A stretch of DNA of 64,000 nucleotides, taken from IMG/VR virus record IMGVR_UViG_3300028299_000002, positions 21,970 to 85,969 of that record; one strand, 5' to 3'. Numbering within the stretch: position 1 is the stretch's first letter; every line of letters starts with the position of its first letter. Source of the stretch: a virus. A program made the translations under genes and the position numbers. Below the pieces are notes generated by a model. The model searched no databases and was not told where the DNA came from. It was given only the letters and a program-made list of their open reading frames with translations. Below, piece by piece: positions 1 through 64,000 of the stretch.

Positions 1-168
1 TTCGAGTCCATCGCCAAACAGTATTCAGATAAACTTGGATATGAAGCAACCCCGGAAGGATTCGAATCATTTTTACGAGAATGTCGGGGGCAATATCAAA
101 CTCTACATAATATTAAGCGGCTACTATCTGGTAGTCAGAGTGATGAACAGTCAAGTGCTAACAATTAA
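1..168 (+). CDS. 3' end of an unknown protein (partial)
   Basis: Frame 1 is open from base 1 (FESIAKQYSDKLGYEATPEGFESFLRECRGQYQTLHNIKRLLSGSQSDEQSSANN) to TAA at 166-168; no recognisable motif. Confidence 0.4.
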   Translation, partial: FESIAKQYSDKLGYEATPEGFESFLRECRGQYQTLHNIKRLLSGSQSDEQSSANN

Positions 169-339
169 TGAGAAATATGCTTATATAATTGCACTGTTAT
201 ATGTTATAAATAACGTCACATAGTCGTTCAAAATTTGGTACGTCATAAGGATTTGAAAACCACTATCCATTATAATCATACAACACCATCATATTTAGTT
301 TCAGCAATCGATAAAACCACCGAATCCGCCATGGATATA

Positions 340-594
340 TTAACTGAAGCTCAAAAAAAAGAGGATGATAATAAAAAGGATAATAAAAAAGAAGATGAGT
401 AAATTTAAGTTTATCGGATTGATAATTTCTTTATGTGGGCATGGTGATGATGATGTACTCTCTACTCTCTTCTTCTCTTTTCTTTTCTTCTCTTCTCTTC
501 TTTGTGGATTATCCCCTTCAAAATCATCGTTATTTGGTTTTTCCAACTCTGGAAACTCAGTTTCCGGCTCTGTAAATTCAGTTTCCCGCACCAT
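340..594 (-). pseudogene. Possible remnant of a phage replication-initiator linker region
   Basis: ETEFPELEKP...DNPQRREEKKRKEKKRVES resembles charged linkers of phage replisome organisers; the frame is closed ~14 codons upstream. Confidence 0.2.
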
Positions 595-699
595 ATTGTG
601 TTTTTTAGATATTATCAGTTGAAACTGTAAATATATTCAAATTAGTTTTATTATACGCAGCAGCTACGAATCAATTTTAAAATATTGCGGACACTAAAT

Positions 700-785
700 T
701 CCTGACACATATTTCACTGAATTTCTTTGACATAAACCTGACACTGTATGACACAGTATGACACTATCTGACAAAATACTGTCAA
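700..785. repeat. Helically phased TGACA repeats, candidate integrase arm-type sites
   Basis: TGACA at 728, 739, 749, 759, 769 (10-11 bp spacing), another near 702, inverted copy at 780-784; beside the att core. Confidence 0.55.
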
Positions 786-802
786 AAAAGTGGTTTTTGA
801 AC

Positions 803-831
803 AAAAAAAGGGATGCTTTAAAACATCCCTT
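803..831 (-). terminator. Rho-independent terminator downstream of the tRNA 3' half
   Basis: AAGGGATG-N8-CATCCCTT hairpin with a U-tract on the minus strand. Confidence 0.7.
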
Positions 832-860
832 AACTATCTGTATATCAGTAACTTATATTG

Positions 861-908
861 TCGGAGCGAGAGGATTTGAACCTCCGACCCCCTGAACCCC
901 ATTCAGGT
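861..908 (-). tRNA. 3' half of tRNA-Pro(GGG); att core (not an intact tRNA)
   Basis: Minus strand ACCTGA-ATGGGGT-TCAGG-GGGTC-GGAGG-TTCAAAT-CCTCT-CGCTCCGA gives the anticodon arm, T-arm and acceptor 3' strand; D-arm and 5' strand absent; CAA instead of CCA. Confidence 0.85.
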
Positions 909-1209
909 TGCCCCCGTCGATAAATATACCGACTTTGACATTTATTAGACAAAACATGTCAACCGCCACCTGAATTATTTCACAATTTCAATTAATTTGC
1001 GGACATAGTTTAACCATAATTCATATATCTTGCTACAAATATTTAATTCCCGGATTGACTCGCGGCACTGGTTAATATGGTTGTAAAACCAGACAATCCA
1101 TAAAATTTAGCGGATTGATCATCGTATAATCCAAAATCACAATAAAATATATAGGTATCAGATACCGTAAACGGGAAACAAATTCCAAGCCGCCATAGTG
1201 GAATTATTC

Positions 1210-1482
1210 TCATTGTCCGTTGACCTTTTCAAATATCAATACTTTGACAGTACCGACAATTGTAATAGTTGAAGGCTTGACAGCATAGGGAACCTGTTTG
1301 AGCAGATAATCTTTACAATTCACCGCCGCCCCCTGTTTCCCGGTCAATGTGATATAATTTGCTCCATCCTGAGTAGTCCCTAATACGATCCCCACAACAT
1401 TCGGACTCATAGTATGACTACCGGCGGCGCTCTTTTCGTACCAAAAATCAGCACTGAATAATTGACTAAAATTCATCTTCAA
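1210..1482 (-). CDS. Hypothetical protein at the end of the tail module
   Basis: 90-aa ORF directly after the fibre gene, GGAG RBS. Confidence 0.6.
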   Translation of the reverse strand: MKMNFSQLFSADFWYEKSAAGSHTMSPNVVGIVLGTTQDGANYITLTGKQGAAVNCKDYLLKQVPYAVKPSTITIVGTVKVLIFEKVNGQ

Positions 1483-1488
1483 CTCCTA

Positions 1489-3087
1489 CTATAAAATTAA
1501 ATGACCATTAAAAACAGAATTATAGTTGCTTGTCAATATATAAATTGACGATCCTGTATTCTGAATAATTCTTGAATATACCGTATCTGCTACTGTTAGT
1601 GCAACATCTAAGCTAAAACCAGCCGTCCAATAGAACGCACTACCATTACCATAATATCTTCTTTGAACAACTGGCACTGCATTGACATATAGATAGATAT
1701 AAATATATTTATCTACTGCAAACGTAAACGTATCAAAAGTTAAATTCATATCAAAATGATAATGGCCTGTTCTTGGTACAGTAAATACACCGGTTGCAAT
1801 GTCGTAATTATTACCAATATCATAATTTTCTGCATTTAGAATAAATGTTGTCAATGTGGCATGAGGAATTTCAAAATTAGTTCCTGATCTATATGCAGAA
1901 TACTTATGTTGGGAAATTACATTTAACTTAGTTCCACTCCCTCCGGCAATTGTTGCTCCATCTCCAGTGCCAGTTATTATTTTATTTTCATCCACACTTT
2001 CGGCAGCCATCATCGCCAGGGCGACACCAAGATTTTTAATATTAACAATGGCTCCACTGCCACTACCCTCTAATGCACCACCAACAAAGGCCGTATTCTT
2101 TAATTTGTTATGATCAACGCTTTCGGCGGCCATCATAGCCAATACCACACCCAGATCACTGATTTTAGGTTTAACACCACTACCACCTTCTAATCCGGCC
2201 CCAAATGTTGTATTGATTATCTTATTCTCATCAACACTATTATTAGCCATTTTAGCTAGTGTAATAATGGTGTCCATTAATTCTACTGTCCGTAACCCCG
2301 ATATTGCAAATTGATTGCTGCTGCGTAAATCGGTTGCCGTCCACACGCCAAGCGCGTAATCACACTTCGCCAATACATATTCACCATCGGCCAATACCGG
2401 TGTGACGGTCGTTGTTCGGAATGTAAATGAATTATAGGAATAGAGGCTCTTGTCACCGCCCGGAGGATAACCCTCAAAATATGTACCCTTGACTGTAAAT
2501 CTCAACCCGGATTCATTTGCCACAAAATCTTCTACGGTATGTAAATGAGTATCATCGCCAACCGATTGTATGATATAATCACCATCATTGCCAAATGCGC
2601 TGCCGGACACGGTGATAGTCTGTCCTACCTTGACATATTTCGTGAACCATGTCTCTGTTCCCTGAACGCTATTAGACCCCGCAGTTACGGTGATATCTCC
2701 TATATCGATACTGTGGGTCAACTCCGATGTTGAAATAACAATCCATTGCTCGATGCCTGCCGTAAAATCCAATGGATTGTCACCGGTCAATCCGCCAGGA
2801 ACCAATCCCGGTACAGGGACCAATCGGTCTGTTGCCGTTCTGACACCATTTGTATTAATAACGATCTCATTATCACTATTGATAATATATCCCGGCGCAA
2901 CCCGCCAGTCACCGGCAGGATCAAGGTCGATTAAAAAACTCCTGTCGGAATCGGTTTTCATTACCACGCCCGGCACTGACATTCGCAAACCGATATATTC
3001 ACGGATTGTATCTTCAATTAATAATCTAAAAATCGACAGGCTATCAGCCGTCAATTTCAAACCATTACCAAGAATTACTTCATTCAT
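1489..3087 (-). CDS. Tail fibre / receptor-binding protein with C-terminal C1q-like domain
   Basis: Three AxMAxxSVDxNKI fibre repeats; C-terminal ..NYDIATGVFTVPRTGHYHFDMNL.. C1q signature; follows the baseplate genes. Confidence 0.75.
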   Translation of the reverse strand: MNEVILGNGLKLTADSLSIFRLLIEDTIREYIGLRMSVPGVVMKTDSDRSFLIDLDPAGDWRVAPGYIINSDNEIVINTNGVRTATDRLVPVPGLVPGGLTGDNPLDFTAGIEQWIVISTSELTHSIDIGDITVTAGSNSVQGTETWFTKYVKVGQTITVSGSAFGNDGDYIIQSVGDDTHLHTVEDFVANESGLRFTVKGTYFEGYPPGGDKSLYSYNSFTFRTTTVTPVLADGEYVLAKCDYALGVWTATDLRSSNQFAISGLRTVELMDTIITLAKMANNSVDENKIINTTFGAGLEGGSGVKPKISDLGVVLAMMAAESVDHNKLKNTAFVGGALEGSGSGAIVNIKNLGVALAMMAAESVDENKIITGTGDGATIAGGSGTKLNVISQHKYSAYRSGTNFEIPHATLTTFILNAENYDIGNNYDIATGVFTVPRTGHYHFDMNLTFDTFTFAVDKYIYIYLYVNAVPVVQRRYYGNGSAFYWTAGFSLDVALTVADTVYSRIIQNTGSSIYILTSNYNSVFNGHLIL

Positions 3088-3109
3088 ACTATTACCTATT
3101 AGTTATTTA

Positions 3110-3562
3110 TTAATCGTCCGCTTCGGCCAATCGCCATCCTTTTATTATAAATGTAATCGTACCGGCGGTTATTACTCCCACGTCACCATCCGTATGCTCA
3201 ATATTCAGCGTTTCACCCCCACTGTCAGTTAATTTTAATGGTGGTTTAGGTTTGAGTTTTCCGACGATTACGGTTGCATCGATATATAGATCATTCAGCA
3301 ATGCCATCAATTCTTCGATTGTATGTACTTCAAATGCCGTTGTACCATCCGATTCGTTTAAACCAGTAAATACGATGTTTTTACCGGCTGGCATCGTAAA
3401 TCCCAGGCTACATTGAATCCCGATTTCCTCAATAAATATTTCCTCATTGGCTTCCGGTGCAATCAGGATATGTGGTGTAGCGCCCGTAGCCCAGCTTTCA
3501 GTCATTATAAATGCCGTTCCCCGTGGCATATTTACACGATAGAAATAACTTGTGTTTGGCAT
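3110..3562 (-). CDS. Hypothetical tail-associated protein
   Basis: 150-aa beta-rich ORF between baseplate and fibre genes. Confidence 0.6.
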   Translation of the reverse strand: MPNTSYFYRVNMPRGTAFIMTESWATGATPHILIAPEANEEIFIEEIGIQCSLGFTMPAGKNIVFTGLNESDGTTAFEVHTIEELMALLNDLYIDATVIVGKLKPKPPLKLTDSGGETLNIEHTDGDVGVITAGTITFIIKGWRLAEADD

Positions 3563-3577
3563 AATAAAGCTCCTTTT

Positions 3578-4279
3578 TTAAATCCAGTTCATGTTTTGTT
3601 CTAGCATTAAATAATTAAATGTGTCTTCGACTACATCAAGTAGAACGTCAAGATGTATCGGTAAACTATTTTTTCTAATGATTTCTTTAATTTCAGATTC
3701 CGTAAGCATCGTATTGTCAATTGCAAAGCGTATCGCAATACCCAGGGTAATTAAATAGCCGAAACAGGCATCTGTAAAATCCAATGGCGAATCCACCGAC
3801 TCCGCATAAAAACCAGTGAACCCTGTCATTCCGTAATAAAATTCCTCTTTGTCATCAAAAGACGCAAAATCAAAATATGTTGCCAGAATATCATCGCTCC
3901 AAAATGGATAAGTAATATCAACGTACCATTCTAATACCGGAGGAGTTGTATATATGTTTGCTCCGCTATTGCATAGTAAATCAATATCATCCAATATCCC
4001 ATATTCCGATCCTCTTAGTGAATGATAATCATAGCGGTGTCTCAATATATTTTGTAAATTCTCGACCGTACATACCGGCGATGCTAATAAATTCCACTCT
4101 GAAAGGATCTGTCGTAATTTCTTTTTCGGCTGGTTGACCTCACTGGCTGATTGAATTTCAGTATTTAACTCGTCTATTTTATCAGCTATCACAGTTAATA
4201 TACTCTGCAATACTGCGCTGGTATTGTCTATAAATCCCTGCAGTCGTTTTATCAGATTGTCGTATGTGCTTATTGCCAT
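3578..4279 (-). CDS. Baseplate wedge protein (gpI/gp48-like)
   Basis: Follows baseplate J; LRHRYDYHSLRGSEYGI motif; ends ...LPIH. Confidence 0.6.
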   Translation of the reverse strand: MAISTYDNLIKRLQGFIDNTSAVLQSILTVIADKIDELNTEIQSASEVNQPKKKLRQILSEWNLLASPVCTVENLQNILRHRYDYHSLRGSEYGILDDIDLLCNSGANIYTTPPVLEWYVDITYPFWSDDILATYFDFASFDDKEEFYYGMTGFTGFYAESVDSPLDFTDACFGYLITLGIAIRFAIDNTMLTESEIKEIIRKNSLPIHLDVLLDVVEDTFNYLMLEQNMNWI

Positions 4280-4285
4280 ATTATC

Positions 4286-5419
4286 TCACAATGATGGATG
4301 TAAATCCAGATTTATAGATATAGAACTATTATCCATGTGGACCAGGGTAATATTTTCCAACAATGGAATTGAGTTATAGGCCACTTCAATATCAGCAGAC
4401 GGTGTGAAATTCGGAACGTCCACATCATCAATTAATTCATCATTCAAAAATATTTGGAGTATATCATCGCTATCAACATCCGTTCCCAGTACCCATGTTC
4501 TAAAATCCAGATATTCCATGATTGAATCAGCAACGGAAATGAATACATCATTTAGAGTATTACCAGCCACCGGCCTCACAATTGCATATATATCAACTAT
4601 CGTCGTCGGTAAATCAAGCATAGTGATTTGTGGTAGAATTATCCAATTATCATTCAAATACTTTTTAACGTATGCTTTTTGCGCTGTCGATAGATACGTG
4701 CAACTTCTGGTAATCGTATAGATATTGATAATATTTTCACCAATTGCTTTTTCAACAAAAACCCGGTTTATATCCGAAATGGCCTCCTTACATGCTTCAC
4801 GAACAAAAGCCTCAGTAGATTTATTAAGAATGCTAATCTGGTTTTTGATCCGGTATCGATATTCTTCATCACTTTCAATGTCTGTACCGTAATAAGCCGG
4901 TAATGGATTGGAAACGCTATCAACCCCAACAATCGCAACAACCAATTTATTGACCGTATTTTCAGCCACATTGGTAGCGGCTCCGGTTGCCGTACAATTA
5001 GCAAGTACCGATGCTCCCAATGCCTCACTTCCAAATGTATAACCACCATCCGTATTGATTGTTATTTCGTTCTGTGTTTCAAATACATAGCCATGATCAC
5101 CGGTTATTTGTGTTTTTTCCGGTATAACTGTCGTATTTATACCCTGAAAGACCAATAATACCTGAGAAGCCGATGTACTTAACCGCGCAATTCCTCTATT
5201 TAACCCGTATATATCCAAATCATCATCAGACGATGTACTAAGAAACAGGTTTTTTATTTTCTGGCCGTAATCATACCACAATTCGGCCAATCTACGGGCA
5301 ATAGAAATAAACAATGCTCTGATCACACTGCCCGATCCAAAATAGGTTACTGTATCCTGGGCAACGGTAAAATCCTGTATTAACTCTTTTTCAATATCTT
5401 TTTCGGTTTTGATTGACAT
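4286..5419 (-). CDS. Baseplate J-like protein
   Basis: GSVIRALF, LDIYGLNRGIAR, GTDIESDEEYRYRI motifs. Confidence 0.9.
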   Translation of the reverse strand: MSIKTEKDIEKELIQDFTVAQDTVTYFGSGSVIRALFISIARRLAELWYDYGQKIKNLFLSTSSDDDLDIYGLNRGIARLSTSASQVLLVFQGINTTVIPEKTQITGDHGYVFETQNEITINTDGGYTFGSEALGASVLANCTATGAATNVAENTVNKLVVAIVGVDSVSNPLPAYYGTDIESDEEYRYRIKNQISILNKSTEAFVREACKEAISDINRVFVEKAIGENIINIYTITRSCTYLSTAQKAYVKKYLNDNWIILPQITMLDLPTTIVDIYAIVRPVAGNTLNDVFISVADSIMEYLDFRTWVLGTDVDSDDILQIFLNDELIDDVDVPNFTPSADIEVAYNSIPLLENITLVHMDNSSISINLDLHPSL

Positions 5420-5428
5420 CTTTTGCCC

Positions 5429-5680
5429 CTATACTTCAATTATTTCGTTTGAATTGACCGCCCGGATTTCCGAAGATACACTATAAGATTCATCGTCTTC
5501 GGTAATTTCAATATTTATGATCTCTGAAATACGCTGATCATTTGAATAGGCCGCCGATAATCTTGCTTTGATTACCGATGGAATAATCTCCGGCTCATAA
5601 CCTCCGGTCATAATTTCCTCTAATATAGGAAGTGTGTAATTTTGAATACTCTGTTTTAATGTATCGGTATATTCACTCAT
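5429..5680 (-). CDS. gp25/gpW-like baseplate wedge subunit (C-terminal part)
   Basis: DQRISEIINIEI motif; immediately upstream of J. Confidence 0.6.
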   Translation of the reverse strand: MSEYTDTLKQSIQNYTLPILEEIMTGGYEPEIIPSVIKARLSAAYSNDQRISEIINIEITEDDESYSVSSEIRAVNSNEIIEV

Positions 5681-6273
5681 GGTTTCCCAACGACTTTTAT
5701 ATCACCATTATAGCTTGCAACTAATTTATTCTCCAAATCTAATCCCATGGCCATCTCACCATCCTGACTACCCATTACAGACAAGTTGACATTTGAAATA
5801 TCATACATTCTGGATATCGGAATATTGATCACCAGTCCGCCAACTACCTCATCACTTTTCAAGTCATTGACTCTTAATATTTCCATCCAATCGGTATCAA
5901 AATATTCTGCAATGGTTTGTATATCCTCATATTCTTTAACCGTATAAGGTGCCGTTACCTGTAAATAATAATCCTCACCATTTCCAACCGCTTCAAGATA
6001 TTCCAACCATCGTTGACGTGTCAGCCGGGCAAACTTCGGAGCATTTTTAAGCATTTTAAGGTTTGCAAGTATGGTCAATGTCCCGTTTATTTCATCATCA
6101 TAATCCGTTACGGATGTAAACTGATCAATATCGACCTCTGTTTGTGTTGATTTCTTATATAAATAATCGTTATACAATTGTTCAAATAATCCGATGAGTT
6201 CATTTAATAATCCGAAATAGTCTTCCATATTAGGCCCTGAATATTGTTTTGAATTTTTCCCAAACCGGATCAA
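5677..6273 (-). CDS. LysM-containing baseplate protein
   Basis: YTVKEYEDIQTIAEYFDTDWMEILRVNDL...GLVINIP LysM-like segment. Confidence 0.7.
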   Translation of the reverse strand: MIRFGKNSKQYSGPNMEDYFGLLNELIGLFEQLYNDYLYKKSTQTEVDIDQFTSVTDYDDEINGTLTILANLKMLKNAPKFARLTRQRWLEYLEAVGNGEDYYLQVTAPYTVKEYEDIQTIAEYFDTDWMEILRVNDLKSDEVVGGLVINIPISRMYDISNVNLSVMGSQDGEMAMGLDLENKLVASYNGDIKVVGKP

Positions 6274-6961
6274 TCTGGGTTTTGAATCTTTCTTGAATCG
6301 CCATAGTGCCCATTATCTGATCTATAGCCAATGCCGCATTTCTTATATCCAATGTTTTCTGCAATATATCATCAACAACACCGCCCAACGGTTTTCCTAT
6401 GGCTTGCATCCGTAAATCATAACGTGGTAAATTGGACTGAGAACGTGCCGATTCACTGATATCAAAGCTTGTCGGATCAATCAACCAGACTTCGCTATTA
6501 ATGAAATCGTACATAGTCAATACGTATACTTCAGTATCAGATAATTTATACTTACCCAATAAGGCATTTTTAATTTTGTAATTGAATTCATTGGTGTAAG
6601 GAATCTTTTTAGTTTCGACTTTATGATATTGTTTAATGATCAGTTCTTTGAATAATTGTAACCTGGTAAGACCATCAAAATACATCAGCCCCCGGCGTTC
6701 TTTTCCGAATGTCCCGGACATCTTTATTTTGGGTAATCCCATCGGGAATTTATCTAAAAACCCACCTTCCATTGTCTGTGTAAATTTATTTCTTGATGGA
6801 TAGGTATAATTGATTTCGGTCGGTAAAGTATATAGCAATGTCGCATACAGAAATGTATTTTCACCCTTTTCATTATCATATTTTGAAAATTCAAAAAAGA
6901 TAATATTCGATAAGTCCCGGAGAACCGTTGCTATATTTCCCAATACCGAAGTATAACTCAT
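6230..6961 (-). CDS. Tail tube initiator / baseplate protein
   Basis: PTEINYTYPSR..TQTMEGGFLD..PKIKMSGTFG pattern; baseplate context. Confidence 0.6.
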   Translation of the reverse strand: MSYTSVLGNIATVLRDLSNIIFFEFSKYDNEKGENTFLYATLLYTLPTEINYTYPSRNKFTQTMEGGFLDKFPMGLPKIKMSGTFGKERRGLMYFDGLTRLQLFKELIIKQYHKVETKKIPYTNEFNYKIKNALLGKYKLSDTEVYVLTMYDFINSEVWLIDPTSFDISESARSQSNLPRYDLRMQAIGKPLGGVVDDILQKTLDIRNAALAIDQIMGTMAIQERFKTQIDPVWEKFKTIFRA

Positions 6962-7284
6962 TGAATCAATCCTGTTCCATCATTGTTTTGTGTCGCATTA
7001 TCGGCCAATCCACCGGCAGTTATCGCTTTCCAAGCCAACTGCAATACAGCCCCACCGTCCATTGGTACAGGTACACCGGCACCGAAGATGTCCGCCAAAC
7101 TCATATCCAAAGTAACTTTCAACCCATTTATTTCCATATTATTTACTAAATGTGCCACGATTGCCGTACCTATCTTTTCCCATGTAGTTTTAACCGCATC
7201 CTTTGTGGCCGCATCGGGCAATGTGCTATCCAGACCCAAAGCAGCGTATATTTCATCTCCCAAACCATTTCCATTTAAAGCCAT
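6958..7284 (-). CDS. Small baseplate/spike-tip-associated protein
   Basis: Likely start MALNGNGLGDEI at 7284, just after the spike gene stop. Confidence 0.55.
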   Translation of the reverse strand: MALNGNGLGDEIYAALGLDSTLPDAATKDAVKTTWEKIGTAIVAHLVNNMEINGLKVTLDMSLADIFGAGVPVPMDGGAVLQLAWKAITAGGLADNATQNNDGTGLIQ

Positions 7285-7286
7285 AT

Positions 7287-8291
7287 TTATGCCTTTACAT
7301 CTGCTGACGTTGAATGTGGAGCTCCGGTAAATAAGCAAGCCGGAAAGTTATTGATTGCTATGGCCGCCGCTTTCCCCAGATTCAGCATCGTTTTTGGTAA
7401 ACAACTCAATGTTGCACCCTTGAATTCGATGATATTACCGTCCTTATCCTCTAATTTTATCCCATCGGCACTGTTCGTATAAGTATTGCCGTTTACGTCG
7501 GTGAATACAGTACCATCTTTGGTACTATTGTATTTATTTCCGTGTTTATCTTCAATCGATATGGATTCCTCACCATCAGTATTATCGATAACTATTTTAT
7601 TCCCGTTCGCCACTCCCTCATCGTCGGTATTGATCAGACTAAGTTTGCCATTGAAATTAACATTTATATTACCGTTTGTCTGGCCGTCATTTCCCTTTAG
7701 GTTTAATGTAATATTCCCGGTACCGGTCATTTCGGCTATTTCGGCAATATCTAGGACAATCTCTCCATCCTTGCCGATTGTCAATTTACATGATCCTCGT
7801 TCTTCCTGTGGATCACGTTCATTTTCTATATCTTCATAGGTGGTGATGGTTTTCTCGAAATTACCGGATTTGTCTTCAGTCAGTTCTATTTTACGCTTAA
7901 TGTTTTCTTTGATCAGATGCCTTGCTTCCTGCATATCCAGAAAACCGGCGAATTCTGACCGGTATTTATCACCGAATAGATTCAACTGTGATATTGATCC
8001 GAATATTACAGGAAAGTTTACCCTGCCGCCTATAAAACCAAATAATACAATATCACCCTCTTTGGGTTCTGTTTTCCCGGTTGTTTCTTTAATTGTTTCG
8101 GTACTATCCTCCCAGATACGCGGATATTCAACATCACCTTCCTGGCCATTGAAATATTTATTTATAAATGACAGTGATTTTACGGGATAAACATTTTGCG
8201 ATTCGTCGATCATATAGACATTATTATTGTTTTTAAATATTCTGCCGATATGCAGACTGAATGTATTAACGCCCTGTTTATTTTTTACCAT
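7287..8291 (-). CDS. Baseplate central spike (gp45/gpV/gp5-like)
   Basis: PKEGDIVLFGFIGG..PVIFG OB-fold motif followed by beta-helix repeats (DKHGN, DVNGN, DKDGN). Confidence 0.8.
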   Translation of the reverse strand: MVKNKQGVNTFSLHIGRIFKNNNNVYMIDESQNVYPVKSLSFINKYFNGQEGDVEYPRIWEDSTETIKETTGKTEPKEGDIVLFGFIGGRVNFPVIFGSISQLNLFGDKYRSEFAGFLDMQEARHLIKENIKRKIELTEDKSGNFEKTITTYEDIENERDPQEERGSCKLTIGKDGEIVLDIAEIAEMTGTGNITLNLKGNDGQTNGNINVNFNGKLSLINTDDEGVANGNKIVIDNTDGEESISIEDKHGNKYNSTKDGTVFTDVNGNTYTNSADGIKLEDKDGNIIEFKGATLSCLPKTMLNLGKAAAIAINNFPACLFTGAPHSTSADVKA

Positions 8292-9922
8292 TCTTCAAAC
8301 TGACTCATTTTTTTGTATAAATTCTCTACGTTATTCGATATATATTCCAGCGTCCGTTTTCTCTCATCGATATATTCTGCCAGTATTTTCTTGTTCAATC
8401 CCCGGTCTAAAGTAAGAGTAGTTATATAAGCCGATCCGATTTCCCACCGGTTTTTTACACCCGTAACATAGAATTCGTATCCGTCGCCAACCGTTATGTC
8501 TTCAATAGTGTATGATTTCTCTTTAGATATATACTCACGTTTATACCAGGGTAGATAAATTTTATCACCAATATGAATGTCCTCACGTCCCCGGATTACA
8601 ATAGTCCCTTCTTCAAATATCGGGCAATAGATATTCCAGTTTTTCAGGCGATCACGACATTCGATAAATAGTTGGTCGATAATATCAACATGCCCGGCGT
8701 ATGTTACATGAACATCAGATTCAATTTTTTTAAATCCGTACCTGAGCATATTATAAAGATCAACCGCCGACCGGTTTAGAGTAAAGCCGTATAATTCGTT
8801 AAAATCGTTTAAGGCTCCCGGCGTGATCCTGAAAACACTATAAGCCCGGTTTTTACTCCGATGTAAATTTAATTCGATTATTTCTGTTTTTTCAATAACA
8901 TGGTAATCTTTATCACTAACAAAGGTTTTTAGATTATCCCAACAAAAAGGATCGTCATTCGCAATTATCTGTTGATTAACGGAATCGCCAACCCGGTCAA
9001 ATGGTTTAGGCCGCACCCGCAAATAACTCACACCGTCCTTTGTATCTACCATCAATTCATTGAAATCAGCATCCAATACCTGGCGGATGAAATTCAGTAA
9101 ATTACCCTGATAGCTGCTTAAAGCGGCTGTCTGCATACAGACATATTCAGGACGTTGTACCACATAATCCTGGTAATTGATCAGGTTGTGGACCAGTGTT
9201 TTTTCAGTTTCACCCTTCGGAGCAATATAAACAAGATTCCGAATAGATGTTGTATTGTCCATGATGAATTTTATCGCATCGATAACCGGAGCGTCCATGA
9301 AAGAGAATACCGGCGCAGCTGTAGAAAATACCGGCCCGATTCCTACCAAACATTCCGGTGTAAAACAAGGGTGCCTGCCCCTCAGTTTTTCGGCAATATC
9401 TTTTTCTATTCCGTTATATGCCGGAGATATGAAATAATTTTTACCTATTTTTGATGTTTCACCTTCAAGTCCGGCAGGGACACCGTTTTCTTTTGGTTGC
9501 AGAAAGATTTCACGAATATTGATCAGATCGTCGTCTAATAATAATGACCCAAAATCACGACCGGAGATAGAAACTGTCCGGGATGGGTTTTCATCAGAAT
9601 ATTTATTGGACTTTTGGGGGACATCTACTATTCCTAAGAATTGTGAACCTTTATCCTTGCCCTTTTCGTCTTTATTGCCAGCCGTATCAAATGTGATCCC
9701 GATTACGTCCTGTGGATCGAACCGATCATAAAACCAATCACTATTTTTACCAAACATCCCCTCATTGGGTCTTAATTGGATAGTAAATGTTCCGGCAATG
9801 TCATTGACGCTTTTGTTTGTTTCGACAGATAACAATGAGTTGGTAATATCCTTACCAACAAAGAAATCATTCCACATCTGAATTCGTGGTCTAATGGATC
9901 TGATTTTATATTGTTCTACCAT
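8285..9922 (-). CDS. Baseplate hub protein (gp44/gp27-like)
   Basis: SVETNKSVNDIAGTFTI, ISGRDFG, FYVTGVKNRW..YITTLTLDRG motifs; follows TMP. Confidence 0.75.
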   Translation of the reverse strand: MVEQYKIRSIRPRIQMWNDFFVGKDITNSLLSVETNKSVNDIAGTFTIQLRPNEGMFGKNSDWFYDRFDPQDVIGITFDTAGNKDEKGKDKGSQFLGIVDVPQKSNKYSDENPSRTVSISGRDFGSLLLDDDLINIREIFLQPKENGVPAGLEGETSKIGKNYFISPAYNGIEKDIAEKLRGRHPCFTPECLVGIGPVFSTAAPVFSFMDAPVIDAIKFIMDNTTSIRNLVYIAPKGETEKTLVHNLINYQDYVVQRPEYVCMQTAALSSYQGNLLNFIRQVLDADFNELMVDTKDGVSYLRVRPKPFDRVGDSVNQQIIANDDPFCWDNLKTFVSDKDYHVIEKTEIIELNLHRSKNRAYSVFRITPGALNDFNELYGFTLNRSAVDLYNMLRYGFKKIESDVHVTYAGHVDIIDQLFIECRDRLKNWNIYCPIFEEGTIVIRGREDIHIGDKIYLPWYKREYISKEKSYTIEDITVGDGYEFYVTGVKNRWEIGSAYITTLTLDRGLNKKILAEYIDERKRTLEYISNNVENLYKKMSQFEEW

Positions 9923-9930
9923 AAATTATC

Positions 9931-12549
9931 CTAATTAGCATTGTCCCGTGGTGGTAAATAATCAGGCGGGGTTATTGTAACTTCTTTTGTAACCGGATTA
10001 ACATGATAGCCAACCTTTTCACCGTCTATCGATATATTATAATTATTTGTAATGTTAGGTTGAGATGGTTTCATTATCTCTGTAAATGCTTGCAAATCTT
10101 TTGCCTCTCCGGTAGATTTAATCATCTTCCACCAATCGGCAAAACCACCCAAATACGATTTACTTTCCATGTTTGCTTTTGCGGTATATGCTTCGTCTTG
10201 CTTTTTCTGAATCCGGTTAGCATCATCAAGGATTTGATTGTCTTTAATTATCGCTTTCTCTACATTTTTCAAATATCCAAGTGCGTCACTTTCTGTCATA
10301 TTCCCATATTGAGACATCAAATATTCAACCGCTTTATTTTTGGATGTCCTGTATTCATAATTGCCAGAAGATGATACGTAGTCATGTGGACCCCGGCCCC
10401 TGACCATATTTCTGAATACGCCCATCGGATCATCGGCCCCAACAGTATTATCTTGCTCTTTTTGTTCGTCTTGCTTGGGGAATAGAGGATTAGCCAGCCA
10501 CCCTAAATTCTTATCTACCCATTGAAGCGCGGGACTTTCCTTCTTCACCATTAAATCCTCTTGCTCTTTTTCCAGTGCTTTTATAGATGATTCTGCCAGA
10601 TAATCTTTTTCACCCTCTTTTTTACCCCTGGCCAATTCCTTTATTTTATCTATTTCCGTGATACGCTTATCTATCCCCTCCATCTCATTTTTTAATGGTT
10701 TTTTGTATTCACCAAATATTTGGTCGAAAAGAGCCGCCTGTGATTCATACCCGTATTTTTCTCCAAATCTGGTTGCAATGGCATCAACACCTCTTGCTAG
10801 GCCGGTCATTAATTCGATAACAGTAGGTCCGAATATGCCACCTATCGAATATTGCATACTCTCAATCTGCATTTTCCATCTTTCACCGGCAGATACCTTG
10901 CTCTTTCCCGCCCACAGTTCTGTAAATTCCGGGATTGTCAGCAGCGTTTTCATATCTTTTTCACCAAGTCCCGTAAATCCCTTCTTTGTTTCTCCTTGCT
11001 CGTTTACAAATTCGCCGTATTTCAACCCTTTCGCTTCTAATTCTTCTTTTCTTTTGGCTTTTAGTTCGCCTGTTTCCAGGTTCCATGTACCGGCTTTCAG
11101 CCCCGCTTCCATTTTAAACATCTGTTCTATCTCTACAGCGCTCATATTGGGCATTGCGGCTTTCATAGCCGCCATTCCTCTTGCGCCGCCGCCAAACATA
11201 TCCTGGAAGCTTTTAATAAGCCCCATGATCAGTGGTTCGCCGCCCGGTTCGAGTGTGCCGAATGGTCCCTGTTCACGTACTTTCTTTAAACTCCACATTT
11301 GTTCCCAGCTCTTTGGTAATCCGATAGTCCGGTACAACATCAGGTTTGCCAAATCGCCGCCGCCGGTCATTCCCTCGTTCAGCCGTTGCATAAATGACAA
11401 ACCCCTCTGTCCTCTCCCTCTGTCTGATCCGCCAAATACCATTGATGGGAACAGAATATTTCTGAATATGTCCTGTTCGTCAACTTTAATGAATGTTTTC
11501 TCCATTGTTTTGGTCAAGTCTATCGCGGTATCTATAAATTCCGTCATACGGCCTTCACGCATATTCATCATCCGTGCCATTGCCGTAAATTGAGTTAGAA
11601 AATACTTGTCTTGACCCTCTTGCGCTCCCGGCTTAACTCCTTCACCACCCCATCGTTGTATTTCCCTCATTTGCAAAGCGGCTGGTCCAACCCCCATCGC
11701 TCTCCCCCAGTCAAGAAATTTACGCATTCCGGTTTCTTCAAATTTGTCTTTGTCTATCTTGCCGCTTATTGATGTGAGGGTCTCAATAAAAGCCAGTGAT
11801 TCCGATTTGGTATATCCAAACGCCTTGCCGATTCCCATCAAGTCTTCTACGCTTTTCTTACTCATATCGTCCAGTGATGCACCCGTTTTTACAATGGCGG
11901 TATCAACTTCTGCCCATTTCTTCATAGCCTGAACAGCTACGGCGACAATTGATCCTCCGACAACCACACCCAAAGCTTGCTTACCATATTGTTTTATTGT
12001 CTGCCCCGCACCACCCAATCCGGCACGTTTCGCTTGTTCGTCCTGGGTTTGCAAATCTTTCTGTAATTTATTGAGATGAGCATCTTCTAAATCAAGCTTG
12101 GCCTTATTGTACTTTTCAAGATATGCCAATCCTTTTTCAACTTCTTTGATATGGTCTTTTTCGGCATTCGTCAATGCTCTTTTATTTTTCAGTTGATCCA
12201 GGTACATCCGGGCAGTTTGCTCCATTGATCCGTAATCATCCGCTTTAATTTTCTGTAATTGCTTTAATTCTTTGATTTTTGTCCGAATATCATCTATTTC
12301 GCCCTTAGCCTGTTTTCGCTCTTTATCTGATATACCAGGCTGCTGTATCTTCTTCTGTAGTTTATCAATTTCCTGCGCTAGGTTATTTACATCCGTACCG
12401 GCACTATCCTTTAACGAATCCACAAGTTGACGTACTTGTGATGATACACGCTTAGATGCTCCGCCAAAATTCTCGAGCTTTCTGGCGGCCGCGTCAACCT
12501 CCGATAAATTCGCTCGTGCCCTGATGTGGATTCCAATCTCGTCGCTCAT
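9931..12549 (-). CDS. Tape measure protein
   Basis: 872 aa, coiled-coil and Gly/Ala-rich; follows tube and chaperones. Confidence 0.8.
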   Translation of the reverse strand: MSDEIGIHIRARANLSEVDAAARKLENFGGASKRVSSQVRQLVDSLKDSAGTDVNNLAQEIDKLQKKIQQPGISDKERKQAKGEIDDIRTKIKELKQLQKIKADDYGSMEQTARMYLDQLKNKRALTNAEKDHIKEVEKGLAYLEKYNKAKLDLEDAHLNKLQKDLQTQDEQAKRAGLGGAGQTIKQYGKQALGVVVGGSIVAVAVQAMKKWAEVDTAIVKTGASLDDMSKKSVEDLMGIGKAFGYTKSESLAFIETLTSISGKIDKDKFEETGMRKFLDWGRAMGVGPAALQMREIQRWGGEGVKPGAQEGQDKYFLTQFTAMARMMNMREGRMTEFIDTAIDLTKTMEKTFIKVDEQDIFRNILFPSMVFGGSDRGRGQRGLSFMQRLNEGMTGGGDLANLMLYRTIGLPKSWEQMWSLKKVREQGPFGTLEPGGEPLIMGLIKSFQDMFGGGARGMAAMKAAMPNMSAVEIEQMFKMEAGLKAGTWNLETGELKAKRKEELEAKGLKYGEFVNEQGETKKGFTGLGEKDMKTLLTIPEFTELWAGKSKVSAGERWKMQIESMQYSIGGIFGPTVIELMTGLARGVDAIATRFGEKYGYESQAALFDQIFGEYKKPLKNEMEGIDKRITEIDKIKELARGKKEGEKDYLAESSIKALEKEQEDLMVKKESPALQWVDKNLGWLANPLFPKQDEQKEQDNTVGADDPMGVFRNMVRGRGPHDYVSSSGNYEYRTSKNKAVEYLMSQYGNMTESDALGYLKNVEKAIIKDNQILDDANRIQKKQDEAYTAKANMESKSYLGGFADWWKMIKSTGEAKDLQAFTEIMKPSQPNITNNYNISIDGEKVGYHVNPVTKEVTITPPDYLPPRDNAN

Positions 12550-12648
12550 GCACCCCCCACTAATAAAACACCTGAATATACCGTCAATTTTAAAGCCTGT
12601 GAAGCGATCTTAGGCTTATCCGTACATTGCCATTCATTTACTATTAAA

Positions 12649-13035
12649 TCACGCATCAGGCTTCTTATCCGTATTTTTTAATGTAATTGTTTTACCTGGT
12701 AGTTTAATTGCCTGCTGACCATGTTTTATCGTATGCTGTGCTTGCCATTCAGCAAATTTGTCCGGGTTACTCATCTCGTTTTCCCATTCCTCTTGTGCCT
12801 TTTTACCCGTTCTTTCTTTCTCATTGTCAACAGCCGCAAGATGTATCAAATAATCATCCAATATGTCGGTCATCGTGGCTTGGGCATAACGTGGATCAGT
12901 GCTTGAATATTCGTAGAACTGTTTCCACCAACCCTTTATCGAATTATCAAATTTTTTATACTCTGACCATTTTGGAAGTGAATCACGTTCTGAACCTTGT
13001 GAGTTTATTATTTCATAGATCAGCTTTTTTTTTGC
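12649..13035 (-). CDS. Tail assembly chaperone C-terminal extension (-1 frameshift product)
   Basis: The -1 frame is open from the A9 run at 13025-13033 (KKLIYEIINSQGSERDSLPKWSEYKKFDNSIKGWWKQFYEYSSTDPRYAQAT) into the 12649..12873 ORF. Confidence 0.75.
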   Translation of the reverse strand, partial: AKKKLIYEIINSQGSERDSLPKWSEYKKFDNSIKGWWKQFYEYSSTDPRYAQATMTDILDDYLIHLAAVDNEKERTGKKAQEEWENEMSNPDKFAEWQAQHTIKHGQQAIKLPGKTITLKNTDKKPDA

Positions 13036-13487
13036 TCGACAGGTTCTATGGCCTTGTTAAATTCAGCCATAATATTGAAAAACAAACTGTCTTTTGATTT
13101 GTCAATTTTTAAAAAATCAAATCCATCCGGGACACGTACTTTCAGAATGTTTAATTTGAATGGTTCTTCAATCAACCGGATTTCCCAAAATAGTCGTTTT
13201 GCAATGACCGCCTCATTACTGGCATCCATTTTATACAACTGGTTAAATTCGGCCTTTTCAGATTCATTCAATTCGGATTGTTCCCGGCTACCAAACTTAT
13301 TTTTGAGAATTCTATCGACTGCCAATGATTGATAATGAAATGCGTCTTTCCTTATCTCATTCAGTTTATAGTCCATAAACTTGTCTATAATCATCTCAAG
13401 TTTGGTTTCTTCAACGTGAGTTAATTGGGATCGGAACTCGAAAGTCCCGACCCCATCTATGGTAAATTCAACGGTATTGTTCATCAT
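13020..13487 (-). CDS. Tail assembly chaperone
   Basis: Between tube and TMP; ends in a slippery A-run. Confidence 0.75.
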   Translation of the reverse strand: MMNNTVEFTIDGVGTFEFRSQLTHVEETKLEMIIDKFMDYKLNEIRKDAFHYQSLAVDRILKNKFGSREQSELNESEKAEFNQLYKMDASNEAVIAKRLFWEIRLIEEPFKLNILKVRVPDGFDFLKIDKSKDSLFFNIMAEFNKAIEPVEQKKS

Positions 13488-13509
13488 CTGCCTCTACCGG
13501 TTTAATTGT

Positions 13510-14070
13510 TTACAGTGTATCGATCTGCTGATCAACTTCGTCGCCGGAAAATTCACGGCTTGCTACGAACGGAACATTGACACCAATCAATCCTCGACTG
13601 CTCTGATTAACGCCCTTACCGGTTAATTTCACACCTCTCCAGCGTTTCAATACCGTTCCATCCAAAGCAATTACATCACCAGCTGCCAACACCTTGTCGT
13701 TACCGTCCTGGTCCTTATAGGTATATCCTTCCAGTAATTTTGCATTGACATTACCGGCGCATACCATGTCAACGACATATTCTTTGTCCCTGAAATTCTG
13801 GGTATTTGGCATCATGTCTTCCTGTGCAGGAATGAAGAAAGATTCAAAACGTCCGGCAATCGTATATTTACCGTCCGCATATTCACGGACAATCTCAACA
13901 CCGTATTCCTCAACCGGTATCTGTTCAATTGTACCATCGGCATTGAATCCCGATCCACGCCCGATAGGTTTCAGTTCGGTATCGGTATTCAGGTATATGA
14001 TATACCCAGCTTCTGATCCGCTAAATACCTTTAGGTATTTGCTTGTTTTTTTAAAGGCTTTGTAGTCCAT
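13510..14070 (-). CDS. Tail tube protein
   Basis: 186 aa directly after the sheath; IGRGSGFNAD..IPVEEYG..REY pattern. Confidence 0.75.
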   Translation of the reverse strand: MDYKAFKKTSKYLKVFSGSEAGYIIYLNTDTELKPIGRGSGFNADGTIEQIPVEEYGVEIVREYADGKYTIAGRFESFFIPAQEDMMPNTQNFRDKEYVVDMVCAGNVNAKLLEGYTYKDQDGNDKVLAAGDVIALDGTVLKRWRGVKLTGKGVNQSSRGLIGVNVPFVASREFSGDEVDQQIDTL

Positions 14071-14084
14071 TATTAATTAACTCC

Positions 14085-15974
14085 TTATACTAAGATTTGG
14101 GTTACAATACCGATATAATTCCGTTCTTTCGGTAGTTTTGCCAGCCATTTGATTGTCCATCCCTCATCTTCATCGATAATTTCATCTACCTGACCGGATG
14201 TGATGATTCCCTTGGCAACCATCGAAGAAATTGTGGCCTTTGCAAACCGGTCAACATCGGCTTCGGTCAAATTATCATTACCGACAAACTGGGATTCATA
14301 ACCTTCGACCATGATCTTTGAAGAATAATCGGAAAGATCACGCTGCATAACCAGGTAGGTTGTATTATCCAGATTCCACGGTGTGCTATTTGCCAGTAAG
14401 GTGTTCTGACCTTTGGCCCAGACATAGCCCATACCCTTTGCATGTTTCGGAATGGTGATGATCGTTGCCCCGCCGCTAATCAGTGCCACGCCAATAGCCG
14501 ATTCTTCATTGTACCAGGCTTCAACCTTTGCAGCCGGTACCTTATCAAAGGTCTGATTATGAGCAACGGCATTCGCCAGTCTGTTTCCAAACAATAAAGC
14601 GGCATGAGATTTATACGATGGCAGATCATCCACACCACCAACCGCATACTGGACATCCTGACTGTTAATAGCCTTGATTTCATCCAATGCTGTCCGGTCG
14701 ATATCATTATCACCACCGCCAACAATACCGGAAATTGGTTTTCCGATTGATACCCGGCGTTCAGTGGCAAACGCTTTCAGATAGCCGTGAACGGTTGCAT
14801 TATCGGTTACAGGATAAATAACCCGGATATCTTTGGCATAGACCTGTGAGAATTCCGTGAATAAATCCGGAAACAGTGCAAAAGCGTTCTGATAATCGGT
14901 AACTGTCGCAGCTGGAATTGTACCCGGCGTACTGGTTACAAATTCAGATACATAAGTACCTTCGATCTGTGCCGGTACATCCTTATCAGCCGCCGCTTCT
15001 TCACCGATCAATAGACGGTCTTCATCATCGGCGTAATATGCCACAACTTCATCCTGGCTATACAGTACATCGGATTCCTCGATATTATCCGTATCATTCT
15101 GGAAAATCCGGGCATATTTGGTTATATCAAATCCGGCGGCTGTGGCAATCGCAGACTCCAGGGTAATTACATTGGTTACAGTATTAACACTTAACACCGT
15201 AATATCTTCGTAAGTACCGTCATTGTCCGTCAAAATGTAGTCCTGACCGGCACTGATCCCATCAACACTCTGAACACTGATCTGGGTATCGGCTAAGGTT
15301 ACATTGGCCTCTAAAAATTGACTGTTTTTCGGTGGAGTAGTCATAATCACACAGCCAACTGCGGCACCGGCAATCAGCAATGTTGCGGTTGCGGCGGATG
15401 TTACACCTTCAATAGCCTCAGCTCCAATTATAACCGCACTGGTTGTCCGGATAACCATGTGAGTAGCATCGGGTTTAGAAATAACGGTACCGGTTTTCAG
15501 TCCCGTAGCAGTATCGGCAACGGTTTCGCCCAATATGAAGTTGGTAGATGCTCCGACACCCAATGTCCGGTTATGTACACCGTCGATTTCAATTGAATGA
15601 TCATTGGCATGTGCCCCATAGTCCCGGACCGTAAATGTTACGGTATCAACCGGCGTTTCGTCCAATACAGTGAGTTCCGGTTGCGTAGAGGGATTTATAC
15701 CAACGCAAAAACAGGCTGACATCCCCATTTTCTTTGCATATTCAAATGCTTCGGCAATTTCGCTATTCTTGCCATAATAGTCCCATATATCGGACAGTTT
15801 TGAAAATCCGACAAACGGATCATCATCGGTATATGGTTTTCCCTGGTCCTGTTTCCCCATGATCAAACCAACCTGAAAATCGGGTATGGCCGCACCAGCG
15901 CCGGAAACAACTTTTATTTCCCCGAATGCCCCAGGGAAATAATTGATTCTCCCATTAAAATAAAATCCTGCCAT
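14085..15974 (-). CDS. Contractile tail sheath protein
   Basis: FNGRINYFPGAF start, TFTVRDYGAHAND, C-terminal LPKERNYIGI; 629 aa. Confidence 0.9.
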   Translation of the reverse strand: MAGFYFNGRINYFPGAFGEIKVVSGAGAAIPDFQVGLIMGKQDQGKPYTDDDPFVGFSKLSDIWDYYGKNSEIAEAFEYAKKMGMSACFCVGINPSTQPELTVLDETPVDTVTFTVRDYGAHANDHSIEIDGVHNRTLGVGASTNFILGETVADTATGLKTGTVISKPDATHMVIRTTSAVIIGAEAIEGVTSAATATLLIAGAAVGCVIMTTPPKNSQFLEANVTLADTQISVQSVDGISAGQDYILTDNDGTYEDITVLSVNTVTNVITLESAIATAAGFDITKYARIFQNDTDNIEESDVLYSQDEVVAYYADDEDRLLIGEEAAADKDVPAQIEGTYVSEFVTSTPGTIPAATVTDYQNAFALFPDLFTEFSQVYAKDIRVIYPVTDNATVHGYLKAFATERRVSIGKPISGIVGGGDNDIDRTALDEIKAINSQDVQYAVGGVDDLPSYKSHAALLFGNRLANAVAHNQTFDKVPAAKVEAWYNEESAIGVALISGGATIITIPKHAKGMGYVWAKGQNTLLANSTPWNLDNTTYLVMQRDLSDYSSKIMVEGYESQFVGNDNLTEADVDRFAKATISSMVAKGIITSGQVDEIIDEDEGWTIKWLAKLPKERNYIGIVTQILV

Positions 15975-15985
15975 AATTAGCTCCT

Positions 15986-16435
15986 TTACGTTATTACAAT
16001 GTTATTGGTTATCTTAGCACTAATAAGCCCCGTGTCCATATCCCTTATTATCAGGGCATAATACACGGTGCAATCGTGACTTATTCGTTCTCTGTCAAAT
16101 CTTTTTCGCGGTAATACACTATAGATATCCGGCGTTATGATCCATATTTCTTCCGGCACTGTGTCGGTCGGCGCACCGAAAAAATATCCGTTAATATCAT
16201 CATCAGTAATTGGACTCCCGATCCGACGGAATAAATACATTCTTGAATTGGATGGAATAAAATATTCTTCGCTGTTTAAATAGGTGCCATAAAGACCATA
16301 ATAGCCAGCCGCTAAAGCATCATCGCTAAACAAAAAATCGGTAATATTTTCAACTTTATAGAAATCCCATCGCAGCGTACAGCCTAACGGGACATCTTTT
16401 TGTCTCAAATCCAGTAGTTTAACGGGCAATACCAT
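15986..16435 (-). CDS. Hypothetical structural-region protein
   Basis: 149-aa ORF tightly packed before the sheath. Confidence 0.6.
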   Translation of the reverse strand: MVLPVKLLDLRQKDVPLGCTLRWDFYKVENITDFLFSDDALAAGYYGLYGTYLNSEEYFIPSNSRMYLFRRIGSPITDDDINGYFFGAPTDTVPEEIWIITPDIYSVLPRKRFDRERISHDCTVYYALIIRDMDTGLISAKITNNIVIT

Positions 16436-16437
16436 TT

Positions 16438-16662
16438 TTATGCCTTTTCATTGTTCATTTTTAAACACACAGCATCCCACTCCAATATTGTCCGTACAAC
16501 AGTCTTGGGAAATCCCTCATGTTCGGATTTATTGATGTAATTACACAATATATCATTCATATAAAGCGGTAGTTTCCTGGCCTTGACAAACTGCTTTATC
16601 GTAACAACTTTATCTGTATTTATACCCGTTTTCTTTTTTGAAATGACTTTTTTCGTTGCCAT
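16438..16662 (-). CDS. Hypothetical protein
   Basis: 74-aa basic ORF, GGAGG RBS. Confidence 0.55.
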   Translation of the reverse strand: MATKKVISKKKTGINTDKVVTIKQFVKARKLPLYMNDILCNYINKSEHEGFPKTVVRTILEWDAVCLKMNNEKA

Positions 16663-16675
16663 GGCGCCCTCCTAT

Positions 16676-17530
16676 TTATTCGTTTGGTTGAACAACTAAT
16701 TCTTGGCTATAAATAGCATTCGTAACCTGATCTTGAAATAATTCCTGAACTTCAAATTGGCAATGAACCAACATTGACGCTGCGGGTTCTATTCTGTCGT
16801 GGTTTGTTACATCCACCGCATCTCCGCCCATGACTATTTCAATATCAAGTATATCCTCAGTCTTCATATACCGCTTGAATTGCGATTTTGAGTAGCGAAA
16901 CAGGTTTGTAAACGTGTCAATTCGCTTATGATTCGGATCTTGCCAAATGACTTCAATATTATCCTGATCAATCTGTCCCAATCCTCCGGGTATCATTTCA
17001 CCCAAATACCGTTGAACTACCTGGTTCGGCGCACGAAGTACATAGATAGTTGAATTTTTTGTTGTTGGTGCTGTCCATTGACGCTTTATCTCGTACTCTT
17101 TCCATTCAGTCATCTGGTAATTGTTTAATATCCGCTTAATGGCCGATATGACCAATTCCTTGCAATCAACTGCATCTGCCGTGAAAGTGGACGTGACAAC
17201 CGCATCAACATCTACAGTAGTGGACAGTTCTTCGCTATCTGTATCCCGAATAAGAAGCCGGTAATAATAGTGCTTCCCGGTATCCACATTCATATCAAGT
17301 ATTCCGTCAACAATTACACCATCTGAATCCGGCTCAATGTATGTAACCGGTACTTTTGTTTCTTCACCGGCGAAATAGGCAGTTATCTGTTCATCAGTGA
17401 TGACCGCTATGTTTTTGAATATGTATAGGCGGTAATTAGTCGGTAAAACGGCTGGTACAACCCACTCCAGTTTTAATTCATTCCCAAGCGGATGATTAGT
17501 TGCTTTTATACTTGTCAATGGATTAACCAT
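16676..17530 (-). CDS. FN3-like domain plus probable tail terminator/completion protein
   Basis: N-terminal LKLEW..YRLY..GKHYYYRL FN3 pattern; position before the sheath. Confidence 0.55.
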   Translation of the reverse strand: MVNPLTSIKATNHPLGNELKLEWVVPAVLPTNYRLYIFKNIAVITDEQITAYFAGEETKVPVTYIEPDSDGVIVDGILDMNVDTGKHYYYRLLIRDTDSEELSTTVDVDAVVTSTFTADAVDCKELVISAIKRILNNYQMTEWKEYEIKRQWTAPTTKNSTIYVLRAPNQVVQRYLGEMIPGGLGQIDQDNIEVIWQDPNHKRIDTFTNLFRYSKSQFKRYMKTEDILDIEIVMGGDAVDVTNHDRIEPAASMLVHCQFEVQELFQDQVTNAIYSQELVVQPNE

Positions 17531-18288
17531 TACGCATCCAGTTCCTTTAAACTTTTAACAAAATATTTATCGGACAGATATTCATAGGTATAATTACGAA
17601 TATCTCCATGTATCCAAGTTGGAGCAATCCGGGACGGTTCAAGAGATTTCTGATTAGTAGTCGCCCATCCAATCTGAAATATCCCAAATTCAACCATCTT
17701 ATTACGAAAGGAATTACACCGTTCCATATCATCTTTTTTATCATCACCTGTTTGCATTGGGAAATCAAAATCAATGGCTTTACCAAAATGATTGGTGCTT
17801 TTACGGTCTTTTTGTCGGTTATTTTCCGTGCAGCGATATCCACAGGTCGGAAACGGGACCGGATAACCATACTTTACCGCATAAAACATACATGCCCGGA
17901 AAGCATGTAATATCGCCTTATGAATGCCCGGATATTCATATTGACAATATGCTTCGCACCGTGGTTTCCCTTCCAGGTAAACACCAAAATTTAAACCATT
18001 CCCAAAACCATCACATTTACCGCAAGGACATTTCAACATCTCAAAATCAATTGGATATTCATTGGCAAAGTCAAATATTGCCCGAATAGTATTTGGTCCC
18101 ACAATCCCATCAGGGGACTTATCATTCATATAATCTCGTTGGAATGCAATAACCTGTCTTTCAGTACCATGCCCATAGATACCATCCCAGACAGTACCGT
18201 TGAATCCGGCCAGACGCAGCTGTAATTCAGCTACATCTTCGCCATGGCATCCATGTTGTAATATTGATTTACCAAATATCTCATTCAT
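17530..18288 (-). CDS. Endolysin: peptidoglycan-binding domain plus M15-type peptidase
   Basis: GEDVAELQLRL..DGIYG..FQRDY..DGIVGPNT; CGYRC..NHFGKAIDF..WIHGD zinc motifs. Confidence 0.85.
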   Translation of the reverse strand: MNEIFGKSILQHGCHGEDVAELQLRLAGFNGTVWDGIYGHGTERQVIAFQRDYMNDKSPDGIVGPNTIRAIFDFANEYPIDFEMLKCPCGKCDGFGNGLNFGVYLEGKPRCEAYCQYEYPGIHKAILHAFRACMFYAVKYGYPVPFPTCGYRCTENNRQKDRKSTNHFGKAIDFDFPMQTGDDKKDDMERCNSFRNKMVEFGIFQIGWATTNQKSLEPSRIAPTWIHGDIRNYTYEYLSDKYFVKSLKELDA

Positions 18289-18292
18289 AAAA

Positions 18293-18814
18293 TCACCTAG
18301 TTATTAATGCCCCGGTTATAAATCCAGCGCCAATACCGACATAATACCACGGATTTTTATACAATGGTGTTTTATCAACGGTGGTTGTTACATGTATTGT
18401 AAAATCTCTCAATACTGCTTCATTTTTAATTACAGAAATCGGCGGTAGAAATGCCGTAGTATGCAAATCCATAAAAAATTTGTATCTCCACGTATCGGTT
18501 GAATCTGTAAAATGAAAGGTTGAATCTGACCAGATCGCCGGTAAATAATAATGATGAATAACCGTTGAATCCTTTAGAATCAATGAATCAACAGGTATTT
18601 TTTCAAATGTTGTGTCCTTAAAGATATTACCGAATTCTTTTACCAAAGCATCGTAATCATATAGTATCATACCTTCGGTTGCTTTTTGAATAATTGCCTG
18701 GCTGTCAACCGGCATATATAGTGTTGTTTCAACAATTTCCGGCTTTTTAGTAATCGTTAGAATAAATAATCCTGCCGCCGCCAATAATATAATTGTTTCA
18801 ATATATTTTCTCAT
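18293..18814 (-). CDS. Spanin-like membrane-anchored lysis protein
   Basis: N-terminal TM, C-terminal WYYVGIGAGFITGAL; in the lysis cluster. Confidence 0.5.
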   Translation of the reverse strand: MRKYIETIILLAAAGLFILTITKKPEIVETTLYMPVDSQAIIQKATEGMILYDYDALVKEFGNIFKDTTFEKIPVDSLILKDSTVIHHYYLPAIWSDSTFHFTDSTDTWRYKFFMDLHTTAFLPPISVIKNEAVLRDFTIHVTTTVDKTPLYKNPWYYVGIGAGFITGALITR

Positions 18815-19026
18815 GTACTTGCCTCTGTCTTTTTTTGGATAACTTTACCAGTTACACCAATACCAATCATCAAAGAAGCCATTGCAACATGATCCGGATG
18901 TATAAAAGCGAAAATAATACCTGAGATAACTAAAATGAATGATATAAGACGTGCCATTGAATTTTCAGTATTCTGCTTAAAGAAATCACCAATATAATTA
19001 AATGCTTTTTTTACTTCTTCTTTCAT
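18811..19026 (-). CDS. Putative holin (2 TM)
   Basis: SMARLISF motif, two hydrophobic helices, basic C-terminus. Confidence 0.6.
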   Translation of the reverse strand: MKEEVKKAFNYIGDFFKQNTENSMARLISFILVISGIIFAFIHPDHVAMASLMIGIGVTGKVIQKKTEAST

Positions 19027-19027
19027 T

Positions 19028-19312
19028 TCAATCACTTTTTGGTGTTTTATTCTCAACAACTACAAGATGTATTTCATTTACTTGTTTAATCATGTCTTTA
19101 ATATCCTTGCGATTTTCTGCGACACCTTCTTTGTTGTGGCCTATTTCTGTATCGTGTTGAGCAACTTTTTCACGAATAGGCTGAGCTGATAATGTTGTTA
19201 TTAATATACCAACGACCACACCTATTATTGCCATAAAACCACCAACAATACTTACCAATGTTGCAACTTTTAGTGTTATTGTTGATTCTGTTTTTTCTTT
19301 ACCGTCAGGCAT
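19028..19312 (-). CDS. Holin-like/XhlA-like single-TM coiled-coil protein
   Basis: Likely start MPDGKEK at 19312; one TM then a coiled coil. Confidence 0.55.
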   Translation of the reverse strand: MPDGKEKTESTITLKVATLVSIVGGFMAIIGVVVGILITTLSAQPIREKVAQHDTEIGHNKEGVAENRKDIKDMIKQVNEIHLVVVENKTPKSD

Positions 19313-19340
19313 TAGACATCTCCGAATTGTAAATAATCGA

Positions 19341-19688
19341 TTATAGCAATCCCGCTTTTTCCAGTCTTGTAATAAATTCAGCCCGCGTTTCCACCGACTC
19401 GTCCCACTGATAATCGGCCCATATATCCATATCATCTGCGGCCTGCTCTTTTTGAGTTTTACCCCAATCAATGCATCCCTGGCGATATGCCAGATATTCC
19501 TGAAATTTCTCATCATTGGGATCAATCATGCCACGGCTGTGCACCTCTAGTTCGTTCGGCTTGCCGTCGTCTTCGCCGCTTGGACTGTACTTTTCACGTA
19601 TTTTTAATTTAATCTGCCTATCAATCTGAGAATCGATAGGAATTGCAATGTTTTGTACCTCGCTGCCAATTCTTACATACTTATACAT
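19341..19688 (-). CDS. Hypothetical protein downstream of the DGR RT (possible fibre-associated chaperone)
   Basis: IREKYS..EKFQEYLAYRQGCID pattern; GGAGG RBS. Confidence 0.55.
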   Translation of the reverse strand: MYKYVRIGSEVQNIAIPIDSQIDRQIKLKIREKYSPSGEDDGKPNELEVHSRGMIDPNDEKFQEYLAYRQGCIDWGKTQKEQAADDMDIWADYQWDESVETRAEFITRLEKAGLL

Positions 19689-19692
19689 TTAT

Positions 19693-20703
19693 TTATCCTC
19701 CAATTAAAATAATATTACCTAATATCTTATTGCGTATCCGCCAGCTGTTTGCCCATTTAGAATGTCCGATAAAACTTTGTATAGACTGGTTAATTTTATC
19801 GAAGCTAATTTTGCCTGAATTATATAATTTGCTTAGTTTTAATAAGTTTAGTTTATTTTTAATAATGCATCTTTTTCTAAGTAAACTAAATTCATAAAAT
19901 TGTCTGTAACCAAGAAAATCTATTCCTTGTGATAATGGAAATAATTTGGTCTTTCCGTTAAATACAATATGAAGATCGTTATTTATATATTGTTTTATTT
20001 GTTCAAATATATCCCATAGTTCAGATTTATTATTACCAAGTATGACAATGTCGTCCATGTATCTGACATAATACTTAATACCCAAATCCTGTTTCACAAA
20101 ATAGTCAATTTCATTGAGATAAATATTAGCAAACAATTGGGATGTTAAATTTCCTATTGGAATCCCTCTATCTGATCCATCAGAATCAATTATATGGTCT
20201 ATTAACCATAATGTATCTTCACATTTGATTTTTTTACGGATTATCTGTTTTAACTGCGAATGATCTATATTATAGAAATACTTTGCTACATCACATTTCA
20301 ATACATGGATATTATCGCCAAGACTATTGATGAATTTTCTTACTCTCTGTATTCCCCGGTGTGCGCCTTTATTTAATCTACAGGCATAGGAATCAAATAT
20401 AAACCCTTTATCAAATATTGGTTCAATAACATTACACAAGGCATGTTGTACTATTCTATCTCTGAACGGCAGTGACATTATTAATCGTTTTTTGGGATCA
20501 TATACATGAAATTTTTTATATTCGCCGGTACAATAGGTTTTATTAATTAGTTCGTCTTGGATTTGGAATAGTCTGGATTCGTAATCGAACATATACTCCA
20601 ATATCTCTCCATTTTCCTTATGCCCTAGGGATGCCTTGCGATAGGCCAAATACAGGTTCTCAAATTCTGTTATTTTGTTATACAGATTGCCGTAACGTTT
20701 CAT
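19693..20703 (-). CDS. DGR reverse transcriptase
   Basis: Likely start MKRYGNLY at 20703; FRDRIVQHAL, SYACR..KGAH, GIPIGNLTSQLFANIYL, YVRYMDD, GIDFLGY. Confidence 0.95.
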   Translation of the reverse strand: MKRYGNLYNKITEFENLYLAYRKASLGHKENGEILEYMFDYESRLFQIQDELINKTYCTGEYKKFHVYDPKKRLIMSLPFRDRIVQHALCNVIEPIFDKGFIFDSYACRLNKGAHRGIQRVRKFINSLGDNIHVLKCDVAKYFYNIDHSQLKQIIRKKIKCEDTLWLIDHIIDSDGSDRGIPIGNLTSQLFANIYLNEIDYFVKQDLGIKYYVRYMDDIVILGNNKSELWDIFEQIKQYINNDLHIVFNGKTKLFPLSQGIDFLGYRQFYEFSLLRKRCIIKNKLNLLKLSKLYNSGKISFDKINQSIQSFIGHSKWANSWRIRNKILGNIILIGG

Positions 20704-20881
20704 TGTGCAATCTCCATCGGGAGTTTCATCCGTCTTAGAATTACTACCCCCGATTTTGAAGTTTCCATTTGTTTTGCCGTTGCACCGGCAATGCCGGATA
20801 CTATTTTGTCGGCAAGGGCTAATATTCCTTTTGATATTGCGCTGATTACACTTCCTTGAAAATGTAATATCCGGCATTTTC

Positions 20882-20995
20882 CAAAAGCGGAACGCAAGCC
20901 GATATTGTTGTTCACATTGCTTACCAGATTATTGATGTTAAGATTGAACAAACCGGCCTTGACCCCATTATTCCAATTGCCGCCACGTAGCGGAA
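20882..20995 (-). repeat. DGR template repeat (TR)
   Basis: AAY-rich copy of 21402-21515 (offset 520 bp). Confidence 0.95.
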
Positions 20996-21010
20996 ACAGA
21001 CGCTTCAACA

Positions 21011-21352
21011 TTAGCCCTTCTGAGTTTTTATCCAACCGCCAAGCATTCTACCGATTTCACTTAACTTCTCAGATAAAATCTCATATTTTTTAAACGGTAT
21101 ATATGCAAAATCTTTTGCCAGCCTGACTTTGTATTGAAGCCCATTCAAATGAACATCCAATTGAAACAATTCATGCATTTTATTCCGTTTCTTATTTGCT
21201 ATTATCATTAACTCGATCATTTTATAAAAATCCTGCCGGATATCCGCCGCCAGAACATGCTTCTCACTCTTCGGAAAATACTTCAATGCAATATAGGCGT
21301 ATTTTGTGGCCTCGTATGCCCGATCTAAAATTAGTAGCGTATTACATTGCAT
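21011..21352 (-). CDS. avd: DGR accessory variability determinant (four-helix bundle)
   Basis: FPKSEKHVLAADIR...EIGRMLGGW motif; between VR and TR. Confidence 0.9.
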   Translation of the reverse strand: MQCNTLLILDRAYEATKYAYIALKYFPKSEKHVLAADIRQDFYKMIELMIIANKKRNKMHELFQLDVHLNGLQYKVRLAKDFAYIPFKKYEILSEKLSEIGRMLGGWIKTQKG

Positions 21353-21375
21353 TTGCGATATTCCCTTTCAGATTA

Positions 21376-22602
21376 TCAGGTTACAGAACTCAGATCACCA
21401 ACAAAAGCGGAACGCAAGCCGATACCGCCGTCCACACCGCCCCCCAGATACCCGATGTGAAGAGCGAACAAACCGGCCTTGACCCCATTACTCCAAGGGC
21501 CGCCACGTCGCGGAACATTGTTCTCACCGACATCTGGTTTATAAAAGTAATCGTTCCCGTAATCGGCGGTAACATCGCTATGGGCAATCAACGCCAGTAT
21601 TTCCGCATCATCATCAGAATATGCTCCGGCAGGGGTAAAATTGGCAGCATTCTCTTTGCTGAAATCTTCGTCGGTAGTGCTGTTCCATTCACCTATCTGT
21701 GCCCACGGTGCGCCTGGTGCGGTTGCGATGTCTTTGAGTTGAGCAGGTGTCGCAATGGCCGCCTCGTTGTCAGGAATGATCCAGGCTTGTTTTGCAGTCC
21801 CCGCATCCGGTGATTGTAGCCCGACTATCCACTCCCAAATATTGCCATTCATATCAAATATACCCGATGGGTCAAAGTTGTGAGATGATAAAACTCCGCC
21901 GCTTCCGGTTCTCCATCTGCCATAATAAGGCGCTCCGTAAGAACCTCCGTTACTCCCGATTGTAAGCGTTTCGTTAAGCGGCAATCCTGTAATTCCTTTA
22001 TTGTCAATGTCCCGGCAGTAGTCATTATTGCCCCGACAATATGATGCAAATATGCTATCCTTATACATCTGTTTACACCACAATGCAACTGCCGCCCATT
22101 CAGCGTTTGTCATTAGATGGAATATATTGCCAGCCGCCCGCATCGCCGCAGAGTTTTTGGCTTCGCAAATATCAATCGCAGCATTGAAATTCAAATATAC
22201 CGCCGGGTCTTGATAGGGCAACGATGCTGCCACATGACCGGCAACCGATCCTGACCAATCCGCAATTTGAGTCGCCTTGATTGCACCCGTAGCAGCTATG
22301 ATGGCGGAAGCCTGGTATTTTGCGACCCAGAATCCGGCATGTTCCACACCTCCCCAGATGAAAGCCGGGTGAACCAGTGCCGAAGCAAAGCCGTTCGTAG
22401 GGTCCCAATTGAACTTCGGGATGAAGACATAAACCCCTGGAAAACCATATTGGTCAAACAATACCTTATTATTTGGTAATGAGTTAAATATTGACATGAA
22501 TTCGGCACCGGGACGACTTAGATCGCCCGCTATAGGCCAGCCAAGTTCTTTGATTAATAATTTCTGATATACATTTTGCCATTGATCGTTTAGTCCAGCC
22601 AT
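21376..22602 (-). CDS. DGR target protein, FGE-sulfatase/C-type-lectin fold
   Basis: FIPKF..HPAF..KYQAS, HLMTNAEWAA, GIFDMNGNIWEW, RRGGPWSNG..GLF..IGLRSA; VR at the C-terminus. Confidence 0.9.
   Translation of the reverse strand: MAGLNDQWQNVYQKLLIKELGWPIAGDLSRPGAEFMSIFNSLPNNKVLFDQYGFPGVYVFIPKFNWDPTNGFASALVHPAFIWGGVEHAGFWVAKYQASAIIAATGAIKATQIADWSGSVAGHVAASLPYQDPAVYLNFNAAIDICEAKNSAAMRAAGNIFHLMTNAEWAAVALWCKQMYKDSIFASYCRGNNDYCRDIDNKGITGLPLNETLTIGSNGGSYGAPYYGRWRTGSGGVLSSHNFDPSGIFDMNGNIWEWIVGLQSPDAGTAKQAWIIPDNEAAIATPAQLKDIATAPGAPWAQIGEWNSTTDEDFSKENAANFTPAGAYSDDDAEILALIAHSDVTADYGNDYFYKPDVGENNVPRRGGPWSNGVKAGLFALHIGYLGGGVDGGIGLRSAFVGDLSSVT
21402..21515 (-). repeat. DGR variable repeat (VR)
   Basis: Manual alignment to TR: 18 substitutions at TR adenines, plus 2 internal and 1 boundary T>G; followed by TCTG-type repeats (candidate IMH region). 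Confidence 0.95.
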
Positions 22603-22614
22603 TTTATTGCTCCT

Positions 22615-23775
22615 TTATCTTATTATTACTCTATCTATTTCAATATTCCCCGCCGCAGCATACAAAGCATGTATAATTTGCTCCTGCACTGCTGCCGATA
22701 TTTCGTTCTTACGAATGACCAGAAGACACATTTCGCCGTCAAATATCACAGAAGGTATTTCTGCCGAAGTGGTCGGATTTTCTGCCGAAGTGGTCGGATT
22801 TGCACTATTTCCGGCATTGCCAAATACCTGTACTTCACCGGACAATGCTCCGGCCCCTGTTTGTATATCACATACCCATTTATCTATCTCTGCCCCGGCC
22901 ACAGAGAATACATCGCTGCCGATTTTCAGATAGGATTCATTTGCCGTTCCCGGTTTTATCAATGCAATAATCGAATACCCGGTTTCACTCAAACTGGGTA
23001 TTTTGAATGTTCCGCTATTAAGCAGTCCTGAACCGATCAATCCCGGCTTGCAATTTGCATCTAAGTTTGACCGTACCCATTCAATTGTATAATTACCGGT
23101 CAGATCAACTTGATTCCCATAACTAAATGCAATTTGTAATAATGTATTAGCATCCAGTACTGGTATGAACCCCCATCCATAAAATTTTAATCCAGTAGGA
23201 TCATATCCCGCCGGTTTATTGACATATTCACCTGCATGACCATCAACGGTTATGCTAAATTGAATACCGTTATATCCTATTTGAATTGAATAATCTGTAT
23301 CATCGGATAATGCCGTATCATATAATACTGTTTCAGACAGAGAATTTGTCCCGTCCGATGCTACGATATAGAGCTTATTATCTGCTTTTTGATAAACACA
23401 TACAAAATTACCGGTAGATAATTCCATGTCCTCGGTTAAAAACAGTATCACTCTTTTGACCGTTGCAAGGTCAGGTTCGACGGATACAATATTAAGATCA
23501 ACATAAAACAACCAATCGGAAGGACTGAATGGCGCAGCGCTCAGATCATACGGTAATTCCGTACCCCGAATGTTGTCCGACCCGCTAACATAACCTTGTT
23601 TTATTAATATTTTACCGGTCGGTTTAACAACGTTCAAACCGCCCTTATCACTCAAAGTATCCTGTTTGTCGGTAATGCTTACCATATTACGATCACCGCC
23701 ACAAATCAGGTATTTACCATCACTCATTAAAGTTTTATATACATGTCCCGTAGATTCTACTGGATTTATTTGCAT
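22615..23775 (-). CDS. Structural protein (possible collar/appendage, beta-sandwich)
   Basis: 386 aa directly upstream of the DGR target; contains a 21-bp tandem duplication. Confidence 0.5.
   Translation of the reverse strand: MQINPVESTGHVYKTLMSDGKYLICGGDRNMVSITDKQDTLSDKGGLNVVKPTGKILIKQGYVSGSDNIRGTELPYDLSAAPFSPSDWLFYVDLNIVSVEPDLATVKRVILFLTEDMELSTGNFVCVYQKADNKLYIVASDGTNSLSETVLYDTALSDDTDYSIQIGYNGIQFSITVDGHAGEYVNKPAGYDPTGLKFYGWGFIPVLDANTLLQIAFSYGNQVDLTGNYTIEWVRSNLDANCKPGLIGSGLLNSGTFKIPSLSETGYSIIALIKPGTANESYLKIGSDVFSVAGAEIDKWVCDIQTGAGALSGEVQVFGNAGNSANPTTSAENPTTSAEIPSVIFDGEMCLLVIRKNEISAAVQEQIIHALYAAAGNIEIDRVIIR
22758..22799. repeat. Perfect 21-bp in-frame tandem duplication
   Basis: TTTCTGCCGAAGTGGTCGGAT x2 (NPTTSAE repeat). 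Confidence 0.9.
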
Positions 23776-23776
23776 T

Positions 23777-24817
23777 TTATTCCCCTAAATTGTCAATTGT
23801 CAAACTCTGGGCATTGATATAATTCCGCAATGCTACCATAACCTTTTTCGCCGGTTGATCGTCATCACCGCCCCTGTCCGATCCCATATCGCTGTGCATG
23901 ATATACTGCAATGGTAAACGATGCTCAACGCTGTAATAATTACCGTCTTCCGGTGAATTACCACCATCAATCCATGTAATTATATTACCACTGACAGAAT
24001 AATCAACACCAGGCTTATAAATAGTGGATTTTTGAGATATTTGTTCAATGTTCTCAATATCAAATGCCTTAATCGTATCATTCACGGATCTCTGACATAA
24101 AGCAGAATCCCTAAAAAACCGATTTTTCATTACAAAAACATCACCCACCGACAGAGTATTATAAATCGGTAAGTATATCTGTCCGCTATTTAACCATGTA
24201 TAATCATAAGGATATCCGCTTTCACTCAATCCAAGTATATCATAAGTAGCATCATTGGCCGACGGTTTTAATATTTTTACTTTGGATGATTCACCGGCAG
24301 TCAATGACCGAATTGTAATATACCCGGTCCCAATATTACCGTTCACATCGGTTTCAAAAGCACATGTATCATGCAATGCGGTATTAATATTTGCAATAAT
24401 TGTTTGGATTTTGACATTTTCAGGATCACCGGCATCCGTTGAACAGTCAATTTCAACCGCCGCATTACCGTCAATGCCAATATTTAAATTATATTCACTT
24501 GAAAGATTAATCCCAGCACTCAGATTAATTTTACCTGTGATCTGGGCATTATTTTTATCAAGCATATAGGGAACAGTCATTAAACGTCCGCCCTGCAGTA
24601 TTGTACCAGCCTTTTCGGTAATTTTATCATACCGGATATTGGTACTGATCAACCGGTATTCAATCGGAGAATGATATCGAAAACCACCAAAACAACCACA
24701 TTTAGGATCATAGGAACCATTATATGACCCGTAGCAGCTGCACAGATAACCGGAATAATATTTCACTATTACTCCGAAGTCATCCATTAGGTCTTGTGGT
24801 ATTGTGTTCAGATTCAC
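23777..24817 (-). CDS. Head closure/neck protein
   Basis: N-terminal CSC..DPKCGC..GFRY motif; position after the connector and neck genes. Confidence 0.6.
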   Translation of the reverse strand: MNLNTIPQDLMDDFGVIVKYYSGYLCSCYGSYNGSYDPKCGCFGGFRYHSPIEYRLISTNIRYDKITEKAGTILQGGRLMTVPYMLDKNNAQITGKINLSAGINLSSEYNLNIGIDGNAAVEIDCSTDAGDPENVKIQTIIANINTALHDTCAFETDVNGNIGTGYITIRSLTAGESSKVKILKPSANDATYDILGLSESGYPYDYTWLNSGQIYLPIYNTLSVGDVFVMKNRFFRDSALCQRSVNDTIKAFDIENIEQISQKSTIYKPGVDYSVSGNIITWIDGGNSPEDGNYYSVEHRLPLQYIMHSDMGSDRGGDDDQPAKKVMVALRNYINAQSLTIDNLGE

Positions 24818-25662
24818 AGATACATCTCCAGGAACATTTTTTTATCAGCCTCAAATCCCTCTGTAATTATTCTCTGAATGACAAACGAACTGGCATTTTT
24901 AGCCTTGTTCGCAAGGTGCATACCGGGCATTGCAGGACGTATCCAACCGCTTGATCCCTCTTTCATAACCCGGAATGTCATATATTTTGTCCCCACCGTA
25001 CTATCATCCCTCGGAAATCGTACCATACCCTCATTATTTTTATTCATACCGGGCACATCGTTTTTACTTAATCGTCCGCCCCACTGATAACTTGAACGTG
25101 TCACCATTTTACCCTGGGGATGTCCCTGGGATAGAAATAATTGTGCCTCTTTATAGGATTTTGCGCCCTGTTGACTTGGTTCGCTGAATACAGCCGTTCT
25201 TCGGCTCGGTGTCATTTCTTTTGCCGCCTGATGAACTGCTTTTGGCATCGGATTAAATTCGACCGATCCGGGAGTTCCATGCCTGAACGGGATGATCAGA
25301 TATCGTTTACCATCCTTTTTTGATACCCTGACCTTATTGGATGTATTCAGGATATTTTTCATGTCATAAGACCCTGAACCATTTTCGATATACTTTGCAT
25401 ACGGCAAATTATTTATAACAGCTGAGTGAAAACGATCATTGTTGTAAGGATATATTTTACCGTTTTCAATGGCATGAAGATATCTACCGGACGCATGTTT
25501 GAATGCTCCACTGGCAATCTGTGACCAAACCCCGACTACTACGTTGGCTGAACGCTCCACCGCCTGAGCGGTGTTTGGCAGCGTAGAACTACCAAACACC
25601 TCAAGCGCATAAATAATGTCGTTCAACCGACGATCAATTACATAGTCGAGATTCAACTGCAT
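24814..25662 (-). CDS. Neck protein (A511/SPO1-type)
   Basis: YAKYIENGSGSYDMK..YLIIPFRHGTP..YMTFRVM..GWIRP. Confidence 0.65.
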   Translation of the reverse strand: MQLNLDYVIDRRLNDIIYALEVFGSSTLPNTAQAVERSANVVVGVWSQIASGAFKHASGRYLHAIENGKIYPYNNDRFHSAVINNLPYAKYIENGSGSYDMKNILNTSNKVRVSKKDGKRYLIIPFRHGTPGSVEFNPMPKAVHQAAKEMTPSRRTAVFSEPSQQGAKSYKEAQLFLSQGHPQGKMVTRSSYQWGGRLSKNDVPGMNKNNEGMVRFPRDDSTVGTKYMTFRVMKEGSSGWIRPAMPGMHLANKAKNASSFVIQRIITEGFEADKKMFLEMYL

Positions 25663-25666
25663 CGAT

Positions 25667-26887
25667 TTAGTCCACCGTTGTTATAGCCGCAGCCGATACA
25701 GACGGTGCTACTCGCGCTGAAACGGACACGTCAACAGCCTCATCCGAACCTGAATTAACCATTGCCAGGTCATAATAGGTGACTGTAATATCGGCATCAT
25801 CCAGTAGTGTCGTATCAGGAACGAATGTACCAGCTGCACCCGTGACAACCTTAATTGCTCCAATGGCGGCCTTACTGGCCGGGACAGCCGGTAATACACA
25901 ACCGGCGGCGGCGGCTACAATAGCGCCCTCAACAGTCGTTAATGCTCCGGCACTATCCAAACAGATCAGATAGAATGCTTCTTCGCTGTTTCCTAATCCG
26001 GTATGTCCTACCGTCCAGGCCCCTAGAGGATCGGCGGCTACTGCCGTATAAATTACACCGTCAATAATGTAGGTTACGATATTATCTGAACCGGAATCCA
26101 CAAATGCCGACGCATCAGCTGCAAAACTGGCCCCTTCAGTAATCATTCCCATATCAAGATATGTAACAGTAATATCGGCATCATCCAACAGTGTCGTATC
26201 GGGTACAAATGTTCCACCTGCACCTGTGACAACCTTCAAAGCTCCGATCACACAAACATCGGCAGGAACAGCAGGCATGACACAACCGGCGGCGGCGGCC
26301 ACAATAGCACCCTCAACGGTTGATAAAGTACCACCACTATCCAGACATATCAGGTAATAGGCTTCTTCGCTATTACCAAGCCCGGTATGTCCGACTGTCC
26401 ATGCACCCAAAGGATCGGCGGCTGTTTTGGCATACGGAATACCATTAATCAGATAATTGATATTATTGACAGATTTGACCTGATCTTTTGTTCCGGCACT
26501 CATTGCCAATCCAGCAGCAACAGAGCATTGGTTCATCAGCATCTTTTTAATCAGGTTAAAATTGTCATAATGGGTATTCACATTTGTGGTAATACCGGTT
26601 AATTTTGACAAATTCCCAACTGTTTTCAGCTGGTCTTTCGTACCGCCACTCATCGCCAGTCCAACCGGGAATAGCCCCATGTTCATCAGCATCTTTTTCA
26701 TCTTGTTATAATTGCCGATCTGAGTATTCAAATCAGTAACAAGACCGTCAAATTGGGTTTTCATCGCCGTTGATACCAATGATGCCCTGGCCTCGTTCAA
26801 TAATGTGATCATGGCAACCAGGCGATCACCAAATCCCATTTCTCCCAACACCGGGCACATTAAGTTAAGTTTATCTTGGTTTTTCAT
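25667..26887 (-). CDS. Putative head decoration/structural protein with internal duplications
   Basis: Tandem ~128-aa repeat (ADPLGAWTVGHTGLGNSEEA..DDADITVTY) and ~50-aa repeat (KKMLMN..GLAMS.GTKDQ). Confidence 0.55.
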   Translation of the reverse strand: MKNQDKLNLMCPVLGEMGFGDRLVAMITLLNEARASLVSTAMKTQFDGLVTDLNTQIGNYNKMKKMLMNMGLFPVGLAMSGGTKDQLKTVGNLSKLTGITTNVNTHYDNFNLIKKMLMNQCSVAAGLAMSAGTKDQVKSVNNINYLINGIPYAKTAADPLGAWTVGHTGLGNSEEAYYLICLDSGGTLSTVEGAIVAAAAGCVMPAVPADVCVIGALKVVTGAGGTFVPDTTLLDDADITVTYLDMGMITEGASFAADASAFVDSGSDNIVTYIIDGVIYTAVAADPLGAWTVGHTGLGNSEEAFYLICLDSAGALTTVEGAIVAAAAGCVLPAVPASKAAIGAIKVVTGAAGTFVPDTTLLDDADITVTYYDLAMVNSGSDEAVDVSVSARVAPSVSAAAITTVD

Positions 26888-26896
26888 AATTTCCTC

Positions 26897-27967
26897 CTAA
26901 CCAACTTTTAAACGTGTTAAATATTTTTTCTTAAATGATTGAATCCATGCGGCATCTTCTTTCCGATAATTCTCAATCGCCGCACTATGTTCACCAAAGG
27001 TTGCACTGGATGTATAAGACGTTGATTTACTGGCGCCATCAATGGATTTTGATTCTGAACTTAATCCACGATGAACATCCAGGTTTGGCAGCATGTTAAT
27101 TGCCACACGGCGACTAATTGCATACCGAATCATTTCCTTTTCATTGGCCTCAATATTATCCCAATCCAACCCTGCATAATAATCGTATGAAAAGAAATCC
27201 GGGATATAACTGGACCCGGCCAGAAGAATTGCAATACCAACTCCCACGGTATAAATGAACATCAATCCATTATAACTGCCGGAATAAGGCATTATTTTGA
27301 TCACACCCTCTAAAGCATTGCCAATTTGAACCCAACCAGACGGTATTTCGGCTATTACCTCAATTTCATTCAACTTTAAGCCCACTTTTTCAATCGAATA
27401 AATCGGCGTATGATATAATGTATTCGTCCAATATTTTTCATAAATCGGAGTCATATCATAATCATGGCGTTCATTCTCAATCAATTTCTTTTGAAAATAT
27501 ACCTCTGTTGCAGTTTCAAGCTGATCAGTGGCCGCTTTAATTTGCTGTCTGATTGTTGTTCGGTAGGATGTTTGATAATATGATTCAATGGTACTGATTT
27601 CGATTCCCCGTAAACATTGATCCATAACATAGCTAACCGGGACCAGGAGATTCTCTACAGGCGAATTCGCCTGTATCGATATATCTTCCGGTGTTAATTC
27701 ATCTTCGAGATTGACATTAATTCCGGCGTAACTGGCAGACCAATAAATGAAATAATAATCCGGGACAGTATCAGCATGAAGATTTACATCATAATAATAT
27801 TTCCCGGACTCAGCATCTAATGAACACGTTAAATCCTTGATCTCAGTGTCACCAACAAGCTTTACATAAGTCCCATTGTTATTGACAATGGTAATTAAAA
27901 CGGCATTTACCGTTCTTTCGGTTTCAAGATATATTCTGTTAGTGACACCAATTCGGATTATTTTCAT
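26897..27967 (-). CDS. Head-tail connector/adaptor
   Basis: IKAATDQLETATEV, SKSIDGASKSTSYTSSATFGEHSAAI; after MCP. Confidence 0.65.
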   Translation of the reverse strand: MKIIRIGVTNRIYLETERTVNAVLITIVNNNGTYVKLVGDTEIKDLTCSLDAESGKYYYDVNLHADTVPDYYFIYWSASYAGINVNLEDELTPEDISIQANSPVENLLVPVSYVMDQCLRGIEISTIESYYQTSYRTTIRQQIKAATDQLETATEVYFQKKLIENERHDYDMTPIYEKYWTNTLYHTPIYSIEKVGLKLNEIEVIAEIPSGWVQIGNALEGVIKIMPYSGSYNGLMFIYTVGVGIAILLAGSSYIPDFFSYDYYAGLDWDNIEANEKEMIRYAISRRVAINMLPNLDVHRGLSSESKSIDGASKSTSYTSSATFGEHSAAIENYRKEDAAWIQSFKKKYLTRLKVG

Positions 27968-28476
27968 TTGAGTTCAAAATGCTTGCTGATCTCTCTCAAC
28001 ATTTCTATTTTGGTTCTGGCTTTGCCCAAATCAATTACCGGATTTTGTCTGGCCGCAAATTCACGGATTTCCCTGGATGTGTTTTCCATCGTCGGCATTT
28101 CACCGATCATACTTGGTCCGGTCTTTTCAGGTTCAGGTTCAATAATCTTTTCCGGTTCTTTGGTAATGATAGGTTCAGGCTCCGGTTCAGGAATAACAGG
28201 TTCAGGGACTTCTTCAGTGACTTCAGGAACGATTTCCTCTATCACATCCGAGACAATCACTATTTCCGGTTCTTTGGTAATGACAGGTTTGATAACTTCA
28301 GGAACAACCGGGACATAACCTTTTATGCCCTTGACCGCTTCATATTGAGCTTCGGTCAATTCAGCTACACCGTCTTTCCATTCGACCGGTTTGCCAATAA
28401 TAATTGATTTGTGATTTTTTAGGCTCCCATCCCTGCATTTTGGAGCTCTTACTAATATACCCATGATTTCCTCCAT
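27964..28476 (-). CDS. Glu/Pro-rich protein with C-terminal Rho-N-like helical domain
   Basis: EPE linker; REIREFAARQNPVIDLGKARTKIEMLREI. Confidence 0.55.
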   Translation of the reverse strand: MEEIMGILVRAPKCRDGSLKNHKSIIIGKPVEWKDGVAELTEAQYEAVKGIKGYVPVVPEVIKPVITKEPEIVIVSDVIEEIVPEVTEEVPEPVIPEPEPEPIITKEPEKIIEPEPEKTGPSMIGEMPTMENTSREIREFAARQNPVIDLGKARTKIEMLREISKHFELK

Positions 28477-28488
28477 TGAGTCAGAGTA

Positions 28489-28512
28489 GGGAGCATAATT
28501 GCTTATGCCCCC
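28489..28512 (-). promoter_or_regulatory. Stem-loop after the MCP gene (mRNA stability or partial termination)
   Basis: GGGGGCATAA-GCAA-TTATGCTCCC, no U-tract. Confidence 0.5.
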
Positions 28513-28528
28513 GACCCTATTTAATTAG

Positions 28529-30118
28529 TTAGAATGTGGACTTTGAATAACGGATATTCTTGAACAGAATATGATAACCGAATCCTGTCTGTTCATTCTC
28601 CATTTTCGAAACACGGAGATAATGATACAGCATGTAGAGATACGGCCATCCCACGATTGAATTTAGGCCAAATGCAAGCGGGATACGCACGAACGGCAGC
28701 AACTGACGATAATCAATTGCCCCAAATTCCGGTGCATTTGTCATCAGGATACCGATAGATGTACCAGGCAGAACAGAATTAAGGTCATGCGCAACGGTAT
28801 CGCCTACCGCAAGCGTAACAGCCACATCCATGATCCAACGGCAATCCGAAGCATCGGCAGCACCCAACGCAGACCGGAAAATACGATATCCGCTAATCAG
28901 TGCATCGGCACCGGTGATTGTTATTCTGACTTTGTTACCGGCCACAGTGGTTATTGCTCCTGCATTTGCGGCCACGGCAATCGATTCACCATTTGCATTC
29001 AAGGCACTGACCATATAGAAATAGTCACCCAGATCACCGGCACTAAATTCAGTAGCAGGATCAGCAACATTTGCCAATACGATATTTGCCGCCAAAAGAG
29101 CAGCCGGAGCTGTACCAACAGCTACTGTCGGTGCTTTTGAACTGGCTGATTCACCGGAAGGTAGGTATTTGTCAATCTGCGGTACGAATTTGAAATGCGG
29201 TACAGATCCATCGCCCCAACCGTTATAAGCAAAATCGCTCATAAAACCGGCCATTGGTAAACCACCCATCAGCTGTTTTACATCTAATGACTGTCCACCA
29301 CCTAAATTCACACGACGGCTCATTGGCAGAATTTCATTCAAATCCTGTTTTACCATATTTGGCATGAGCATGTGTGTAGCGGCTCCCAAACCCTGCATGA
29401 TGTTATTGGCACCCAAATCCAACTGACCTTCGGAAATCTGACTACCTTCCGATCCACTGGCGGCACCGGTTTTACGACAATCAATTACGACATCATAACC
29501 GGCTACTTTTGCATCCGTAATTTTCTTATACATACCGTCAAATTCATTGGGGATCACATCACTATTCCCAAATACGGAACATTTTTCATTGGCTTCGAGA
29601 ACAGTCATTGCACCGGCTTTGTTCAGAATGGTATGGGCATCTGCAAATGTCTTGGAAACATCCAAAACATGAGTCAGATCGCGCATATCACGCAGGAACT
29701 TTGTGGTGTCAACTTTCCGTGCCAGAGTTACATTTTTGGAAGTCGGGAAAGATGATTCATTGGTGAATACACCATAGGAATGATGTCCGCCTAACTGTCC
29801 CTGACTACTCAGTAACATGTACTGGTCCAGAACGGCATAAATCGGACTGTGTGGGAAAAGATTCCACAATCGCAGCTGCTTTTGTTCGGCAACAGTGGAT
29901 TTCAGGTCGGTGTCGATGTTTTCAATGGTAATCGCACGACCACCGGTTAATTGGGAAAGATCAGTCATACTGGTTGTCGTTGTGGCATCCAGTGCTTTTT
30001 GCATGTCCATAGACTTCATCATACCGCGTTCAGGCGTATAGTACATTGTACCTTCGTCTAAAAGCGATTTTGCGACTTCCTGGACAGCATCATAATCTTT
30101 GTGAGCAAGAATATTCAT
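28529..30118 (-). CDS. Major capsid protein (A511/SPO1-like), probably N-terminally processed
   Basis: LTGGRAITIENID, CSVFGNSDVIPNEFDG, LLPFVRIPLA; leader with VAKS/MMKS/MQKA; GGAGG RBS. Confidence 0.9.
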   Translation of the reverse strand: MNILAHKDYDAVQEVAKSLLDEGTMYYTPERGMMKSMDMQKALDATTTTSMTDLSQLTGGRAITIENIDTDLKSTVAEQKQLRLWNLFPHSPIYAVLDQYMLLSSQGQLGGHHSYGVFTNESSFPTSKNVTLARKVDTTKFLRDMRDLTHVLDVSKTFADAHTILNKAGAMTVLEANEKCSVFGNSDVIPNEFDGMYKKITDAKVAGYDVVIDCRKTGAASGSEGSQISEGQLDLGANNIMQGLGAATHMLMPNMVKQDLNEILPMSRRVNLGGGQSLDVKQLMGGLPMAGFMSDFAYNGWGDGSVPHFKFVPQIDKYLPSGESASSKAPTVAVGTAPAALLAANIVLANVADPATEFSAGDLGDYFYMVSALNANGESIAVAANAGAITTVAGNKVRITITGADALISGYRIFRSALGAADASDCRWIMDVAVTLAVGDTVAHDLNSVLPGTSIGILMTNAPEFGAIDYRQLLPFVRIPLAFGLNSIVGWPYLYMLYHYLRVSKMENEQTGFGYHILFKNIRYSKSTF

Positions 30119-30152
30119 AATTTATTTCCTCCTTGTTTGCTTTATTTGCACA

Positions 30153-31694
30153 CTAAGAACATTTATCGAGAATTGTCTTTATAGTAATGAAATCCCGAAG
30201 CCGGAAAGACGTTTCGGCCTTTGCCATCTCGTTCAAATTGATTTTCTTTTCAGAAACACCTTTTTCAAGTTTGGCATGGAGTTCACTGTAATTTCCGATT
30301 TCAGCATCGGTTATTTCGGCCGCCTGCCCACCACCATCGGTTTTCGGAATAAATCTCTGCATATCGGCTATGCTTACTCCGGAACGTGATTTCATTAATA
30401 CCTGGACCGCTTCGGCAATCGGATGACCTTCGATAGTCAATGATTTTTCCAGATTTTCGACATATCCGGCAACCTTTTCAATCATATCACAAACACCAGT
30501 GAGGGACTTTTCCAGACCATCGCCCTGGGATTCGAGGGACTTCATTATGGAATTATTTTTTTCCTGAATGTCACTGGTAATCGAATGCAATTCACGCATG
30601 AACTGAGTAGCATCAATGACCACTTCATCATCATCGCCGATAAGACCTTTTTCAAGATCATCGGGATCGGCATCGGGGTCGGCATCAGGATCATCATCAG
30701 GATCATCATCAGGATCAGGATCGTCGTCACCGGCACCAGATTTGAATAATTTCATCATAAAACCTTTAATCAAACCGACATCTTCCTTAATGTCTTTCGC
30801 CAGACCTTCAATATCATCGCCGGTTTCATCTTCCACTTCGGCAGGACTCAGATCAAGAGATTTGGCTAATTCCTCAGCCTCATCCTGGGATTTACCAAGT
30901 TCCACGAAATGCGCTACCGCCTCTTCGTAAGTATTAAACGATTTCATAATAAAATCCTCCTTGTTTTTCTTATCGTTTTTTAACTTTTTTTTCTTTTTAT
31001 CGTTGGATTTATCGTCAATATCACCACCGGGAGCAGTGACTTTAACATTTGTATCAATATTATCTTTCACTATTACATCGCCACCGGTTTTAGTGGTTAT
31101 TTCCGTTTCTACTGGAGTCGCACTCAAACTTTTGAATATCGGTGCATTGTGTTGTTCAACCAGTTTCAGATAAGTGGATTTAAGTATCGGATTGGGGGTA
31201 ATGACTACATTGACAATCTTGGCACTTTTAACTAAACCGGTAGGTGTCCGTTTATTGCCATAACTTCCCTCAACGCTCCAGCCAACAGTCTTTTGATGGT
31301 CCGGGAATTCTTTATTATGTTGCTCAATGGCTTTTAGCATTTTCCATGTCTGATCGGCCATATCGTGATTTTTAAATAAAGCACCTTTAATTACGGTGCT
31401 GTTTTCATTGGTAAAGCGTTCATGGGGAAAACCGATAACATTTACCGGTGAATTTTTTGGAAGATGTTCATATTTGATTACACCATTTGAATCGAAATAA
31501 GAGAAGTCAAGCGATTTTTGCATAAGACGCTCGCCCTGTTCATCTCTCTGGGTATTGCTGATCTCACCTAATACAATCCGCTTTTCATCATTCTCAGGTG
31601 ATGTTGATTTCTCAAGATCAATCATCCCTAATAAACTGAAATCAGGCTCATAAGCCATGACTTCTTGCATATTTAGATCAGATAGTTCTCTCAT
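30153..31694 (-). CDS. Prohead protease fused to scaffold
   Basis: GEISNTQRDEQGE, IKYEH, GWSVEG, VITPNPI protease motifs; acidic coiled C-terminus with DPDDD repeats; likely ATG at 31694 after GGAG. Confidence 0.85.
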   Translation of the reverse strand: MRELSDLNMQEVMAYEPDFSLLGMIDLEKSTSPENDEKRIVLGEISNTQRDEQGERLMQKSLDFSYFDSNGVIKYEHLPKNSPVNVIGFPHERFTNENSTVIKGALFKNHDMADQTWKMLKAIEQHNKEFPDHQKTVGWSVEGSYGNKRTPTGLVKSAKIVNVVITPNPILKSTYLKLVEQHNAPIFKSLSATPVETEITTKTGGDVIVKDNIDTNVKVTAPGGDIDDKSNDKKKKKLKNDKKNKEDFIMKSFNTYEEAVAHFVELGKSQDEAEELAKSLDLSPAEVEDETGDDIEGLAKDIKEDVGLIKGFMMKLFKSGAGDDDPDPDDDPDDDPDADPDADPDDLEKGLIGDDDEVVIDATQFMRELHSITSDIQEKNNSIMKSLESQGDGLEKSLTGVCDMIEKVAGYVENLEKSLTIEGHPIAEAVQVLMKSRSGVSIADMQRFIPKTDGGGQAAEITDAEIGNYSELHAKLEKGVSEKKINLNEMAKAETSFRLRDFITIKTILDKCS

Positions 31695-31704
31695 ACATTT
31701 CTCC

Positions 31705-31749
31705 AAAAAAATAGCCCATAATCATTGGTGAGTTCCAACAATTACGGGC
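31705..31749 (-). terminator. Intrinsic terminator/attenuator immediately before the protease RBS
   Basis: 15-bp stem GCCCGTAATTGTTGG/CCAATGATTATGGGC (3 G-U pairs), 6-nt loop, then UAUUUUUUU. Confidence 0.75.
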
Positions 31750-31823
31750 CACATGAGGGGTTCAGTGAAAATAATTACATAGACATTTCCTTAGACACAG
31801 AATAATTCTCAATAAGCATCTTC

Positions 31824-31853
31824 AATATACATACCACCTGAATATAATGTCAA
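31824..31853 (-). promoter_or_regulatory. Sigma70-like promoter for the head operon leader
   Basis: TTGACA-18 nt-TATATT; spacer contains ATTCAGGTGG. Confidence 0.6.
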
Positions 31854-31989
31854 TAATTATGACAAATATTTCAGATGTTTGTTTACTGACGAGGAATTAG
31901 ATACTTATTAAATTATTAGCAGTATTTTGAAGGGATAAATTAGAGATTCAATGTTATTTGGCATGTTTCCGTATATTTGATTTTATCAT

Positions 31990-32769
31990 TCATCTATTCA
32001 ATTGTCTTCCCCCGGCAATTTCATTGATTTTTTGAACCAGGTCCATCCGCTTGAACGTAATATGGAATGATCCCTTTTTATACCATTTACACTTAAAATA
32101 GTCAGTTTCACATTCAAATATCTTTTTGCTTGTGGCTTCTTTAATAACCGTCAGCAGATCATTTGGATATTTCACTATCCCCTTACCATCCAATAAATGA
32201 AATACATTATCGATAGACCGGATTTCCTGCTCATAGTAATGATTAACGCCAAGATAATATTCGCTGCATTCAATCCACCGATCCATGATAACTTTTTTAC
32301 CAACCATGAACTGTGAATTAGTCTTATAATTGTTTCGTCTTGGCCGGAACAGGTCAAATACCTCTCTGACCGACTCATCCATAAAATCGCCCAGGTTGTG
32401 AGTAAGGTCATTCAGAAACGACATAACATTTTCAATCGTTAATTCCGGCATACCATCATTATTATAGAGATTCCGGCTCAGATCACGTTCCCGTTTAACG
32501 GTAATCATTTTGCGTATTTCGGTCCTGTCAACAATTGATCTCCAGGCTTGGGAATTCAGATGCTTTTGGATTATCTTATAGTCCATCGTATAATCACTGA
32601 CACTTTGATTAAATATGGTACAATGACTATCCCCAAATACATTCCGCAAACGACTTTTGGCACTATCAACTAAATTTACGGCCTGTTGAATTTCACCACA
32701 TACAATATTGAATGTATTAATCATTTCGGTGATAGTGTTCGGTTTAATGATATCTCTTGTGTTATTCAT
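31990..32769 (-). CDS. DUF4942-like protein (resembles the C-terminal domain of phage methyltransferases)
   Basis: Likely start MNNTRD at 32769; YFKCKWYKKGSFHITFKRMDLVQKINEIAG. Confidence 0.7.
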   Translation of the reverse strand: MNNTRDIIKPNTITEMINTFNIVCGEIQQAVNLVDSAKSRLRNVFGDSHCTIFNQSVSDYTMDYKIIQKHLNSQAWRSIVDRTEIRKMITVKRERDLSRNLYNNDGMPELTIENVMSFLNDLTHNLGDFMDESVREVFDLFRPRRNNYKTNSQFMVGKKVIMDRWIECSEYYLGVNHYYEQEIRSIDNVFHLLDGKGIVKYPNDLLTVIKEATSKKIFECETDYFKCKWYKKGSFHITFKRMDLVQKINEIAGGRQLNR

Positions 32770-33409
32770 TGTTATGACTTCCCCTATAATCCAAACAAAC
32801 CTGTCTGGCCTCCAATAATTCCCGGATTTGTTCATTCGTTCCACCATGATCGGGATGCCGTTGAATAGCAAGTTTTTTGAATTCCCGGTTTATTTCATCG
32901 GCTGTTGCAGTATTATCAAGCCCCAAGACTTCGAAACTTTTCCCCACCTTATTATTGGATGAACTAAATGCTAATTCGTTGATCCAACTGCCAAATAGAC
33001 GGTAGAACCAATCAAAATTATTAAAATTCCGATCCTGGTTAAACCAATCATAATGGTTGAATTCTCGTTCCTGTTCCCTCTGCTGCTCTCGTTCCCTTTT
33101 CTCACGTTCTTTTTGCCTGAAATATTCAGGGAACAGTTCTTTTTTCAATGTGATTATCTCTGTAGCGTAGAAATAATTCCACAGTTTATCAGGCAATCCA
33201 CCAACGGTTTTATTGTGAATGCCATCCCATTTTGCCCGAATAGCATGTACGGCATTATTAAATCCCTTGATTGTTCCCCTGGCATTCCCAACTATCAATA
33301 ATTCATTAAAATCGTTTCGAAATTCCTTTATGAATTCCTGGTGATTGAACTTATTATCAATATCCAGTTTATACTTTTTCACATAGTATTTTGTGGGATT
33401 AATACTCAT
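32762..33409 (-). CDS. DnaJ (J-domain) protein
   Basis: C-terminal FEVLGL..EINREFKKLAIQRHPDHGG. Confidence 0.8.
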   Translation of the reverse strand: MSINPTKYYVKKYKLDIDNKFNHQEFIKEFRNDFNELLIVGNARGTIKGFNNAVHAIRAKWDGIHNKTVGGLPDKLWNYFYATEIITLKKELFPEYFRQKEREKREREQQREQEREFNHYDWFNQDRNFNNFDWFYRLFGSWINELAFSSSNNKVGKSFEVLGLDNTATADEINREFKKLAIQRHPDHGGTNEQIRELLEARQVCLDYRGSHNNE

Positions 33410-33411
33410 TG

Positions 33412-33603
33412 CTATTCTTTATCCCCATTATTTTTAACCCATTCATCACGTTTTTGTCTGGCATCACGAAGCGTATTTGCAATACACGAAAATAGCGTTC
33501 CGCCTGGTGTACGGTAATCGTATTGAACTTTCCGCTTTCTGTTTGTCAATTTGTACCATTTATATTGTTCCGTACCGGGTTTGCAGTTTGCAGGATTTAA
33601 CAT
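33412..33603 (-). CDS. Small phage protein (DUF3873-like)
   Basis: QYDYRTPGGTLFSCIANTLRDARQKRDEW. Confidence 0.65.
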   Translation of the reverse strand: MLNPANCKPGTEQYKWYKLTNRKRKVQYDYRTPGGTLFSCIANTLRDARQKRDEWVKNNGDKE

Positions 33604-33836
33604 GATACATTCTCCCGTTTTATTCTTTTAAATATTTGGAAACATGTAGATATCTTCCCCAGATCATTAAGCGTATCAATTGCCATATCGACATTTTTAT
33701 AATTCCCGGTTAATACCTTTCTTATGTATTTCTCAGAAACACGCTTTTCAGATCCATTTTGTTTACTGATTGCTATATAATTACGCTTTGGCATCTTACT
33801 CCCCCTATGGTTATCGACCATTGGTTTCTCATGCAT
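33597..33836 (-). CDS. Hypothetical protein
   Basis: Tightly packed ORF; probable start at MPKRNY. Confidence 0.5.
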   Translation of the reverse strand: MHEKPMVDNHRGSKMPKRNYIAISKQNGSEKRVSEKYIRKVLTGNYKNVDMAIDTLNDLGKISTCFQIFKRIKRENVSC

Positions 33837-33842
33837 TTCAGA

Positions 33843-34127
33843 TTAACCTATTTCGGGATGAAAACCAAACCCATCATTCCAATCCACCAATATCTCTGTG
33901 CAACCAGCATCATTCATCGCCCAATCAAGTAGTTTCTGCTGCATATCACAAGCACAATTATCGGTTAATGCCCCGGAATAATACAAATTATCATCATCAT
34001 CATAAAGTTTGAATTTACCTTCATATTCAGGCTTACCATTTATCTCAAAGGTTTTACCGGCCCGGTATGTCCGTTCTCCCTTTTTGGAAATGTTGTCTCT
34101 TTTTATTGTTGCCGTGAGATGTGTCAT
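33843..34127 (-). CDS. Small phage protein
   Basis: FKLYDDDDNLYYSG..AGCTEI; GAGG RBS; follows a promoter repeat. Confidence 0.7.
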   Translation of the reverse strand: MTHLTATIKRDNISKKGERTYRAGKTFEINGKPEYEGKFKLYDDDDNLYYSGALTDNCACDMQQKLLDWAMNDAGCTEILVDWNDGFGFHPEIG

Positions 34128-34164
34128 CTTGTCCTCTGTTTTTAATTACCGTTTCTCTCTATCC

Positions 34165-34193
34165 TATAATACATGCAATTCCAGATTTGTCCT
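34165..34193 (-). promoter_or_regulatory. Conserved early-type promoter motif, copy 1
   Basis: AGGACAAATCTGGAATTGCATGTATTATA; also at 35644 and 61820. Confidence 0.7.
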
Positions 34194-34360
34194 ATTAATA
34201 ACTCCCACCATAACACCGGCATCTATTATTCAATTTGTGTTTGCTCAGTACGGCATCTTCGTCAATTTGGTTTGTTTTAACGATCCGGTCTATCTGTCTG
34301 CTAATCCGGTTATAATCGGCCTCCAATTTATAAATTATCTCCCACGGTGTGTTTTTCTGA

Positions 34361-34648
34361 TCATAGTGTAAAACTCACTTTGTAAGGTGTTATTAATTGA
34401 CTCTCATCAGTATATGATATCAGCTCACCAATCATTTCTCTGGTATTAAATATCGAAGTACCGGCAATTTTCTCTTTGATTTCAAACTGGACTTTCCCGG
34501 ATGTTTTTACAATGTTTCTCATTGTTTCAATATCTTTGAAAAATATGGATATAACCTTGCCGAATTCAGAATGGGAATACAAAACAGCATCATAGATATC
34601 ATCGTTGACCACGACCAGTATTTTCTTTAATTGTTCCCAGATTTTCAT
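34361..34648 (-). CDS. Hypothetical protein
   Basis: 95-aa ORF with GAGG RBS. Confidence 0.6.
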   Translation of the reverse strand: MKIWEQLKKILVVVNDDIYDAVLYSHSEFGKVISIFFKDIETMRNIVKTSGKVQFEIKEKIAGTSIFNTREMIGELISYTDESQLITPYKVSFTL

Positions 34649-34801
34649 TTGTTACCTCTTATAATATTACGACAATAATTATTAAGATCATCACCCAGGC
34701 TAATCAAACCAACCCCTATAATACCGTTGATTTCCACTACGACATCAATCAAATCGGTAATGGTCAAACCCTTTTCCAAAACCAATTTTTTAATTTCTTC
34801 G

Positions 34802-35170
34802 TCAGTCATTTGATACTCCTAATAATTTTTCACGTATGGCCTGAGCTGTGATACATGTGTCAGTTTCTTTTCCATGAGTTTTAAATACATATCCAAGATC
34901 ACGACAGGCTAAAGCTGCCTGCCAAAGAGTTCTGCCCGTACCGGTAATGATGATATCTCTTATATCATTCCATATTGGTGCTTTCTTTTCAGCCAAATTT
35001 AATAATTGCTGACATTTACGATGGAATACCGGCGGTGCCTGGCCCATCGGTGATATCTGGTATATTGCATTTATATGAGATAACAGGTCTTCCTGTATCT
35101 TATCCAACCGTTCAAGTTGTTTCATCTTCCGCCAGAATCGCTTATCCATTGATGGTAATTGATTATTCAA
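34802..35170 (-). CDS. Hypothetical protein
   Basis: 122 aa, ATGA-coupled to the upstream ORF. Confidence 0.6.
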   Translation of the reverse strand: MNNQLPSMDKRFWRKMKQLERLDKIQEDLLSHINAIYQISPMGQAPPVFHRKCQQLLNLAEKKAPIWNDIRDIIITGTGRTLWQAALACRDLGYVFKTHGKETDTCITAQAIREKLLGVSND

Positions 35171-35412
35171 ACCCGGTCCCTTCCATTATGAAAATACTGG
35201 ATTGCTTCAACTAACTCCGCCTGATTTTCCGGGTATGTCACAAACTTAGGATCAGCCGTGATACCACCTGACCGGTCCGATAAGCTGGCAAGATCAACCC
35301 GGCCATATTTATCCGTTAGTCCGGTATCATACCAATATTGGCCTTTATAGTATGCTACTTTCATAAACTTGCGGTTTTTCTCAGACTGCCCGTTATACCC
35401 TGCGGATAGCAT
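35167..35412 (-). CDS. Hypothetical protein
   Basis: Probable start MKVAYYKGQ; coupled ORFs. Confidence 0.55.
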   Translation of the reverse strand: MLSAGYNGQSEKNRKFMKVAYYKGQYWYDTGLTDKYGRVDLASLSDRSGGITADPKFVTYPENQAELVEAIQYFHNGRDRV

Positions 35413-35576
35413 TCAGGATGAGATTCAATTTGTCGTATTCTGATTCCGGCAAGTTTCCCACGTTGGTTCCGTTGCTGATCAGGCGACATCTTTTCAAATA
35501 TCTCTTTATCAACCTTCGCCAAACCGTATTCAATTTCATCAACCGCCTTTTGATGCTGCACATTTAGACTATCCAT
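35361..35576 (-). CDS. Hypothetical protein
   Basis: GGGGAG RBS; first gene after promoter copy 2. Confidence 0.6.
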   Translation of the reverse strand: MDSLNVQHQKAVDEIEYGLAKVDKEIFEKMSPDQQRNQRGKLAGIRIRQIESHPECYPQGITGSLRKTASL

Positions 35577-35589
35577 TTTTTAACTCCCC

Positions 35590-35617
35590 GCCCTGCCGGT
35601 TAAGACAGGGCTTTTTT
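35590..35617 (+). terminator. Hairpin plus T-tract (plus-strand terminator; 5'-UTR hairpin on minus)
   Basis: GCCCTG-N10-CAGGGC-TTTTTT. Confidence 0.5.
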
Positions 35618-35643
35618 GTTCGGTTGTCAATTCTCTCTCACTA

Positions 35644-35672
35644 TATAATACATGCAATTCTGAAATTGTCCT
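35644..35672 (-). promoter_or_regulatory. Conserved early-type promoter motif, copy 2
   Basis: AGGACAATTTCAGAATTGCATGTATTATA. Confidence 0.7.
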
Positions 35673-35909
35673 TATATGGAATAAATTCCCAAATATTCCA
35701 ACTATTTTACATAAATAATTCTCCTCTATAAAAACAAATATTCTATTGGAACTTTATTGGAACTTTGATTTTATAAATGTTCAAACGGAATTAACTGGTT
35801 TAACGGTATCGGAATGGGATTTATTGTATTACCCTTTTTGTAGATAAAAACTAACTATTTACTTACAAATTGTTAGTGTTAGTATTCTTTGTTACTATTT
35901 AATGATTAC

Positions 35910-36863
35910 TTATTCTAATATTAACCGAATGAAATCCAATATATGTTGATCTTCGGATGTCATTGACTTTTCAAGTAATGACCTGTATTTCTCAAAATAT
36001 GGTTTCAATATTGGTTTGATCAGACTGATTCGATTACTGGCATAACGTCGATCCTTACCAAGTTTTTTACTGATTTCGTCCAATGTCTGCGGCGTTTTAT
36101 ATTTACCTATCCCCAGGTACATTTGAATTATTTGATAATCAACGTTTTTAATCTTCCCCTGTTTCTGGAGTTTCTTTATCGGTATCATTAGCCTTTCAAT
36201 TTGTGGTATATCAGAATTTAACTGAATATCATCACTGGATGAGACATTATCATCTATTGGTTCAATTGTATTTGCCTTATTAGTCTCAATCCGATTGACA
36301 ATCTCTAATGTTTTTTTAGCATCGTACATTTCACCGGTTTTATTGTATTTCAATTTAATATTGTTGGCAATTGTCTCAGCATCCGGATAGTTCCCATGGA
36401 TTTTATAATACTTATCTTTAAATTTATCAATTACCCGTCTATGCCGAAGATCATAGTACGATAAATTAACCTGTGATTGCAACTTTATTCCAACGCCCCA
36501 CATAGCACCGGATATTCGTTTGTTCATAATGATTTTCAGTTCATTCTTATTTATTTTCCGTTTGATATTATCATTATACGTCTTAATACAGGCCATACGA
36601 CCGGCGGCCAACATATCCGCAAATGTTCCGATCGGCTGACCATCATAATATTCCACTCCGACATTGAGTTTATTCGCTATGTTTTTCGCCATCCCAACAT
36701 AATATCTGATATTATCCGTAAAATAGTCTGCCCCGGCCTCACTAACTTTTCTAAGTCGGTCCATGCCTTTTTCACCATATTGGATATTACCATGTTTATC
36801 AACCCAATATTGTCCACCCCTGATACCGGGATTTTTAATATTAACTGCTTTTATTATTATCAT
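35910..36863 (-). CDS. Sigma70-family sigma factor-like protein with N-terminal PGxRGG tag
   Basis: Region 2-like DMLAAGRMACIK, region 3-like HGNYPDAETIA, region 4-like TLDEISKKLGKDRRYASNRI. Confidence 0.7.
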   Translation of the reverse strand: MIIIKAVNIKNPGIRGGQYWVDKHGNIQYGEKGMDRLRKVSEAGADYFTDNIRYYVGMAKNIANKLNVGVEYYDGQPIGTFADMLAAGRMACIKTYNDNIKRKINKNELKIIMNKRISGAMWGVGIKLQSQVNLSYYDLRHRRVIDKFKDKYYKIHGNYPDAETIANNIKLKYNKTGEMYDAKKTLEIVNRIETNKANTIEPIDDNVSSSDDIQLNSDIPQIERLMIPIKKLQKQGKIKNVDYQIIQMYLGIGKYKTPQTLDEISKKLGKDRRYASNRISLIKPILKPYFEKYRSLLEKSMTSEDQHILDFIRLILE

Positions 36864-37098
36864 GTTCGCCCCTGGATATTTTTTTTATAACATATTTAAA
36901 TGTCATAAAATTTGTTGGTAAATTGAACTCATTATTACATTTAGCACACATTCCCCACACTTTATTCCGATCACGTAGAATATACATTTGATAGTACATT
37001 GTTATCGATGGGTCTTGTTTAAATGGCCGAACTATTCGATAACCGCAATTACTACATTTGCCATTATCTAATGTCCCCTTTATCCGTGGTCTACTCAT
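36841..37098 (-). CDS. Zinc-ribbon protein (Com-like)
   Basis: CSNC...CAKC. Confidence 0.55.
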   Translation of the reverse strand: MSRPRIKGTLDNGKCSNCGYRIVRPFKQDPSITMYYQMYILRDRNKVWGMCAKCNNEFNLPTNFMTFKYVIKKISRGEHDNNKSS

Positions 37099-37348
37099 GC
37101 GATGCCAATATATTAGTCATCATATAATAGGCTTTTTCTGCCTCTGCCCGAACTGTTTTAATCTCTGCATATTCCTGTTTCTCTCTGTCTGACAGGATTG
37201 TTTTTTGAGATAGTATTTTGATTCTTGACGTTGCATTATCATGGATAGATTTTGCCTCTTTAATCAACTCCCGTGTTTCTGCCAATGTCTGAGATAATAC
37301 CTTATCGGTGCTTTTAAGTCGCTCTGAAATAACTGACGCTGCTCCCAT
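37091..37348 (-). CDS. Hypothetical coiled-coil protein
   Basis: 85 aa, GGAG RBS. Confidence 0.55.
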   Translation of the reverse strand: MGAASVISERLKSTDKVLSQTLAETRELIKEAKSIHDNATSRIKILSQKTILSDREKQEYAEIKTVRAEAEKAYYMMTNILASHE

Positions 37349-37356
37349 GATCTCTC

Positions 37357-40300
37357 CTATATCACAAATACAATTTTATTGGATTTCATTAACACACCCT
37401 GATCATCGGTACGTTTAGCATTATCGACTAAACTCATTACCGATTTCTTATCCTCAAGCCTGGTTTCGGTTCGAATATCATGTGGTGTATCTGTCAATAC
37501 TAAATGACCGTCAACTGTCATTTCTTTGGGTACGCCTGTCCGGTTCGAACGGCTGAAGAACTGGTCTATTGTCGAATAACTATTTGCTCCACTTGCCATT
37601 GCAATAGCGGTCGTTGCCCCCATTTCGCCAGGCTTGCCGGTATATTGCAGATTCAATCCCTCTGTACCGGCATCGGTATGGATGGCGAACCGGACATTCT
37701 TATCGGTTCTGAAACTGGTTTTGTTTTTATCAATATCATCCAACTTCGTTTTTCCGTCAAATCTGACAATCCCGGACCCTGGATAATTTTTCTTTAAATA
37801 GCGTTCGATCTCGTTTACTGTACCGTATTGCTGTGCATAGATCAGTACCTTTTCGTCCGGCCCCTTTGTTTTGATATGCTCATTAATGATATCGCCCATT
37901 TTGGTAAACTTCTCATTATTTTCAAACTTGGTAGAGTTCAATACCCGGTTTAATTTCTGGTCCCGTTGCAGTACATCAAACTTTTTCGCTTTATAGTCTT
38001 CCATTGTCTTTTTATACTGTGTTTTTTGAATATCTGACAACCCGGCGTTATGAATATGCTGATTGAATGTATGTTGGAGATCCTTGCGAACTGTAAAAAC
38101 CCTGTCATCAATCTCTCGATGCAGTATTTCAGTCAGTTTATCCTTCATTCCTGCGCCACGATGAAGATTTTTGTACTTTTCCATAAAGGCTTTTTGATTC
38201 CCATATTTTTCTGGATCAATGGTCTTCAGATAGAAATAGAGTTCAGACAGATCGTTGGGAGTCGGTGAACCGGTACCCGCAACGAAATACGGCATTGACG
38301 CTGCCAGATCAGACAATCCTTTGCTCATCCCGGATGATCCACGACCTTCCCGTTGTGTTGATTTATGCGCTTCATCGACAATCATCATATCAAAACCGGC
38401 ACCTTTAATAATGTCATTATCAAACAGGTACTTTTCTTTATTGACCAATACAATCGTATTCGGATCACTATTATAGAGTTTTTGACGTGCATTTTTATTC
38501 GATGAATCAACGATTATAACATTAAAATCAGAGAATTTCTTAACCTCATCGCTGAAATTCGGCATCAGTTTCTTTGGCATAGAAATAATAGTTTTCGGCA
38601 TCTTACCCGTCTGTTCTCTGATCTCTGCGATGGCAGACAGGTAGGCCGCGCTCTTGCCGGTCCCGGCCTCGAAATTCAGATATGCCCGTTTTTCCTTAGC
38701 GATTAGTCGTGCTGCTGATTGTTGATGTGGAGTAATTACCAATTTCTGCGATACCCCGTTTTTATCCGGCGGTAAATATGCGTTCAGTCCTTCAGGCAGA
38801 TAATCACTAATATTCGCTTTACCGGCCTTAATATCTGATGTAGTCATTTCACCAATCTGTTGCTTGGTAACTATCGGACGTTCTTTGATCATTTTCTCAA
38901 ATGCGGCTGGCCGGATAGTCATTTTATAACTACCTTCGCCCAACATTGTAATATTGACATCGGACTTATTTAATTTCAGTTTATCCCTTATAGAATTGAG
39001 TCTCGAACGGCTCGAAGATGAGAATTCCATATTTCTCTTTTTATTCTCGAATTGATATAACAATTCCGCCGCCTGGTTTAATGATCCCTCAGCCTGGCCA
39101 TAACTCTCATAGGCTCTCTGAATATACTGCAATGCTGTTGCATTGGCCTGTACCCGATCGCCAAACAAGGCACCTTCGCCATGACCAAAATTCTTTGTCC
39201 TTTGCGCCCTGTCCAGATATTTATCTCCATTCTGCATTCCATTTTTAGCAACATTCTGGCCGTGTTTTTCAATGTACTTTTTAAGATTACTTATCTCATT
39301 GCCGTATTTATCGGCTCCCATGCTGTTTTCAAGATAGTAATTCATTAACATGGCAGCATTGCTCGATCCCAATGTCTTGTAAGTGTCCAGGTCCATAATA
39401 CTATTCCCGGAAGACTCACCGGTTATCCCGATCATGGCCTCAAATCCACCTTTGGTAATATTTCGGGCAATTGTTGTTGATCCCGTCCCCTTACCTGTAA
39501 TTTCCTCACCTTGCTTATTTATTCCGCCCCTGGTGTTGATAATCAGTCGGTAATGATCATCTATCTCCATTTCAACCGCTTTTTCGTTTTTCAATACTTC
39601 CAGAATTTCATCATTACTCATTGGTTTGATTTCCATGATATCACTACCACCGGTATACTTCACCTTATTCTGCAATATTTTTGAAACGGCTGACTTTTCA
39701 CGTTGATAGGCTTTGATCTGGTAATGAAATTTCAGAAATTCCTCTGCATTTTCTTTGATGATCTCCCGAAGATGTTTCTTTTCGTCCGGTAAATCCGTTG
39801 TATCTGATCCAAGCATAGCCTCTTTAGCCTCAGATATAACCTCGTCAATGGCCTTATCACGCTCAGATTTAATTTTATGGAGCTGTTTTAACCGTTCAAT
39901 ATTCCGTTCCTTTGTATCGGCTATTTTGGATATGTCTTTTTCGATTTTATCCCGTTCCTCTTTGCTTATATCGGTTTGAACGCCCAATTTCTCACGGATT
40001 TTACTATGCAATTCCTCTTTTGTCTGTTTTTGGGCAGTCTCAATCTCTTTTTTACGGTTTACGGCCTCGTCACGTTCATCTTCACTTAATTCCGGCTTTT
40101 TGTTATCGGTTTCCTCTTTTTTGGCCTCATCATTTTTAGCACTCTTTGGCTGTAATACTTTGTGAGTTAGTCCCGATTTACCAGGTGCCCAGGCAATTGT
40201 TGCGGTACCATCACTATGGGGAACAATAAATATATGTCGCCCGTGCATCGGACTTGATTTGTCGGTAATTGTGATCCACTTACCACCCGGATATTTCTGT

Positions 40301-43300
40301 TGCATCGAACCACTGAAAGACTTGATGATATAACGGATGGATTTCTTGATCTTCGTTTGTTCTACAAGTTTATATTTTCCATCGTCAATATTTTTAAGAA
40401 ATTCTGTTGGTGATTCATACGATTTATCAACTATTTCACCATTCTCATCTAATTTTTCTACGGCTACATATATTCTACCGGAATTATTTTTATCAATAGA
40501 GACATTGGCCTTGTAATCGTCAAAATAATATATCTGTGATTTGTTGTATTTTTCTAATTCAGTGACCGGCGATAACTCATAACTGTCATATTCTTCTTTT
40601 GGTAATGGCTTCGAATAAACTACTAACCCATATCTGCTTCCATCATCTTCCCAACGGACGTAACCAAATTGTTTATCGCTTGGATAGGTGCCTATACTGA
40701 ATGGCCGATAGCATAATTGATATTTGTATTCTAAAGTCTTTTTATCATCCTGTTTAGTTTTCCGGTTCTGATAATCATGTACCGTAGATATTTTTCCAGA
40801 TTTGGTTTTCCGGGTATGTTGTTTGACGTGAGACTTAAATATGAAACGGTAATTCATCTTTGCTCCAATTGGTTGCGATTTATAAATATCAATTGTCTTA
40901 TTATTAAATGTCCCACGATTATCCACCGCTTTGATTTGATTGGCTTTTAAGGTAATCCATACCCTGTGCTTTATATCAGAATTGGTTGCAATACCACCAA
41001 TATGAGTTATCCCATCATATCCATTTTCTTTGACAATTTTCTTTATGATTACATCGTTTAGATACTCTTTATCAACACTATCGCCAAACATCCCCATTTT
41101 AACGGCTGTTAATTCTTTTAATGCAGCATAAAAATTAAGGTACGTTTTGGCATCTAATAATTTGTCTTTATACAGTTTTTTATATTTATTTTCATTCCAT
41201 GTGAATCCATACGGTGCATGTTTAGACTGTTCATCATGGAAATTTTTTAAACCCTCTTTTATTTCAGGTGTATCTAATACTTTTTGTTTCAAGGATTCTG
41301 GTATCGGATCATCCATATTCAGCGGATTTTTGATATTCAGATACACCGAATATGTCATAGGTTCTAATGGCTTTAAATTCTTTTTCAGGCGACTATAAAA
41401 CTCCCGGTCTGTTGGCATGTGTTCTTTGTGCATGTATTTAGAGCTATCAATATATTGATTTAATTCAACATCACTCATATTGGGAACGCTTTTCAGACTG
41501 GCTATTCTTTTCTTTAGTGCAGCTCGTCGGCTTATCAACCAACCAGGTGATATTGATCCATAACCATATTTACTGCCAAGTTTATAATATTCCCGATAAT
41601 CCTTTAGTCCCTCTGACTCTTTTATCATTTTCAGAACATCAGCCAGTTTCTTTTCATTTTCCTTAACACATTGGGACGCAATATTATTGATCGTCTTTCT
41701 TACTTCTTTATCCTGAAGATTATATAATTCATCATAGGACGTGCCTAATAATGGTATATCCAATCCCTTTTCTTTGTATGAATCGGCAACTTCCTTATTT
41801 TCGGTAAAATAGAATCCTTTACCCATTAATCCCGGCAATAGAGTATTGGGATCAAATGCTTTAAATCCACCATAATGAGTACCATGAAATACAATAAGCG
41901 GTTTACCGGTTTTATCGATAACCTTACTGGATTTATCCGGTTCATTTTCCCAATCCCCAAACCATGCTTTAAATTCAGGGCTTTTTATATTTAATGATTT
42001 ATAATTTTCTATCCCCCTATTGATAAGATAATTTGGCAAATCCTTTTGGGTTTGTTGAGCATATATACCCTCTTTTACCTGCACGAACTTTCCGATATTC
42101 AATCCGGTGCGCAACTTGAATATTTCTTCCATCCTCTTTTTACGTTCTTTCATCCCGGAAGTAAGCAGGGGACGACTTATTAATGTCCTGTAATCATCAA
42201 TATATTTTTGCCGCCATTTTTTTGACTTCCATTTTGGATTTTTTTGAACACTATTATCGTATGATTTCACCCGTACTATTTTACCCCGACTGCTTGCTCT
42301 TACATGCTGCTTTACATGCGATTTGAAGATGAATCTTACCGACTTCGTTATATCCGGGTCTTTCGGGTCGAATGTACCTCGATTACCGATTGCTGATTTG
42401 ATCTGATTCGGATTGAATGCTATCCAGTTATCATAATTCAATTCAGGATATTTGGTTTTACCAGATTTAATATAAACTCCGTCATATCCATTTTTTATCC
42501 CCCATTCTCTCATTGATAAGAAATAATTCCTACTGCTTTCATATTGGCCCTTGTCGTATTTCGCTCCCTCTACGCCTCTCCAAAAATCAAGGTCTTCCGC
42601 AAAATCTTCCGCCTCTAATTCAATTGGATTTGTGATCTTGAGATATACAGGGATAATATTTCCGCCCTCTTTGTCCGCAAATTCATTGGCAAGTTTTATA
42701 TCCGTTGCAAAATAAAATCCATAATGAGCAGATGGATGAGCTGATCTACCAAGCATCATTTCATCAAATATTTTGAAATTCTCATTCGTCCCGTGATAAA
42801 CCACCAATGGCTTTCCATCCTTATCCACAACCTTAGAATTACCGAACCACTTTTCGAATTCCGGCGTATCGGTTACGGGTATTTTATTCCTCAATTCATT
42901 CTGTTTTGCAAGTTTCAGAATTGCTTCATTGCCATGCTGAAAATCCTTTGTGCTGGCTGCCTTTGTTAATAAACCCGGTTTGAATGTCGTATATCCATCA
43001 GTCAATGCTTTATCAACTGCCTCTAATTTTGTTTTGCAATAGGATTCACCACTGAATCCCTTTTTATCGAACCATGTAATTTGCCATTTATAATTCTCAT
43101 CGGAACTTTTCCTGATCAATGCTCCAAGCCAATAACCATCACCATTGGCCATTAATTCCATTGGTTTATTGCCGTATTTATGATTCCAGTATTTTAAGGC
43201 CAAATGTGCTTGTAATTTTGTCGTTATCGGCAGTGCATGATATTTTGAGATTTCATTCAAGTCCAGTATGTGCTTAGAATAAAGAATTCTCTTATGAACT

Positions 43301-45831
43301 TTAATATCTCTATCTGTAATACTGGAAGATGATCTGAGTAGATAAGTATATTTGAATCCATCGCCCCTCAGATTGTCTCTTATGTCGTTATCCGGCTTTT
43401 CTTTTAAGTATATTTCAGCATAATCCACACCCTTTTGCTGAATAGCATCCATGATATTTGCATCATTCAATTTGATTATCTTATTATCGTAATCAGAGAC
43501 ATGCACTACTTTACCTGTCTTTGTAGCTCTGAAATGCGATTTTACATGAGATTTCGTTATATCCGGGTCTTTCGGATTAAATTCACCGCTATTACCAGTT
43601 GCCGATTTGATTTGAGTAGGTGAGAATACAGCATAATTACATGTACTATTCTCTTGCATTTTTATCCCATCGTAACCCAAATCATTTATTATTTTGAAAA
43701 TATCTTCTTTGGTAAGTTCAAATAGTGTCCAGTTATCTTGTTTTTTTAAATATGTTACCTTTTTCGAAGCCCTATACGAATGTATTGTGCTATGTACGTG
43801 ATCAAATATTGCTCTCCGATATTCATTATCACTAACATCCCCATTTATTCTGGCTTGTTTTAACTGATCGGCTGTATAGATATCATTATAAAGTCTATAT
43901 CCGTTTACTTCTACTGGTTTGCCGTCCATTAATAATGCTTTTTGTTCGTCGGTGATGTGATTTATTACATCGTATCTGCTATGTGTGGTATATATTACTT
44001 CGTCCTTCGTTTCTCCAATAAATAGATCATTATTGTAACCAAAATGATCCTCTCCAATTACTTTGCCAAATTTGGCATTATCAATCTGTTTTTGTTTCCA
44101 TTTTGGTGGTACTGATACATTACCATGCAATCTTCTTATAAAGCCTTTTTTGGTTAATATTTTACCCGCAAATCCATAATGAATTTTATCGGGTAAGGCA
44201 CTCATTAAGTTATCCAAATCAGGCTTATTATTCGGATTAAACAATTTCTCAGATTTTAAATATACCGGTAAAACAATTGCACTATTATCTATACCCCGAT
44301 CAATTGCTTTTGTCTCAGCATAATCTCTGGCAAAATTCTGATCGTCGGAAAAAAAGAAGTTGTTACCCCTAAAAGCCTTGAATTTATATAATGTCCCGTG
44401 ATAAACCACCAATGGCTTTCCATTTTTATCCACAACTTTAGAATCACCAAACCACTTCTTGAATTCCGGTGTCTCGGTGATAGGTGTCTGTTTCTTCGTT
44501 TTCCGGTTCTGATAATTCCTGACCTGGACGATTTTACCTTTAGAAGATACTCGTTGATGTGCTATGACTTGCGATTTATTTAATGATGAGAATCTATTTA
44601 TGGCATAATCTATCAGTTCATTGAATTTGCGCTTTGCATCCATTGACGCATATTGTTTTTTCTCGTTTAAATTATCCGACATTTCAACAAATGCCTGTTT
44701 CATTTTCTTAATATCATTGGTTTTAGCAACTACATCAAATTTGGATTTTTGCTCACTGATTATCTTTGCCTCACTTATATCCCGGTAAAGTTTGTCAATT
44801 ATACCCCAGATATTAAAATTGCTTCGATAACTTGCTTTTGATAAAATGTTGCCAGTATTTTGAACATAACTTTCAATAATTCGTTGTTCTTTGTCTGTCG
44901 GAGAAAAACCCTCAAAAGACATTCCTAATTGTTTTAACGGTACATTTTCAGAAACAAATTTCTCCCATTCCTGATCATTCATTGTTCGTCGCATTGAATA
45001 AAGTATCGTCAGCTCTTTATTTCCCGCCGCCTCTTTTTGTATCTGTACCCACATTTCAGGCATATATCTACGGATATATCCATGATAGGTCATTTTCGTA
45101 CCGTCTTTTAATTCAACTCCCCATCGAAAATAGTGATTTGATTCATCACTTTTATACCAGTAATCTTCTTTGTTTTCATACACTTCGTTTGCAAAAGCAA
45201 GTCGGTCATTCCCATAATTATCGACATAATCCATTTTCGGAGCATTCAGGTCTTTAAAACTATTCAACCGCCTGGCAATAACAGGTGGTTTACCACTTTT
45301 GGTTTTCTTATTCTCGTAATCCTTAACACTAATCATCTTGCCGGTTTTGCTCGTTTTAGTGTGGGACTTTACGTGCGATTTCTCGATCTTCTTACCCTTC
45401 TTCTCAATCCTCTTTTTGAATGTTTCCATATCCAGTATATCATAACTCTGGAGATACTTTTTATAGTCATCATAATGCTCTTTGAAGGTTTTCAAAGCAT
45501 CCGGCAATGTATCAAATCCCAGAAATACCTTATCCTCATCATATTTATTATTATCGGGATGTTTGATGTGAATGACATAGACCTTATCCGATTCTTTATT
45601 TGGTCCAACAAAGCAATCCAAATGATCACCATCAGTTCCCAATGTCCCCCGGATATAACCATAAGGGATTTTCATTTTCGTTTGCCATTCGCCGTTTTTA
45701 TCCTCTCCACGGCGGATTGATCCCTTACGGTTCTCGACACTTATAGGTAGTCCCTGGAATACTGTTTTATAATGAAGTTTGCGGCTCTTGAATATAAACC
45801 GCACATTACTGAGTATTCTCAAATCATTCAT
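37357..45831 (-). CDS. Giant polyvalent protein: InPase-like, 3x ART-PolyVal-like, DarA_C-like, SNF2 helicase
   Basis: GDHLDCFVG/DEDKVFLGF; three PEFxxWFG..YHGT..GYDG..QIKS domains; YRPFSIGTYP..YELSP; AGTGKS, DEAH, TEGLNLQ. Confidence 0.85.
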   Translation of the reverse strand: MNDLRILSNVRFIFKSRKLHYKTVFQGLPISVENRKGSIRRGEDKNGEWQTKMKIPYGYIRGTLGTDGDHLDCFVGPNKESDKVYVIHIKHPDNNKYDEDKVFLGFDTLPDALKTFKEHYDDYKKYLQSYDILDMETFKKRIEKKGKKIEKSHVKSHTKTSKTGKMISVKDYENKKTKSGKPPVIARRLNSFKDLNAPKMDYVDNYGNDRLAFANEVYENKEDYWYKSDESNHYFRWGVELKDGTKMTYHGYIRRYMPEMWVQIQKEAAGNKELTILYSMRRTMNDQEWEKFVSENVPLKQLGMSFEGFSPTDKEQRIIESYVQNTGNILSKASYRSNFNIWGIIDKLYRDISEAKIISEQKSKFDVVAKTNDIKKMKQAFVEMSDNLNEKKQYASMDAKRKFNELIDYAINRFSSLNKSQVIAHQRVSSKGKIVQVRNYQNRKTKKQTPITETPEFKKWFGDSKVVDKNGKPLVVYHGTLYKFKAFRGNNFFFSDDQNFARDYAETKAIDRGIDNSAIVLPVYLKSEKLFNPNNKPDLDNLMSALPDKIHYGFAGKILTKKGFIRRLHGNVSVPPKWKQKQIDNAKFGKVIGEDHFGYNNDLFIGETKDEVIYTTHSRYDVINHITDEQKALLMDGKPVEVNGYRLYNDIYTADQLKQARINGDVSDNEYRRAIFDHVHSTIHSYRASKKVTYLKKQDNWTLFELTKEDIFKIINDLGYDGIKMQENSTCNYAVFSPTQIKSATGNSGEFNPKDPDITKSHVKSHFRATKTGKVVHVSDYDNKIIKLNDANIMDAIQQKGVDYAEIYLKEKPDNDIRDNLRGDGFKYTYLLRSSSSITDRDIKVHKRILYSKHILDLNEISKYHALPITTKLQAHLALKYWNHKYGNKPMELMANGDGYWLGALIRKSSDENYKWQITWFDKKGFSGESYCKTKLEAVDKALTDGYTTFKPGLLTKAASTKDFQHGNEAILKLAKQNELRNKIPVTDTPEFEKWFGNSKVVDKDGKPLVVYHGTNENFKIFDEMMLGRSAHPSAHYGFYFATDIKLANEFADKEGGNIIPVYLKITNPIELEAEDFAEDLDFWRGVEGAKYDKGQYESSRNYFLSMREWGIKNGYDGVYIKSGKTKYPELNYDNWIAFNPNQIKSAIGNRGTFDPKDPDITKSVRFIFKSHVKQHVRASSRGKIVRVKSYDNSVQKNPKWKSKKWRQKYIDDYRTLISRPLLTSGMKERKKRMEEIFKLRTGLNIGKFVQVKEGIYAQQTQKDLPNYLINRGIENYKSLNIKSPEFKAWFGDWENEPDKSSKVIDKTGKPLIVFHGTHYGGFKAFDPNTLLPGLMGKGFYFTENKEVADSYKEKGLDIPLLGTSYDELYNLQDKEVRKTINNIASQCVKENEKKLADVLKMIKESEGLKDYREYYKLGSKYGYGSISPGWLISRRAALKKRIASLKSVPNMSDVELNQYIDSSKYMHKEHMPTDREFYSRLKKNLKPLEPMTYSVYLNIKNPLNMDDPIPESLKQKVLDTPEIKEGLKNFHDEQSKHAPYGFTWNENKYKKLYKDKLLDAKTYLNFYAALKELTAVKMGMFGDSVDKEYLNDVIIKKIVKENGYDGITHIGGIATNSDIKHRVWITLKANQIKAVDNRGTFNNKTIDIYKSQPIGAKMNYRFIFKSHVKQHTRKTKSGKISTVHDYQNRKTKQDDKKTLEYKYQLCYRPFSIGTYPSDKQFGYVRWEDDGSRYGLVVYSKPLPKEEYDSYELSPVTELEKYNKSQIYYFDDYKANVSIDKNNSGRIYVAVEKLDENGEIVDKSYESPTEFLKNIDDGKYKLVEQTKIKKSIRYIIKSFSGSMQQKYPGGKWITITDKSSPMHGRHIFIVPHSDGTATIAWAPGKSGLTHKVLQPKSAKNDEAKKEETDNKKPELSEDERDEAVNRKKEIETAQKQTKEELHSKIREKLGVQTDISKEERDKIEKDISKIADTKERNIERLKQLHKIKSERDKAIDEVISEAKEAMLGSDTTDLPDEKKHLREIIKENAEEFLKFHYQIKAYQREKSAVSKILQNKVKYTGGSDIMEIKPMSNDEILEVLKNEKAVEMEIDDHYRLIINTRGGINKQGEEITGKGTGSTTIARNITKGGFEAMIGITGESSGNSIMDLDTYKTLGSSNAAMLMNYYLENSMGADKYGNEISNLKKYIEKHGQNVAKNGMQNGDKYLDRAQRTKNFGHGEGALFGDRVQANATALQYIQRAYESYGQAEGSLNQAAELLYQFENKKRNMEFSSSSRSRLNSIRDKLKLNKSDVNITMLGEGSYKMTIRPAAFEKMIKERPIVTKQQIGEMTTSDIKAGKANISDYLPEGLNAYLPPDKNGVSQKLVITPHQQSAARLIAKEKRAYLNFEAGTGKSAAYLSAIAEIREQTGKMPKTIISMPKKLMPNFSDEVKKFSDFNVIIVDSSNKNARQKLYNSDPNTIVLVNKEKYLFDNDIIKGAGFDMMIVDEAHKSTQREGRGSSGMSKGLSDLAASMPYFVAGTGSPTPNDLSELYFYLKTIDPEKYGNQKAFMEKYKNLHRGAGMKDKLTEILHREIDDRVFTVRKDLQHTFNQHIHNAGLSDIQKTQYKKTMEDYKAKKFDVLQRDQKLNRVLNSTKFENNEKFTKMGDIINEHIKTKGPDEKVLIYAQQYGTVNEIERYLKKNYPGSGIVRFDGKTKLDDIDKNKTSFRTDKNVRFAIHTDAGTEGLNLQYTGKPGEMGATTAIAMASGANSYSTIDQFFSRSNRTGVPKEMTVDGHLVLTDTPHDIRTETRLEDKKSVMSLVDNAKRTDDQGVLMKSNKIVFVI

Positions 45832-48800
45832 TTATTCACCACCGAATACTGATTTCCGTAGTTCTTTCTGTTTGCGAATGACCTTAAACATCTTGTCAAA
45901 TTCTTTATTTATAGTTGTTCTTTCCTCTTTTTCCGGATATGGTATTGCGATAAAACCATCTATCATAGGCACTATAATTTCTCCATGAGCTCGATAAACA
46001 AGAAAATCACTCTGGTTTCCTTTACCCTTGATCTTATCCTCTATATAGGCCGCAAATGCTCTGGCTGCCATCTCATGTGGTTCGCTCCAATAATCACCAA
46101 CCCGCGCTTGGTCCAACTTTTTCGCTTCAATCGCATAGGATGTCGGGACAGATTTTGTCTTTACAGTTGATTTCTTTGCATCATTAACCATTTGTAAACG
46201 ACCATCATATATTTTCATTGCAGCTGCAAGTTCATCCATACATCCATACCTGTTTTGATTATCAAAACCAGATCGTCCTCTAACATCTTTATATATTTTG
46301 CTAATAGATTCAAGCGTATCAGAGGAAAAATGACCGGAACCATATCTGCTTTTACTATTAGTGGATGGATAGTATTTTAATTTCAGGTCTTTCCCTTTTA
46401 TCAGTAGTTTGGTCAATTTGTCAAATTCGGCAAGTTGTTCCTTTGACGCTGGTAATAATCCCCTCGTATTACTTCGCCAGGTATATGTTTTAGTCAGATC
46501 GGATTTAAGGTCTTTTCTAATTGAATCAATAGAACTTTTTATTTGTTCCCGCGCTTTATTGACAAATATATCGACCTTTTCCCTGTCTTCGACATATTTC
46601 ACAGGCTTTTTATAAATATTATCCATTAGACTTTTAAAAGTAGCAATCATTTCCGGTTTTAATTGGGAATGATAACCTTCACCATGACTAATAAAATTCC
46701 TATCGATGTTCGTTTTCCTAAATACCTTATCGCCATTGTCATTTATTATCTTTTCGGATGGTGACTTTGAATCTTTACGTGCAAAATAGTGATCCAGGGC
46801 GTGAAAATACTCGTGCCCTAATGCCCCCGCACCCTTCATTTTAGTCAAGTTGATTACACCATAATCCAGTTCATAATGAGCTTTTGCACCGGACAATCCT
46901 GCGCCCCTTGCCCCAAATGCAATTGCCAATTCACCACCAAGCATTAATTCACTCGGAGTTACACCTAATACATCCGCAAGGTCTAATAATCCATCATAGG
47001 CGTGATTCAATACCTGTTGACGTTCAGATTGATTATTCCAATTACCAAATTCAATGCCTCTTGGTTTGAACTTTTTCATAAACATTTCAGGAGTGGCATC
47101 TTGATTCCTTCTTACGGTTCCTCTTCTAATCGCTATTTCGGGAGCGGGTAATATTTCTTCCCCAAAAGTAGTTTTCGTTTCCAATAATTCTTCAGCATGT
47201 TTTACCATGTATAATTTTGCCTCTTCTTCAGTTGCAAATGTCCGATCTACAATTTTCAGAAACTTCCTGTCTGTTATCCTTTTTAATATTGAATATCTGT
47301 CCTTTTCATTTCGATCTTGGAATACCCTGAATTTTTCCGCAACTGCATATAATGGTATCGCCTTTTCAGCCTCTTTTTCTGAATTATATACGGAATCCCG
47401 CCTGGTTGCTAATCCATATTTATCACCCTTTTTGCCAATTACCCAACCACTCCCATCAACTCTTTTCAATACTATATATTTATCCCGCCACGGTGACAGA
47501 GTATTCTTTTTTGTCGTCCGTTTATTTCTGGAATAGCCAAATTGCGCCGTATCCTTTCTTGCCCCACCTATCTTTTTACCAAAATCAATGATATTGCCCT
47601 CTTTGCGTCGTGCCAATACTTTCTTTTTCGCCGCTCCGGTTACTTCTTTCCAATCTTCAGGCTTGCCGGTACTTTTAATCTTCTTCCACATGGTCCCGTC
47701 TTTATGAACCGACACATGTCCAACCGGGAACACTTTACCCCTGATTAGAAAATGAACAGATTTTAATAACTTACCGAAATCAAATTTCAGACTGAATTTT
47801 ACTTTACCCCCCGTAGTATCTATTTCAGTGTAATAATCCATTGCACTGTTGTTCAATAGTTCAAATCCACTGCCAGGATAATATTGCCCGTCGTTCTTTC
47901 CCGTTGTATATATCATTTTGTTCTTATTGTGATCGCAGTAGATAACACTGTCTTGATTATACTGCTTCCCAAGTTCAACGAGTTCTTTGTCCTTGACATT
48001 CGGGACCATAACCATATAACTGTCTTCAATTTCGCCATATTTACCGGTGACTTTTACAAATTTCAATCCCTTTTTAATAAGGTCTTCCCGTAGTTTCTTC
48101 TCACGGTTTTTTATATCCGGTTCCGTTAGTTTTTTATCATCGGGATCATTGGGATTAATCCCGGCGCTGATAAAGCCTACAATGCCATATTTTAATAACG
48201 TAGTGACTTCCTTTTTGGATAAATGTATTTCACCGCCTTTACCAGGCATATCTTGTTTACATTTCTCAGATAGCGATTCAGGTATTTTGGCATTGTGATT
48301 GTTTTTCGAATCCTCTTTAGGCAATTCCCATGACCGATTTATTGGATGCCCGGAACTTACCGGACTCTTTTTAGTCTTCTTATTCGTATATTGATTTACG
48401 GTTACTAATTTCCCGCTTGCACTCATTTTCGTATGTTGCCTGACTATCGATTTGAATAGTTCAAAGGATTTTCTTACCCATCTTTTCTTCCGTGTTTCCT
48501 TCTTCACATTCTGTTTTGTTAGATATTGTTGTACCGAGCCACCGCTATGAAAAAATGCGTCTGCCGTTTCCAGCTCTTTCACGATGGTCGATAAATAATT
48601 CTGGAGTAATTTCAACTCCTCTTTGGTTTTGCCAAGTTTCCCCTGCTGCTTCAGTATCGCCGGTGCCAGTTTGTAATTCTTATTGTCAATGATCCTTTCC
48701 GCCGCTTTGACCACATTACCCAATAATCCGGCTAATTGACGTTTAACCGCCTCAACCTTGTTATTATTGATCTGGCTTATACCGGTTATGACATTACTGG

Positions 48801-51414
48801 ATTCCGGTGATCCGAAGAATGATGTTTGGTTCTGTGCCTGTTTATATCGTGATACAATCCCATCCAGTTCATCTTTACTGATCTTCTTTTTCGAGTCGGT
48901 GATCTTTTTCAATACCTCAAACTGGAATTGTGATCTCAATCCGGCCAATCCGATTAATATACCGTGAGATTCCGCCAAATCACCATGTCTGATCAGATTG
49001 CTTATTTCCGGGATCAATGTGGTAAGTGATAATTTTCGTTGTACGGTTAATGGAGATACGCCCACACGTTCGGCAATTTCTTCATAACTCATATCAACGT
49101 CTTTGAGTTTTTTATAGGCATTGGCCGTTTCAATCGGATTCATCTCTTGACGGGCAAGATTTTCCGCAACCTGGATGGCATAAAGTTCTTTTTTATCCTT
49201 GACATCTAATATCTGTGCCGGGATAGTTGGTAATCCGGCCAGTTTAGATGCTCTCCAACGCCGTTCACCAAATATAATTTTATGTGTACCGTTTTCAATC
49301 GGTCGTACTCCAATCGGCTGCATCAATCCGATTTTACGGATGGAGTCACCCAATTCTTTTAATTTCTGCTGATCAAAATCAACCCGTGGCTGGTCCTCGT
49401 CCCGGACAATCATATTAACACTAATTTCCTGAACATTGGCCTTGCTTTTTGGGATCTCCCCTGATGATCCAAATAGGGATGTCTGACTTGGTTCTTCCGG
49501 CTTTTTGACTTTAGAGTTCTCATACGGATTAATAAGTACCATCTTTCCGGTTTCTGTAGTCCGGAAATGACCAGATACGTGGGATTTGAATAGGAGGCGG
49601 ATGGATTTATGCAATTTGACAATTTCTTTATCATTTACCCATGTTCTATTATCATTACCTTTTTCATCCTGATATTGAATACAATATATTGGTTTACCTT
49701 TATCCGTTTTATCCAATTGACATACTTTGCCGGTCAATGTTCTTGATTTATGACCGTATAATGCCCCAATATCCTTCTGATGGATAGTTACTTGATCATA
49801 TAATCGGATTTTTGTTTTTATTTGATTTTTGATCTCATTATTACTTTTTTTTGAATAGTAATTGTATATCTCATCATAATTCATATATTTTTTAGAACGT
49901 GATCCGATTTCTTGATTAATAAATTTGCAAAAATGATCTGGCAGTATATCGACTATATAATCATAAGAAACATTTTTATTATTCCTATTTGCTTCATATA
50001 ATTTGAACCAGAATGAACCGTCAGAAAAATATGGTGGTTCGCCCATTATAAAACGCCTTAAATCATCTCCCGATTTTCTTGATTTAATTTCTTTAATAAA
50101 TACCGGAAGGATAATCTTTTGATTCTTTTCAATATCTGATGTTAGCAATGGATATTTGATATTTGTCGCACCCGGTATTTTAGTTTTGGAGTTACTATAC
50201 TCTCTCACACTCGCAATCTTACCCAAGGCCGTTACCCGTGTATGTGCCTTTACATGGGATTTCTCTATTTTACCACCCTTTTCATCCTTCGCTGGTTCGA
50301 TCCGTTTGCCCTTATCGTTTTCCGGTGTCAGTTCGCTCCATACCTCAATGAAGTTCTGCTCATCTTCAGTAAATAGTTCATCATAATCATCCGGTGTATA
50401 CTTACCGCCCGGTTCATTCTTTTTATTTACCTTTGGCAATTCAAACGTATCGCCCTTACTTTTCGCTAAGGCAAATTTCCGGGACAGTTTACCTTCCAGG
50501 TATCCGTTTAACAGTTCCGGTGATATATAATTAGTTCTGCATACGTTTGGTGTATTACCCAGATGTTCAGAAACAAATTTCAATGCTTCCGCAACAACCT
50601 TTTTACGCTCGTTATCTTCACCCTTGTTTCCTGCATTAAGCAGCTGTTTTGTGAATTCAGCATTGGCCCTGAATGTCCGTAAATCCTTCGCCGTTAATCC
50701 GTATATACCAAGATATTTATTCACTCCATCGGAATTGACATTGCCCTTTGCGTCAATCTCAAATAACCGTTCCCCAGGCAATTGCTGTAATTGTCTTAAT
50801 GATTCTACCACAACCGGATCGGTGATCTCATGGGATTGCTCAACACTTTTTTTACCGATATAATTCAGAGTAACCGAATTCTCATTGAATATCACATGTT
50901 TTTTCAACAATGTGGTTATTCCATGAGTATCATTGCTTTCGGTATATTTTTCATTACCAACACGACCACCCGTTAAATCAATAATACGAACGGCCAAAGC
51001 AGTATATTTCTTAACCATATTGCTGCCGTTGATATCGTTATTTACGGCTTCCCGGAGTTCCGGGAGTCGATGGATCGCATTGGTGATCCGTTTATATTTT
51101 TCGCCTTGTTTTTGATCTACAAACTGCTGCTGATATCGCCGTTGTAACCTGCCCTTACTATCACGCCATTCATGGGTATATTTATCGTGCTTATCATAAG
51201 CATAGGCATGTTTAGCGTCTTCCGGGATGCCATGTTTTTTATATTCCGATGGATCAATAGCCTGGCGTTTAGCGGCCTTATTTTCCTTTGGTTTGGCTTT
51301 TCGCCCTGTCGGACGTTCACCATATTGAACATCGCCCTTTTTATCAATCCAATATTTGCCGCCTCTGGCTCCCGGTCGTTTGATTTTCGATGTCGATTTG
51401 AATATAAATTTCAT
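45832..51414 (-). CDS. Giant polyvalent protein: topoisomerase IB, ParB, DUF3293-like, LPD5/zincin/LPD1
   Basis: DSKGRLQRRY, GGRVGN, KDLRTF, LGNT..NY; QPIGVR..GERRWRA..ENLARQ; NQDSV; FGKKIGGARKD, HEYFHALDH, EMAARAF. Confidence 0.85.
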   Translation of the reverse strand: MKFIFKSTSKIKRPGARGGKYWIDKKGDVQYGERPTGRKAKPKENKAAKRQAIDPSEYKKHGIPEDAKHAYAYDKHDKYTHEWRDSKGRLQRRYQQQFVDQKQGEKYKRITNAIHRLPELREAVNNDINGSNMVKKYTALAVRIIDLTGGRVGNEKYTESNDTHGITTLLKKHVIFNENSVTLNYIGKKSVEQSHEITDPVVVESLRQLQQLPGERLFEIDAKGNVNSDGVNKYLGIYGLTAKDLRTFRANAEFTKQLLNAGNKGEDNERKKVVAEALKFVSEHLGNTPNVCRTNYISPELLNGYLEGKLSRKFALAKSKGDTFELPKVNKKNEPGGKYTPDDYDELFTEDEQNFIEVWSELTPENDKGKRIEPAKDEKGGKIEKSHVKAHTRVTALGKIASVREYSNSKTKIPGATNIKYPLLTSDIEKNQKIILPVFIKEIKSRKSGDDLRRFIMGEPPYFSDGSFWFKLYEANRNNKNVSYDYIVDILPDHFCKFINQEIGSRSKKYMNYDEIYNYYSKKSNNEIKNQIKTKIRLYDQVTIHQKDIGALYGHKSRTLTGKVCQLDKTDKGKPIYCIQYQDEKGNDNRTWVNDKEIVKLHKSIRLLFKSHVSGHFRTTETGKMVLINPYENSKVKKPEEPSQTSLFGSSGEIPKSKANVQEISVNMIVRDEDQPRVDFDQQKLKELGDSIRKIGLMQPIGVRPIENGTHKIIFGERRWRASKLAGLPTIPAQILDVKDKKELYAIQVAENLARQEMNPIETANAYKKLKDVDMSYEEIAERVGVSPLTVQRKLSLTTLIPEISNLIRHGDLAESHGILIGLAGLRSQFQFEVLKKITDSKKKISKDELDGIVSRYKQAQNQTSFFGSPESSNVITGISQINNNKVEAVKRQLAGLLGNVVKAAERIIDNKNYKLAPAILKQQGKLGKTKEELKLLQNYLSTIVKELETADAFFHSGGSVQQYLTKQNVKKETRKKRWVRKSFELFKSIVRQHTKMSASGKLVTVNQYTNKKTKKSPVSSGHPINRSWELPKEDSKNNHNAKIPESLSEKCKQDMPGKGGEIHLSKKEVTTLLKYGIVGFISAGINPNDPDDKKLTEPDIKNREKKLREDLIKKGLKFVKVTGKYGEIEDSYMVMVPNVKDKELVELGKQYNQDSVIYCDHNKNKMIYTTGKNDGQYYPGSGFELLNNSAMDYYTEIDTTGGKVKFSLKFDFGKLLKSVHFLIRGKVFPVGHVSVHKDGTMWKKIKSTGKPEDWKEVTGAAKKKVLARRKEGNIIDFGKKIGGARKDTAQFGYSRNKRTTKKNTLSPWRDKYIVLKRVDGSGWVIGKKGDKYGLATRRDSVYNSEKEAEKAIPLYAVAEKFRVFQDRNEKDRYSILKRITDRKFLKIVDRTFATEEEAKLYMVKHAEELLETKTTFGEEILPAPEIAIRRGTVRRNQDATPEMFMKKFKPRGIEFGNWNNQSERQQVLNHAYDGLLDLADVLGVTPSELMLGGELAIAFGARGAGLSGAKAHYELDYGVINLTKMKGAGALGHEYFHALDHYFARKDSKSPSEKIINDNGDKVFRKTNIDRNFISHGEGYHSQLKPEMIATFKSLMDNIYKKPVKYVEDREKVDIFVNKAREQIKSSIDSIRKDLKSDLTKTYTWRSNTRGLLPASKEQLAEFDKLTKLLIKGKDLKLKYYPSTNSKSRYGSGHFSSDTLESISKIYKDVRGRSGFDNQNRYGCMDELAAAMKIYDGRLQMVNDAKKSTVKTKSVPTSYAIEAKKLDQARVGDYWSEPHEMAARAFAAYIEDKIKGKGNQSDFLVYRAHGEIIVPMIDGFIAIPYPEKEERTTINKEFDKMFKVIRKQKELRKSVFGGE

Positions 51415-51608
51415 TTTTGTTCATCATTCCCCGGCTCCTCTGCTTCATGCCAATTTTTAATTGTTATATCGGTGATTTCTTCTTCTGTCACCTTATAAAT
51501 CTCTTTATTTTTCCTGATTACAGGATGCAAATAAATAACACCATGCGTATCAGTGCAAGCTACAATACATTCCTCTCCGGTTTTATTATATAAGACGTGA
51601 CGTGCCAC
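51411..51608 (-). CDS. Hypothetical protein
   Basis: 65 aa, ATGA-coupled to the polyvalent gene. Confidence 0.55.
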   Translation of the reverse strand: MARHVLYNKTGEECIVACTDTHGVIYLHPVIRKNKEIYKVTEEEITDITIKNWHEAEEPGNDEQK

Positions 51609-51976
51609 TATATCCTTTTTACCAGTTCAATCATTAATCCGGCAACCAACGCCCCGCCTATATCCCAGATGAGAAAATACTGCAAACTGAATTTCCGACC
51701 GTAAAACGCCAAACGTCTAATAACATTACTCAATAATGATTTGTCCGGATTAACGGTGAATTTATAATGCCATATTTTAAATCCGTCAATAATATTGAAT
51801 AATGTCATAATCCCATAAGCAATCAGTATTCCATAATGGTATAATGACCCCAAAATAATTGATAATACAAACGTCGCCGCCATCCGTCTGCAATACCGAT
51901 ATTCCCGGATTAGTTTACCGTTCCGTTGAATATGACTGTAACCGATAAATCTCAGATCATAATTGATTTCAAACAT
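51608..51976 (-). CDS. Membrane protein
   Basis: 2-3 hydrophobic segments. Confidence 0.55.
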   Translation of the reverse strand: MFEINYDLRFIGYSHIQRNGKLIREYRYCRRMAATFVLSIILGSLYHYGILIAYGIMTLFNIIDGFKIWHYKFTVNPDKSLLSNVIRRLAFYGRKFSLQYFLIWDIGGALVAGLMIELVKRI

Positions 51977-51991
51977 ACGACCCCCAAATAG

Positions 51992-52288
51992 TTATAATAC
52001 AACCACCGTGGCAAACAGGATTGCCAATATTATATCACCAAATGTATCATACCAGTATTTTTCAATTGTACCATATATTTTCTTAACTATTTCCCAATCA
52101 CCCTTGCATTCAATTTTAAATTCTATTCGCTCCCAAATAATAGCGACCAATAAAACAATAAGCACCGATAGCCATCCGGCAAACCAGATATTAGCAAACT
52201 TGGCAATAGTTCCTCCTGCAATAGCATGGAACCATCCCCAATAATTCCCGCAAAATCCCCAATACAATAATTTTTTGTACCATTTCAT
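51992..52288 (-). CDS. Membrane protein
   Basis: WFHAIAGG, WERIE, DTFGDIILA; three TM-like segments. Confidence 0.6.
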   Translation of the reverse strand: MKWYKKLLYWGFCGNYWGWFHAIAGGTIAKFANIWFAGWLSVLIVLLVAIIWERIEFKIECKGDWEIVKKIYGTIEKYWYDTFGDIILAILFATVVVL

Positions 52289-52495
52289 TTAATCATCTCC
52301 CCTGCCACGTTTCAGATCGGCAATTTTGGGTTTTTTAATATATTCAACACAATCTTTGTATGAATTTTCATCGTCTGGTTCCGGTTCTTCACATGACTCG
52401 TCCGGTTCGATGTCGTCCTCTGATTCATCGTCTAACTCAATATTATCCGGCGCAGCTATATTCCTGATTCTTAATATTTCATCGGTAATTGTCAT
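52289..52495 (-). CDS. Small acidic protein
   Basis: Asp/Glu-rich core. Confidence 0.5.
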   Translation of the reverse strand: MTITDEILRIRNIAAPDNIELDDESEDDIEPDESCEEPEPDDENSYKDCVEYIKKPKIADLKRGRGDD

Positions 52496-52503
52496 TTAAT
52501 TGT

Positions 52504-53535
52504 CTACAATCCATAAGTTTTTAAATCATACGAACTTAATTTGAATTTCTTTTTGACATCAATATTTCGCGCCTCGCGCTCCAACTCCGCAATAGTTCTC
52601 TCAAGAGACTCAATTTCCCATTTTGTCGTCGCATTTTTTGCGATATCTGCCGGTACCGGATTGGCATCAATGACATCCCCTGTCTGATTTGTGTTATTAA
52701 CCGGTTTCTGGTTATTGAACAGTTCTCTCATCGTTTCCAGTTTATTCCGCAATTCGGAAACTTTAAGAATAATACTGTCCTTGATACGCTGGCCGGATAT
52801 ATCGAATTCAAGGGATTTGGATAAACCACTGTTATAAGAGTAGTTTTGACTTTTAAGGTCTTTTATAAAAGCATCCCTTTTCTTAATATTCCCAAAAAGC
52901 CGAATACCCCAGAATGGACTGCCATCCCTATTCTTCGTTTTGCCATCGTGGTAACTAACAACATATTTTGCTTTTCCGACATTGTATTGGAGATCATACA
53001 GTTTTTTACTCTTTTTCCCTGCCGGTTTTTTGTCGTCCCTATCGGCCTTGACTTTATTATATACATCAGCAAGTACATTTTTATCAACTGTCCCTGGTTT
53101 TCCGTTGGACACTTTATTTATAAATTCTTCCAAGCTATTTGCATGTTTTGCCTTTTTGTACAGTATGGCATTTACTCGTTTCCATTCTGGACTGAGATTT
53201 TGGGTTTTCTTCGTCTTCACATTTTGATACTGTGAGACATTCGCAATCTTGCCGGTCTTTGTTTTTCGGGTGTGCGCCTTCACCGTCGATTTACTCAGCC
53301 CCGCACCGCGTTCCGGTAATAGTTCCTCTACCGATTTTGTAGCCAGCATCTTCTTTGCTGTCTTTTCATCCACATCATAATGCGTCATCACCCGTTCAAT
53401 ATCAGTCTTCGGTTGCCCCTGTTTTCTTGTCGATTTAATCAGTATCCAACCATCGTCTGTTTGCACAAAACGGCTCATTGCCACCGGTTCATCTTCACGA
53501 TGAAGATTTCCATTTTTGTCTGCTACGTATATCAT
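52504..53535 (-). CDS. Multi-module protein with KS sites and one basic tag
   Basis: ILIKS, GLSKS-TVKAHTRKTKTGKIANVSQYQNVKTKK, GLSKS. Confidence 0.7.
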   Translation of the reverse strand: MIYVADKNGNLHREDEPVAMSRFVQTDDGWILIKSTRKQGQPKTDIERVMTHYDVDEKTAKKMLATKSVEELLPERGAGLSKSTVKAHTRKTKTGKIANVSQYQNVKTKKTQNLSPEWKRVNAILYKKAKHANSLEEFINKVSNGKPGTVDKNVLADVYNKVKADRDDKKPAGKKSKKLYDLQYNVGKAKYVVSYHDGKTKNRDGSPFWGIRLFGNIKKRDAFIKDLKSQNYSYNSGLSKSLEFDISGQRIKDSIILKVSELRNKLETMRELFNNQKPVNNTNQTGDVIDANPVPADIAKNATTKWEIESLERTIAELEREARNIDVKKKFKLSSYDLKTYGL

Positions 53536-53930
53536 AACTCTATCTCCTTTTTCTCTCGTTTTATTTCGTTAATGAATTCTTTTACCCGGTTGATCACAAC
53601 ATCGTACTGTTCGCCGTTGTTTCTTTCGGTCAATACCGATGATAGTAACGCTATTGCTATATCCAACTTCGAATCCTCATAATCCGGATTAATTATGACA
53701 TTAATTGAATCTCTGAATTGAATCAAATCCCGCATACTGAATTCGTGTATATTCATCTCACCATCTAATATTATTGTCTGCTTGGCAATATCCGGTGATA
53801 TTTTATTCAGTTTTGCCATGATCTGAATCATGGTTGTCTGGTCCATCCCCGGCAATTCGATAATATTGATCTTATTGGGATCAAGCTGCTTGATTATGTC
53901 TTTGGTTATTTTCATTATTTCCATTCCCAA
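53532..53930 (-). CDS. Hypothetical protein
   Basis: Coupled ORF. Confidence 0.6.
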   Translation of the reverse strand: MGMEIMKITKDIIKQLDPNKINIIELPGMDQTTMIQIMAKLNKISPDIAKQTIILDGEMNIHEFSMRDLIQFRDSINVIINPDYEDSKLDIAIALLSSVLTERNNGEQYDVVINRVKEFINEIKREKKEIEL

Positions 53931-54133
53931 TGATTTTCGTTTAATATTTCACCCGCCTCGTCACAAATACATTTACCTTCCAGTTGATTTTCACCAACAC
54001 ACCCTTTTTCCGGCCATTTCTTAGCGACACTTGTTGATATGCGTCTAAAAGAAATCCCCGATTTTCTCCACAACTTTATTATATTTGCCTCATATTCGGT
54101 GAATACTACTTCGTGATTATAACTCTTGGCCAT
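53915..54133 (-). CDS. Hypothetical protein
   Basis: 72-aa ORF. Confidence 0.55.
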   Translation of the reverse strand: MAKSYNHEVVFTEYEANIIKLWRKSGISFRRISTSVAKKWPEKGCVGENQLEGKCICDEAGEILNENHWEWK

Positions 54134-54138
54134 TTATA

Positions 54139-55269
54139 TCATCTCAATTCTGGATTTTTATCAAGCCATTTACGTCGTTCAGCGTCTTCTTCATCACTGC
54201 TGACATATTTTATTTCACCGTCCTTGATATACATATATTCACTGTAGAATCTGACCCACCGGCACCTCCCACTCACATGACACAATACCCCCGGACTTGC
54301 CAATTCGTGATGTTCACGGTTTACATATCCCTTATCTACCTTTTTACGTTTCGCCGTAGACCTTCCTATATTCGTTTTGGTTGACCAAATACAGGTATCC
54401 CATATCTTTGCTATGCTTTGGTACTTATCGCTTGCCACGGGCAAATTAGCGTACTCCGGCGGTGGATTATCAATTACTTTCATCACCTTACCATGAATAT
54501 TATCCAAACACCATCCGCAAGCATCTATATGACTAACGCCTACCACATATTCACCGGATCGGACACCACTGATAAAACCGGCATTAACTAAAGTATTCAT
54601 TTCAGTAATGGCAATTCGCTCCATATCCCGGTTTAACATACTGTCATCACCAAATTGCTCAAATAAACGCTGTGCAAGGGTTTCAGGGCTTATACCATCT
54701 ATATTTGCATTGATCAATAATTGTCTAAGCCGATGCTGTGACGCTTCGCTAATACCTTTTATGTGTTCGGCGGCTAAATGTTCTGCCATATTAATATATC
54801 TGACCTGTTCCCAGGTTAATTTCCCCTGATTTATGGCATCCCGGACAGATTTAGGTAAATTTGCAAGGTCTAATGCAATCTCTTTTTCACCCAATTCCAC
54901 CATGGCTCCCACCAGGAACGATTTCAGGACCAGTTCAGTGATACGTTCGATCGGAATACCAAATAATTTTGCTAAGAATTCCTGAAATTTATCAATGTCT
55001 TTATCAGACATTTTCTTTTTTAACAGGTTTTTTTCGGTAATGTACTTTAGGACACTTTCATTCAGATCCTTGCGTTTCCACAATTGACCGTAATATTTGT
55101 TCTCAAGTTCGGCAATTATCTTATTTTCACCATCGCCGGGTTTCAACCGGTGTGCGTGCTTGGACTTATTCAGTCCCAATACTTCAATCAAACCATCTAT
55201 GACAATGGATTTCTCAAATCTCGTTGCATTCATTAACTGTTCAGGAATTTGGATATTTATCTCTGACAT
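54139..55269 (-). CDS. Head morphogenesis protein (SPP1 gp7 / Mu gpF-like)
   Basis: DMERIAITEMNTLVNAG, DACGWC, CHVSGRCRW. Confidence 0.85.
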   Translation of the reverse strand: MSEINIQIPEQLMNATRFEKSIVIDGLIEVLGLNKSKHAHRLKPGDGENKIIAELENKYYGQLWKRKDLNESVLKYITEKNLLKKKMSDKDIDKFQEFLAKLFGIPIERITELVLKSFLVGAMVELGEKEIALDLANLPKSVRDAINQGKLTWEQVRYINMAEHLAAEHIKGISEASQHRLRQLLINANIDGISPETLAQRLFEQFGDDSMLNRDMERIAITEMNTLVNAGFISGVRSGEYVVGVSHIDACGWCLDNIHGKVMKVIDNPPPEYANLPVASDKYQSIAKIWDTCIWSTKTNIGRSTAKRKKVDKGYVNREHHELASPGVLCHVSGRCRWVRFYSEYMYIKDGEIKYVSSDEEDAERRKWLDKNPELR

Positions 55270-55270
55270 A

Positions 55271-55621
55271 TCAATTCCCGTTATCCCTTATTACCTTAAA
55301 TCCCTCTTTGGCCGAATATTGCAACATTCTGAAATGAAAATAAGGATACATCTCACATACCATTTTCCATTTCACCGTTGAATCTTCCATGATATAACCG
55401 CCCTTGATTTCCTCAAAACTGACCACGCCAGTATTATCGATGATCATAAAATCCGGAGTATAATAGCACTTATCACCCAGGCGAAATTTCACACCCTCAA
55501 ATTTATAATCTCTGATCTCACCATTCCGTTTTAACGCTTCAAGGCTCCAGGCATATTTTGCCTCAGTCTTGTTCATTGTGCCTTTTGGTAATCGCCCGGC
55601 TCGTGCAAACTGTTTTATCAT
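55271..55621 (-). CDS. PD-(D/E)XK endonuclease (DUF1064-like)
   Basis: MNKTEAKY..YTPDF..EIKGG; probable ATG at 55621. Confidence 0.75.
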   Translation of the reverse strand: MIKQFARAGRLPKGTMNKTEAKYAWSLEALKRNGEIRDYKFEGVKFRLGDKCYYTPDFMIIDNTGVVSFEEIKGGYIMEDSTVKWKMVCEMYPYFHFRMLQYSAKEGFKVIRDNGN

Positions 55622-55731
55622 TACCCGCACCTGTCAAATAAATATGTTCCAACCATTAGAAGAACGATAAATAGAAACACCATTGCTATCTGAAATGAAT
55701 CCCCGATTTTCCGCCTTGTTTTATACTTCAT
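55621..55731 (-). CDS. 36-aa single-TM protein missing from the ORF track
   Basis: MKYKTRRKIGDSFQIAMVFLFIVLLMVGTYLFDRCG*; TAATG overlap with the next gene. Confidence 0.55.
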   Translation of the reverse strand: MKYKTRRKIGDSFQIAMVFLFIVLLMVGTYLFDRCG

Positions 55732-55742
55732 CGCAGCACCTA

Positions 55743-57599
55743 TTATTTATATTTGATAATTAGGTTTACGGCACCATTATTTGATTTCTTTAATTGCTTG
55801 GTTCGCTTGATGGATTTAAGTAAACTTTTGCCAATATTCTCCGGCTCCTCATCGGTTTCATCCCAATTCGGGTATTCGTTATATTCGGTTTCTTCTTCCT
55901 CGCCATTAGGATTTTCGCCGCCATTATTACCCTCTTGTTCCTGCTGTGCCTCTTGGGATTTTGTCATCAGTGCATTACTGACCAGTTGGATTACCTGTGG
56001 ATTACAGATTCCCGGAAGATCGTAAATATTGACATCCCCATACTTCAACTCAAATTTCTTTTTATCATTTTCAACCAGCAGATCATTGATACTGCATGTC
56101 GTCGCCAAACGGTCTTTATCAATTACCAGTTTCTTAGTCTGGTCCTCGACATCCAAACCACTCCAAACAATCCCGACTCCCTCAATACCGGTTATTTCCT
56201 CAAAAATGCCGCAATTATTGAGCAAGTCCGCAATGTTGTTCAGAAATCGCCGTAGCCCTGGGTCTTGACTGCGAACCATTGGGCCTTCTTCTTCCTCTTT
56301 ACCAAACAAACGTTGTTTGCCAATAGAGTTTTTATTGCTCGACATACTGACATCTTCAGGATCAAGCCCCTCAAATACACATAACCATGAAAACAGTGTT
56401 GACATCCAGAGAAAATCTTCCATTTCCTTACTTGTTTCATGGAATTTGATAAACTTGGGATCAACACCTTTGGGTAATCCAACAACCGGGTATTTCCATT
56501 TATCGTTACGGCCAGCCGATATTCCCCAGATCAATTTCCTGAATAATGTCATTTCCTGTTTTGAAAACCCGTCTTCCGTGGCACCGATAACCGCAATCAT
56601 ACCCTTTGGCATTGTATTGGCCGAACGCCTGGTCACGTTATAAGTCACTGAATCAACAATATAGCGCATAACACTGATAGCTCGTTCTGCGACACTGTAA
56701 CCCTTAAATTGATGCTCAATATCTGTTGTCCCGTAAAAATGACTGAATATCAATCTTTCCGGTGTAAACAGGGCAACCAGTTTCAATTGACGGTCAACCA
56801 TTCCGTAACGGTACTCATCCTGGTAATAGGTTTTATATCCTAACAGTTGTTCTTCAGATTGACGCTTTGTTACCGGCTGATAAAAATCCATGTAGTTTGA
56901 TGTCTGCTCCAACCCCTCAACTTTAGGAACAATGGGATAGATAATGCCAGAATCAACAATACACATAGCCGATGGCTTGCCACGATTATTATATTTTTTA
57001 TTGAAACTGGCATTCTCTCTTACAACCTCAATTGCCACTTTATCTAAATCGAATATGTCATTATAGCAATAGTAAAGAAATGAACTCATAGATGGCATTT
57101 CAACATTGGGAACATAAAAGAATCTTCGGCTTATCTGATTTTCAACCTGTTCACATGTTTTCTTTTGAGCTGCCGTCAAACTCTTTTGCCGGTCAAGTAG
57201 AGTAAGATTAAATCCCGGATTTTTACCATCACTGATCTTGGCAAATTCCATTATCTGATTATAGCGATATGACTTGATCAGCTGGGCAGGCATGGATCGC
57301 CCGGCGTTTCTTAATGTCCGATAATTCGTAGACTCTGGCAAGAAATCATAATTGTTGATTGAATTTCGGCTGGTTTCAACATCAAACATCAATGACATTA
57401 AATGTTGAATTGTGGATTGGTCATCCGCCATTTTTTCAGATACGTAAGAATTGTACGCTTTCAACATTTCCGGGTCTTTTAAAGCTTCGTCGATTTCGGA
57501 CAGAATACCTTCTTTCTGCGCCTTTGATAACCATAACTTAGATTGCTTTAAAAAACCTTCCTTTAAATCATTTTCGATTTCAGGTGATGGATCGGCCAT
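55743..57599 (-). CDS. Portal protein
   Basis: KGYSVAE..YN..R..PKGMI, FLWMSTLFSWLCVFEGLDPEDV, DPGLRRFL; acidic tail. Confidence 0.9.
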   Translation of the reverse strand: MADPSPEIENDLKEGFLKQSKLWLSKAQKEGILSEIDEALKDPEMLKAYNSYVSEKMADDQSTIQHLMSLMFDVETSRNSINNYDFLPESTNYRTLRNAGRSMPAQLIKSYRYNQIMEFAKISDGKNPGFNLTLLDRQKSLTAAQKKTCEQVENQISRRFFYVPNVEMPSMSSFLYYCYNDIFDLDKVAIEVVRENASFNKKYNNRGKPSAMCIVDSGIIYPIVPKVEGLEQTSNYMDFYQPVTKRQSEEQLLGYKTYYQDEYRYGMVDRQLKLVALFTPERLIFSHFYGTTDIEHQFKGYSVAERAISVMRYIVDSVTYNVTRRSANTMPKGMIAVIGATEDGFSKQEMTLFRKLIWGISAGRNDKWKYPVVGLPKGVDPKFIKFHETSKEMEDFLWMSTLFSWLCVFEGLDPEDVSMSSNKNSIGKQRLFGKEEEEGPMVRSQDPGLRRFLNNIADLLNNCGIFEEITGIEGVGIVWSGLDVEDQTKKLVIDKDRLATTCSINDLLVENDKKKFELKYGDVNIYDLPGICNPQVIQLVSNALMTKSQEAQQEQEGNNGGENPNGEEEETEYNEYPNWDETDEEPENIGKSLLKSIKRTKQLKKSNNGAVNLIIKYK

Positions 57600-57609
57600 A
57601 TATTTTCCT

Positions 57610-57813
57610 CTAACGGTTTGATTTTTTATGGATATGATGGATTGTAGAATCTATTCTGTCTGCAATGACACCATTTTTAATTGAAACACTAATGTTGACT
57701 TCGCAATAATCAGACGTTTCAATTTTTAACAGTTCGAAAAGTGAATTTAGGTGAGTATTTATCTGGGTTTGCTCGTGTGGAGAATAGTCTTTGTTTTTAT
57801 GACTGTTTACCAT
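57610..57813 (-). CDS. Hypothetical protein
   Basis: 67 aa directly upstream of the portal gene. Confidence 0.55.
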   Translation of the reverse strand: MVNSHKNKDYSPHEQTQINTHLNSLFELLKIETSDYCEVNISVSIKNGVIADRIDSTIHHIHKKSNR

Positions 57814-57855
57814 AAGTCAAATTATATTAATATATATATATTTAACAAGAAAAAT

Positions 57856-57886
57856 TTGACATTTAATTCAGGTGGTAACTGAATTA
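57856..57886. promoter_or_regulatory. Operator-like element shared with the head-operon promoter
   Basis: TTGACATTTAATTCAGGTGGTA vs TTGACATTATATTCAGGTGGTA at 31832-31853 (minus); includes palindrome TAATTCAG-N7-CTGAATTA. Confidence 0.6.
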
Positions 57887-57912
57887 TGGTGTATTATTTT
57901 AATAGTCTCTAA

Positions 57913-58155
57913 TTATTTGCGTATTTGGTGGGTAAGTTGTAGGTATTTGGTATAGTGATAACCCGGAGGTGATCGGGCGTTCCTAAATATGATTGTTAAT
58001 ATATCTATGGACCGCAATGGCACAATTAGAATATTATGCCATATTTCATTATTGATATTGTGGGGAATGTAATCATCGAAAAATCCTTTAGAAAAGGTAT
58101 CGCTACTATAATATAGACTGCTGCAATATAATACTATTACTGGAAATTGGTTCAT
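57913..58155 (-). CDS. Hypothetical protein
   Basis: ATGA overlap with the upstream ORF; composition unconvincing. Confidence 0.3.
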   Translation of the reverse strand: MNQFPVIVLYCSSLYYSSDTFSKGFFDDYIPHNINNEIWHNILIVPLRSIDILTIIFRNARSPPGYHYTKYLQLTHQIRK

Positions 58156-58505
58156 CGTAATTGTGCCCGGACAGGTTTAAATTTTAATCGTAGGTATTCA
58201 AGAACTTTCGACCAGCCGATTCTTTCATTAACAACTTTGGGATTTTCAATTAATGTAAATAGATGTTTTATTATTTTTATGATATCAGGATCGTCTATAA
58301 TCCCTTCGGTAAGACGATAACAATTAATCCAATTACTCGAATCACATTTCATCAATATAGCATATTCATCAAAATCAAGATTAACAGCAATAACACCACG
58401 CCTAAATCCTTTTAATTCTTTGGGATATTCTGGTGGCGGGGACTCAAGACGATGTATTTCCTTGAATTTCCGTGCTTTTGCATATTTATCTTTATAATAA
58501 TTCAT
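58152..58505 (-). CDS. Hypothetical protein
   Basis: 117-aa ORF. Confidence 0.6.
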   Translation of the reverse strand: MNYYKDKYAKARKFKEIHRLESPPPEYPKELKGFRRGVIAVNLDFDEYAILMKCDSSNWINCYRLTEGIIDDPDIIKIIKHLFTLIENPKVVNERIGWSKVLEYLRLKFKPVRAQLR

Positions 58506-58535
58506 TCAACCTTGCAAGGATAGCATATACACTGG

Positions 58536-59339
58536 TTATGTTGCTTCAATTCGTTTTTTTGCAATCTCAAAGTATTTCTCGTCTTTTTCTATACCAATAA
58601 ATTTTCGATTTAAATTTTTACAGGCAACACCTGTTGTCCCAGAACCAGCGGCAAAATCAAGTACCGTTTCGCCCTCGTTCGTGTAGGTCTTGATTAGGTA
58701 TTCCATTAGCGCTACTGGTTTTTGAGTTGGGTGGGTACTTTTATGACGAGGTACACTTTTGAAAAGTTTCACACTCGTTGGGTATCTACCATCTTTATAT
58801 TTATCCCAACTTCCTTGTATTATTTTTTTTGTATGATGCTCTGTATTATACTCTCTTGTTCCACCCTTTCCTGTACTATGGGCGTTTTCTCTTTTCTCCA
58901 TTATTGGATTGTAGGTAGTCCTTTCCTTGGCAAAAATTAACACATTTTCATGTTTCTTAGTAGGCATATATTTTGCTGAAAAAACTCCTGTGGGAATTGA
59001 TTTCTCCCAAATCCACTCATATCTAAACATCTTCATATTGCTTGAAATAAGCGTCGTGGTAAACGGCTGAGAAGCAGTTAATACAATGGCTCCGTTCGGC
59101 TTAATAACTCGCTTCAGATGCTCCCACATCGACTCTAAGGGTATAACCGAATCCCACTTACACGCAGTCGTACCGTAAGGTGGATCAGTAATTATAGCGT
59201 CTATACTTTGGTCTGGAATCATCGGCATAATATCAAGACAATCGCCAAGATGCAATCTAACCATTGTCTGGAGATAACGACCAGAGCTGTTCGCCGTTTC
59301 CGGTTTTGCTATCTCAATATTGGTTTGTACGTCATTCAT
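58536..59339 (-). CDS. DNA N6-adenine/N4-cytosine methyltransferase (beta class), cassette 4
   Basis: LHLGDCL, ITDPPYG, HPTQKPVALMEYLIKTYTNEGETVLDFAAGSGTT. Confidence 0.9.
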   Translation of the reverse strand: MNDVQTNIEIAKPETANSSGRYLQTMVRLHLGDCLDIMPMIPDQSIDAIITDPPYGTTACKWDSVIPLESMWEHLKRVIKPNGAIVLTASQPFTTTLISSNMKMFRYEWIWEKSIPTGVFSAKYMPTKKHENVLIFAKERTTYNPIMEKRENAHSTGKGGTREYNTEHHTKKIIQGSWDKYKDGRYPTSVKLFKSVPRHKSTHPTQKPVALMEYLIKTYTNEGETVLDFAAGSGTTGVACKNLNRKFIGIEKDEKYFEIAKKRIEAT

Positions 59340-59366
59340 GGTCGTATCTCAGACTGATCGTTCGGC
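59255..59366 (-). repeat. attC-like site D
   Basis: GCCGAAC-GATCA-GTCT-GAGATA-CGACC ... GGTCG-T-TATCTC-C-AGAC-AATG-GTTAGAT. Confidence 0.8.
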
Positions 59367-59714
59367 TTCATAAACGCGATCCAGTGTGTTTGATTCTGCT
59401 TGCCGCTTTTATGCCCAAACAGCGGACGGTGCGGAGTCAGTGGTAGGATTTCTTTGACCGGCACATCTTTATCGTTCCATTTGAAGATTAGTGTCCCATT
59501 TGGACGTAGCACGCGAAAACATTCAGCGAAGCCCATTGCCAGCATGTTGCGCCAGTCTCCCATTAGCACGCCATATTGGTTCGCCATCACCGCGCCGCTC
59601 AATGTAGTGCGGTGTGGAGGGTCAAATACCACGAGCGCAAACGTGTCGGACGGAAACGGTAGATTTGAGAAGTCTGCCTGCACATCTGGTTGTACCAGGT
59701 ATCCAACACAGGCG
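59336..59714 (-). pseudogene. SAM-dependent methyltransferase (DPPH type), internally deleted/frameshifted, cassette 3
   Basis: PPVLD (motif I start) in one frame, then LVQPDVQADFSNLPF..VFDPPH..CFRVLRPNGTLIFKW in another; most of motif I missing. Confidence 0.65.
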
Positions 59715-59970
59715 GAAATGAATCCGAACCCGCGTTTGCAGATAACGAGGCGAGCTGTTCACCTTGCTCTGCTGGCTCACCAAATAAAGCATGTTCAAGT
59801 TTTAATCTTATTCCGTAGTGTAATAGTTGTCGTCCAAGATTCTTCGTGACAATATTATTTTCATGTTCGTAAAAAACATCCCATTCAAGAATATAGTTTA
59901 TCTCTTTGTCTGTAAGTATTATGGGATGTTCGCCAGCGAGATTTTTCGATTTTGTCATAGTCCCATTCAT
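59599..59970 (-). CDS. ORF starting in the attC C loop and reading into cassette 3
   Basis: GAGGTG RBS inside the left arm; MNGTMTK..GEQLASLSANAGSDSFPPVLD. Confidence 0.5.
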   Translation of the reverse strand: MNGTMTKSKNLAGEHPIILTDKEINYILEWDVFYEHENNIVTKNLGRQLLHYGIRLKLEHALFGEPAEQGEQLASLSANAGSDSFPPVLDTWYNQMCRQTSQIYRFRPTRLRSWYLTLHTALH

Positions 59971-60004
59971 ATTTCACCTCGTATCTGATACGCCATCGTT
60001 CTGT
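59723..60004 (-). repeat. attC-like site C with an enlarged loop containing an ORF start
   Basis: ACAGAAC-GATG-GCGTAT-CAGATA-CGAGG ... CCTCG-T-TATCTG-C-AAACGC-GG-GTTCGGA. Confidence 0.7.
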
Positions 60005-60005
60005 A

Positions 60006-60215
60006 TCAGAGCGGATTTTGCAACAATTCCCATATTTTTTGAGTACTTATTTGTACCGCATTGAGTTGCGGTTTTTTATTATCAGTATCAGCGGTAAATT
60101 TTACAAGACAGGCAATTTTACGTTCACCCAACATTTTCCATAAATTAAAAATATCGTCATCGTTTTCGGGTACAAAAACAATATCATTCTCTTTTTCATT
60201 ACACGTTACTTTCAT
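60006..60215 (-). CDS. Hypothetical protein, cassette 2
   Basis: MKVTCNEKEN...; stop TGA followed directly by TACAGAAC. Confidence 0.65.
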   Translation of the reverse strand: MKVTCNEKENDIVFVPENDDDIFNLWKMLGERKIACLVKFTADTDNKKPQLNAVQISTQKIWELLQNPL

Positions 60216-60252
60216 CTTTTTCTCTCTTTCTGCTCTGACCAGCCCTTCGGGT

Positions 60253-60346
60253 ACAGAACCAGAGCGTGGACGCAACGCCTTATGCCGTTGCGTGGTTGTT
60301 AGTTTTTTCAAATATCATCGGCGTGTGTCACGCTTGGTCGTTAGGG
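60253..60346 (-). repeat. attC-like site B
   Basis: CCCTAAC-GACCA-AGCGT-GACAC-ACGCC ... GGCGT-T-GCGTC-C-ACGCT-CTG-GTTCTGT. Confidence 0.8.
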
Positions 60347-60347
60347 G

Positions 60348-61193
60348 CTATTCATCAAGACAAATAAACTTGTTGGCGGCATTTTCCCAATCATCCCCCG
60401 GTTCTGCATTTACCGCAAATTCATGCAAAAAATCACCGTTCCAATCCTGGTCATTTTCAAGACTTAATATATCCTCGGCGGTCATTTTGCTTGTAAACCC
60501 ACGACCAGACTTGTCTTTCCACATAAAGTTTTTCATCTCTAACTCCTCTAAATTATTCGCGTTAAAAAAAGCATAAGCAAAACCCATTGGAGTTTCACTT
60601 CGTAATTCTTTTGTAGCACTGCTTTTGCCACCATATTTCTGTGTTTTACTTCCGTATGAATATCTTACAGGCTTTACAACGTTTGTTGGTTTTGGCTTGT
60701 TAAATTTTCCGAACAGTGCGGTTTTTTTTGAATATTCGTCGCCGTACCAATATGGCTGGAAATACCAGGGATTTCCCAACTCGGGTATCAGTTTTTTTAT
60801 CCTGCCAACAGGATTTTCAATAGCATAAAATAGTGGCTGACATAAATCAATAATCCTTAGCGTTTGATATGTTAGTTCAATAAAATGCTCCAGACGGTTA
60901 AATTTTCCGAACAAAGTGTCTTGCGTTTTATCTTTATATTCCCAGTGTTTTGCCCCTGAAACAGCAAAATCTGTGCATGGTGGAGCCGCCAATATACCGT
61001 CAACTGTTTCGTAATTATCAAATATATTTTCATACATCCAGTCGGTATTTATATCCAAAATATTTTTACAAAAAATCGAATAATTATCATCATCTTTATT
61101 TTTCAAATCTATTCTAATCACGTTCCAACCCTTTTCGGCGTATGGTAATGACCAATTTCCGGTAAAGTCAAATAAGGATAAAAGCGTACTCAT
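60348..61193 (-). CDS. C5-cytosine methyltransferase-like protein with a C-terminal extra module, cassette 1
   Basis: LLSLFDFTG, ILAAPPCTDFAVSG, IENPVGR; tail MKNFMWKDKSGRG looks like a fused small ORF. Confidence 0.8.
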   Translation of the reverse strand: MSTLLSLFDFTGNWSLPYAEKGWNVIRIDLKNKDDDNYSIFCKNILDINTDWMYENIFDNYETVDGILAAPPCTDFAVSGAKHWEYKDKTQDTLFGKFNRLEHFIELTYQTLRIIDLCQPLFYAIENPVGRIKKLIPELGNPWYFQPYWYGDEYSKKTALFGKFNKPKPTNVVKPVRYSYGSKTQKYGGKSSATKELRSETPMGFAYAFFNANNLEELEMKNFMWKDKSGRGFTSKMTAEDILSLENDQDWNGDFLHEFAVNAEPGDDWENAANKFICLDE

Positions 61194-61200
61194 TTATAGC

Positions 61201-61310
61201 CCCTAACCCACACATGGATTTAACGCCGTGAGCTGTTCTATGTTTGGTGATTCATTCATTTGCTTTAGACCTTCTTTTATTTCGGCGTACATCATGCGTC
61301 ATCGTTATAG
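61201..61310 (-). repeat. attC-like site A
   Basis: CTATAAC-GATGA-CGCAT-GATGT-ACGCCG ... CGGCGT-T-AAATC-C-ATGTG-TGG-GTTAGGG. Confidence 0.8.
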
Positions 61311-61571
61311 CCCGCTGGCTCGCTATTCTACTAATTCAAAAGAATATGGTGATTTCACGGCAGTAGTATCATCATCTTGTTCACAATCAGCAGTCGGCTG
61401 TATTTCATTTATTCTTATCACCCTGTTGTCAATTTCAAGAAGTTTTGTCAGATTTATTAACATCATTCGCCTTCCTTTCGCTCGCCAGCGATTTTTGAGT
61501 TTTCAAACAATTCCGGTAAAATCATGTTTTTCATAGTTGATTTCCCTTATAAAGGTTTATTGGTTTTTCAT

Positions 61572-61613
61572 TCGGCGTGAGTGAGCCTTGTCGTTATAGC
61601 CCACTGGCTCGCT
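61572..61613 (-). repeat. Orphan left arm of an attC-like site; 22-bp near-duplicate of 61302-61323
   Basis: AGCGAGCCAG(T/C)GGGCTATAACGA followed by CAAGGCTCACTCACGCCG; no matching right arm found. Confidence 0.6.
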
Positions 61614-61639
61614 TGTTAATAGTATAGCCAGTTATTATT

Positions 61640-61789
61640 TCATAACCATTTATCATCTTGTTTTGATTTAAATACCTTCCGGTAATTCTTAATTGTGGAT
61701 GGCTTACAGTTCACGTATCGAAGAATCTCCATATCCGATTTACCCTCAAGGATCATTTTACGTAACTGTTGTTTGTCGTAATTTGTCAT
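61640..61789 (-). CDS. 49-aa HTH-like protein missing from the ORF track
   Basis: MTNYDKQQLRKMILEGKSDMEILRYVNCKPSTIKNYRKVFKSKQDDKWL*; first gene after promoter copy 3. Confidence 0.5.
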   Translation of the reverse strand: MTNYDKQQLRKMILEGKSDMEILRYVNCKPSTIKNYRKVFKSKQDDKWL

Positions 61790-61819
61790 ATTATTTAATC
61801 CTGTTTATTCCTTCTATCC

Positions 61820-61848
61820 CGTAATACATGCAATTTTAGAATTGTCCC
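61820..61848 (-). promoter_or_regulatory. Conserved early-type promoter motif, copy 3 (overlaps terminase stop)
   Basis: GGGACAATTCTAAAATTGCATGTATTACG. Confidence 0.65.
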
Positions 61849-63965
61849 TTTATATCTAATTCATCGCCAATATCCAATCCTGAATTATTGCCAACGTATG
61901 CGTTTTGACCGATCATGCTAATTGCTATTTTATCGTCAATGTATTCAAATTCCATCTCACATATTTGAACATCGTATTCCTCAAACTTATATCCGATCTC
62001 ACGCATAAAGTCACAGAATTCCTTATCGTCGTTATAAATCCGATTGTACTTTTGCTGAAATCTCTTAATCCCAATCCGATACATCTCCATCCGTTTTCTG
62101 TCTTCATCGACCTCATTATCACCCTCGTAAGTTCCATCGATATCCAATGCAGTCATATTTATCCCCGATTCTATGATCTGACAAACACAGTTCGCCAATG
62201 AATCATATATATCTTTACTTTCACCGTCGGGATGATCAATCTTATTATTGTTTATCATCAATAGCATCATCATTTCCCTGATCAGTGTGGCATCATCCAG
62301 GTATTCAATTGCATTATTCCATACAAGGTGACGGACTATTTTACCCATCCGAACCTGAACCGGATTAGAGAAAAACATAGCCTCTGAACCACGTATTCCA
62401 ATATCCAACATTTTTTGACGAAGACTCTCTGATTGATAATGATCTGACCGTATTCCCCGGCTCCCCCTATATTCTGATCCCAATAGTTTTACCATGTTGT
62501 TTTCGACATTCACGTAATCAACCGGGAATTCTTTGCTTGGCTTATATTTGATAATAATATCAATCACCGGTTTGCAATTGAAGGCTATTTTTTCAACAAC
62601 CTTATTTCCGTCACTCTTATAATGTTCCAATTCAAGAGTAACAACCTCATGGCTCAATACATCCGGATAACCGCCAACTATGATAAAACTGTCACCGGTT
62701 TTACTTGGATCATACCCCCAATACCGGCGGCGATCATCTCTCAGTGTCTTAATTATTTCAATGGCCGTGAATCTACGAATACCGTCCTCACCACGGACAT
62801 TGACCAGGCGTTCGGTTAATGCACTTTTATATTGTACCGGATTTACCAATTTCGGATTTGCACACTCATGTATTTTATCCATATAGGGCATGAAGAATCC
62901 AAACCTGTTCGGCGGTACTTCGGCTTTCCATCGCCTGTTGACATCAATGGTATCAGCTCCGGGTTTATTTAATGCCTTTTGGTAATCTGCTTCACTCAGT
63001 TTCGGATTGAATACATGAGCATAAAACCACGCAACTAAAATATGGTCATTGATCTCTATTGTATTTGCCATTGCCTTTTTAGCATGATTTAGATACTGCT
63101 CAACCAATAGATCATTTACTTCCTGTTCAGGGTATGCGAACATCATGCCCAACTTAAATCCAACAATAAATCGTGTGTTCTGATTACCGTTTGCAGTTTC
63201 ATATTGGTGCTTTGCCGTAGCATATTTAATCGGTGTGTTCGCCCGGCTCGGTTCATCGGTGATCCTCATCCAGATTGCATATCCTTCAACACTCTTGGCC
63301 GTTGTGTCCATTACATAAATACTGATCCCGCCGTATATCCGATTTCTGTGTGGAATATTAATACTTTCAGTCTTGACATCTTTCTGTCCATATTCCCTGA
63401 TCTTTAATCCAATATTTTGAGAATACCAGTTATGACCGGTTGCCGGATCAATGGTATTAATCATAACCCTTGTTAAACGACCAAAAAATACACGCCTAGC
63501 CTGTTGTAAATTGACTTGGGAATAAATAAGCACGTCGAAATCCTCATCCTTCTGAAGATCAAAATGTTCGTGTGGGTCTTCGAGACAGCACCATAGATAA
63601 AAAGCATAATTACAGACAATCAACATAACGGTATTCTTACCACCACCCTGCCCGATCCTCAGTATTATTTCCTCAACTCCAAAAAACCAGCCGTCCTCAG
63701 TCGGTATTTCTGGAAATACACCCTTAATAACTTTCCATTGTTCAGGGGATGGCTCAACCGACCGCATATATTTCCGGACAAATATTTCAACCGTAACCGG
63801 CATGATCTGCCAGAATGGTTTGTCTATATTTTCTTCCTCTGTTTTTCTTATATAATCATTCCGTTCAGCTATAGATACAAATCGACCGAAATCCGTATTA
63901 TTAATATCATCGTTTAGCGTATATATGCTTTTTCTTAAATCCGGTTCAATAAAATGTTTATTCAT
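61836..63965 (-). CDS. terL: Terminase large subunit
   Basis: Walker A LRIGQGGGKN, ITDEP, nuclease WGYDPSKTGDS and DHP..SKDIYDSLA. Confidence 0.9.
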   Translation of the reverse strand: MNKHFIEPDLRKSIYTLNDDINNTDFGRFVSIAERNDYIRKTEEENIDKPFWQIMPVTVEIFVRKYMRSVEPSPEQWKVIKGVFPEIPTEDGWFFGVEEIILRIGQGGGKNTVMLIVCNYAFYLWCCLEDPHEHFDLQKDEDFDVLIYSQVNLQQARRVFFGRLTRVMINTIDPATGHNWYSQNIGLKIREYGQKDVKTESINIPHRNRIYGGISIYVMDTTAKSVEGYAIWMRITDEPSRANTPIKYATAKHQYETANGNQNTRFIVGFKLGMMFAYPEQEVNDLLVEQYLNHAKKAMANTIEINDHILVAWFYAHVFNPKLSEADYQKALNKPGADTIDVNRRWKAEVPPNRFGFFMPYMDKIHECANPKLVNPVQYKSALTERLVNVRGEDGIRRFTAIEIIKTLRDDRRRYWGYDPSKTGDSFIIVGGYPDVLSHEVVTLELEHYKSDGNKVVEKIAFNCKPVIDIIIKYKPSKEFPVDYVNVENNMVKLLGSEYRGSRGIRSDHYQSESLRQKMLDIGIRGSEAMFFSNPVQVRMGKIVRHLVWNNAIEYLDDATLIREMMMLLMINNNKIDHPDGESKDIYDSLANCVCQIIESGINMTALDIDGTYEGDNEVDEDRKRMEMYRIGIKRFQQKYNRIYNDDKEFCDFMREIGYKFEEYDVQICEMEFEYIDDKIAISMIGQNAYVGNNSGLDIGDELDIKGQF

Positions 63966-64000
63966 TCTTATCCTATTTGTCTGATTCTCTGTTTCTCAAT

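Follow-up and report, generated by a model that had tools for sequence, protein, structure and literature searches.

The 90.6-kb virus record of a lake-water phage (IMGVR_UViG_3300028299_000002) contains integron-type attC hairpins interspersed with DNA-methyltransferase genes and small genes. Judged from their sequences, the hairpins are genuine attC-family sites and form a CALIN, i.e., an attC cluster lacking an integrase. We consider it likely that the cassettes of this cluster are exchanged by a host integron integrase (IntI) acting in trans; no recombination was directly observed, and the involvement of a host IntI is inferred, not shown, because no integrase is present in the record. CALINs with methyltransferase cargo and IntI1-competent sites have already been reported in phages (Qi et al. 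2023, PMC9892861), and the novelty is therefore lower than the first-pass annotation of this DNA had assumed. The new part is a phage-associated attC sub-family with sites of ca. 103 nt, genes on the bottom strand and start codons in the hairpin loops.

The hairpin sites and their bacterial relatives

Coordinates are those of the window (the whole 64-kb stretch of DNA that was analysed), except where contig positions are indicated. Four hairpins had been annotated at 61201-61310 (A), 60253-60346 (B), 59723-60004 (C) and 59255-59366 (D), and all four were found there, on the minus strand, which is also the coding strand. From AAC to GTT, site A occupies positions 61306-61205 (102 nt), site B positions 60342-60257 (86 nt), site C positions 60000-59727 (274 nt) and site D positions 59362-59259 (104 nt). 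Site B is a short-loop variant without the ACAGCTC motif. The arms of site C match a 106-nt site at contig positions 4364-4469, while its loop carries an insertion of ca. 175 nt that lengthens the loop ORF; the insert-free form (joint 59768-59950) is present in four lake runs.

The upstream edge of the array is marked by a half-site (61573-61613, minus strand) consisting of an R''-type box that ends in TATAAC and of a 5' arm; its 3' arm is not recognisable. The 23-nt left flank of the half-site (61591-61613) is repeated with 96% identity at 61302-61324, just before site A (direct repeat D8). The segment that separates the half-site from site A (61325-61572, minus strand) has only tiny ORFs of 23 and 47 aa without family matches. 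Upstream of the array, a 709-aa ORF has no relatives in IMG/VR and belongs to no Pfam or PHROG family; we do not claim it as a large terminase, the likeness being limited to its position and a P-loop-like motif. At the other end, the array is closed by a 34-nt element without long arms (58505-58538, minus strand), which runs from TAAC to GTTGAA and shares 97% identity with its closing counterpart in the record's other array (contig positions 88889-88922); no further copy was detected in IMG/VR. The closing element is located where a bacterial integron has attI, though its function is not established. With four full sites and a half-site within 3.1 kb, the locus meets the CALIN definition of at least two serial attC sites without an integrase nearby.

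The sites were compared with bacterial attC sites using a covariance model of our own, R1, which is distinct from the IntegronFinder/HattCI model and was built from 18 bacterial attC sites only, none of which matched the phage-derived search pattern. The model matched site D (64.1 bits, E = 4e-12), site A (46.6 bits, E = 4e-8; also supported by its fold) and site B (38.6 bits, E = 2.7e-6), as well as a short copy homologous to site C (47.5 bits). It gave no match at the half-site and none outside the array elsewhere in the 64-kb window. It is because a bacterial-only model hits D, A and B and nothing else in the window that we regard the sites as members of the attC family. At phage loci, R1 retrieved 22 matches (21 distinct) with E ≤ 1e-3, all of them on the coding strand. 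A scan of 58000-62000 with Rfam returned nothing relevant (one RyhB match, E = 0.9).

Uncultured bacteria carry sites of this attC family in abundance in their chromosomal integrons; the metagenome-assembled genomes (MAGs) concerned are labelled Neomarinimicrobiota, Bacteroidota, Calditrichia, Cloacimonadota and others, and two of the five tested MAGs among the sources of the bacterial sites carry bona fide integron integrases. In one uncultured bacterium (G001:C22), family attC sites adjoin intI in a canonical integron with genes on the top strand; the intI gene scores 413 bits with TIGR02249 (cut-off 265) and reads away from the array. The phage sites are homologous in sequence and structure to bacterial attC beside intI, which upholds the integron-like reading proposed at the outset. 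Phage and bacterial copies have their sequence motifs and spacer in common, fold into one structure of 21 pairs and two extrahelical bases, and end in AAC/GTT borders that show cognate complementarity; each set can be detected from the other with one covariance model. The bacterial copies, however, are 123-128 nt long (ca. 125 nt) and, in the case examined, lie beside intI, whereas the phage copies are mostly 100-106 nt long (ca. 103 nt) and have no intI.

Sites A to D had been described as sharing one architecture, with an unpaired T and an unpaired C at matching positions, and both features were recovered: each site has the form X'AAC / 5-nt spacer / three stems / loop / stems with two bulged bases / GTT-X. 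The order within a site is AAC, a partly unpaired spacer (5 nt/4 nt), a 4-bp stem, a bulge in the 3' arm, a stem of 5-6 bp, a bulged T, a stem of 6-7 bp, the loop and GTT. The 3'-arm bulged base is C in A to D and C, A or G in other copies. The two bulges always lie in the 3' arm of the same strand, as expected of the single-strand extrahelical bases of attC. All 21 distinct phage sites have AAC and GTT without exception, which satisfies the inverse-core-site criterion; beyond the triplets, agreement with the RYYYAAC/GTTRRRY consensus is only partial, with GTTC in half of the R' boxes.

Covariation of the stems, another feature proposed earlier, was confirmed in the 21 distinct phage sites. 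In these, 86.9% of cells are paired (64% in shuffles), 102 cells are compensatory (37.7 in shuffles) and the covariation score is 0.553, compared with 0.156 in shuffles and at most 0.16 with slid partners. Fifteen of the 21 pairs have changed on both sides, so that the covarying structure characteristic of attC is present; the 18 bacterial sites show compensatory changes in 14 of 21 pairs of the same structure. Single-sequence folding energies on the coding strand, in contrast, are unexceptional (z from -0.75 to -2.84, the latter for site B); these weak z-scores were not counted as evidence, and the case for the sites rests on covariation and comparison. A hairpin scan based on energy alone, at relaxed thresholds, returned many false positives, and the sites were curated by hand and then confirmed by the covariance model.

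Compared by eye with canonical mobile-integron attC as given in Qi et al., the phage sites share with attCaadA7 the R box (AAC/GTT), an unpaired central spacer, a variable terminal loop and the L-box stem. The distance from the outer bulge to GTT is 8 nt, the value also seen in the bottom strands of attCaadA7 and TJE1_attC1 (Table S3 of that paper). The phage sites differ from the canonical ones by a second bulged T ca. 15 nt from GTT, by GTTC in place of GTTRRRY in half of the R' boxes, by conserved loop sequences and by inverted gene polarity. The phage CALINs of PMC9892861 resemble the present ones in that attC arrays lie between co-oriented genes of virulent or uncharacterised phages, without intI and frequently with methyltransferase cargo, and in phage MW202573, which is listed there, the genes likewise share their strand with the extrahelical base. 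The published examples have 2-4 short predicted sites each, whereas here at least 17 sites are found in one genome, in two arrays, and the sites are longer, conserved in sequence (ACAGCTC motif, two bulges) and traceable to a specific bacterial attC family. The promoter-early stem-loop (PeSL) mobile regulatory cassettes of T4-type phages, attributed to Arbiol et al. in 2010, are reportedly also small accessory genes flanked by repeated stem-loops in hyperplastic regions, for which gene shuffling has been proposed. PeSLs are described as direct repeats that include an early promoter, with homologous recombination as their presumed mode of action. The definition of PeSLs (genes flanked by direct repeats composed of an early promoter and a stem-loop) is not met here: unlike them, the present sites show no promoter enrichment, and have AAC/GTT borders with inverted cognate ends and homology to integron attC.

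Cassettes, their complementary ends and mosaic borders

The array comprises four cassettes, all on the minus strand. Cassette 1 (60340-61207) contains a C5-cytosine DNA methyltransferase-like gene (ORF 60348-61193; PF00145, 27.3 bits; phrog_757, E = 1.5e-48). Cassette 2 (59998-60259) contains a 70-aa ORF (60006-60218) without a family match and is duplicated with 99% identity in the second array (contig positions 1133-1414). Cassette 3 (59360-59729) carries a remnant of a class-I SAM methyltransferase that has lost the motif-I region and is frame shifted; its identity with the methyltransferase encoded in a cassette of phage MW202573 is 54%, and in both proteins the codons of a C-terminal FMKPN provide the AAC of the next site. 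Cassette 4 (58535-59261) encodes an N6/N4 DNA methyltransferase (PF01555, 130.6 bits), with the ORF at 58536-59264 or beginning at a loop ATG at 59339.

Each gene had been described as bracketed by complementary core sites from different hairpins, and the pairing was verified for all four cassettes: 12 bp for the C5-methyltransferase, 8 bp for the small ORF (ca. 17 bp when a bulge of 13 nt is tolerated), 6 bp for the methyltransferase remnant and 7 of 9 positions for the last cassette, where the pairing is weaker, with only four contiguous positions. In a set of 28 cassettes, drawn from six arrays, the pairing of cognate ends extends on average over 8.0 contiguous bp, compared with 3.8 for non-cognate pairs; at least 7 contiguous bp are found in 24 of the 28, against 4.9% of non-cognate pairs. 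The complementarity between cassette start and R'' that is typical of attC is thus present.

The second array, of ca. 8 kb, lies elsewhere in the 90.6-kb record and has ca. 13 further sites. Similar arrays occur in IMG/VR contigs, metagenome contigs and the published phage MW202573, and across related loci AAC and GGTT mark the limits of the homology blocks, as the proposal of breakpoints at GTT/AAC had anticipated. A megablast search of 8.3 kb against 50,697 phage records detected no related phage, the matches being confined to short methyltransferase stretches. Contigs from four other lake runs diverge into other cassettes, with branch points located exactly at 59259, 59726, 60262, 61205 and 61307. 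Any repeat would give branch points in an assembly as well, and Logan contigs cannot reveal excised circles. A copy of site D in another contig (L009) is 88% identical and has different flanks on both sides. One hairpin type is thus met with different cassettes on either side, which is not explained by a single crossover point alone; it requires either that attCs are homogenised, as they are in chromosomal integrons, or that homologous exchange takes place in addition. Comparison of sequences shows that cassettes and hairpins have been reassorted exactly at AAC/GTT borders, both within the genome and among co-occurring phages.

Gene polarity and loop start codons

Among phage cassettes, the gene is on the bottom strand in 17 cases and on the top strand in none, with 11 ambiguous; for bacterial cassettes with the same attC family, the corresponding numbers are 1, 18 and 1 (Fisher p = 4e-9). 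The phage cassettes thus depart from the canonical plan, in which the ORF is encoded by the top strand and followed at its 3' end by attC. While the bacterial attC follows its gene (18 of 19 scorable cassettes), the phage attC precedes it (17 of 17 scorable). Since the phage cassette genes are on the strand bearing the two extrahelical bases, the canonical bottom strand, each attC stands in front of its gene and the loop supplies an ATG. The loop contains an ATG whose reading frame extends to GTT or beyond in 29 of 30 phage-type sites and in 25 of 75 bacterial-type sites. In the phage, this frame runs into the cassette gene or stops just before it: the 18-aa loop ORF of site A has its stop in GGTTAG, leaving 10 nt to the ATG of the methyltransferase, and the loop ATG of site D is in frame with cassette 4. 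Reversed polarity, loop start codons and a cassette pool common to phages are not raised in those parts of PMC9892861 that were at hand.

The excess of loop start codons in phage-type sites is also what one would expect if the attC sites were relics, captured together with host-integron cassettes, no longer subject to site-specific recombination and retained for expression (loop starts, leader ORFs), with mosaicism due to homologous recombination at the hairpins during co-infection, much as in the PeSL cassettes of T4-type phages. Hairpin copies are 88-100% identical, which is enough for homologous recombination, and ERF and RusA are encoded beside the array of contig L158. We nevertheless hold this explanation to be unlikely. 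Homologous exchange inside hairpins neither makes nor keeps the complementarity of cognate ends seen in most cassettes; the breakpoints are at the AAC/GTT edges and not within the hairpins; the extrahelical bases and stems are kept by compensatory change; and no promoter or terminator signal is enriched. In a promoter scan, which misses promoters of hosts without the sigma-70 consensus, 8 sigma-70-like matches were found against 11.6 expected, none of them at the sites.

Inferred recombination in trans and a possible shared cassette pool

The absence of a nearby integrase, noted in the first-pass annotation, extends to the whole 90.6-kb record: searches with PF00589 and TIGR02249 and a tblastn search with a cognate IntI were all negative. 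No integrase was found in the complete phage MW202573 (34.6 kb) or in phage-type loci either. The locus is therefore not a complete integron, which would have intI, attI and a promoter next to the array. A tyrosine-recombinase-like C-terminal motif at 235-402 of the window was rejected as the missing integrase, being a fragment of ca. 25 aa that has stop codons upstream of it and is matched by neither model. The earlier inference that the phage gains and shuffles genes by integron-type site-specific recombination is supported by the attC homology and the cassette logic. The record has no trace of the second enzyme it suggested, a phage tyrosine recombinase encoded beyond the window, which leaves a host IntI in trans, by inference.

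Exchange by a host IntI would proceed as follows. The host would supply the integron integrase in trans during infection, and the enzyme would act on folded bottom strands in attC x attC reactions. The arrays may have been founded via insertion into a secondary genomic site; genomic 5'-GWT-3' sites can serve IntI as targets for cassette insertion (10.1101/2022.09.11.507474). Recombination with IntI1 has been published for phage CALINs that carry methyltransferases (PMC9892861). For the present sites, the support for recombination of a folded bottom strand by an integron integrase is only indirect and comes from the precise mosaic borders and from this IntI1 activity on attCs of other phages.

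Given that the phage itself has no integrase, a phage enzyme might instead carry out strand exchange on these attC-derived sites, either the type IB topoisomerase domain of an 1860-aa polyvalent protein (45832-51414) or an unrecognised protein. The polyvalent protein matches the Topoisom_I catalytic core (PF01028) with 110.5 bits. Type IB topoisomerases have chemistry in common with tyrosine recombinases, and the vaccinia enzyme can transfer strands and resolve junctions. We give this possibility little credence: other array-bearing phage DNA, the complete MW202573 and L158 included, shows no topoisomerase or integrase, the geometry of the sites is that of IntI substrates, and the vaccinia-type CCCTT motif is not conserved in them.

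A purely RNA-level role of the hairpins (terminators, RNase III sites or translational operators) without any part in DNA rearrangement is hardly tenable: the hairpins are transcribed in sense orientation and overlap translation starts, but the conserved function cannot be that of a sense RNA because the homologous bacterial sites lie on the opposite strand relative to genes, none of the four hairpins scored as a terminator on the coding strand, G-U is almost absent among the covarying pairs, and the cognate end complementarity and precise mosaic borders would be left unexplained. Readings of the IS200/IS605, MITE and Xer types were rejected on the grounds of one hairpin per junction, inverted ends that vary by cassette and attC homology.

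Taken with exchange by a host integrase, the polarity data can be combined into a broader reading, which we put forward tentatively, as one that may well be wrong. The phage sites would be a polarity-flipped, phage-adapted attC lineage of ca. 103 nt, derived from the ca. 125-nt family of freshwater/marine chromosomal integrons, and would serve a cassette pool that is common to unrelated phages and exchanged via the host integrase. Phage and host pools would be functionally separate despite using one enzyme, because the flipped polarity makes each antisense in the other's array.

Integrons have been known as devices of bacteria, and their cassettes have recently been shown to store anti-phage defences. 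If the broader reading is true, the phage arrays would be an integrase-less "counter-defence integron"; both sides of the arms race would depend on one recombination system, with the phage pool stocked with DNA methyltransferases, and fast accessory-gene turnover in hypervariable regions of phage genomes would have a concrete mechanism. Current detection tools expect bacterial polarity and nearby integrases. Reversed polarity and loop-encoded starts are testable design rules that could improve the detection of cassettes in viromes, and the attC family match provides a new handle for phage-host prediction.

The cargo of the arrays, which includes several DNA methyltransferases, a gene of the PAPS-reductase family and small ORFs, fits a shuffled anti-restriction repertoire, an inference made from gene families. 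Under the broader reading, the backbones that share the pool would be unrelated and include the 90-kb phage, a lambdoid-like contig with ERF and RusA and a contig with a replication-protein-like gene and iterons.

Hairpin plan and kinship with bacterial attC sites

The window covers positions 21970-85969 of an IMG/VR virus record 90,580 bp long. Every gene in the region of the array is on the minus strand: a 709-aa ORF (61836-63965), for which a family search found nothing, comes first, followed by a 49-aa HTH ORF, the array itself, a 117-aa ORF and the portal gene (phrog_11117, 55743-57599). DNA of the array region was found again in lake-water metagenomes. The four hairpin sites, A (61306-61205), B (60342-60257), C (60000-59727) and D (59362-59259), had been ascribed a common architecture in the first-pass annotation, and on the coding (minus) strand they indeed follow one plan: X'AAC, a short spacer that is partly unpaired, three stems of 4, 5-6 and 6-7 bp (the first two separated by a bulged base, the last two by a bulged T), the loop, the mirror arm and GTT-X. 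On the coding strand the 3' arm always carries both bulges; the folding energy of the sites is by itself unremarkable. Three of the four sites share ACAGCTC at the border of the loop and the 3' arm (repeats D1-D3), and since the reading frame over this motif differs among sites (NSS in D, EQL in C), we place its conservation at the nucleic-acid level.

A failure of the stems to covary would have refuted the integron reading of the first-pass annotation. In 21 distinct phage sites covariation was far above that of shuffles: the proposed structure was 86.9% paired, against 64% in shuffles, compensatory cells numbered 102 where shuffles gave 37.7, and the covariation score reached 0.553, compared with no more than 0.16 when partners were slid.

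When 185,579 species genomes were scanned for the site pattern, 65 loci emerged. Roughly half of them are clear homologues of 124-126 nt, in MAGs labeled Neomarinimicrobiota, Bacteroidota, Calditrichia, KSB1, Cloacimonadota or unclassified. Two of the five MAGs tested encode integron integrases above the curated TIGR02249 cut-off (at least six in G001, one in G002). On contig G001:C22, an array with plus-strand genes and six attC sites of 124-126 nt, detected by structure alone, comes after intI (692-1660, minus strand); this is a canonical integron. To guard against circularity, a covariance model, R1, was trained on 18 bacterial sites outside the phage-derived pattern; 14 of the 21 pairs in its alignment are compensatory. 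Within the window, R1 matched D (64.1 bits, E = 4e-12), A (46.6 bits, E = 4e-8) and B (38.6 bits, E = 2.7e-6) and nothing else. It also matched 19 other places in phage loci (18 distinct sites), every time on the coding strand. Site C escaped detection because of a 175-nt loop insert; its short twin scored 47.5 bits. Matches to D, A and B by a model built from bacteria only support the integron attC reading, and the window sites therefore belong to a real attC family.

The insertion in the loop of site C (59769-59943, ~175 nt) makes the loop ORF longer (123 aa) and is missing from the twin at contig 4364-4469 (numbered on the whole record) and from contigs of four lake runs. A 23-nt direct repeat (61302-61324 and 61591-61613, 96% identical) precedes site A and an upstream half-site, and the pair brackets ~270 bp with only tiny ORFs; it could stem from an aborted or partial insertion or from duplication of the array border.

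Cassette ends, mosaic borders and further arrays

The complementary core pairs described at first pass were all recovered, three of them over 12, 8 and 6 contiguous bp; the pair of the last cassette is weaker (7/9). Over 28 cassettes, the start and the cassette's own end share a mean of 8.0 contiguous complementary bp, compared with 3.8 for non-cognate pairs; complementarity of at least 7 bp is seen in 24 of the 28 and in 4.9% of non-cognate pairs.

About 13 additional sites, all on the coding strand, are present in the same record (contig 1-6560 and 88889-89825). An N4/N6 methyltransferase gene spans both record ends (contig 1-100; 89840-90580): one end holds its N-terminal part, the other a C-terminal part that is left open. 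Since both ends lie inside this gene, these sites are probably one ~8.3 kb array on a nearly complete circle, and the 90.6-kb record may amount to an almost closed circle, not to 58% of a genome. Pattern scans revealed more arrays in IMG/VR contigs L009 and L044 and in many metagenome contigs. One of the array-bearing loci, L158, has its array after ERF, a DnaC-like loader, a methyltransferase and RusA; its phage backbone differs from that of the window phage.

All-against-all blastn of the arrays bore out the anticipated breakpoints at GTT/AAC borders: homology blocks start at AAC and stop at GGTT. The window 70-aa cassette (59981-60262) has a 99% identical second copy in the other array of the record, hairpin D occurs in L009 with different sequence on both flanks, and a C5-methyltransferase cassette common to the window phage and L044 is followed by different hairpins. 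When contigs from four other lake runs were aligned to window 57500-62500, they ended or branched exactly at 59259, 59726, 60262, 61205 and 61307, which are GTT and AAC borders, and ran on into other cassettes. Among lake contigs, the L009 PAPS-reductase cassette was found after both D-type and C-type hairpins, the methyltransferase from the record's start after hairpin A, and several different cassettes upstream of hairpin A. This branching fits cassette reassortment, though excision cannot be seen in contigs, and assemblies always break at repeats.

Both arrays of the record are closed by a 34-nt element (window 58505-58538 and contig 88889-88922, 97% identical) that runs from TAAC to GTTGAA, contains the palindrome CCTTGCAAGG and is located where attI would be in a bacterial integron; an IMG/VR search found no further copies. 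An HNH/AP2-like endonuclease ORF (contig 5027-5545) lies between a duplicated short methyltransferase N-terminal fragment and the full gene, an arrangement (contig 4443-5710, loci L003/L004) that looks like a homing-endonuclease footprint. Another HNH-like ORF (contig 1648-2025) lies within the reading frame of a 522-aa C5-methyltransferase. At L044:3417-3900, a replication-protein-like ORF with tandem GGTGGAAACGCC-type iterons directly follows the last array site, so this array abuts a putative origin region.

Published work describes attC clusters without an integron integrase (CALINs) in 17 phages, with methyltransferases among the cargo and IntI1 recombining five of six phage attCs tested (Qi et al. 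2023, PMC9892861). MW202573, a phage of that set, carries an array with cognate complementary ends (L073, ~2070-3730), where R1 matched one site weakly (23 bits). Its methyltransferase is 54% identical to window cassette 3. The two share a terminal FMKPN, and the codons for this stretch make up the next R'' (AAC) box. The first-pass interpretation as integron cassettes is supported, its general kind already being published (PMC9892861); the window array is a genuine, unusually large phage CALIN.

Cassette polarity and loop start codons

In the bacterial integron, the strand reading AAC...ACAGCTC...GGTT with 3'-arm bulges is opposite to the genes, i.e., the canonical bottom strand; it matches the aadA7 and TJE1 bottom strands in Table S3 of Qi et al. 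(PMC9892861), which likewise have the extra base 8 nt from GTT. In phage arrays, the bulge-bearing bottom strand is the coding strand. Bacterial cassettes of the family were 18 top strand and one bottom strand, against none and 17 for phage cassettes, with 11 too short for a call (Fisher p = 4e-9). At metagenome loci, ORFs flanking sites of up to 110 nt were on the bottom strand in 48 cases and the top in 2; for sites of 123-128 nt the counts were 6 and 56. A loop ATG with a frame open to or through GTT is present in 29/30 distinct short sites versus 25/75 long ones. In the window phage genome, loop ORFs are in frame with the whole cassette or stop a few bases from the cassette's own start, and cassette 4 may in fact begin its translation at the conserved ATGGTT of the 3' border, judging from a by-eye comparison with the P12002L methyltransferase. 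What appears to be new is that the sites can be tied to a defined bacterial attC family and that their phage-type variant has reversed polarity and starts encoded in the loop.

At L097:4488-4601 in bacterial MAG G001, a 104-nt site with a GTTC-type R' box is followed by a bottom-strand 68-aa ORF. This is the phage-type arrangement, while other sites on the contig are ~125 nt; it may be a trace of exchange between phage and bacterial pools.

Recombination mechanism

Homology to IntI substrates, cognate-end footprints and border-precise mosaicism are established at the level of sequence comparison; that the folded bottom strand is recombined in the manner of IntI by a host-supplied enzyme is inferred. 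A canonical crossover between AA and C on the bottom strand would define the phage cassette as C + attC + GTT-X + gene + X'-AA, so the hairpin would travel with the downstream gene, in keeping with starts placed in the loop. New arrays could arise where IntI inserts DNA at secondary 5'-GWT-3' sites (10.1101/2022.09.11.507474). Conserved hairpins may also recombine homologously with one another and so contribute to the mosaicism, but this leaves the cognate complementarity unexplained.

The reported absence of a nearby integrase extends to the whole record: no tyrosine recombinase is encoded in it, in MW202573 or in any phage-type locus. Of the two enzyme sources initially proposed, a phage enzyme beyond the window is therefore not found in the record, and a host IntI remains an inference. 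Strand exchange might instead be performed by the type IB topoisomerase core (PF01028, 110 bits) of an 1860-aa protein (45832-51414, minus strand), but this domain is missing from other array-bearing phages. Two findings contradict a purely RNA-level role of the hairpins: in bacteria they lie on the opposite strand relative to the genes, and terminator and promoter signals are lacking.

The 1860-aa protein also contains ParB_N and HTH, an S-AdoMet-lyase-like domain and an LPD1 domain. A short ORF at window 235-402 (plus strand) has a motif (..HKDLKTTIHYNHT..) that resembles the catalytic-tyrosine box near the C terminus of tyrosine recombinases, but only ~25 aa of it; it has stops in all upstream frames, adjoins a plus-strand HTH ORF and may be a decayed integrase from a former lysogeny module.

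Follow-up and report, generated by a model that had tools for sequence, protein, structure and literature searches.

An integrase-less attC array of reversed gene polarity in a lake-water phage, with loop start codons that probably initiate or couple translation

Four hairpins, here called A, B, C and D, lie between DNA-methylase genes at 59259-61306 of the analysed window, a stretch of 64,000 nucleotides (positions 21,970 to 85,969 of the virus record IMGVR_UViG_3300028299_000002) to whose numbering all coordinates refer unless the record is named; these hairpins and all window features described below are on the minus strand. Our analysis suggests that they belong to an array of attC sites without an integrase, in which the gene polarity is reversed, start codons within the loops initiate or couple translation, and the sites are recombined by an integrase of the host. 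We assign this overall reading a probability of about two in three. It is the gene polarity and the loop start codons that are unusual here.

Approximately 13-14 attC sites in two arrays can be found across the 90.6-kb record, which derives from a lake-water phage, and the cargo of the phage array consists mostly of DNA-methyltransferase genes. The sites stand in co-oriented arrays with single genes between them; the array is flanked on one side by a 709-aa ORF, which occupies the terminase position but has no family match, and on the other side by a portal gene. Besides the four hairpins there is a half-site (half-site 0, 61576-61595), which resembles a left arm, has no matching right arm and is preceded by the same 23-nt repeat as attC A. 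A PF00589 search of the record, from which only about 216 nt are missing, gave no match at E <= 1, and the set that makes up a complete integron (intI, attI and a cassette promoter adjoining the array) is not present in it. As the record is without an integrase, the array is of the CALIN type. A motif scan of the retrieved loci, each only about 10 kb long, found no tyrosine-recombinase box, a search via the 709-aa ORF upstream of the array found no relatives among viral contigs, and the exact C-type left arm had no match in viral contigs. We had considered one contig with such sites (L025) as an unrelated phage lineage, which was rejected, its DnaC-like loader being shared with the record at 75% identity. 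The contigs sharing these sites are distinct genomes, and nothing more is claimed for them.

To judge from their anatomy and covariation, the phage hairpins are genuine integron attC sites. In an alignment of 26 related sites (A1), the AAC and GTT ends, which were imposed by the detection step, are invariant in 26 of 26, and a separate search with a right-arm pattern recovered the matching left arms, beginning with AAC. Of the stem cells in these sites 96.8% pair, as compared to 28-41% in slid controls, a figure that is inflated since the site set was partly chosen by arm pairing. The R and L boxes of attC sites typically keep their pairing, not their sequence, through compensatory changes; here, changes on both sides were observed at 12 of 15 stem pairs and amount to 107 cells versus 32 in shuffles. 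Thermodynamic support is modest, with MFE z-scores from -0.5 to -3.3 that do not convince by themselves and one site (record 2980-3081) whose predicted fold departs from the drawn structure; the case for attC is therefore built on the covariation.

The 3' arm carries two unpaired bases (A1 columns 90, a loop-proximal T, and 97) which flank a 6-bp helix, and the unpaired spacer measures 5-6 nt on the left arm and 4 nt on the right. Extrahelical L'' bases, the first and last of them a 6-bp stem apart, a conserved T, a central unpaired spacer of about 5-6 nt separating the R and L boxes, and a variable terminal loop are known elements of attC anatomy, with which the extrahelical bases, the T, the 6-bp stem and the spacer of the phage sites agree (Nivina et al. 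2016, PMC5027507). Sites A, B and D (102, 86 and 104 nt) fall within the attC length span of 57-141 bp and site C (274 nt) beyond it. A covariance model built from phage sites only (R1) recovers dozens of sites from bacterial cassette arrays of canonical layout, those outside its training set at E 1e-15 to 1e-6 and on one strand only per locus. At one of these loci (L165), two R1 sites and a cassette ORF adjoin a 322-aa ORF that reaches 413 bits on the integron-integrase model TIGR02249 (cut-off 265), and bacterial sites of this family are found in sedentary-type arrays next to intI.

The phage genes run along the attC bottom strand, so that the 3' arm with the extra bases is on the gene strand: long ORFs are found on the opposite strand in bacterial arrays but on the same strand in phage contigs. 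The canonical cassette layout, in which attC lies 3' of a top-strand gene, is thus seen in bacterial arrays of the same attC family and not in the phage. No reversed array was found in a bacterial genome, the same-strand MAG loci (L146, L147 and L133) being canonical or ambiguous on inspection. Because the genes are on the bottom strand, each phage cassette begins with its own attC, in the order 5'-AAC, arm, loop, arm with two extra bases, GTT-3', and the canonical crossover (between AA and C of R') would take place on the 5' side of every site, which would make loop, leader and downstream gene a single cassette.

In phage-type sites, start codons occur within the loops systematically and not at random. 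An ATG-started ORF which is open through the 3' arm occurs in 39 of 44 phage-type sites as against 25 of 105 bacterial sites of the same family (p = 1.3e-13), which speaks against loop ATG and frame being random across homologous sites, and this ORF continues for at least 50 codons in 22 of the 44 and in 0 of the 105. The original prediction asked whether the frame is kept with the downstream gene in other phages. This holds for about half of the phage-type loop ORFs, which are in-frame N-terminal fusions to the next gene; in most of the remaining leaders the stop codon lies between about -8 and +22 nt relative to the next start, and in two at -26 and +47. An SD-like motif is present at 23 of 43 loop starts. 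The phage loops are uniformly short (about 55 nt), often with ATGAATGA directly at the arm edge, and MFE folds place the start codons in the loop or at its edge. In three contigs the leader of the A type stands ahead of three different genes; in L108 it continues in frame into a 390-aa SPPY methyltransferase, and in L125 into another methyltransferase.

Site A (61205-61306) is composed of a left arm R'-L' (61283-61306), a loop (61229-61282) and a right arm L''-R'' (61205-61228) that carries the two extra bases; the arms are paired in the MFE fold, and R1 scores 76.6 bits (E 1.7e-19), though A belonged to the training set. Its loop was said to encode an 18-aa peptide ending at the GTT core, which is what we find: the leader MNESPNIEQLTALNPCVG (61203-61259) starts with the ATG at 61259, and its stop codon TAG (61205-61203) takes its T from the end of the GTT box and its A and G from the bases that follow (GTTAGGG); an alternative version of 30 aa would start at 61295. 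Cassette 1 (60348-61193) follows with a predicted C5 cytosine DNA methyltransferase of 281 aa (PF00145), the residues 2-217 of which align with positions 15-222 of the phrog_757 profile, and with its own ATG at 61193, 9 nt beyond the leader stop.

Site B (60257-60342) is shorter, with 86 nt and a 38-nt loop, and was recognised by R1 with 48 bits (E 4e-11) from outside the training set. Loop B had been described as in frame with cassette 2 (60006-60311), and the frame is indeed open from a TTG at 60311 in the loop through the right arm; the ATG of the loop, by contrast, opens merely a 12-aa ORF which ends ahead of the right arm. The likely true start of cassette 2 is the ATG at 60215 (70 aa), in frame with this TTG. 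Of the four loops, that of B thus offers the weakest case. Its product has no known family, and a paralogue is encoded at record 1158-1427.

At site C (59727-60000) the length of 274 nt is due to the insertion of about 57 codons, in frame, into the loop, which measures 226 nt; the arms recur unchanged in the attC at record 4364-4469, and R1 gives a partial match only (59727-59834, E 0.017). The ribosome-binding site and coding stretch reported here are present: a 123-aa ORF (59599-59970) with ATG at 59970 and RBS GAGGTG (GAGGTGAAATATG) fills the loop, crosses the right arm and extends 128 nt beyond GTT. It has no Pfam or PHROG match, and where it enters cassette 3 its frame differs from that of the methyltransferase remnant. 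This remnant (59336-59726) is truncated at its 5' end and corresponds to positions 98-207 of the 229 of phrog_954; the homologues have 166-169 aa, with homology from their residue 57 (about 51 in another homologue). The first canonical start in it is a GTG at 59683 (115 aa), and its GC content is 52-55% versus about 37% around it.

Site D (59259-59362; left arm 59340-59362, loop 59283-59339, right arm 59259-59282) reaches 90.3 bits with R1, though it too belonged to the training set, and a near-identical site occurs in L008/L025 with a different gene downstream. The claim that the loop ATG opens the DPPY methyltransferase ORF was correct, and the first 27 residues are as quoted. This predicted N6/N4 DNA methyltransferase of 267 aa (cassette 4, 58536-59339; PF01555 at residues 46-262) starts with an ATG at 59339-59337 that abuts the left arm and is overlapped by the stop of the upstream ORF (ATGA). 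Residues 1-25 are encoded by loop and right arm, whereas the family body begins with Met26, the ATG of AATGGTT at 59264, and residues 27-146 align with positions 3-122 of phrog_12862.

Loops A, C and D share, as noted previously, the motif GAACAGCTC before the right arm, in place of which B has CAACGGCAT. Its three copies in the window are all on the minus strand and each 4 nt ahead of the right-arm CGTT (0.12 copies in shuffles); a longer right-arm pattern gives 3 matches versus 0.03 expected, and the 90.6-kb record holds 6 copies of the motif, all on the minus strand. We considered GAACAGCTC as a translation signal and rejected this, since it is conserved in bacterial attC, where its strand is non-coding, and occurs in phages in each of the three reading frames.

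On the mRNA, the attC would form a hairpin of roughly 20 bp just ahead of the gene, the loop of which appears to have been shortened to about 55 nt and to bear a start codon, in some cases accompanied by an SD. Translation would begin in the exposed loop, with the elongating ribosomes opening the 3' arm, and would either continue as an N-terminal fusion, as in D and in the open frame of B, or, as in A, terminate in or right after the GTT box, with re-initiation at the start codon of the gene itself. Site C may represent a decayed case. Sequence comparison supports well the predicted role of the loop ORFs in starting or coupling translation, except that at C the ORF overlaps a truncated gene out of frame. 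The proposal that the site serves as a module for whichever gene lands downstream does not hold: by canonical geometry the attC would belong to the cassette of the downstream gene itself, and the flanks agree with this. The further proposal, that ribosome traffic gates the folding of the hairpin, is not supported either.

It is also conceivable, if rather unlikely, that the attC sites are real but the frames in their loops incidental, the genes starting after GTT and the ORFs being a by-product of a compact, one-stranded genome. The right-arm consensus is stop-free in two of three frames, from which open frames easily arise, just over half of the loop starts have an SD-like motif, cassette 1 possesses its own ATG and at B the open frame includes no ATG within the loop. 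Moreover, the families of the D gene and of a 522-aa C5 methyltransferase begin exactly at internal Met codons, so that the fused leaders could be dispensable there. With the same arms, however, an ATG-started open frame is found in 24% of the bacterial but 89% of the phage sites, and the SPPY methyltransferase (in L108 and at the end of the record) and a 206-aa methyltransferase have no other canonical start. The position of most leader stops within a few bases of the next start, the uniform loop length of about 55 nt and the ATGAATGA bordering the arm likewise argue for loop starts that are used.

Integron integrases act on attC as a folded bottom strand. Recombination of the phage sites by such an enzyme is presumed from homology, and it would be the integrase of a host because the phage record encodes none. 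Evidence on where the cassettes are joined comes from pairs of attC sites of the same type: the right flank alone is common in 3 phage pairs (and 1 bacterial pair), the left alone in 0. Both flanks are different in 15 of 20 phage-type pairs, which is equally common in bacterial arrays, so that the linkage of attC to the downstream gene rests on few cases. A crossover at the GTT end was considered because one gene has a different upstream attC in two contigs; the flank test favours the AAC end, and the canonical crossover is thus the favoured one for the phage sites. In the lake population, the points at which metagenome contigs diverge fall precisely on attC ends (59259, 59726, 60001, 61205 and 61303/61307), and other contigs, one of them from an RNA library, diverge within the right arm of B at 60262 into another attC type. 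Variants of C without the loop insertion (joint 59768 to 59950) are also found in the lake. Related sequence is present in RNA libraries, as seen from the RNA-library contigs. Separately, the lake contigs show a joint from 58421 to 60373, one side of which is 21 nt long.

About equally improbable is that the attC sites are fossils which no longer recombine and are kept as RNA hairpins, for example as translational operators, processing sites or weak terminators, the genes being shuffled by homologous or illegitimate recombination at the repeats. This would be consistent with the missing integrase in the 90.6-kb record, with the many same-type pairs that differ on both flanks, with break points at both ends of the site, GTT and the canonical AAC, and with the fact that a sense-strand hairpin is necessarily part of the mRNA. 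Yet the sites have kept features of integrase recognition that are immaterial to an RNA stem (AAC/GTT, the extra bases with their 6-bp spacing, the spacer), the breaks are base-exact at boxes of 3-4 nt, which is too short for homologous exchange, and a single common flank is always the one that the canonical crossover predicts (4 versus 0). A structured phage repeat outside the integron world, such as RNase III sites or T4-type promoter-stem-loop cassettes, would fit the co-orientation of all copies with transcription and an Rfam search of 58000-62000 that found no credible family, but is very improbable given that the anatomy is that of attC feature by feature and that a phage-only model recovers dozens of bacterial array sites, two of which adjoin an integron integrase.

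CALINs in temperate and virulent phages, methyltransferase cargo included, have already been reported, and their attC sites were recombined by IntI1 in assays (Qi et al. 2023, PMC9892861). The present array resembles them as an integrase-less attC array in a phage with DNA methyltransferases among its cargo; it differs in that every gene is on the attC bottom strand and that about 13-14 sites occur in one genome. We found no mention of reversed gene polarity or loop start codons in that study (Qi et al. 2023, PMC9892861). According to a review, ORF-11/ORF-18 of attI1 and short ORFs of attC relieve the block that the hairpin imposes on translation (Hanau-Bercot 2002, Jacquier 2009; PMC8876359), and they do so by termination and reinitiation, with a stop that may come from the GTT core and with an extended or fused ORF when the core has no stop. 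Leader A is alike in having its own start, in overlapping the recombination site and in taking its stop from the GTT core, 9 nt before the ATG at 61193. The known cases are single sites of class 1 integrons, on the top strand and established by experiment, whereas the phage array would have an ORF in nearly every attC loop, on the bottom strand and often as an N-terminal fusion, which we infer from sequence. As both the coupling by short ORFs and the phage CALINs are known, the advance is a variant and not a new kind.

With sedentary chromosomal integrons, such as the repeats of Vibrio cholerae, the phage array has in common near-identical attC sites beside unrelated genes, long sites (about 100-125 nt) and large variable loops; it differs by lacking integrase and attI, by its inverted polarity and by loops that are shortened and coding. 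The PeSL cassettes of T4-type phages, reportedly described by Arbiol and colleagues in 2010, are said to be promoter and stem-loop repeats thought to act by homologous recombination. They too are repeated structured elements which flank small accessory genes in hyperplastic regions and are proposed to shuffle them; the phage sites studied here, in contrast, have attC anatomy and bacterial integron relatives.

Integrons are usually viewed as bacterial devices, the promoterless cassettes of which rely on the platform for their expression. The present findings suggest a form of the integron adapted to phages, with inverted polarity and a recombination hairpin turned into a gene start, which would solve the known problem of attC hairpins blocking ribosomes. 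More tentatively, and at somewhat less than even odds, we propose that lake phages, and probably others, keep a distinct class of reversed-polarity cassettes in which the 5' attC is both integrase substrate and translation-initiation region and which are swapped to shuffle anti-restriction methyltransferases. If so, each cassette would be self-contained at the level of translation and could be swapped among different phages, possibly also with host integrons. Since a single leader stands in frame with unrelated genes, the join falling exactly at the GTT box, the arrays might show how cassettes acquire their attC, with identical attC leaders on unrelated genes and single-base joins as a test set for the association of cassette and attC. 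Within a natural lake population, phages appear to reassort orphan methyltransferases among themselves, which may constitute a route for shuffling counter-defence genes.

Four hairpins on the minus strand, A (61205-61306), B (60257-60342), C (59727-60000) and D (59259-59362), lie between cassettes that mostly encode DNA methyltransferases. Along that strand each of them opens with 5'-AAC, set off by 5-6 nt of spacer from a stem of roughly 15 nt; after the loop comes the pairing stem, which carries two extra bases, and a further spacer of some 4 nt leads to the closing GTT-3'. A half-site, consisting of a left arm without a right arm (61576-61595, minus strand), may be what is left of a cassette since lost. 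Ahead of this lone arm stands a 23-nt sequence, a small hairpin with TATAAC at its end, which also stands ahead of attC A (61576-61613, 61302-61324).

A search with the right-arm pattern returned one related viral contig (L008) and many metagenome contigs, about 70 of which have a matching left arm upstream. In an alignment of 26 phage-type sites (A1), AAC and GTT are invariant and 96.8% of the stem cells are paired, versus 72% in shuffles and 28–41% in slid controls; this percentage is inflated as the sites were chosen partly by pairing, which does not inflate the compensatory changes, and in 12 of the 15 stem pairs both partners have changed. The 3' arm has two unpaired positions flanking a 6-bp helix, the loop-proximal one being T, and an unpaired spacer lies between the arms and the AAC or GTT box. 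This is the anatomy given for the integron attC bottom strand: AAC in the R box, a central spacer left unpaired, extrahelical bases close to L'' that are set apart by a 6-bp stem, and a variable terminal structure (Nivina et al. 2016, PMC5027507).

A covariance model trained on phage sites only (R1) found site B, which was outside the training set, at E 4e-11, and it matched dozens of sites in further contigs with E values from 1e-15 to 1e-6; the matches within a locus always share one strand. On L015, L069, L077 and other contigs each site separates single ORFs on the opposite strand, which is the canonical integron layout. The same sites occur in genome contigs of MAGs labelled Neomarinimicrobiota, Bacteroidota and unclassified bacteria, and two such MAG genomes encode proteins that score above the curated threshold of TIGR02249, a model for integron integrases. 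Contig L165 is a textbook integron, in the order of a 322-aa integrase ORF (-), an attC, a 212-aa cassette ORF (+) and a second attC. In the bacterial MAG to which it belongs together with L141 and L156 (G002), the integron-integrase model passes its cut-off in seven stretches, and two of these contain stop codons.

No tyrosine recombinase was found in the phage record, and the array is therefore a CALIN, a cluster of attC sites lacking an integrase. Integrons of this kind in phages are already known from published work, which reported phage CALINs with methyltransferase cargo (Qi et al. 2023, PMC9892861). The array is flanked on one side by a 709-aa ORF without a family match in the terminase position (61836-63965) and on the other by the portal gene (55743-57599; phrog_11117). 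The window covers bases 21970-85969 of the 90,580-nt IMG/VR record, with essentially all genes on the minus strand. One SPPY methyltransferase gene is split over the two record ends, outside the window (L006 3-200 (-) and L007 4841-5581 (-)), and comparison with the intact 390-aa SPPY gene of contig L108 shows a gap of only about 216 nt between them. The genome is therefore almost whole, either circular or circularly permuted, although CheckV puts its completeness at 58%. Eight lake-water metagenome runs each contain at least a quarter of the stretch's sampled words.

The attC family divides into two classes, a bacterial one found in bacterial cassette arrays and a phage-type one found in this record, L008/L025, L108, L026, L119, L021, L125 and others; L025 carries phage replication and recombination genes. 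Loops are about 77 nt long in the bacterial class and about 55 nt in the phage-type class, and the genes lie on the top strand in the former and on the bottom strand, which has the extra bases in the 3' arm, in the latter. An ORF that starts with an ATG in the loop and stays open across the 3' arm is present in 39 of 44 phage-type sites versus 25 of 105 bacterial ones (Fisher p = 1.3e-13), and such an ORF runs at least 50 codons beyond GTT in 22 of 44 versus 0 of 105. No description of this reversed polarity together with coding loops was found in the cited literature on integrons and phage CALINs.

The original prediction that the loops carry translation starts is borne out at the level of sequence: the structure is conserved, start codons lie in the loop or at its edge, and the frames are open through the arm. 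Leaders that are not fused to a gene stop beside the start of the next long ORF, mostly at about -8 to +22 nt (two at -26 and +47), and often overlap it in the form ATGA or TAAnATG. With respect to the GTT box, each of the three reading frames occurs, in 23, 15 and 5 sites. Read on the minus strand, the short peptide ascribed to loop A and the first codons of the methyltransferase ascribed to loop D are as described. Loop B, said to be in frame with cassette 2, does have an open frame through the arm, which begins with TTG, but the ATG in the loop yields a 12-aa ORF only. The coding stretch of loop C does enter cassette 3, as a 123-aa ORF, but its frame is not that of the gene remnant in this cassette.

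The sequence GAACAGCTC, which loops A, C and D had been said to share, occurs three times in the window against 0.12 expected, and six times in the whole record, every copy being on the minus strand. The motif ACAGC(T), for the most part embedded in GAACAGCTY, lies 4 nt ahead of the L'' arm (59284-59292, 59752-59760, 61230-61238) and is invariant in the phage sites while the rest of the loop varies. It is equally conserved in the bacterial sites, where this strand is non-coding, and is therefore a DNA-level feature of the attC family rather than a translation signal. In one phage site (L008 380-495, minus strand) a 137-aa protein begins with MKKSKLLKKLTALIVICILW..., a hydrophobic stretch resembling a signal peptide, which the third frame of motif and right arm encodes.

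Cassette 1 encodes a C5 methyltransferase (PF00145, phrog_757); the 70-aa product of cassette 2 belongs to no known family, and a paralogue of it lies at record positions 1158-1427. Cassette 3 (59336-59726) is a 5'-truncated methyltransferase remnant without the first 50–56 or so residues of its 166–169-aa homologues; its GC content is 52–55% versus about 37% in the region, which gives it the look of a cassette acquired recently and now decayed. For the DPPY N6/N4 methyltransferase of cassette 4 (PF01555) the family profiles start at residue 25–27, the ATG of AATGGTT, and residues 1–25 are thus an attC-encoded extension. Loop C (59751-59976) corresponds to the loop of the site at record positions 4364-4469 plus an in-frame insertion of about 57 codons, which is absent from lake-water contigs (59768 joined to 59950). 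In an end region of the record (L006 5741-5761 and 5027-5545, minus strand), a third C-type left arm with its GAGGTGAAACATG provides the start of an ORF resembling HNH homing endonucleases in place of the usual loop; a short C5 methyltransferase comes next, then the complete attC 4364-4469.

In-frame swaps at the GTT box show that leaders come to head new genes by one route or another. The A-type leader ends in the window at the TAG of GTTAGGG, with the C5 methyltransferase next. In L108 it forms one reading frame with the SPPY methyltransferase, and in L125 it is fused to a third methyltransferase. In the phage record another attC leader heads the SPPY gene, at the same joining base as in L108, and the gene lacks any further canonical start upstream of its conserved core. 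The leader at record positions 2980-3081 heads a C5 methyltransferase in this record, and in L008 and L082 the methyltransferase after it is one of 206 aa. L008 1821-2640 (minus strand), which may be an insertion or a decayed cassette, holds an attC-leader-headed methyltransferase N-terminus cut off after about 55 residues, after which come an ORF of 204 aa and another methyltransferase gene that is complete.

Other lake samples yielded contigs that part from the window exactly at the GTT ends 59259, 59726 and 61205 and at the AAC ends 61303/61307 and 60001; two RNA-library contigs break at attC ends, at 61303 and at 60262, inside the right arm of B. Lake metatranscriptome contigs (59968-60262, 61303-61467), for which DNA carry-over is possible, cover, in related variants, cassette 2 and a 47-aa ORF; their break points are 60262, 59968 (the loop-C start codon) and 61303 (the AAC end of attC A), beyond which they continue into other attC types.

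The canonical crossover, AA|C of R', falls at the 5' end of each phage site, and therefore attC, loop start and downstream gene should form one cassette. The alternative, as first proposed, is that the site is a portable module for whichever gene lands downstream. In most pairs of same-type attCs from different contigs both flanks differ, equally so in bacterial arrays. The right flank alone is common to three phage pairs and one bacterial pair and the left flank alone to none, which favours the attC as the cassette's own 5' end and leaves the portable module wrong or unproven. The further proposal, that ribosome traffic gates hairpin folding, is likewise wrong or unproven.

On the mRNA the hairpin would be expected to impede ribosomes, an effect reported for attC sites, and a short ORF within the site would relieve the hindrance by termination-reinitiation, as is known for ORF-11/ORF-18 and attC-internal short ORFs (PMC8876359); downstream expression is also raised by translation through cassettes (PMC11511950). 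The reading of the loop starts is thus close to known coupling mechanisms, the phage version differing in that it has such an ORF in nearly every site, often merged with the gene.
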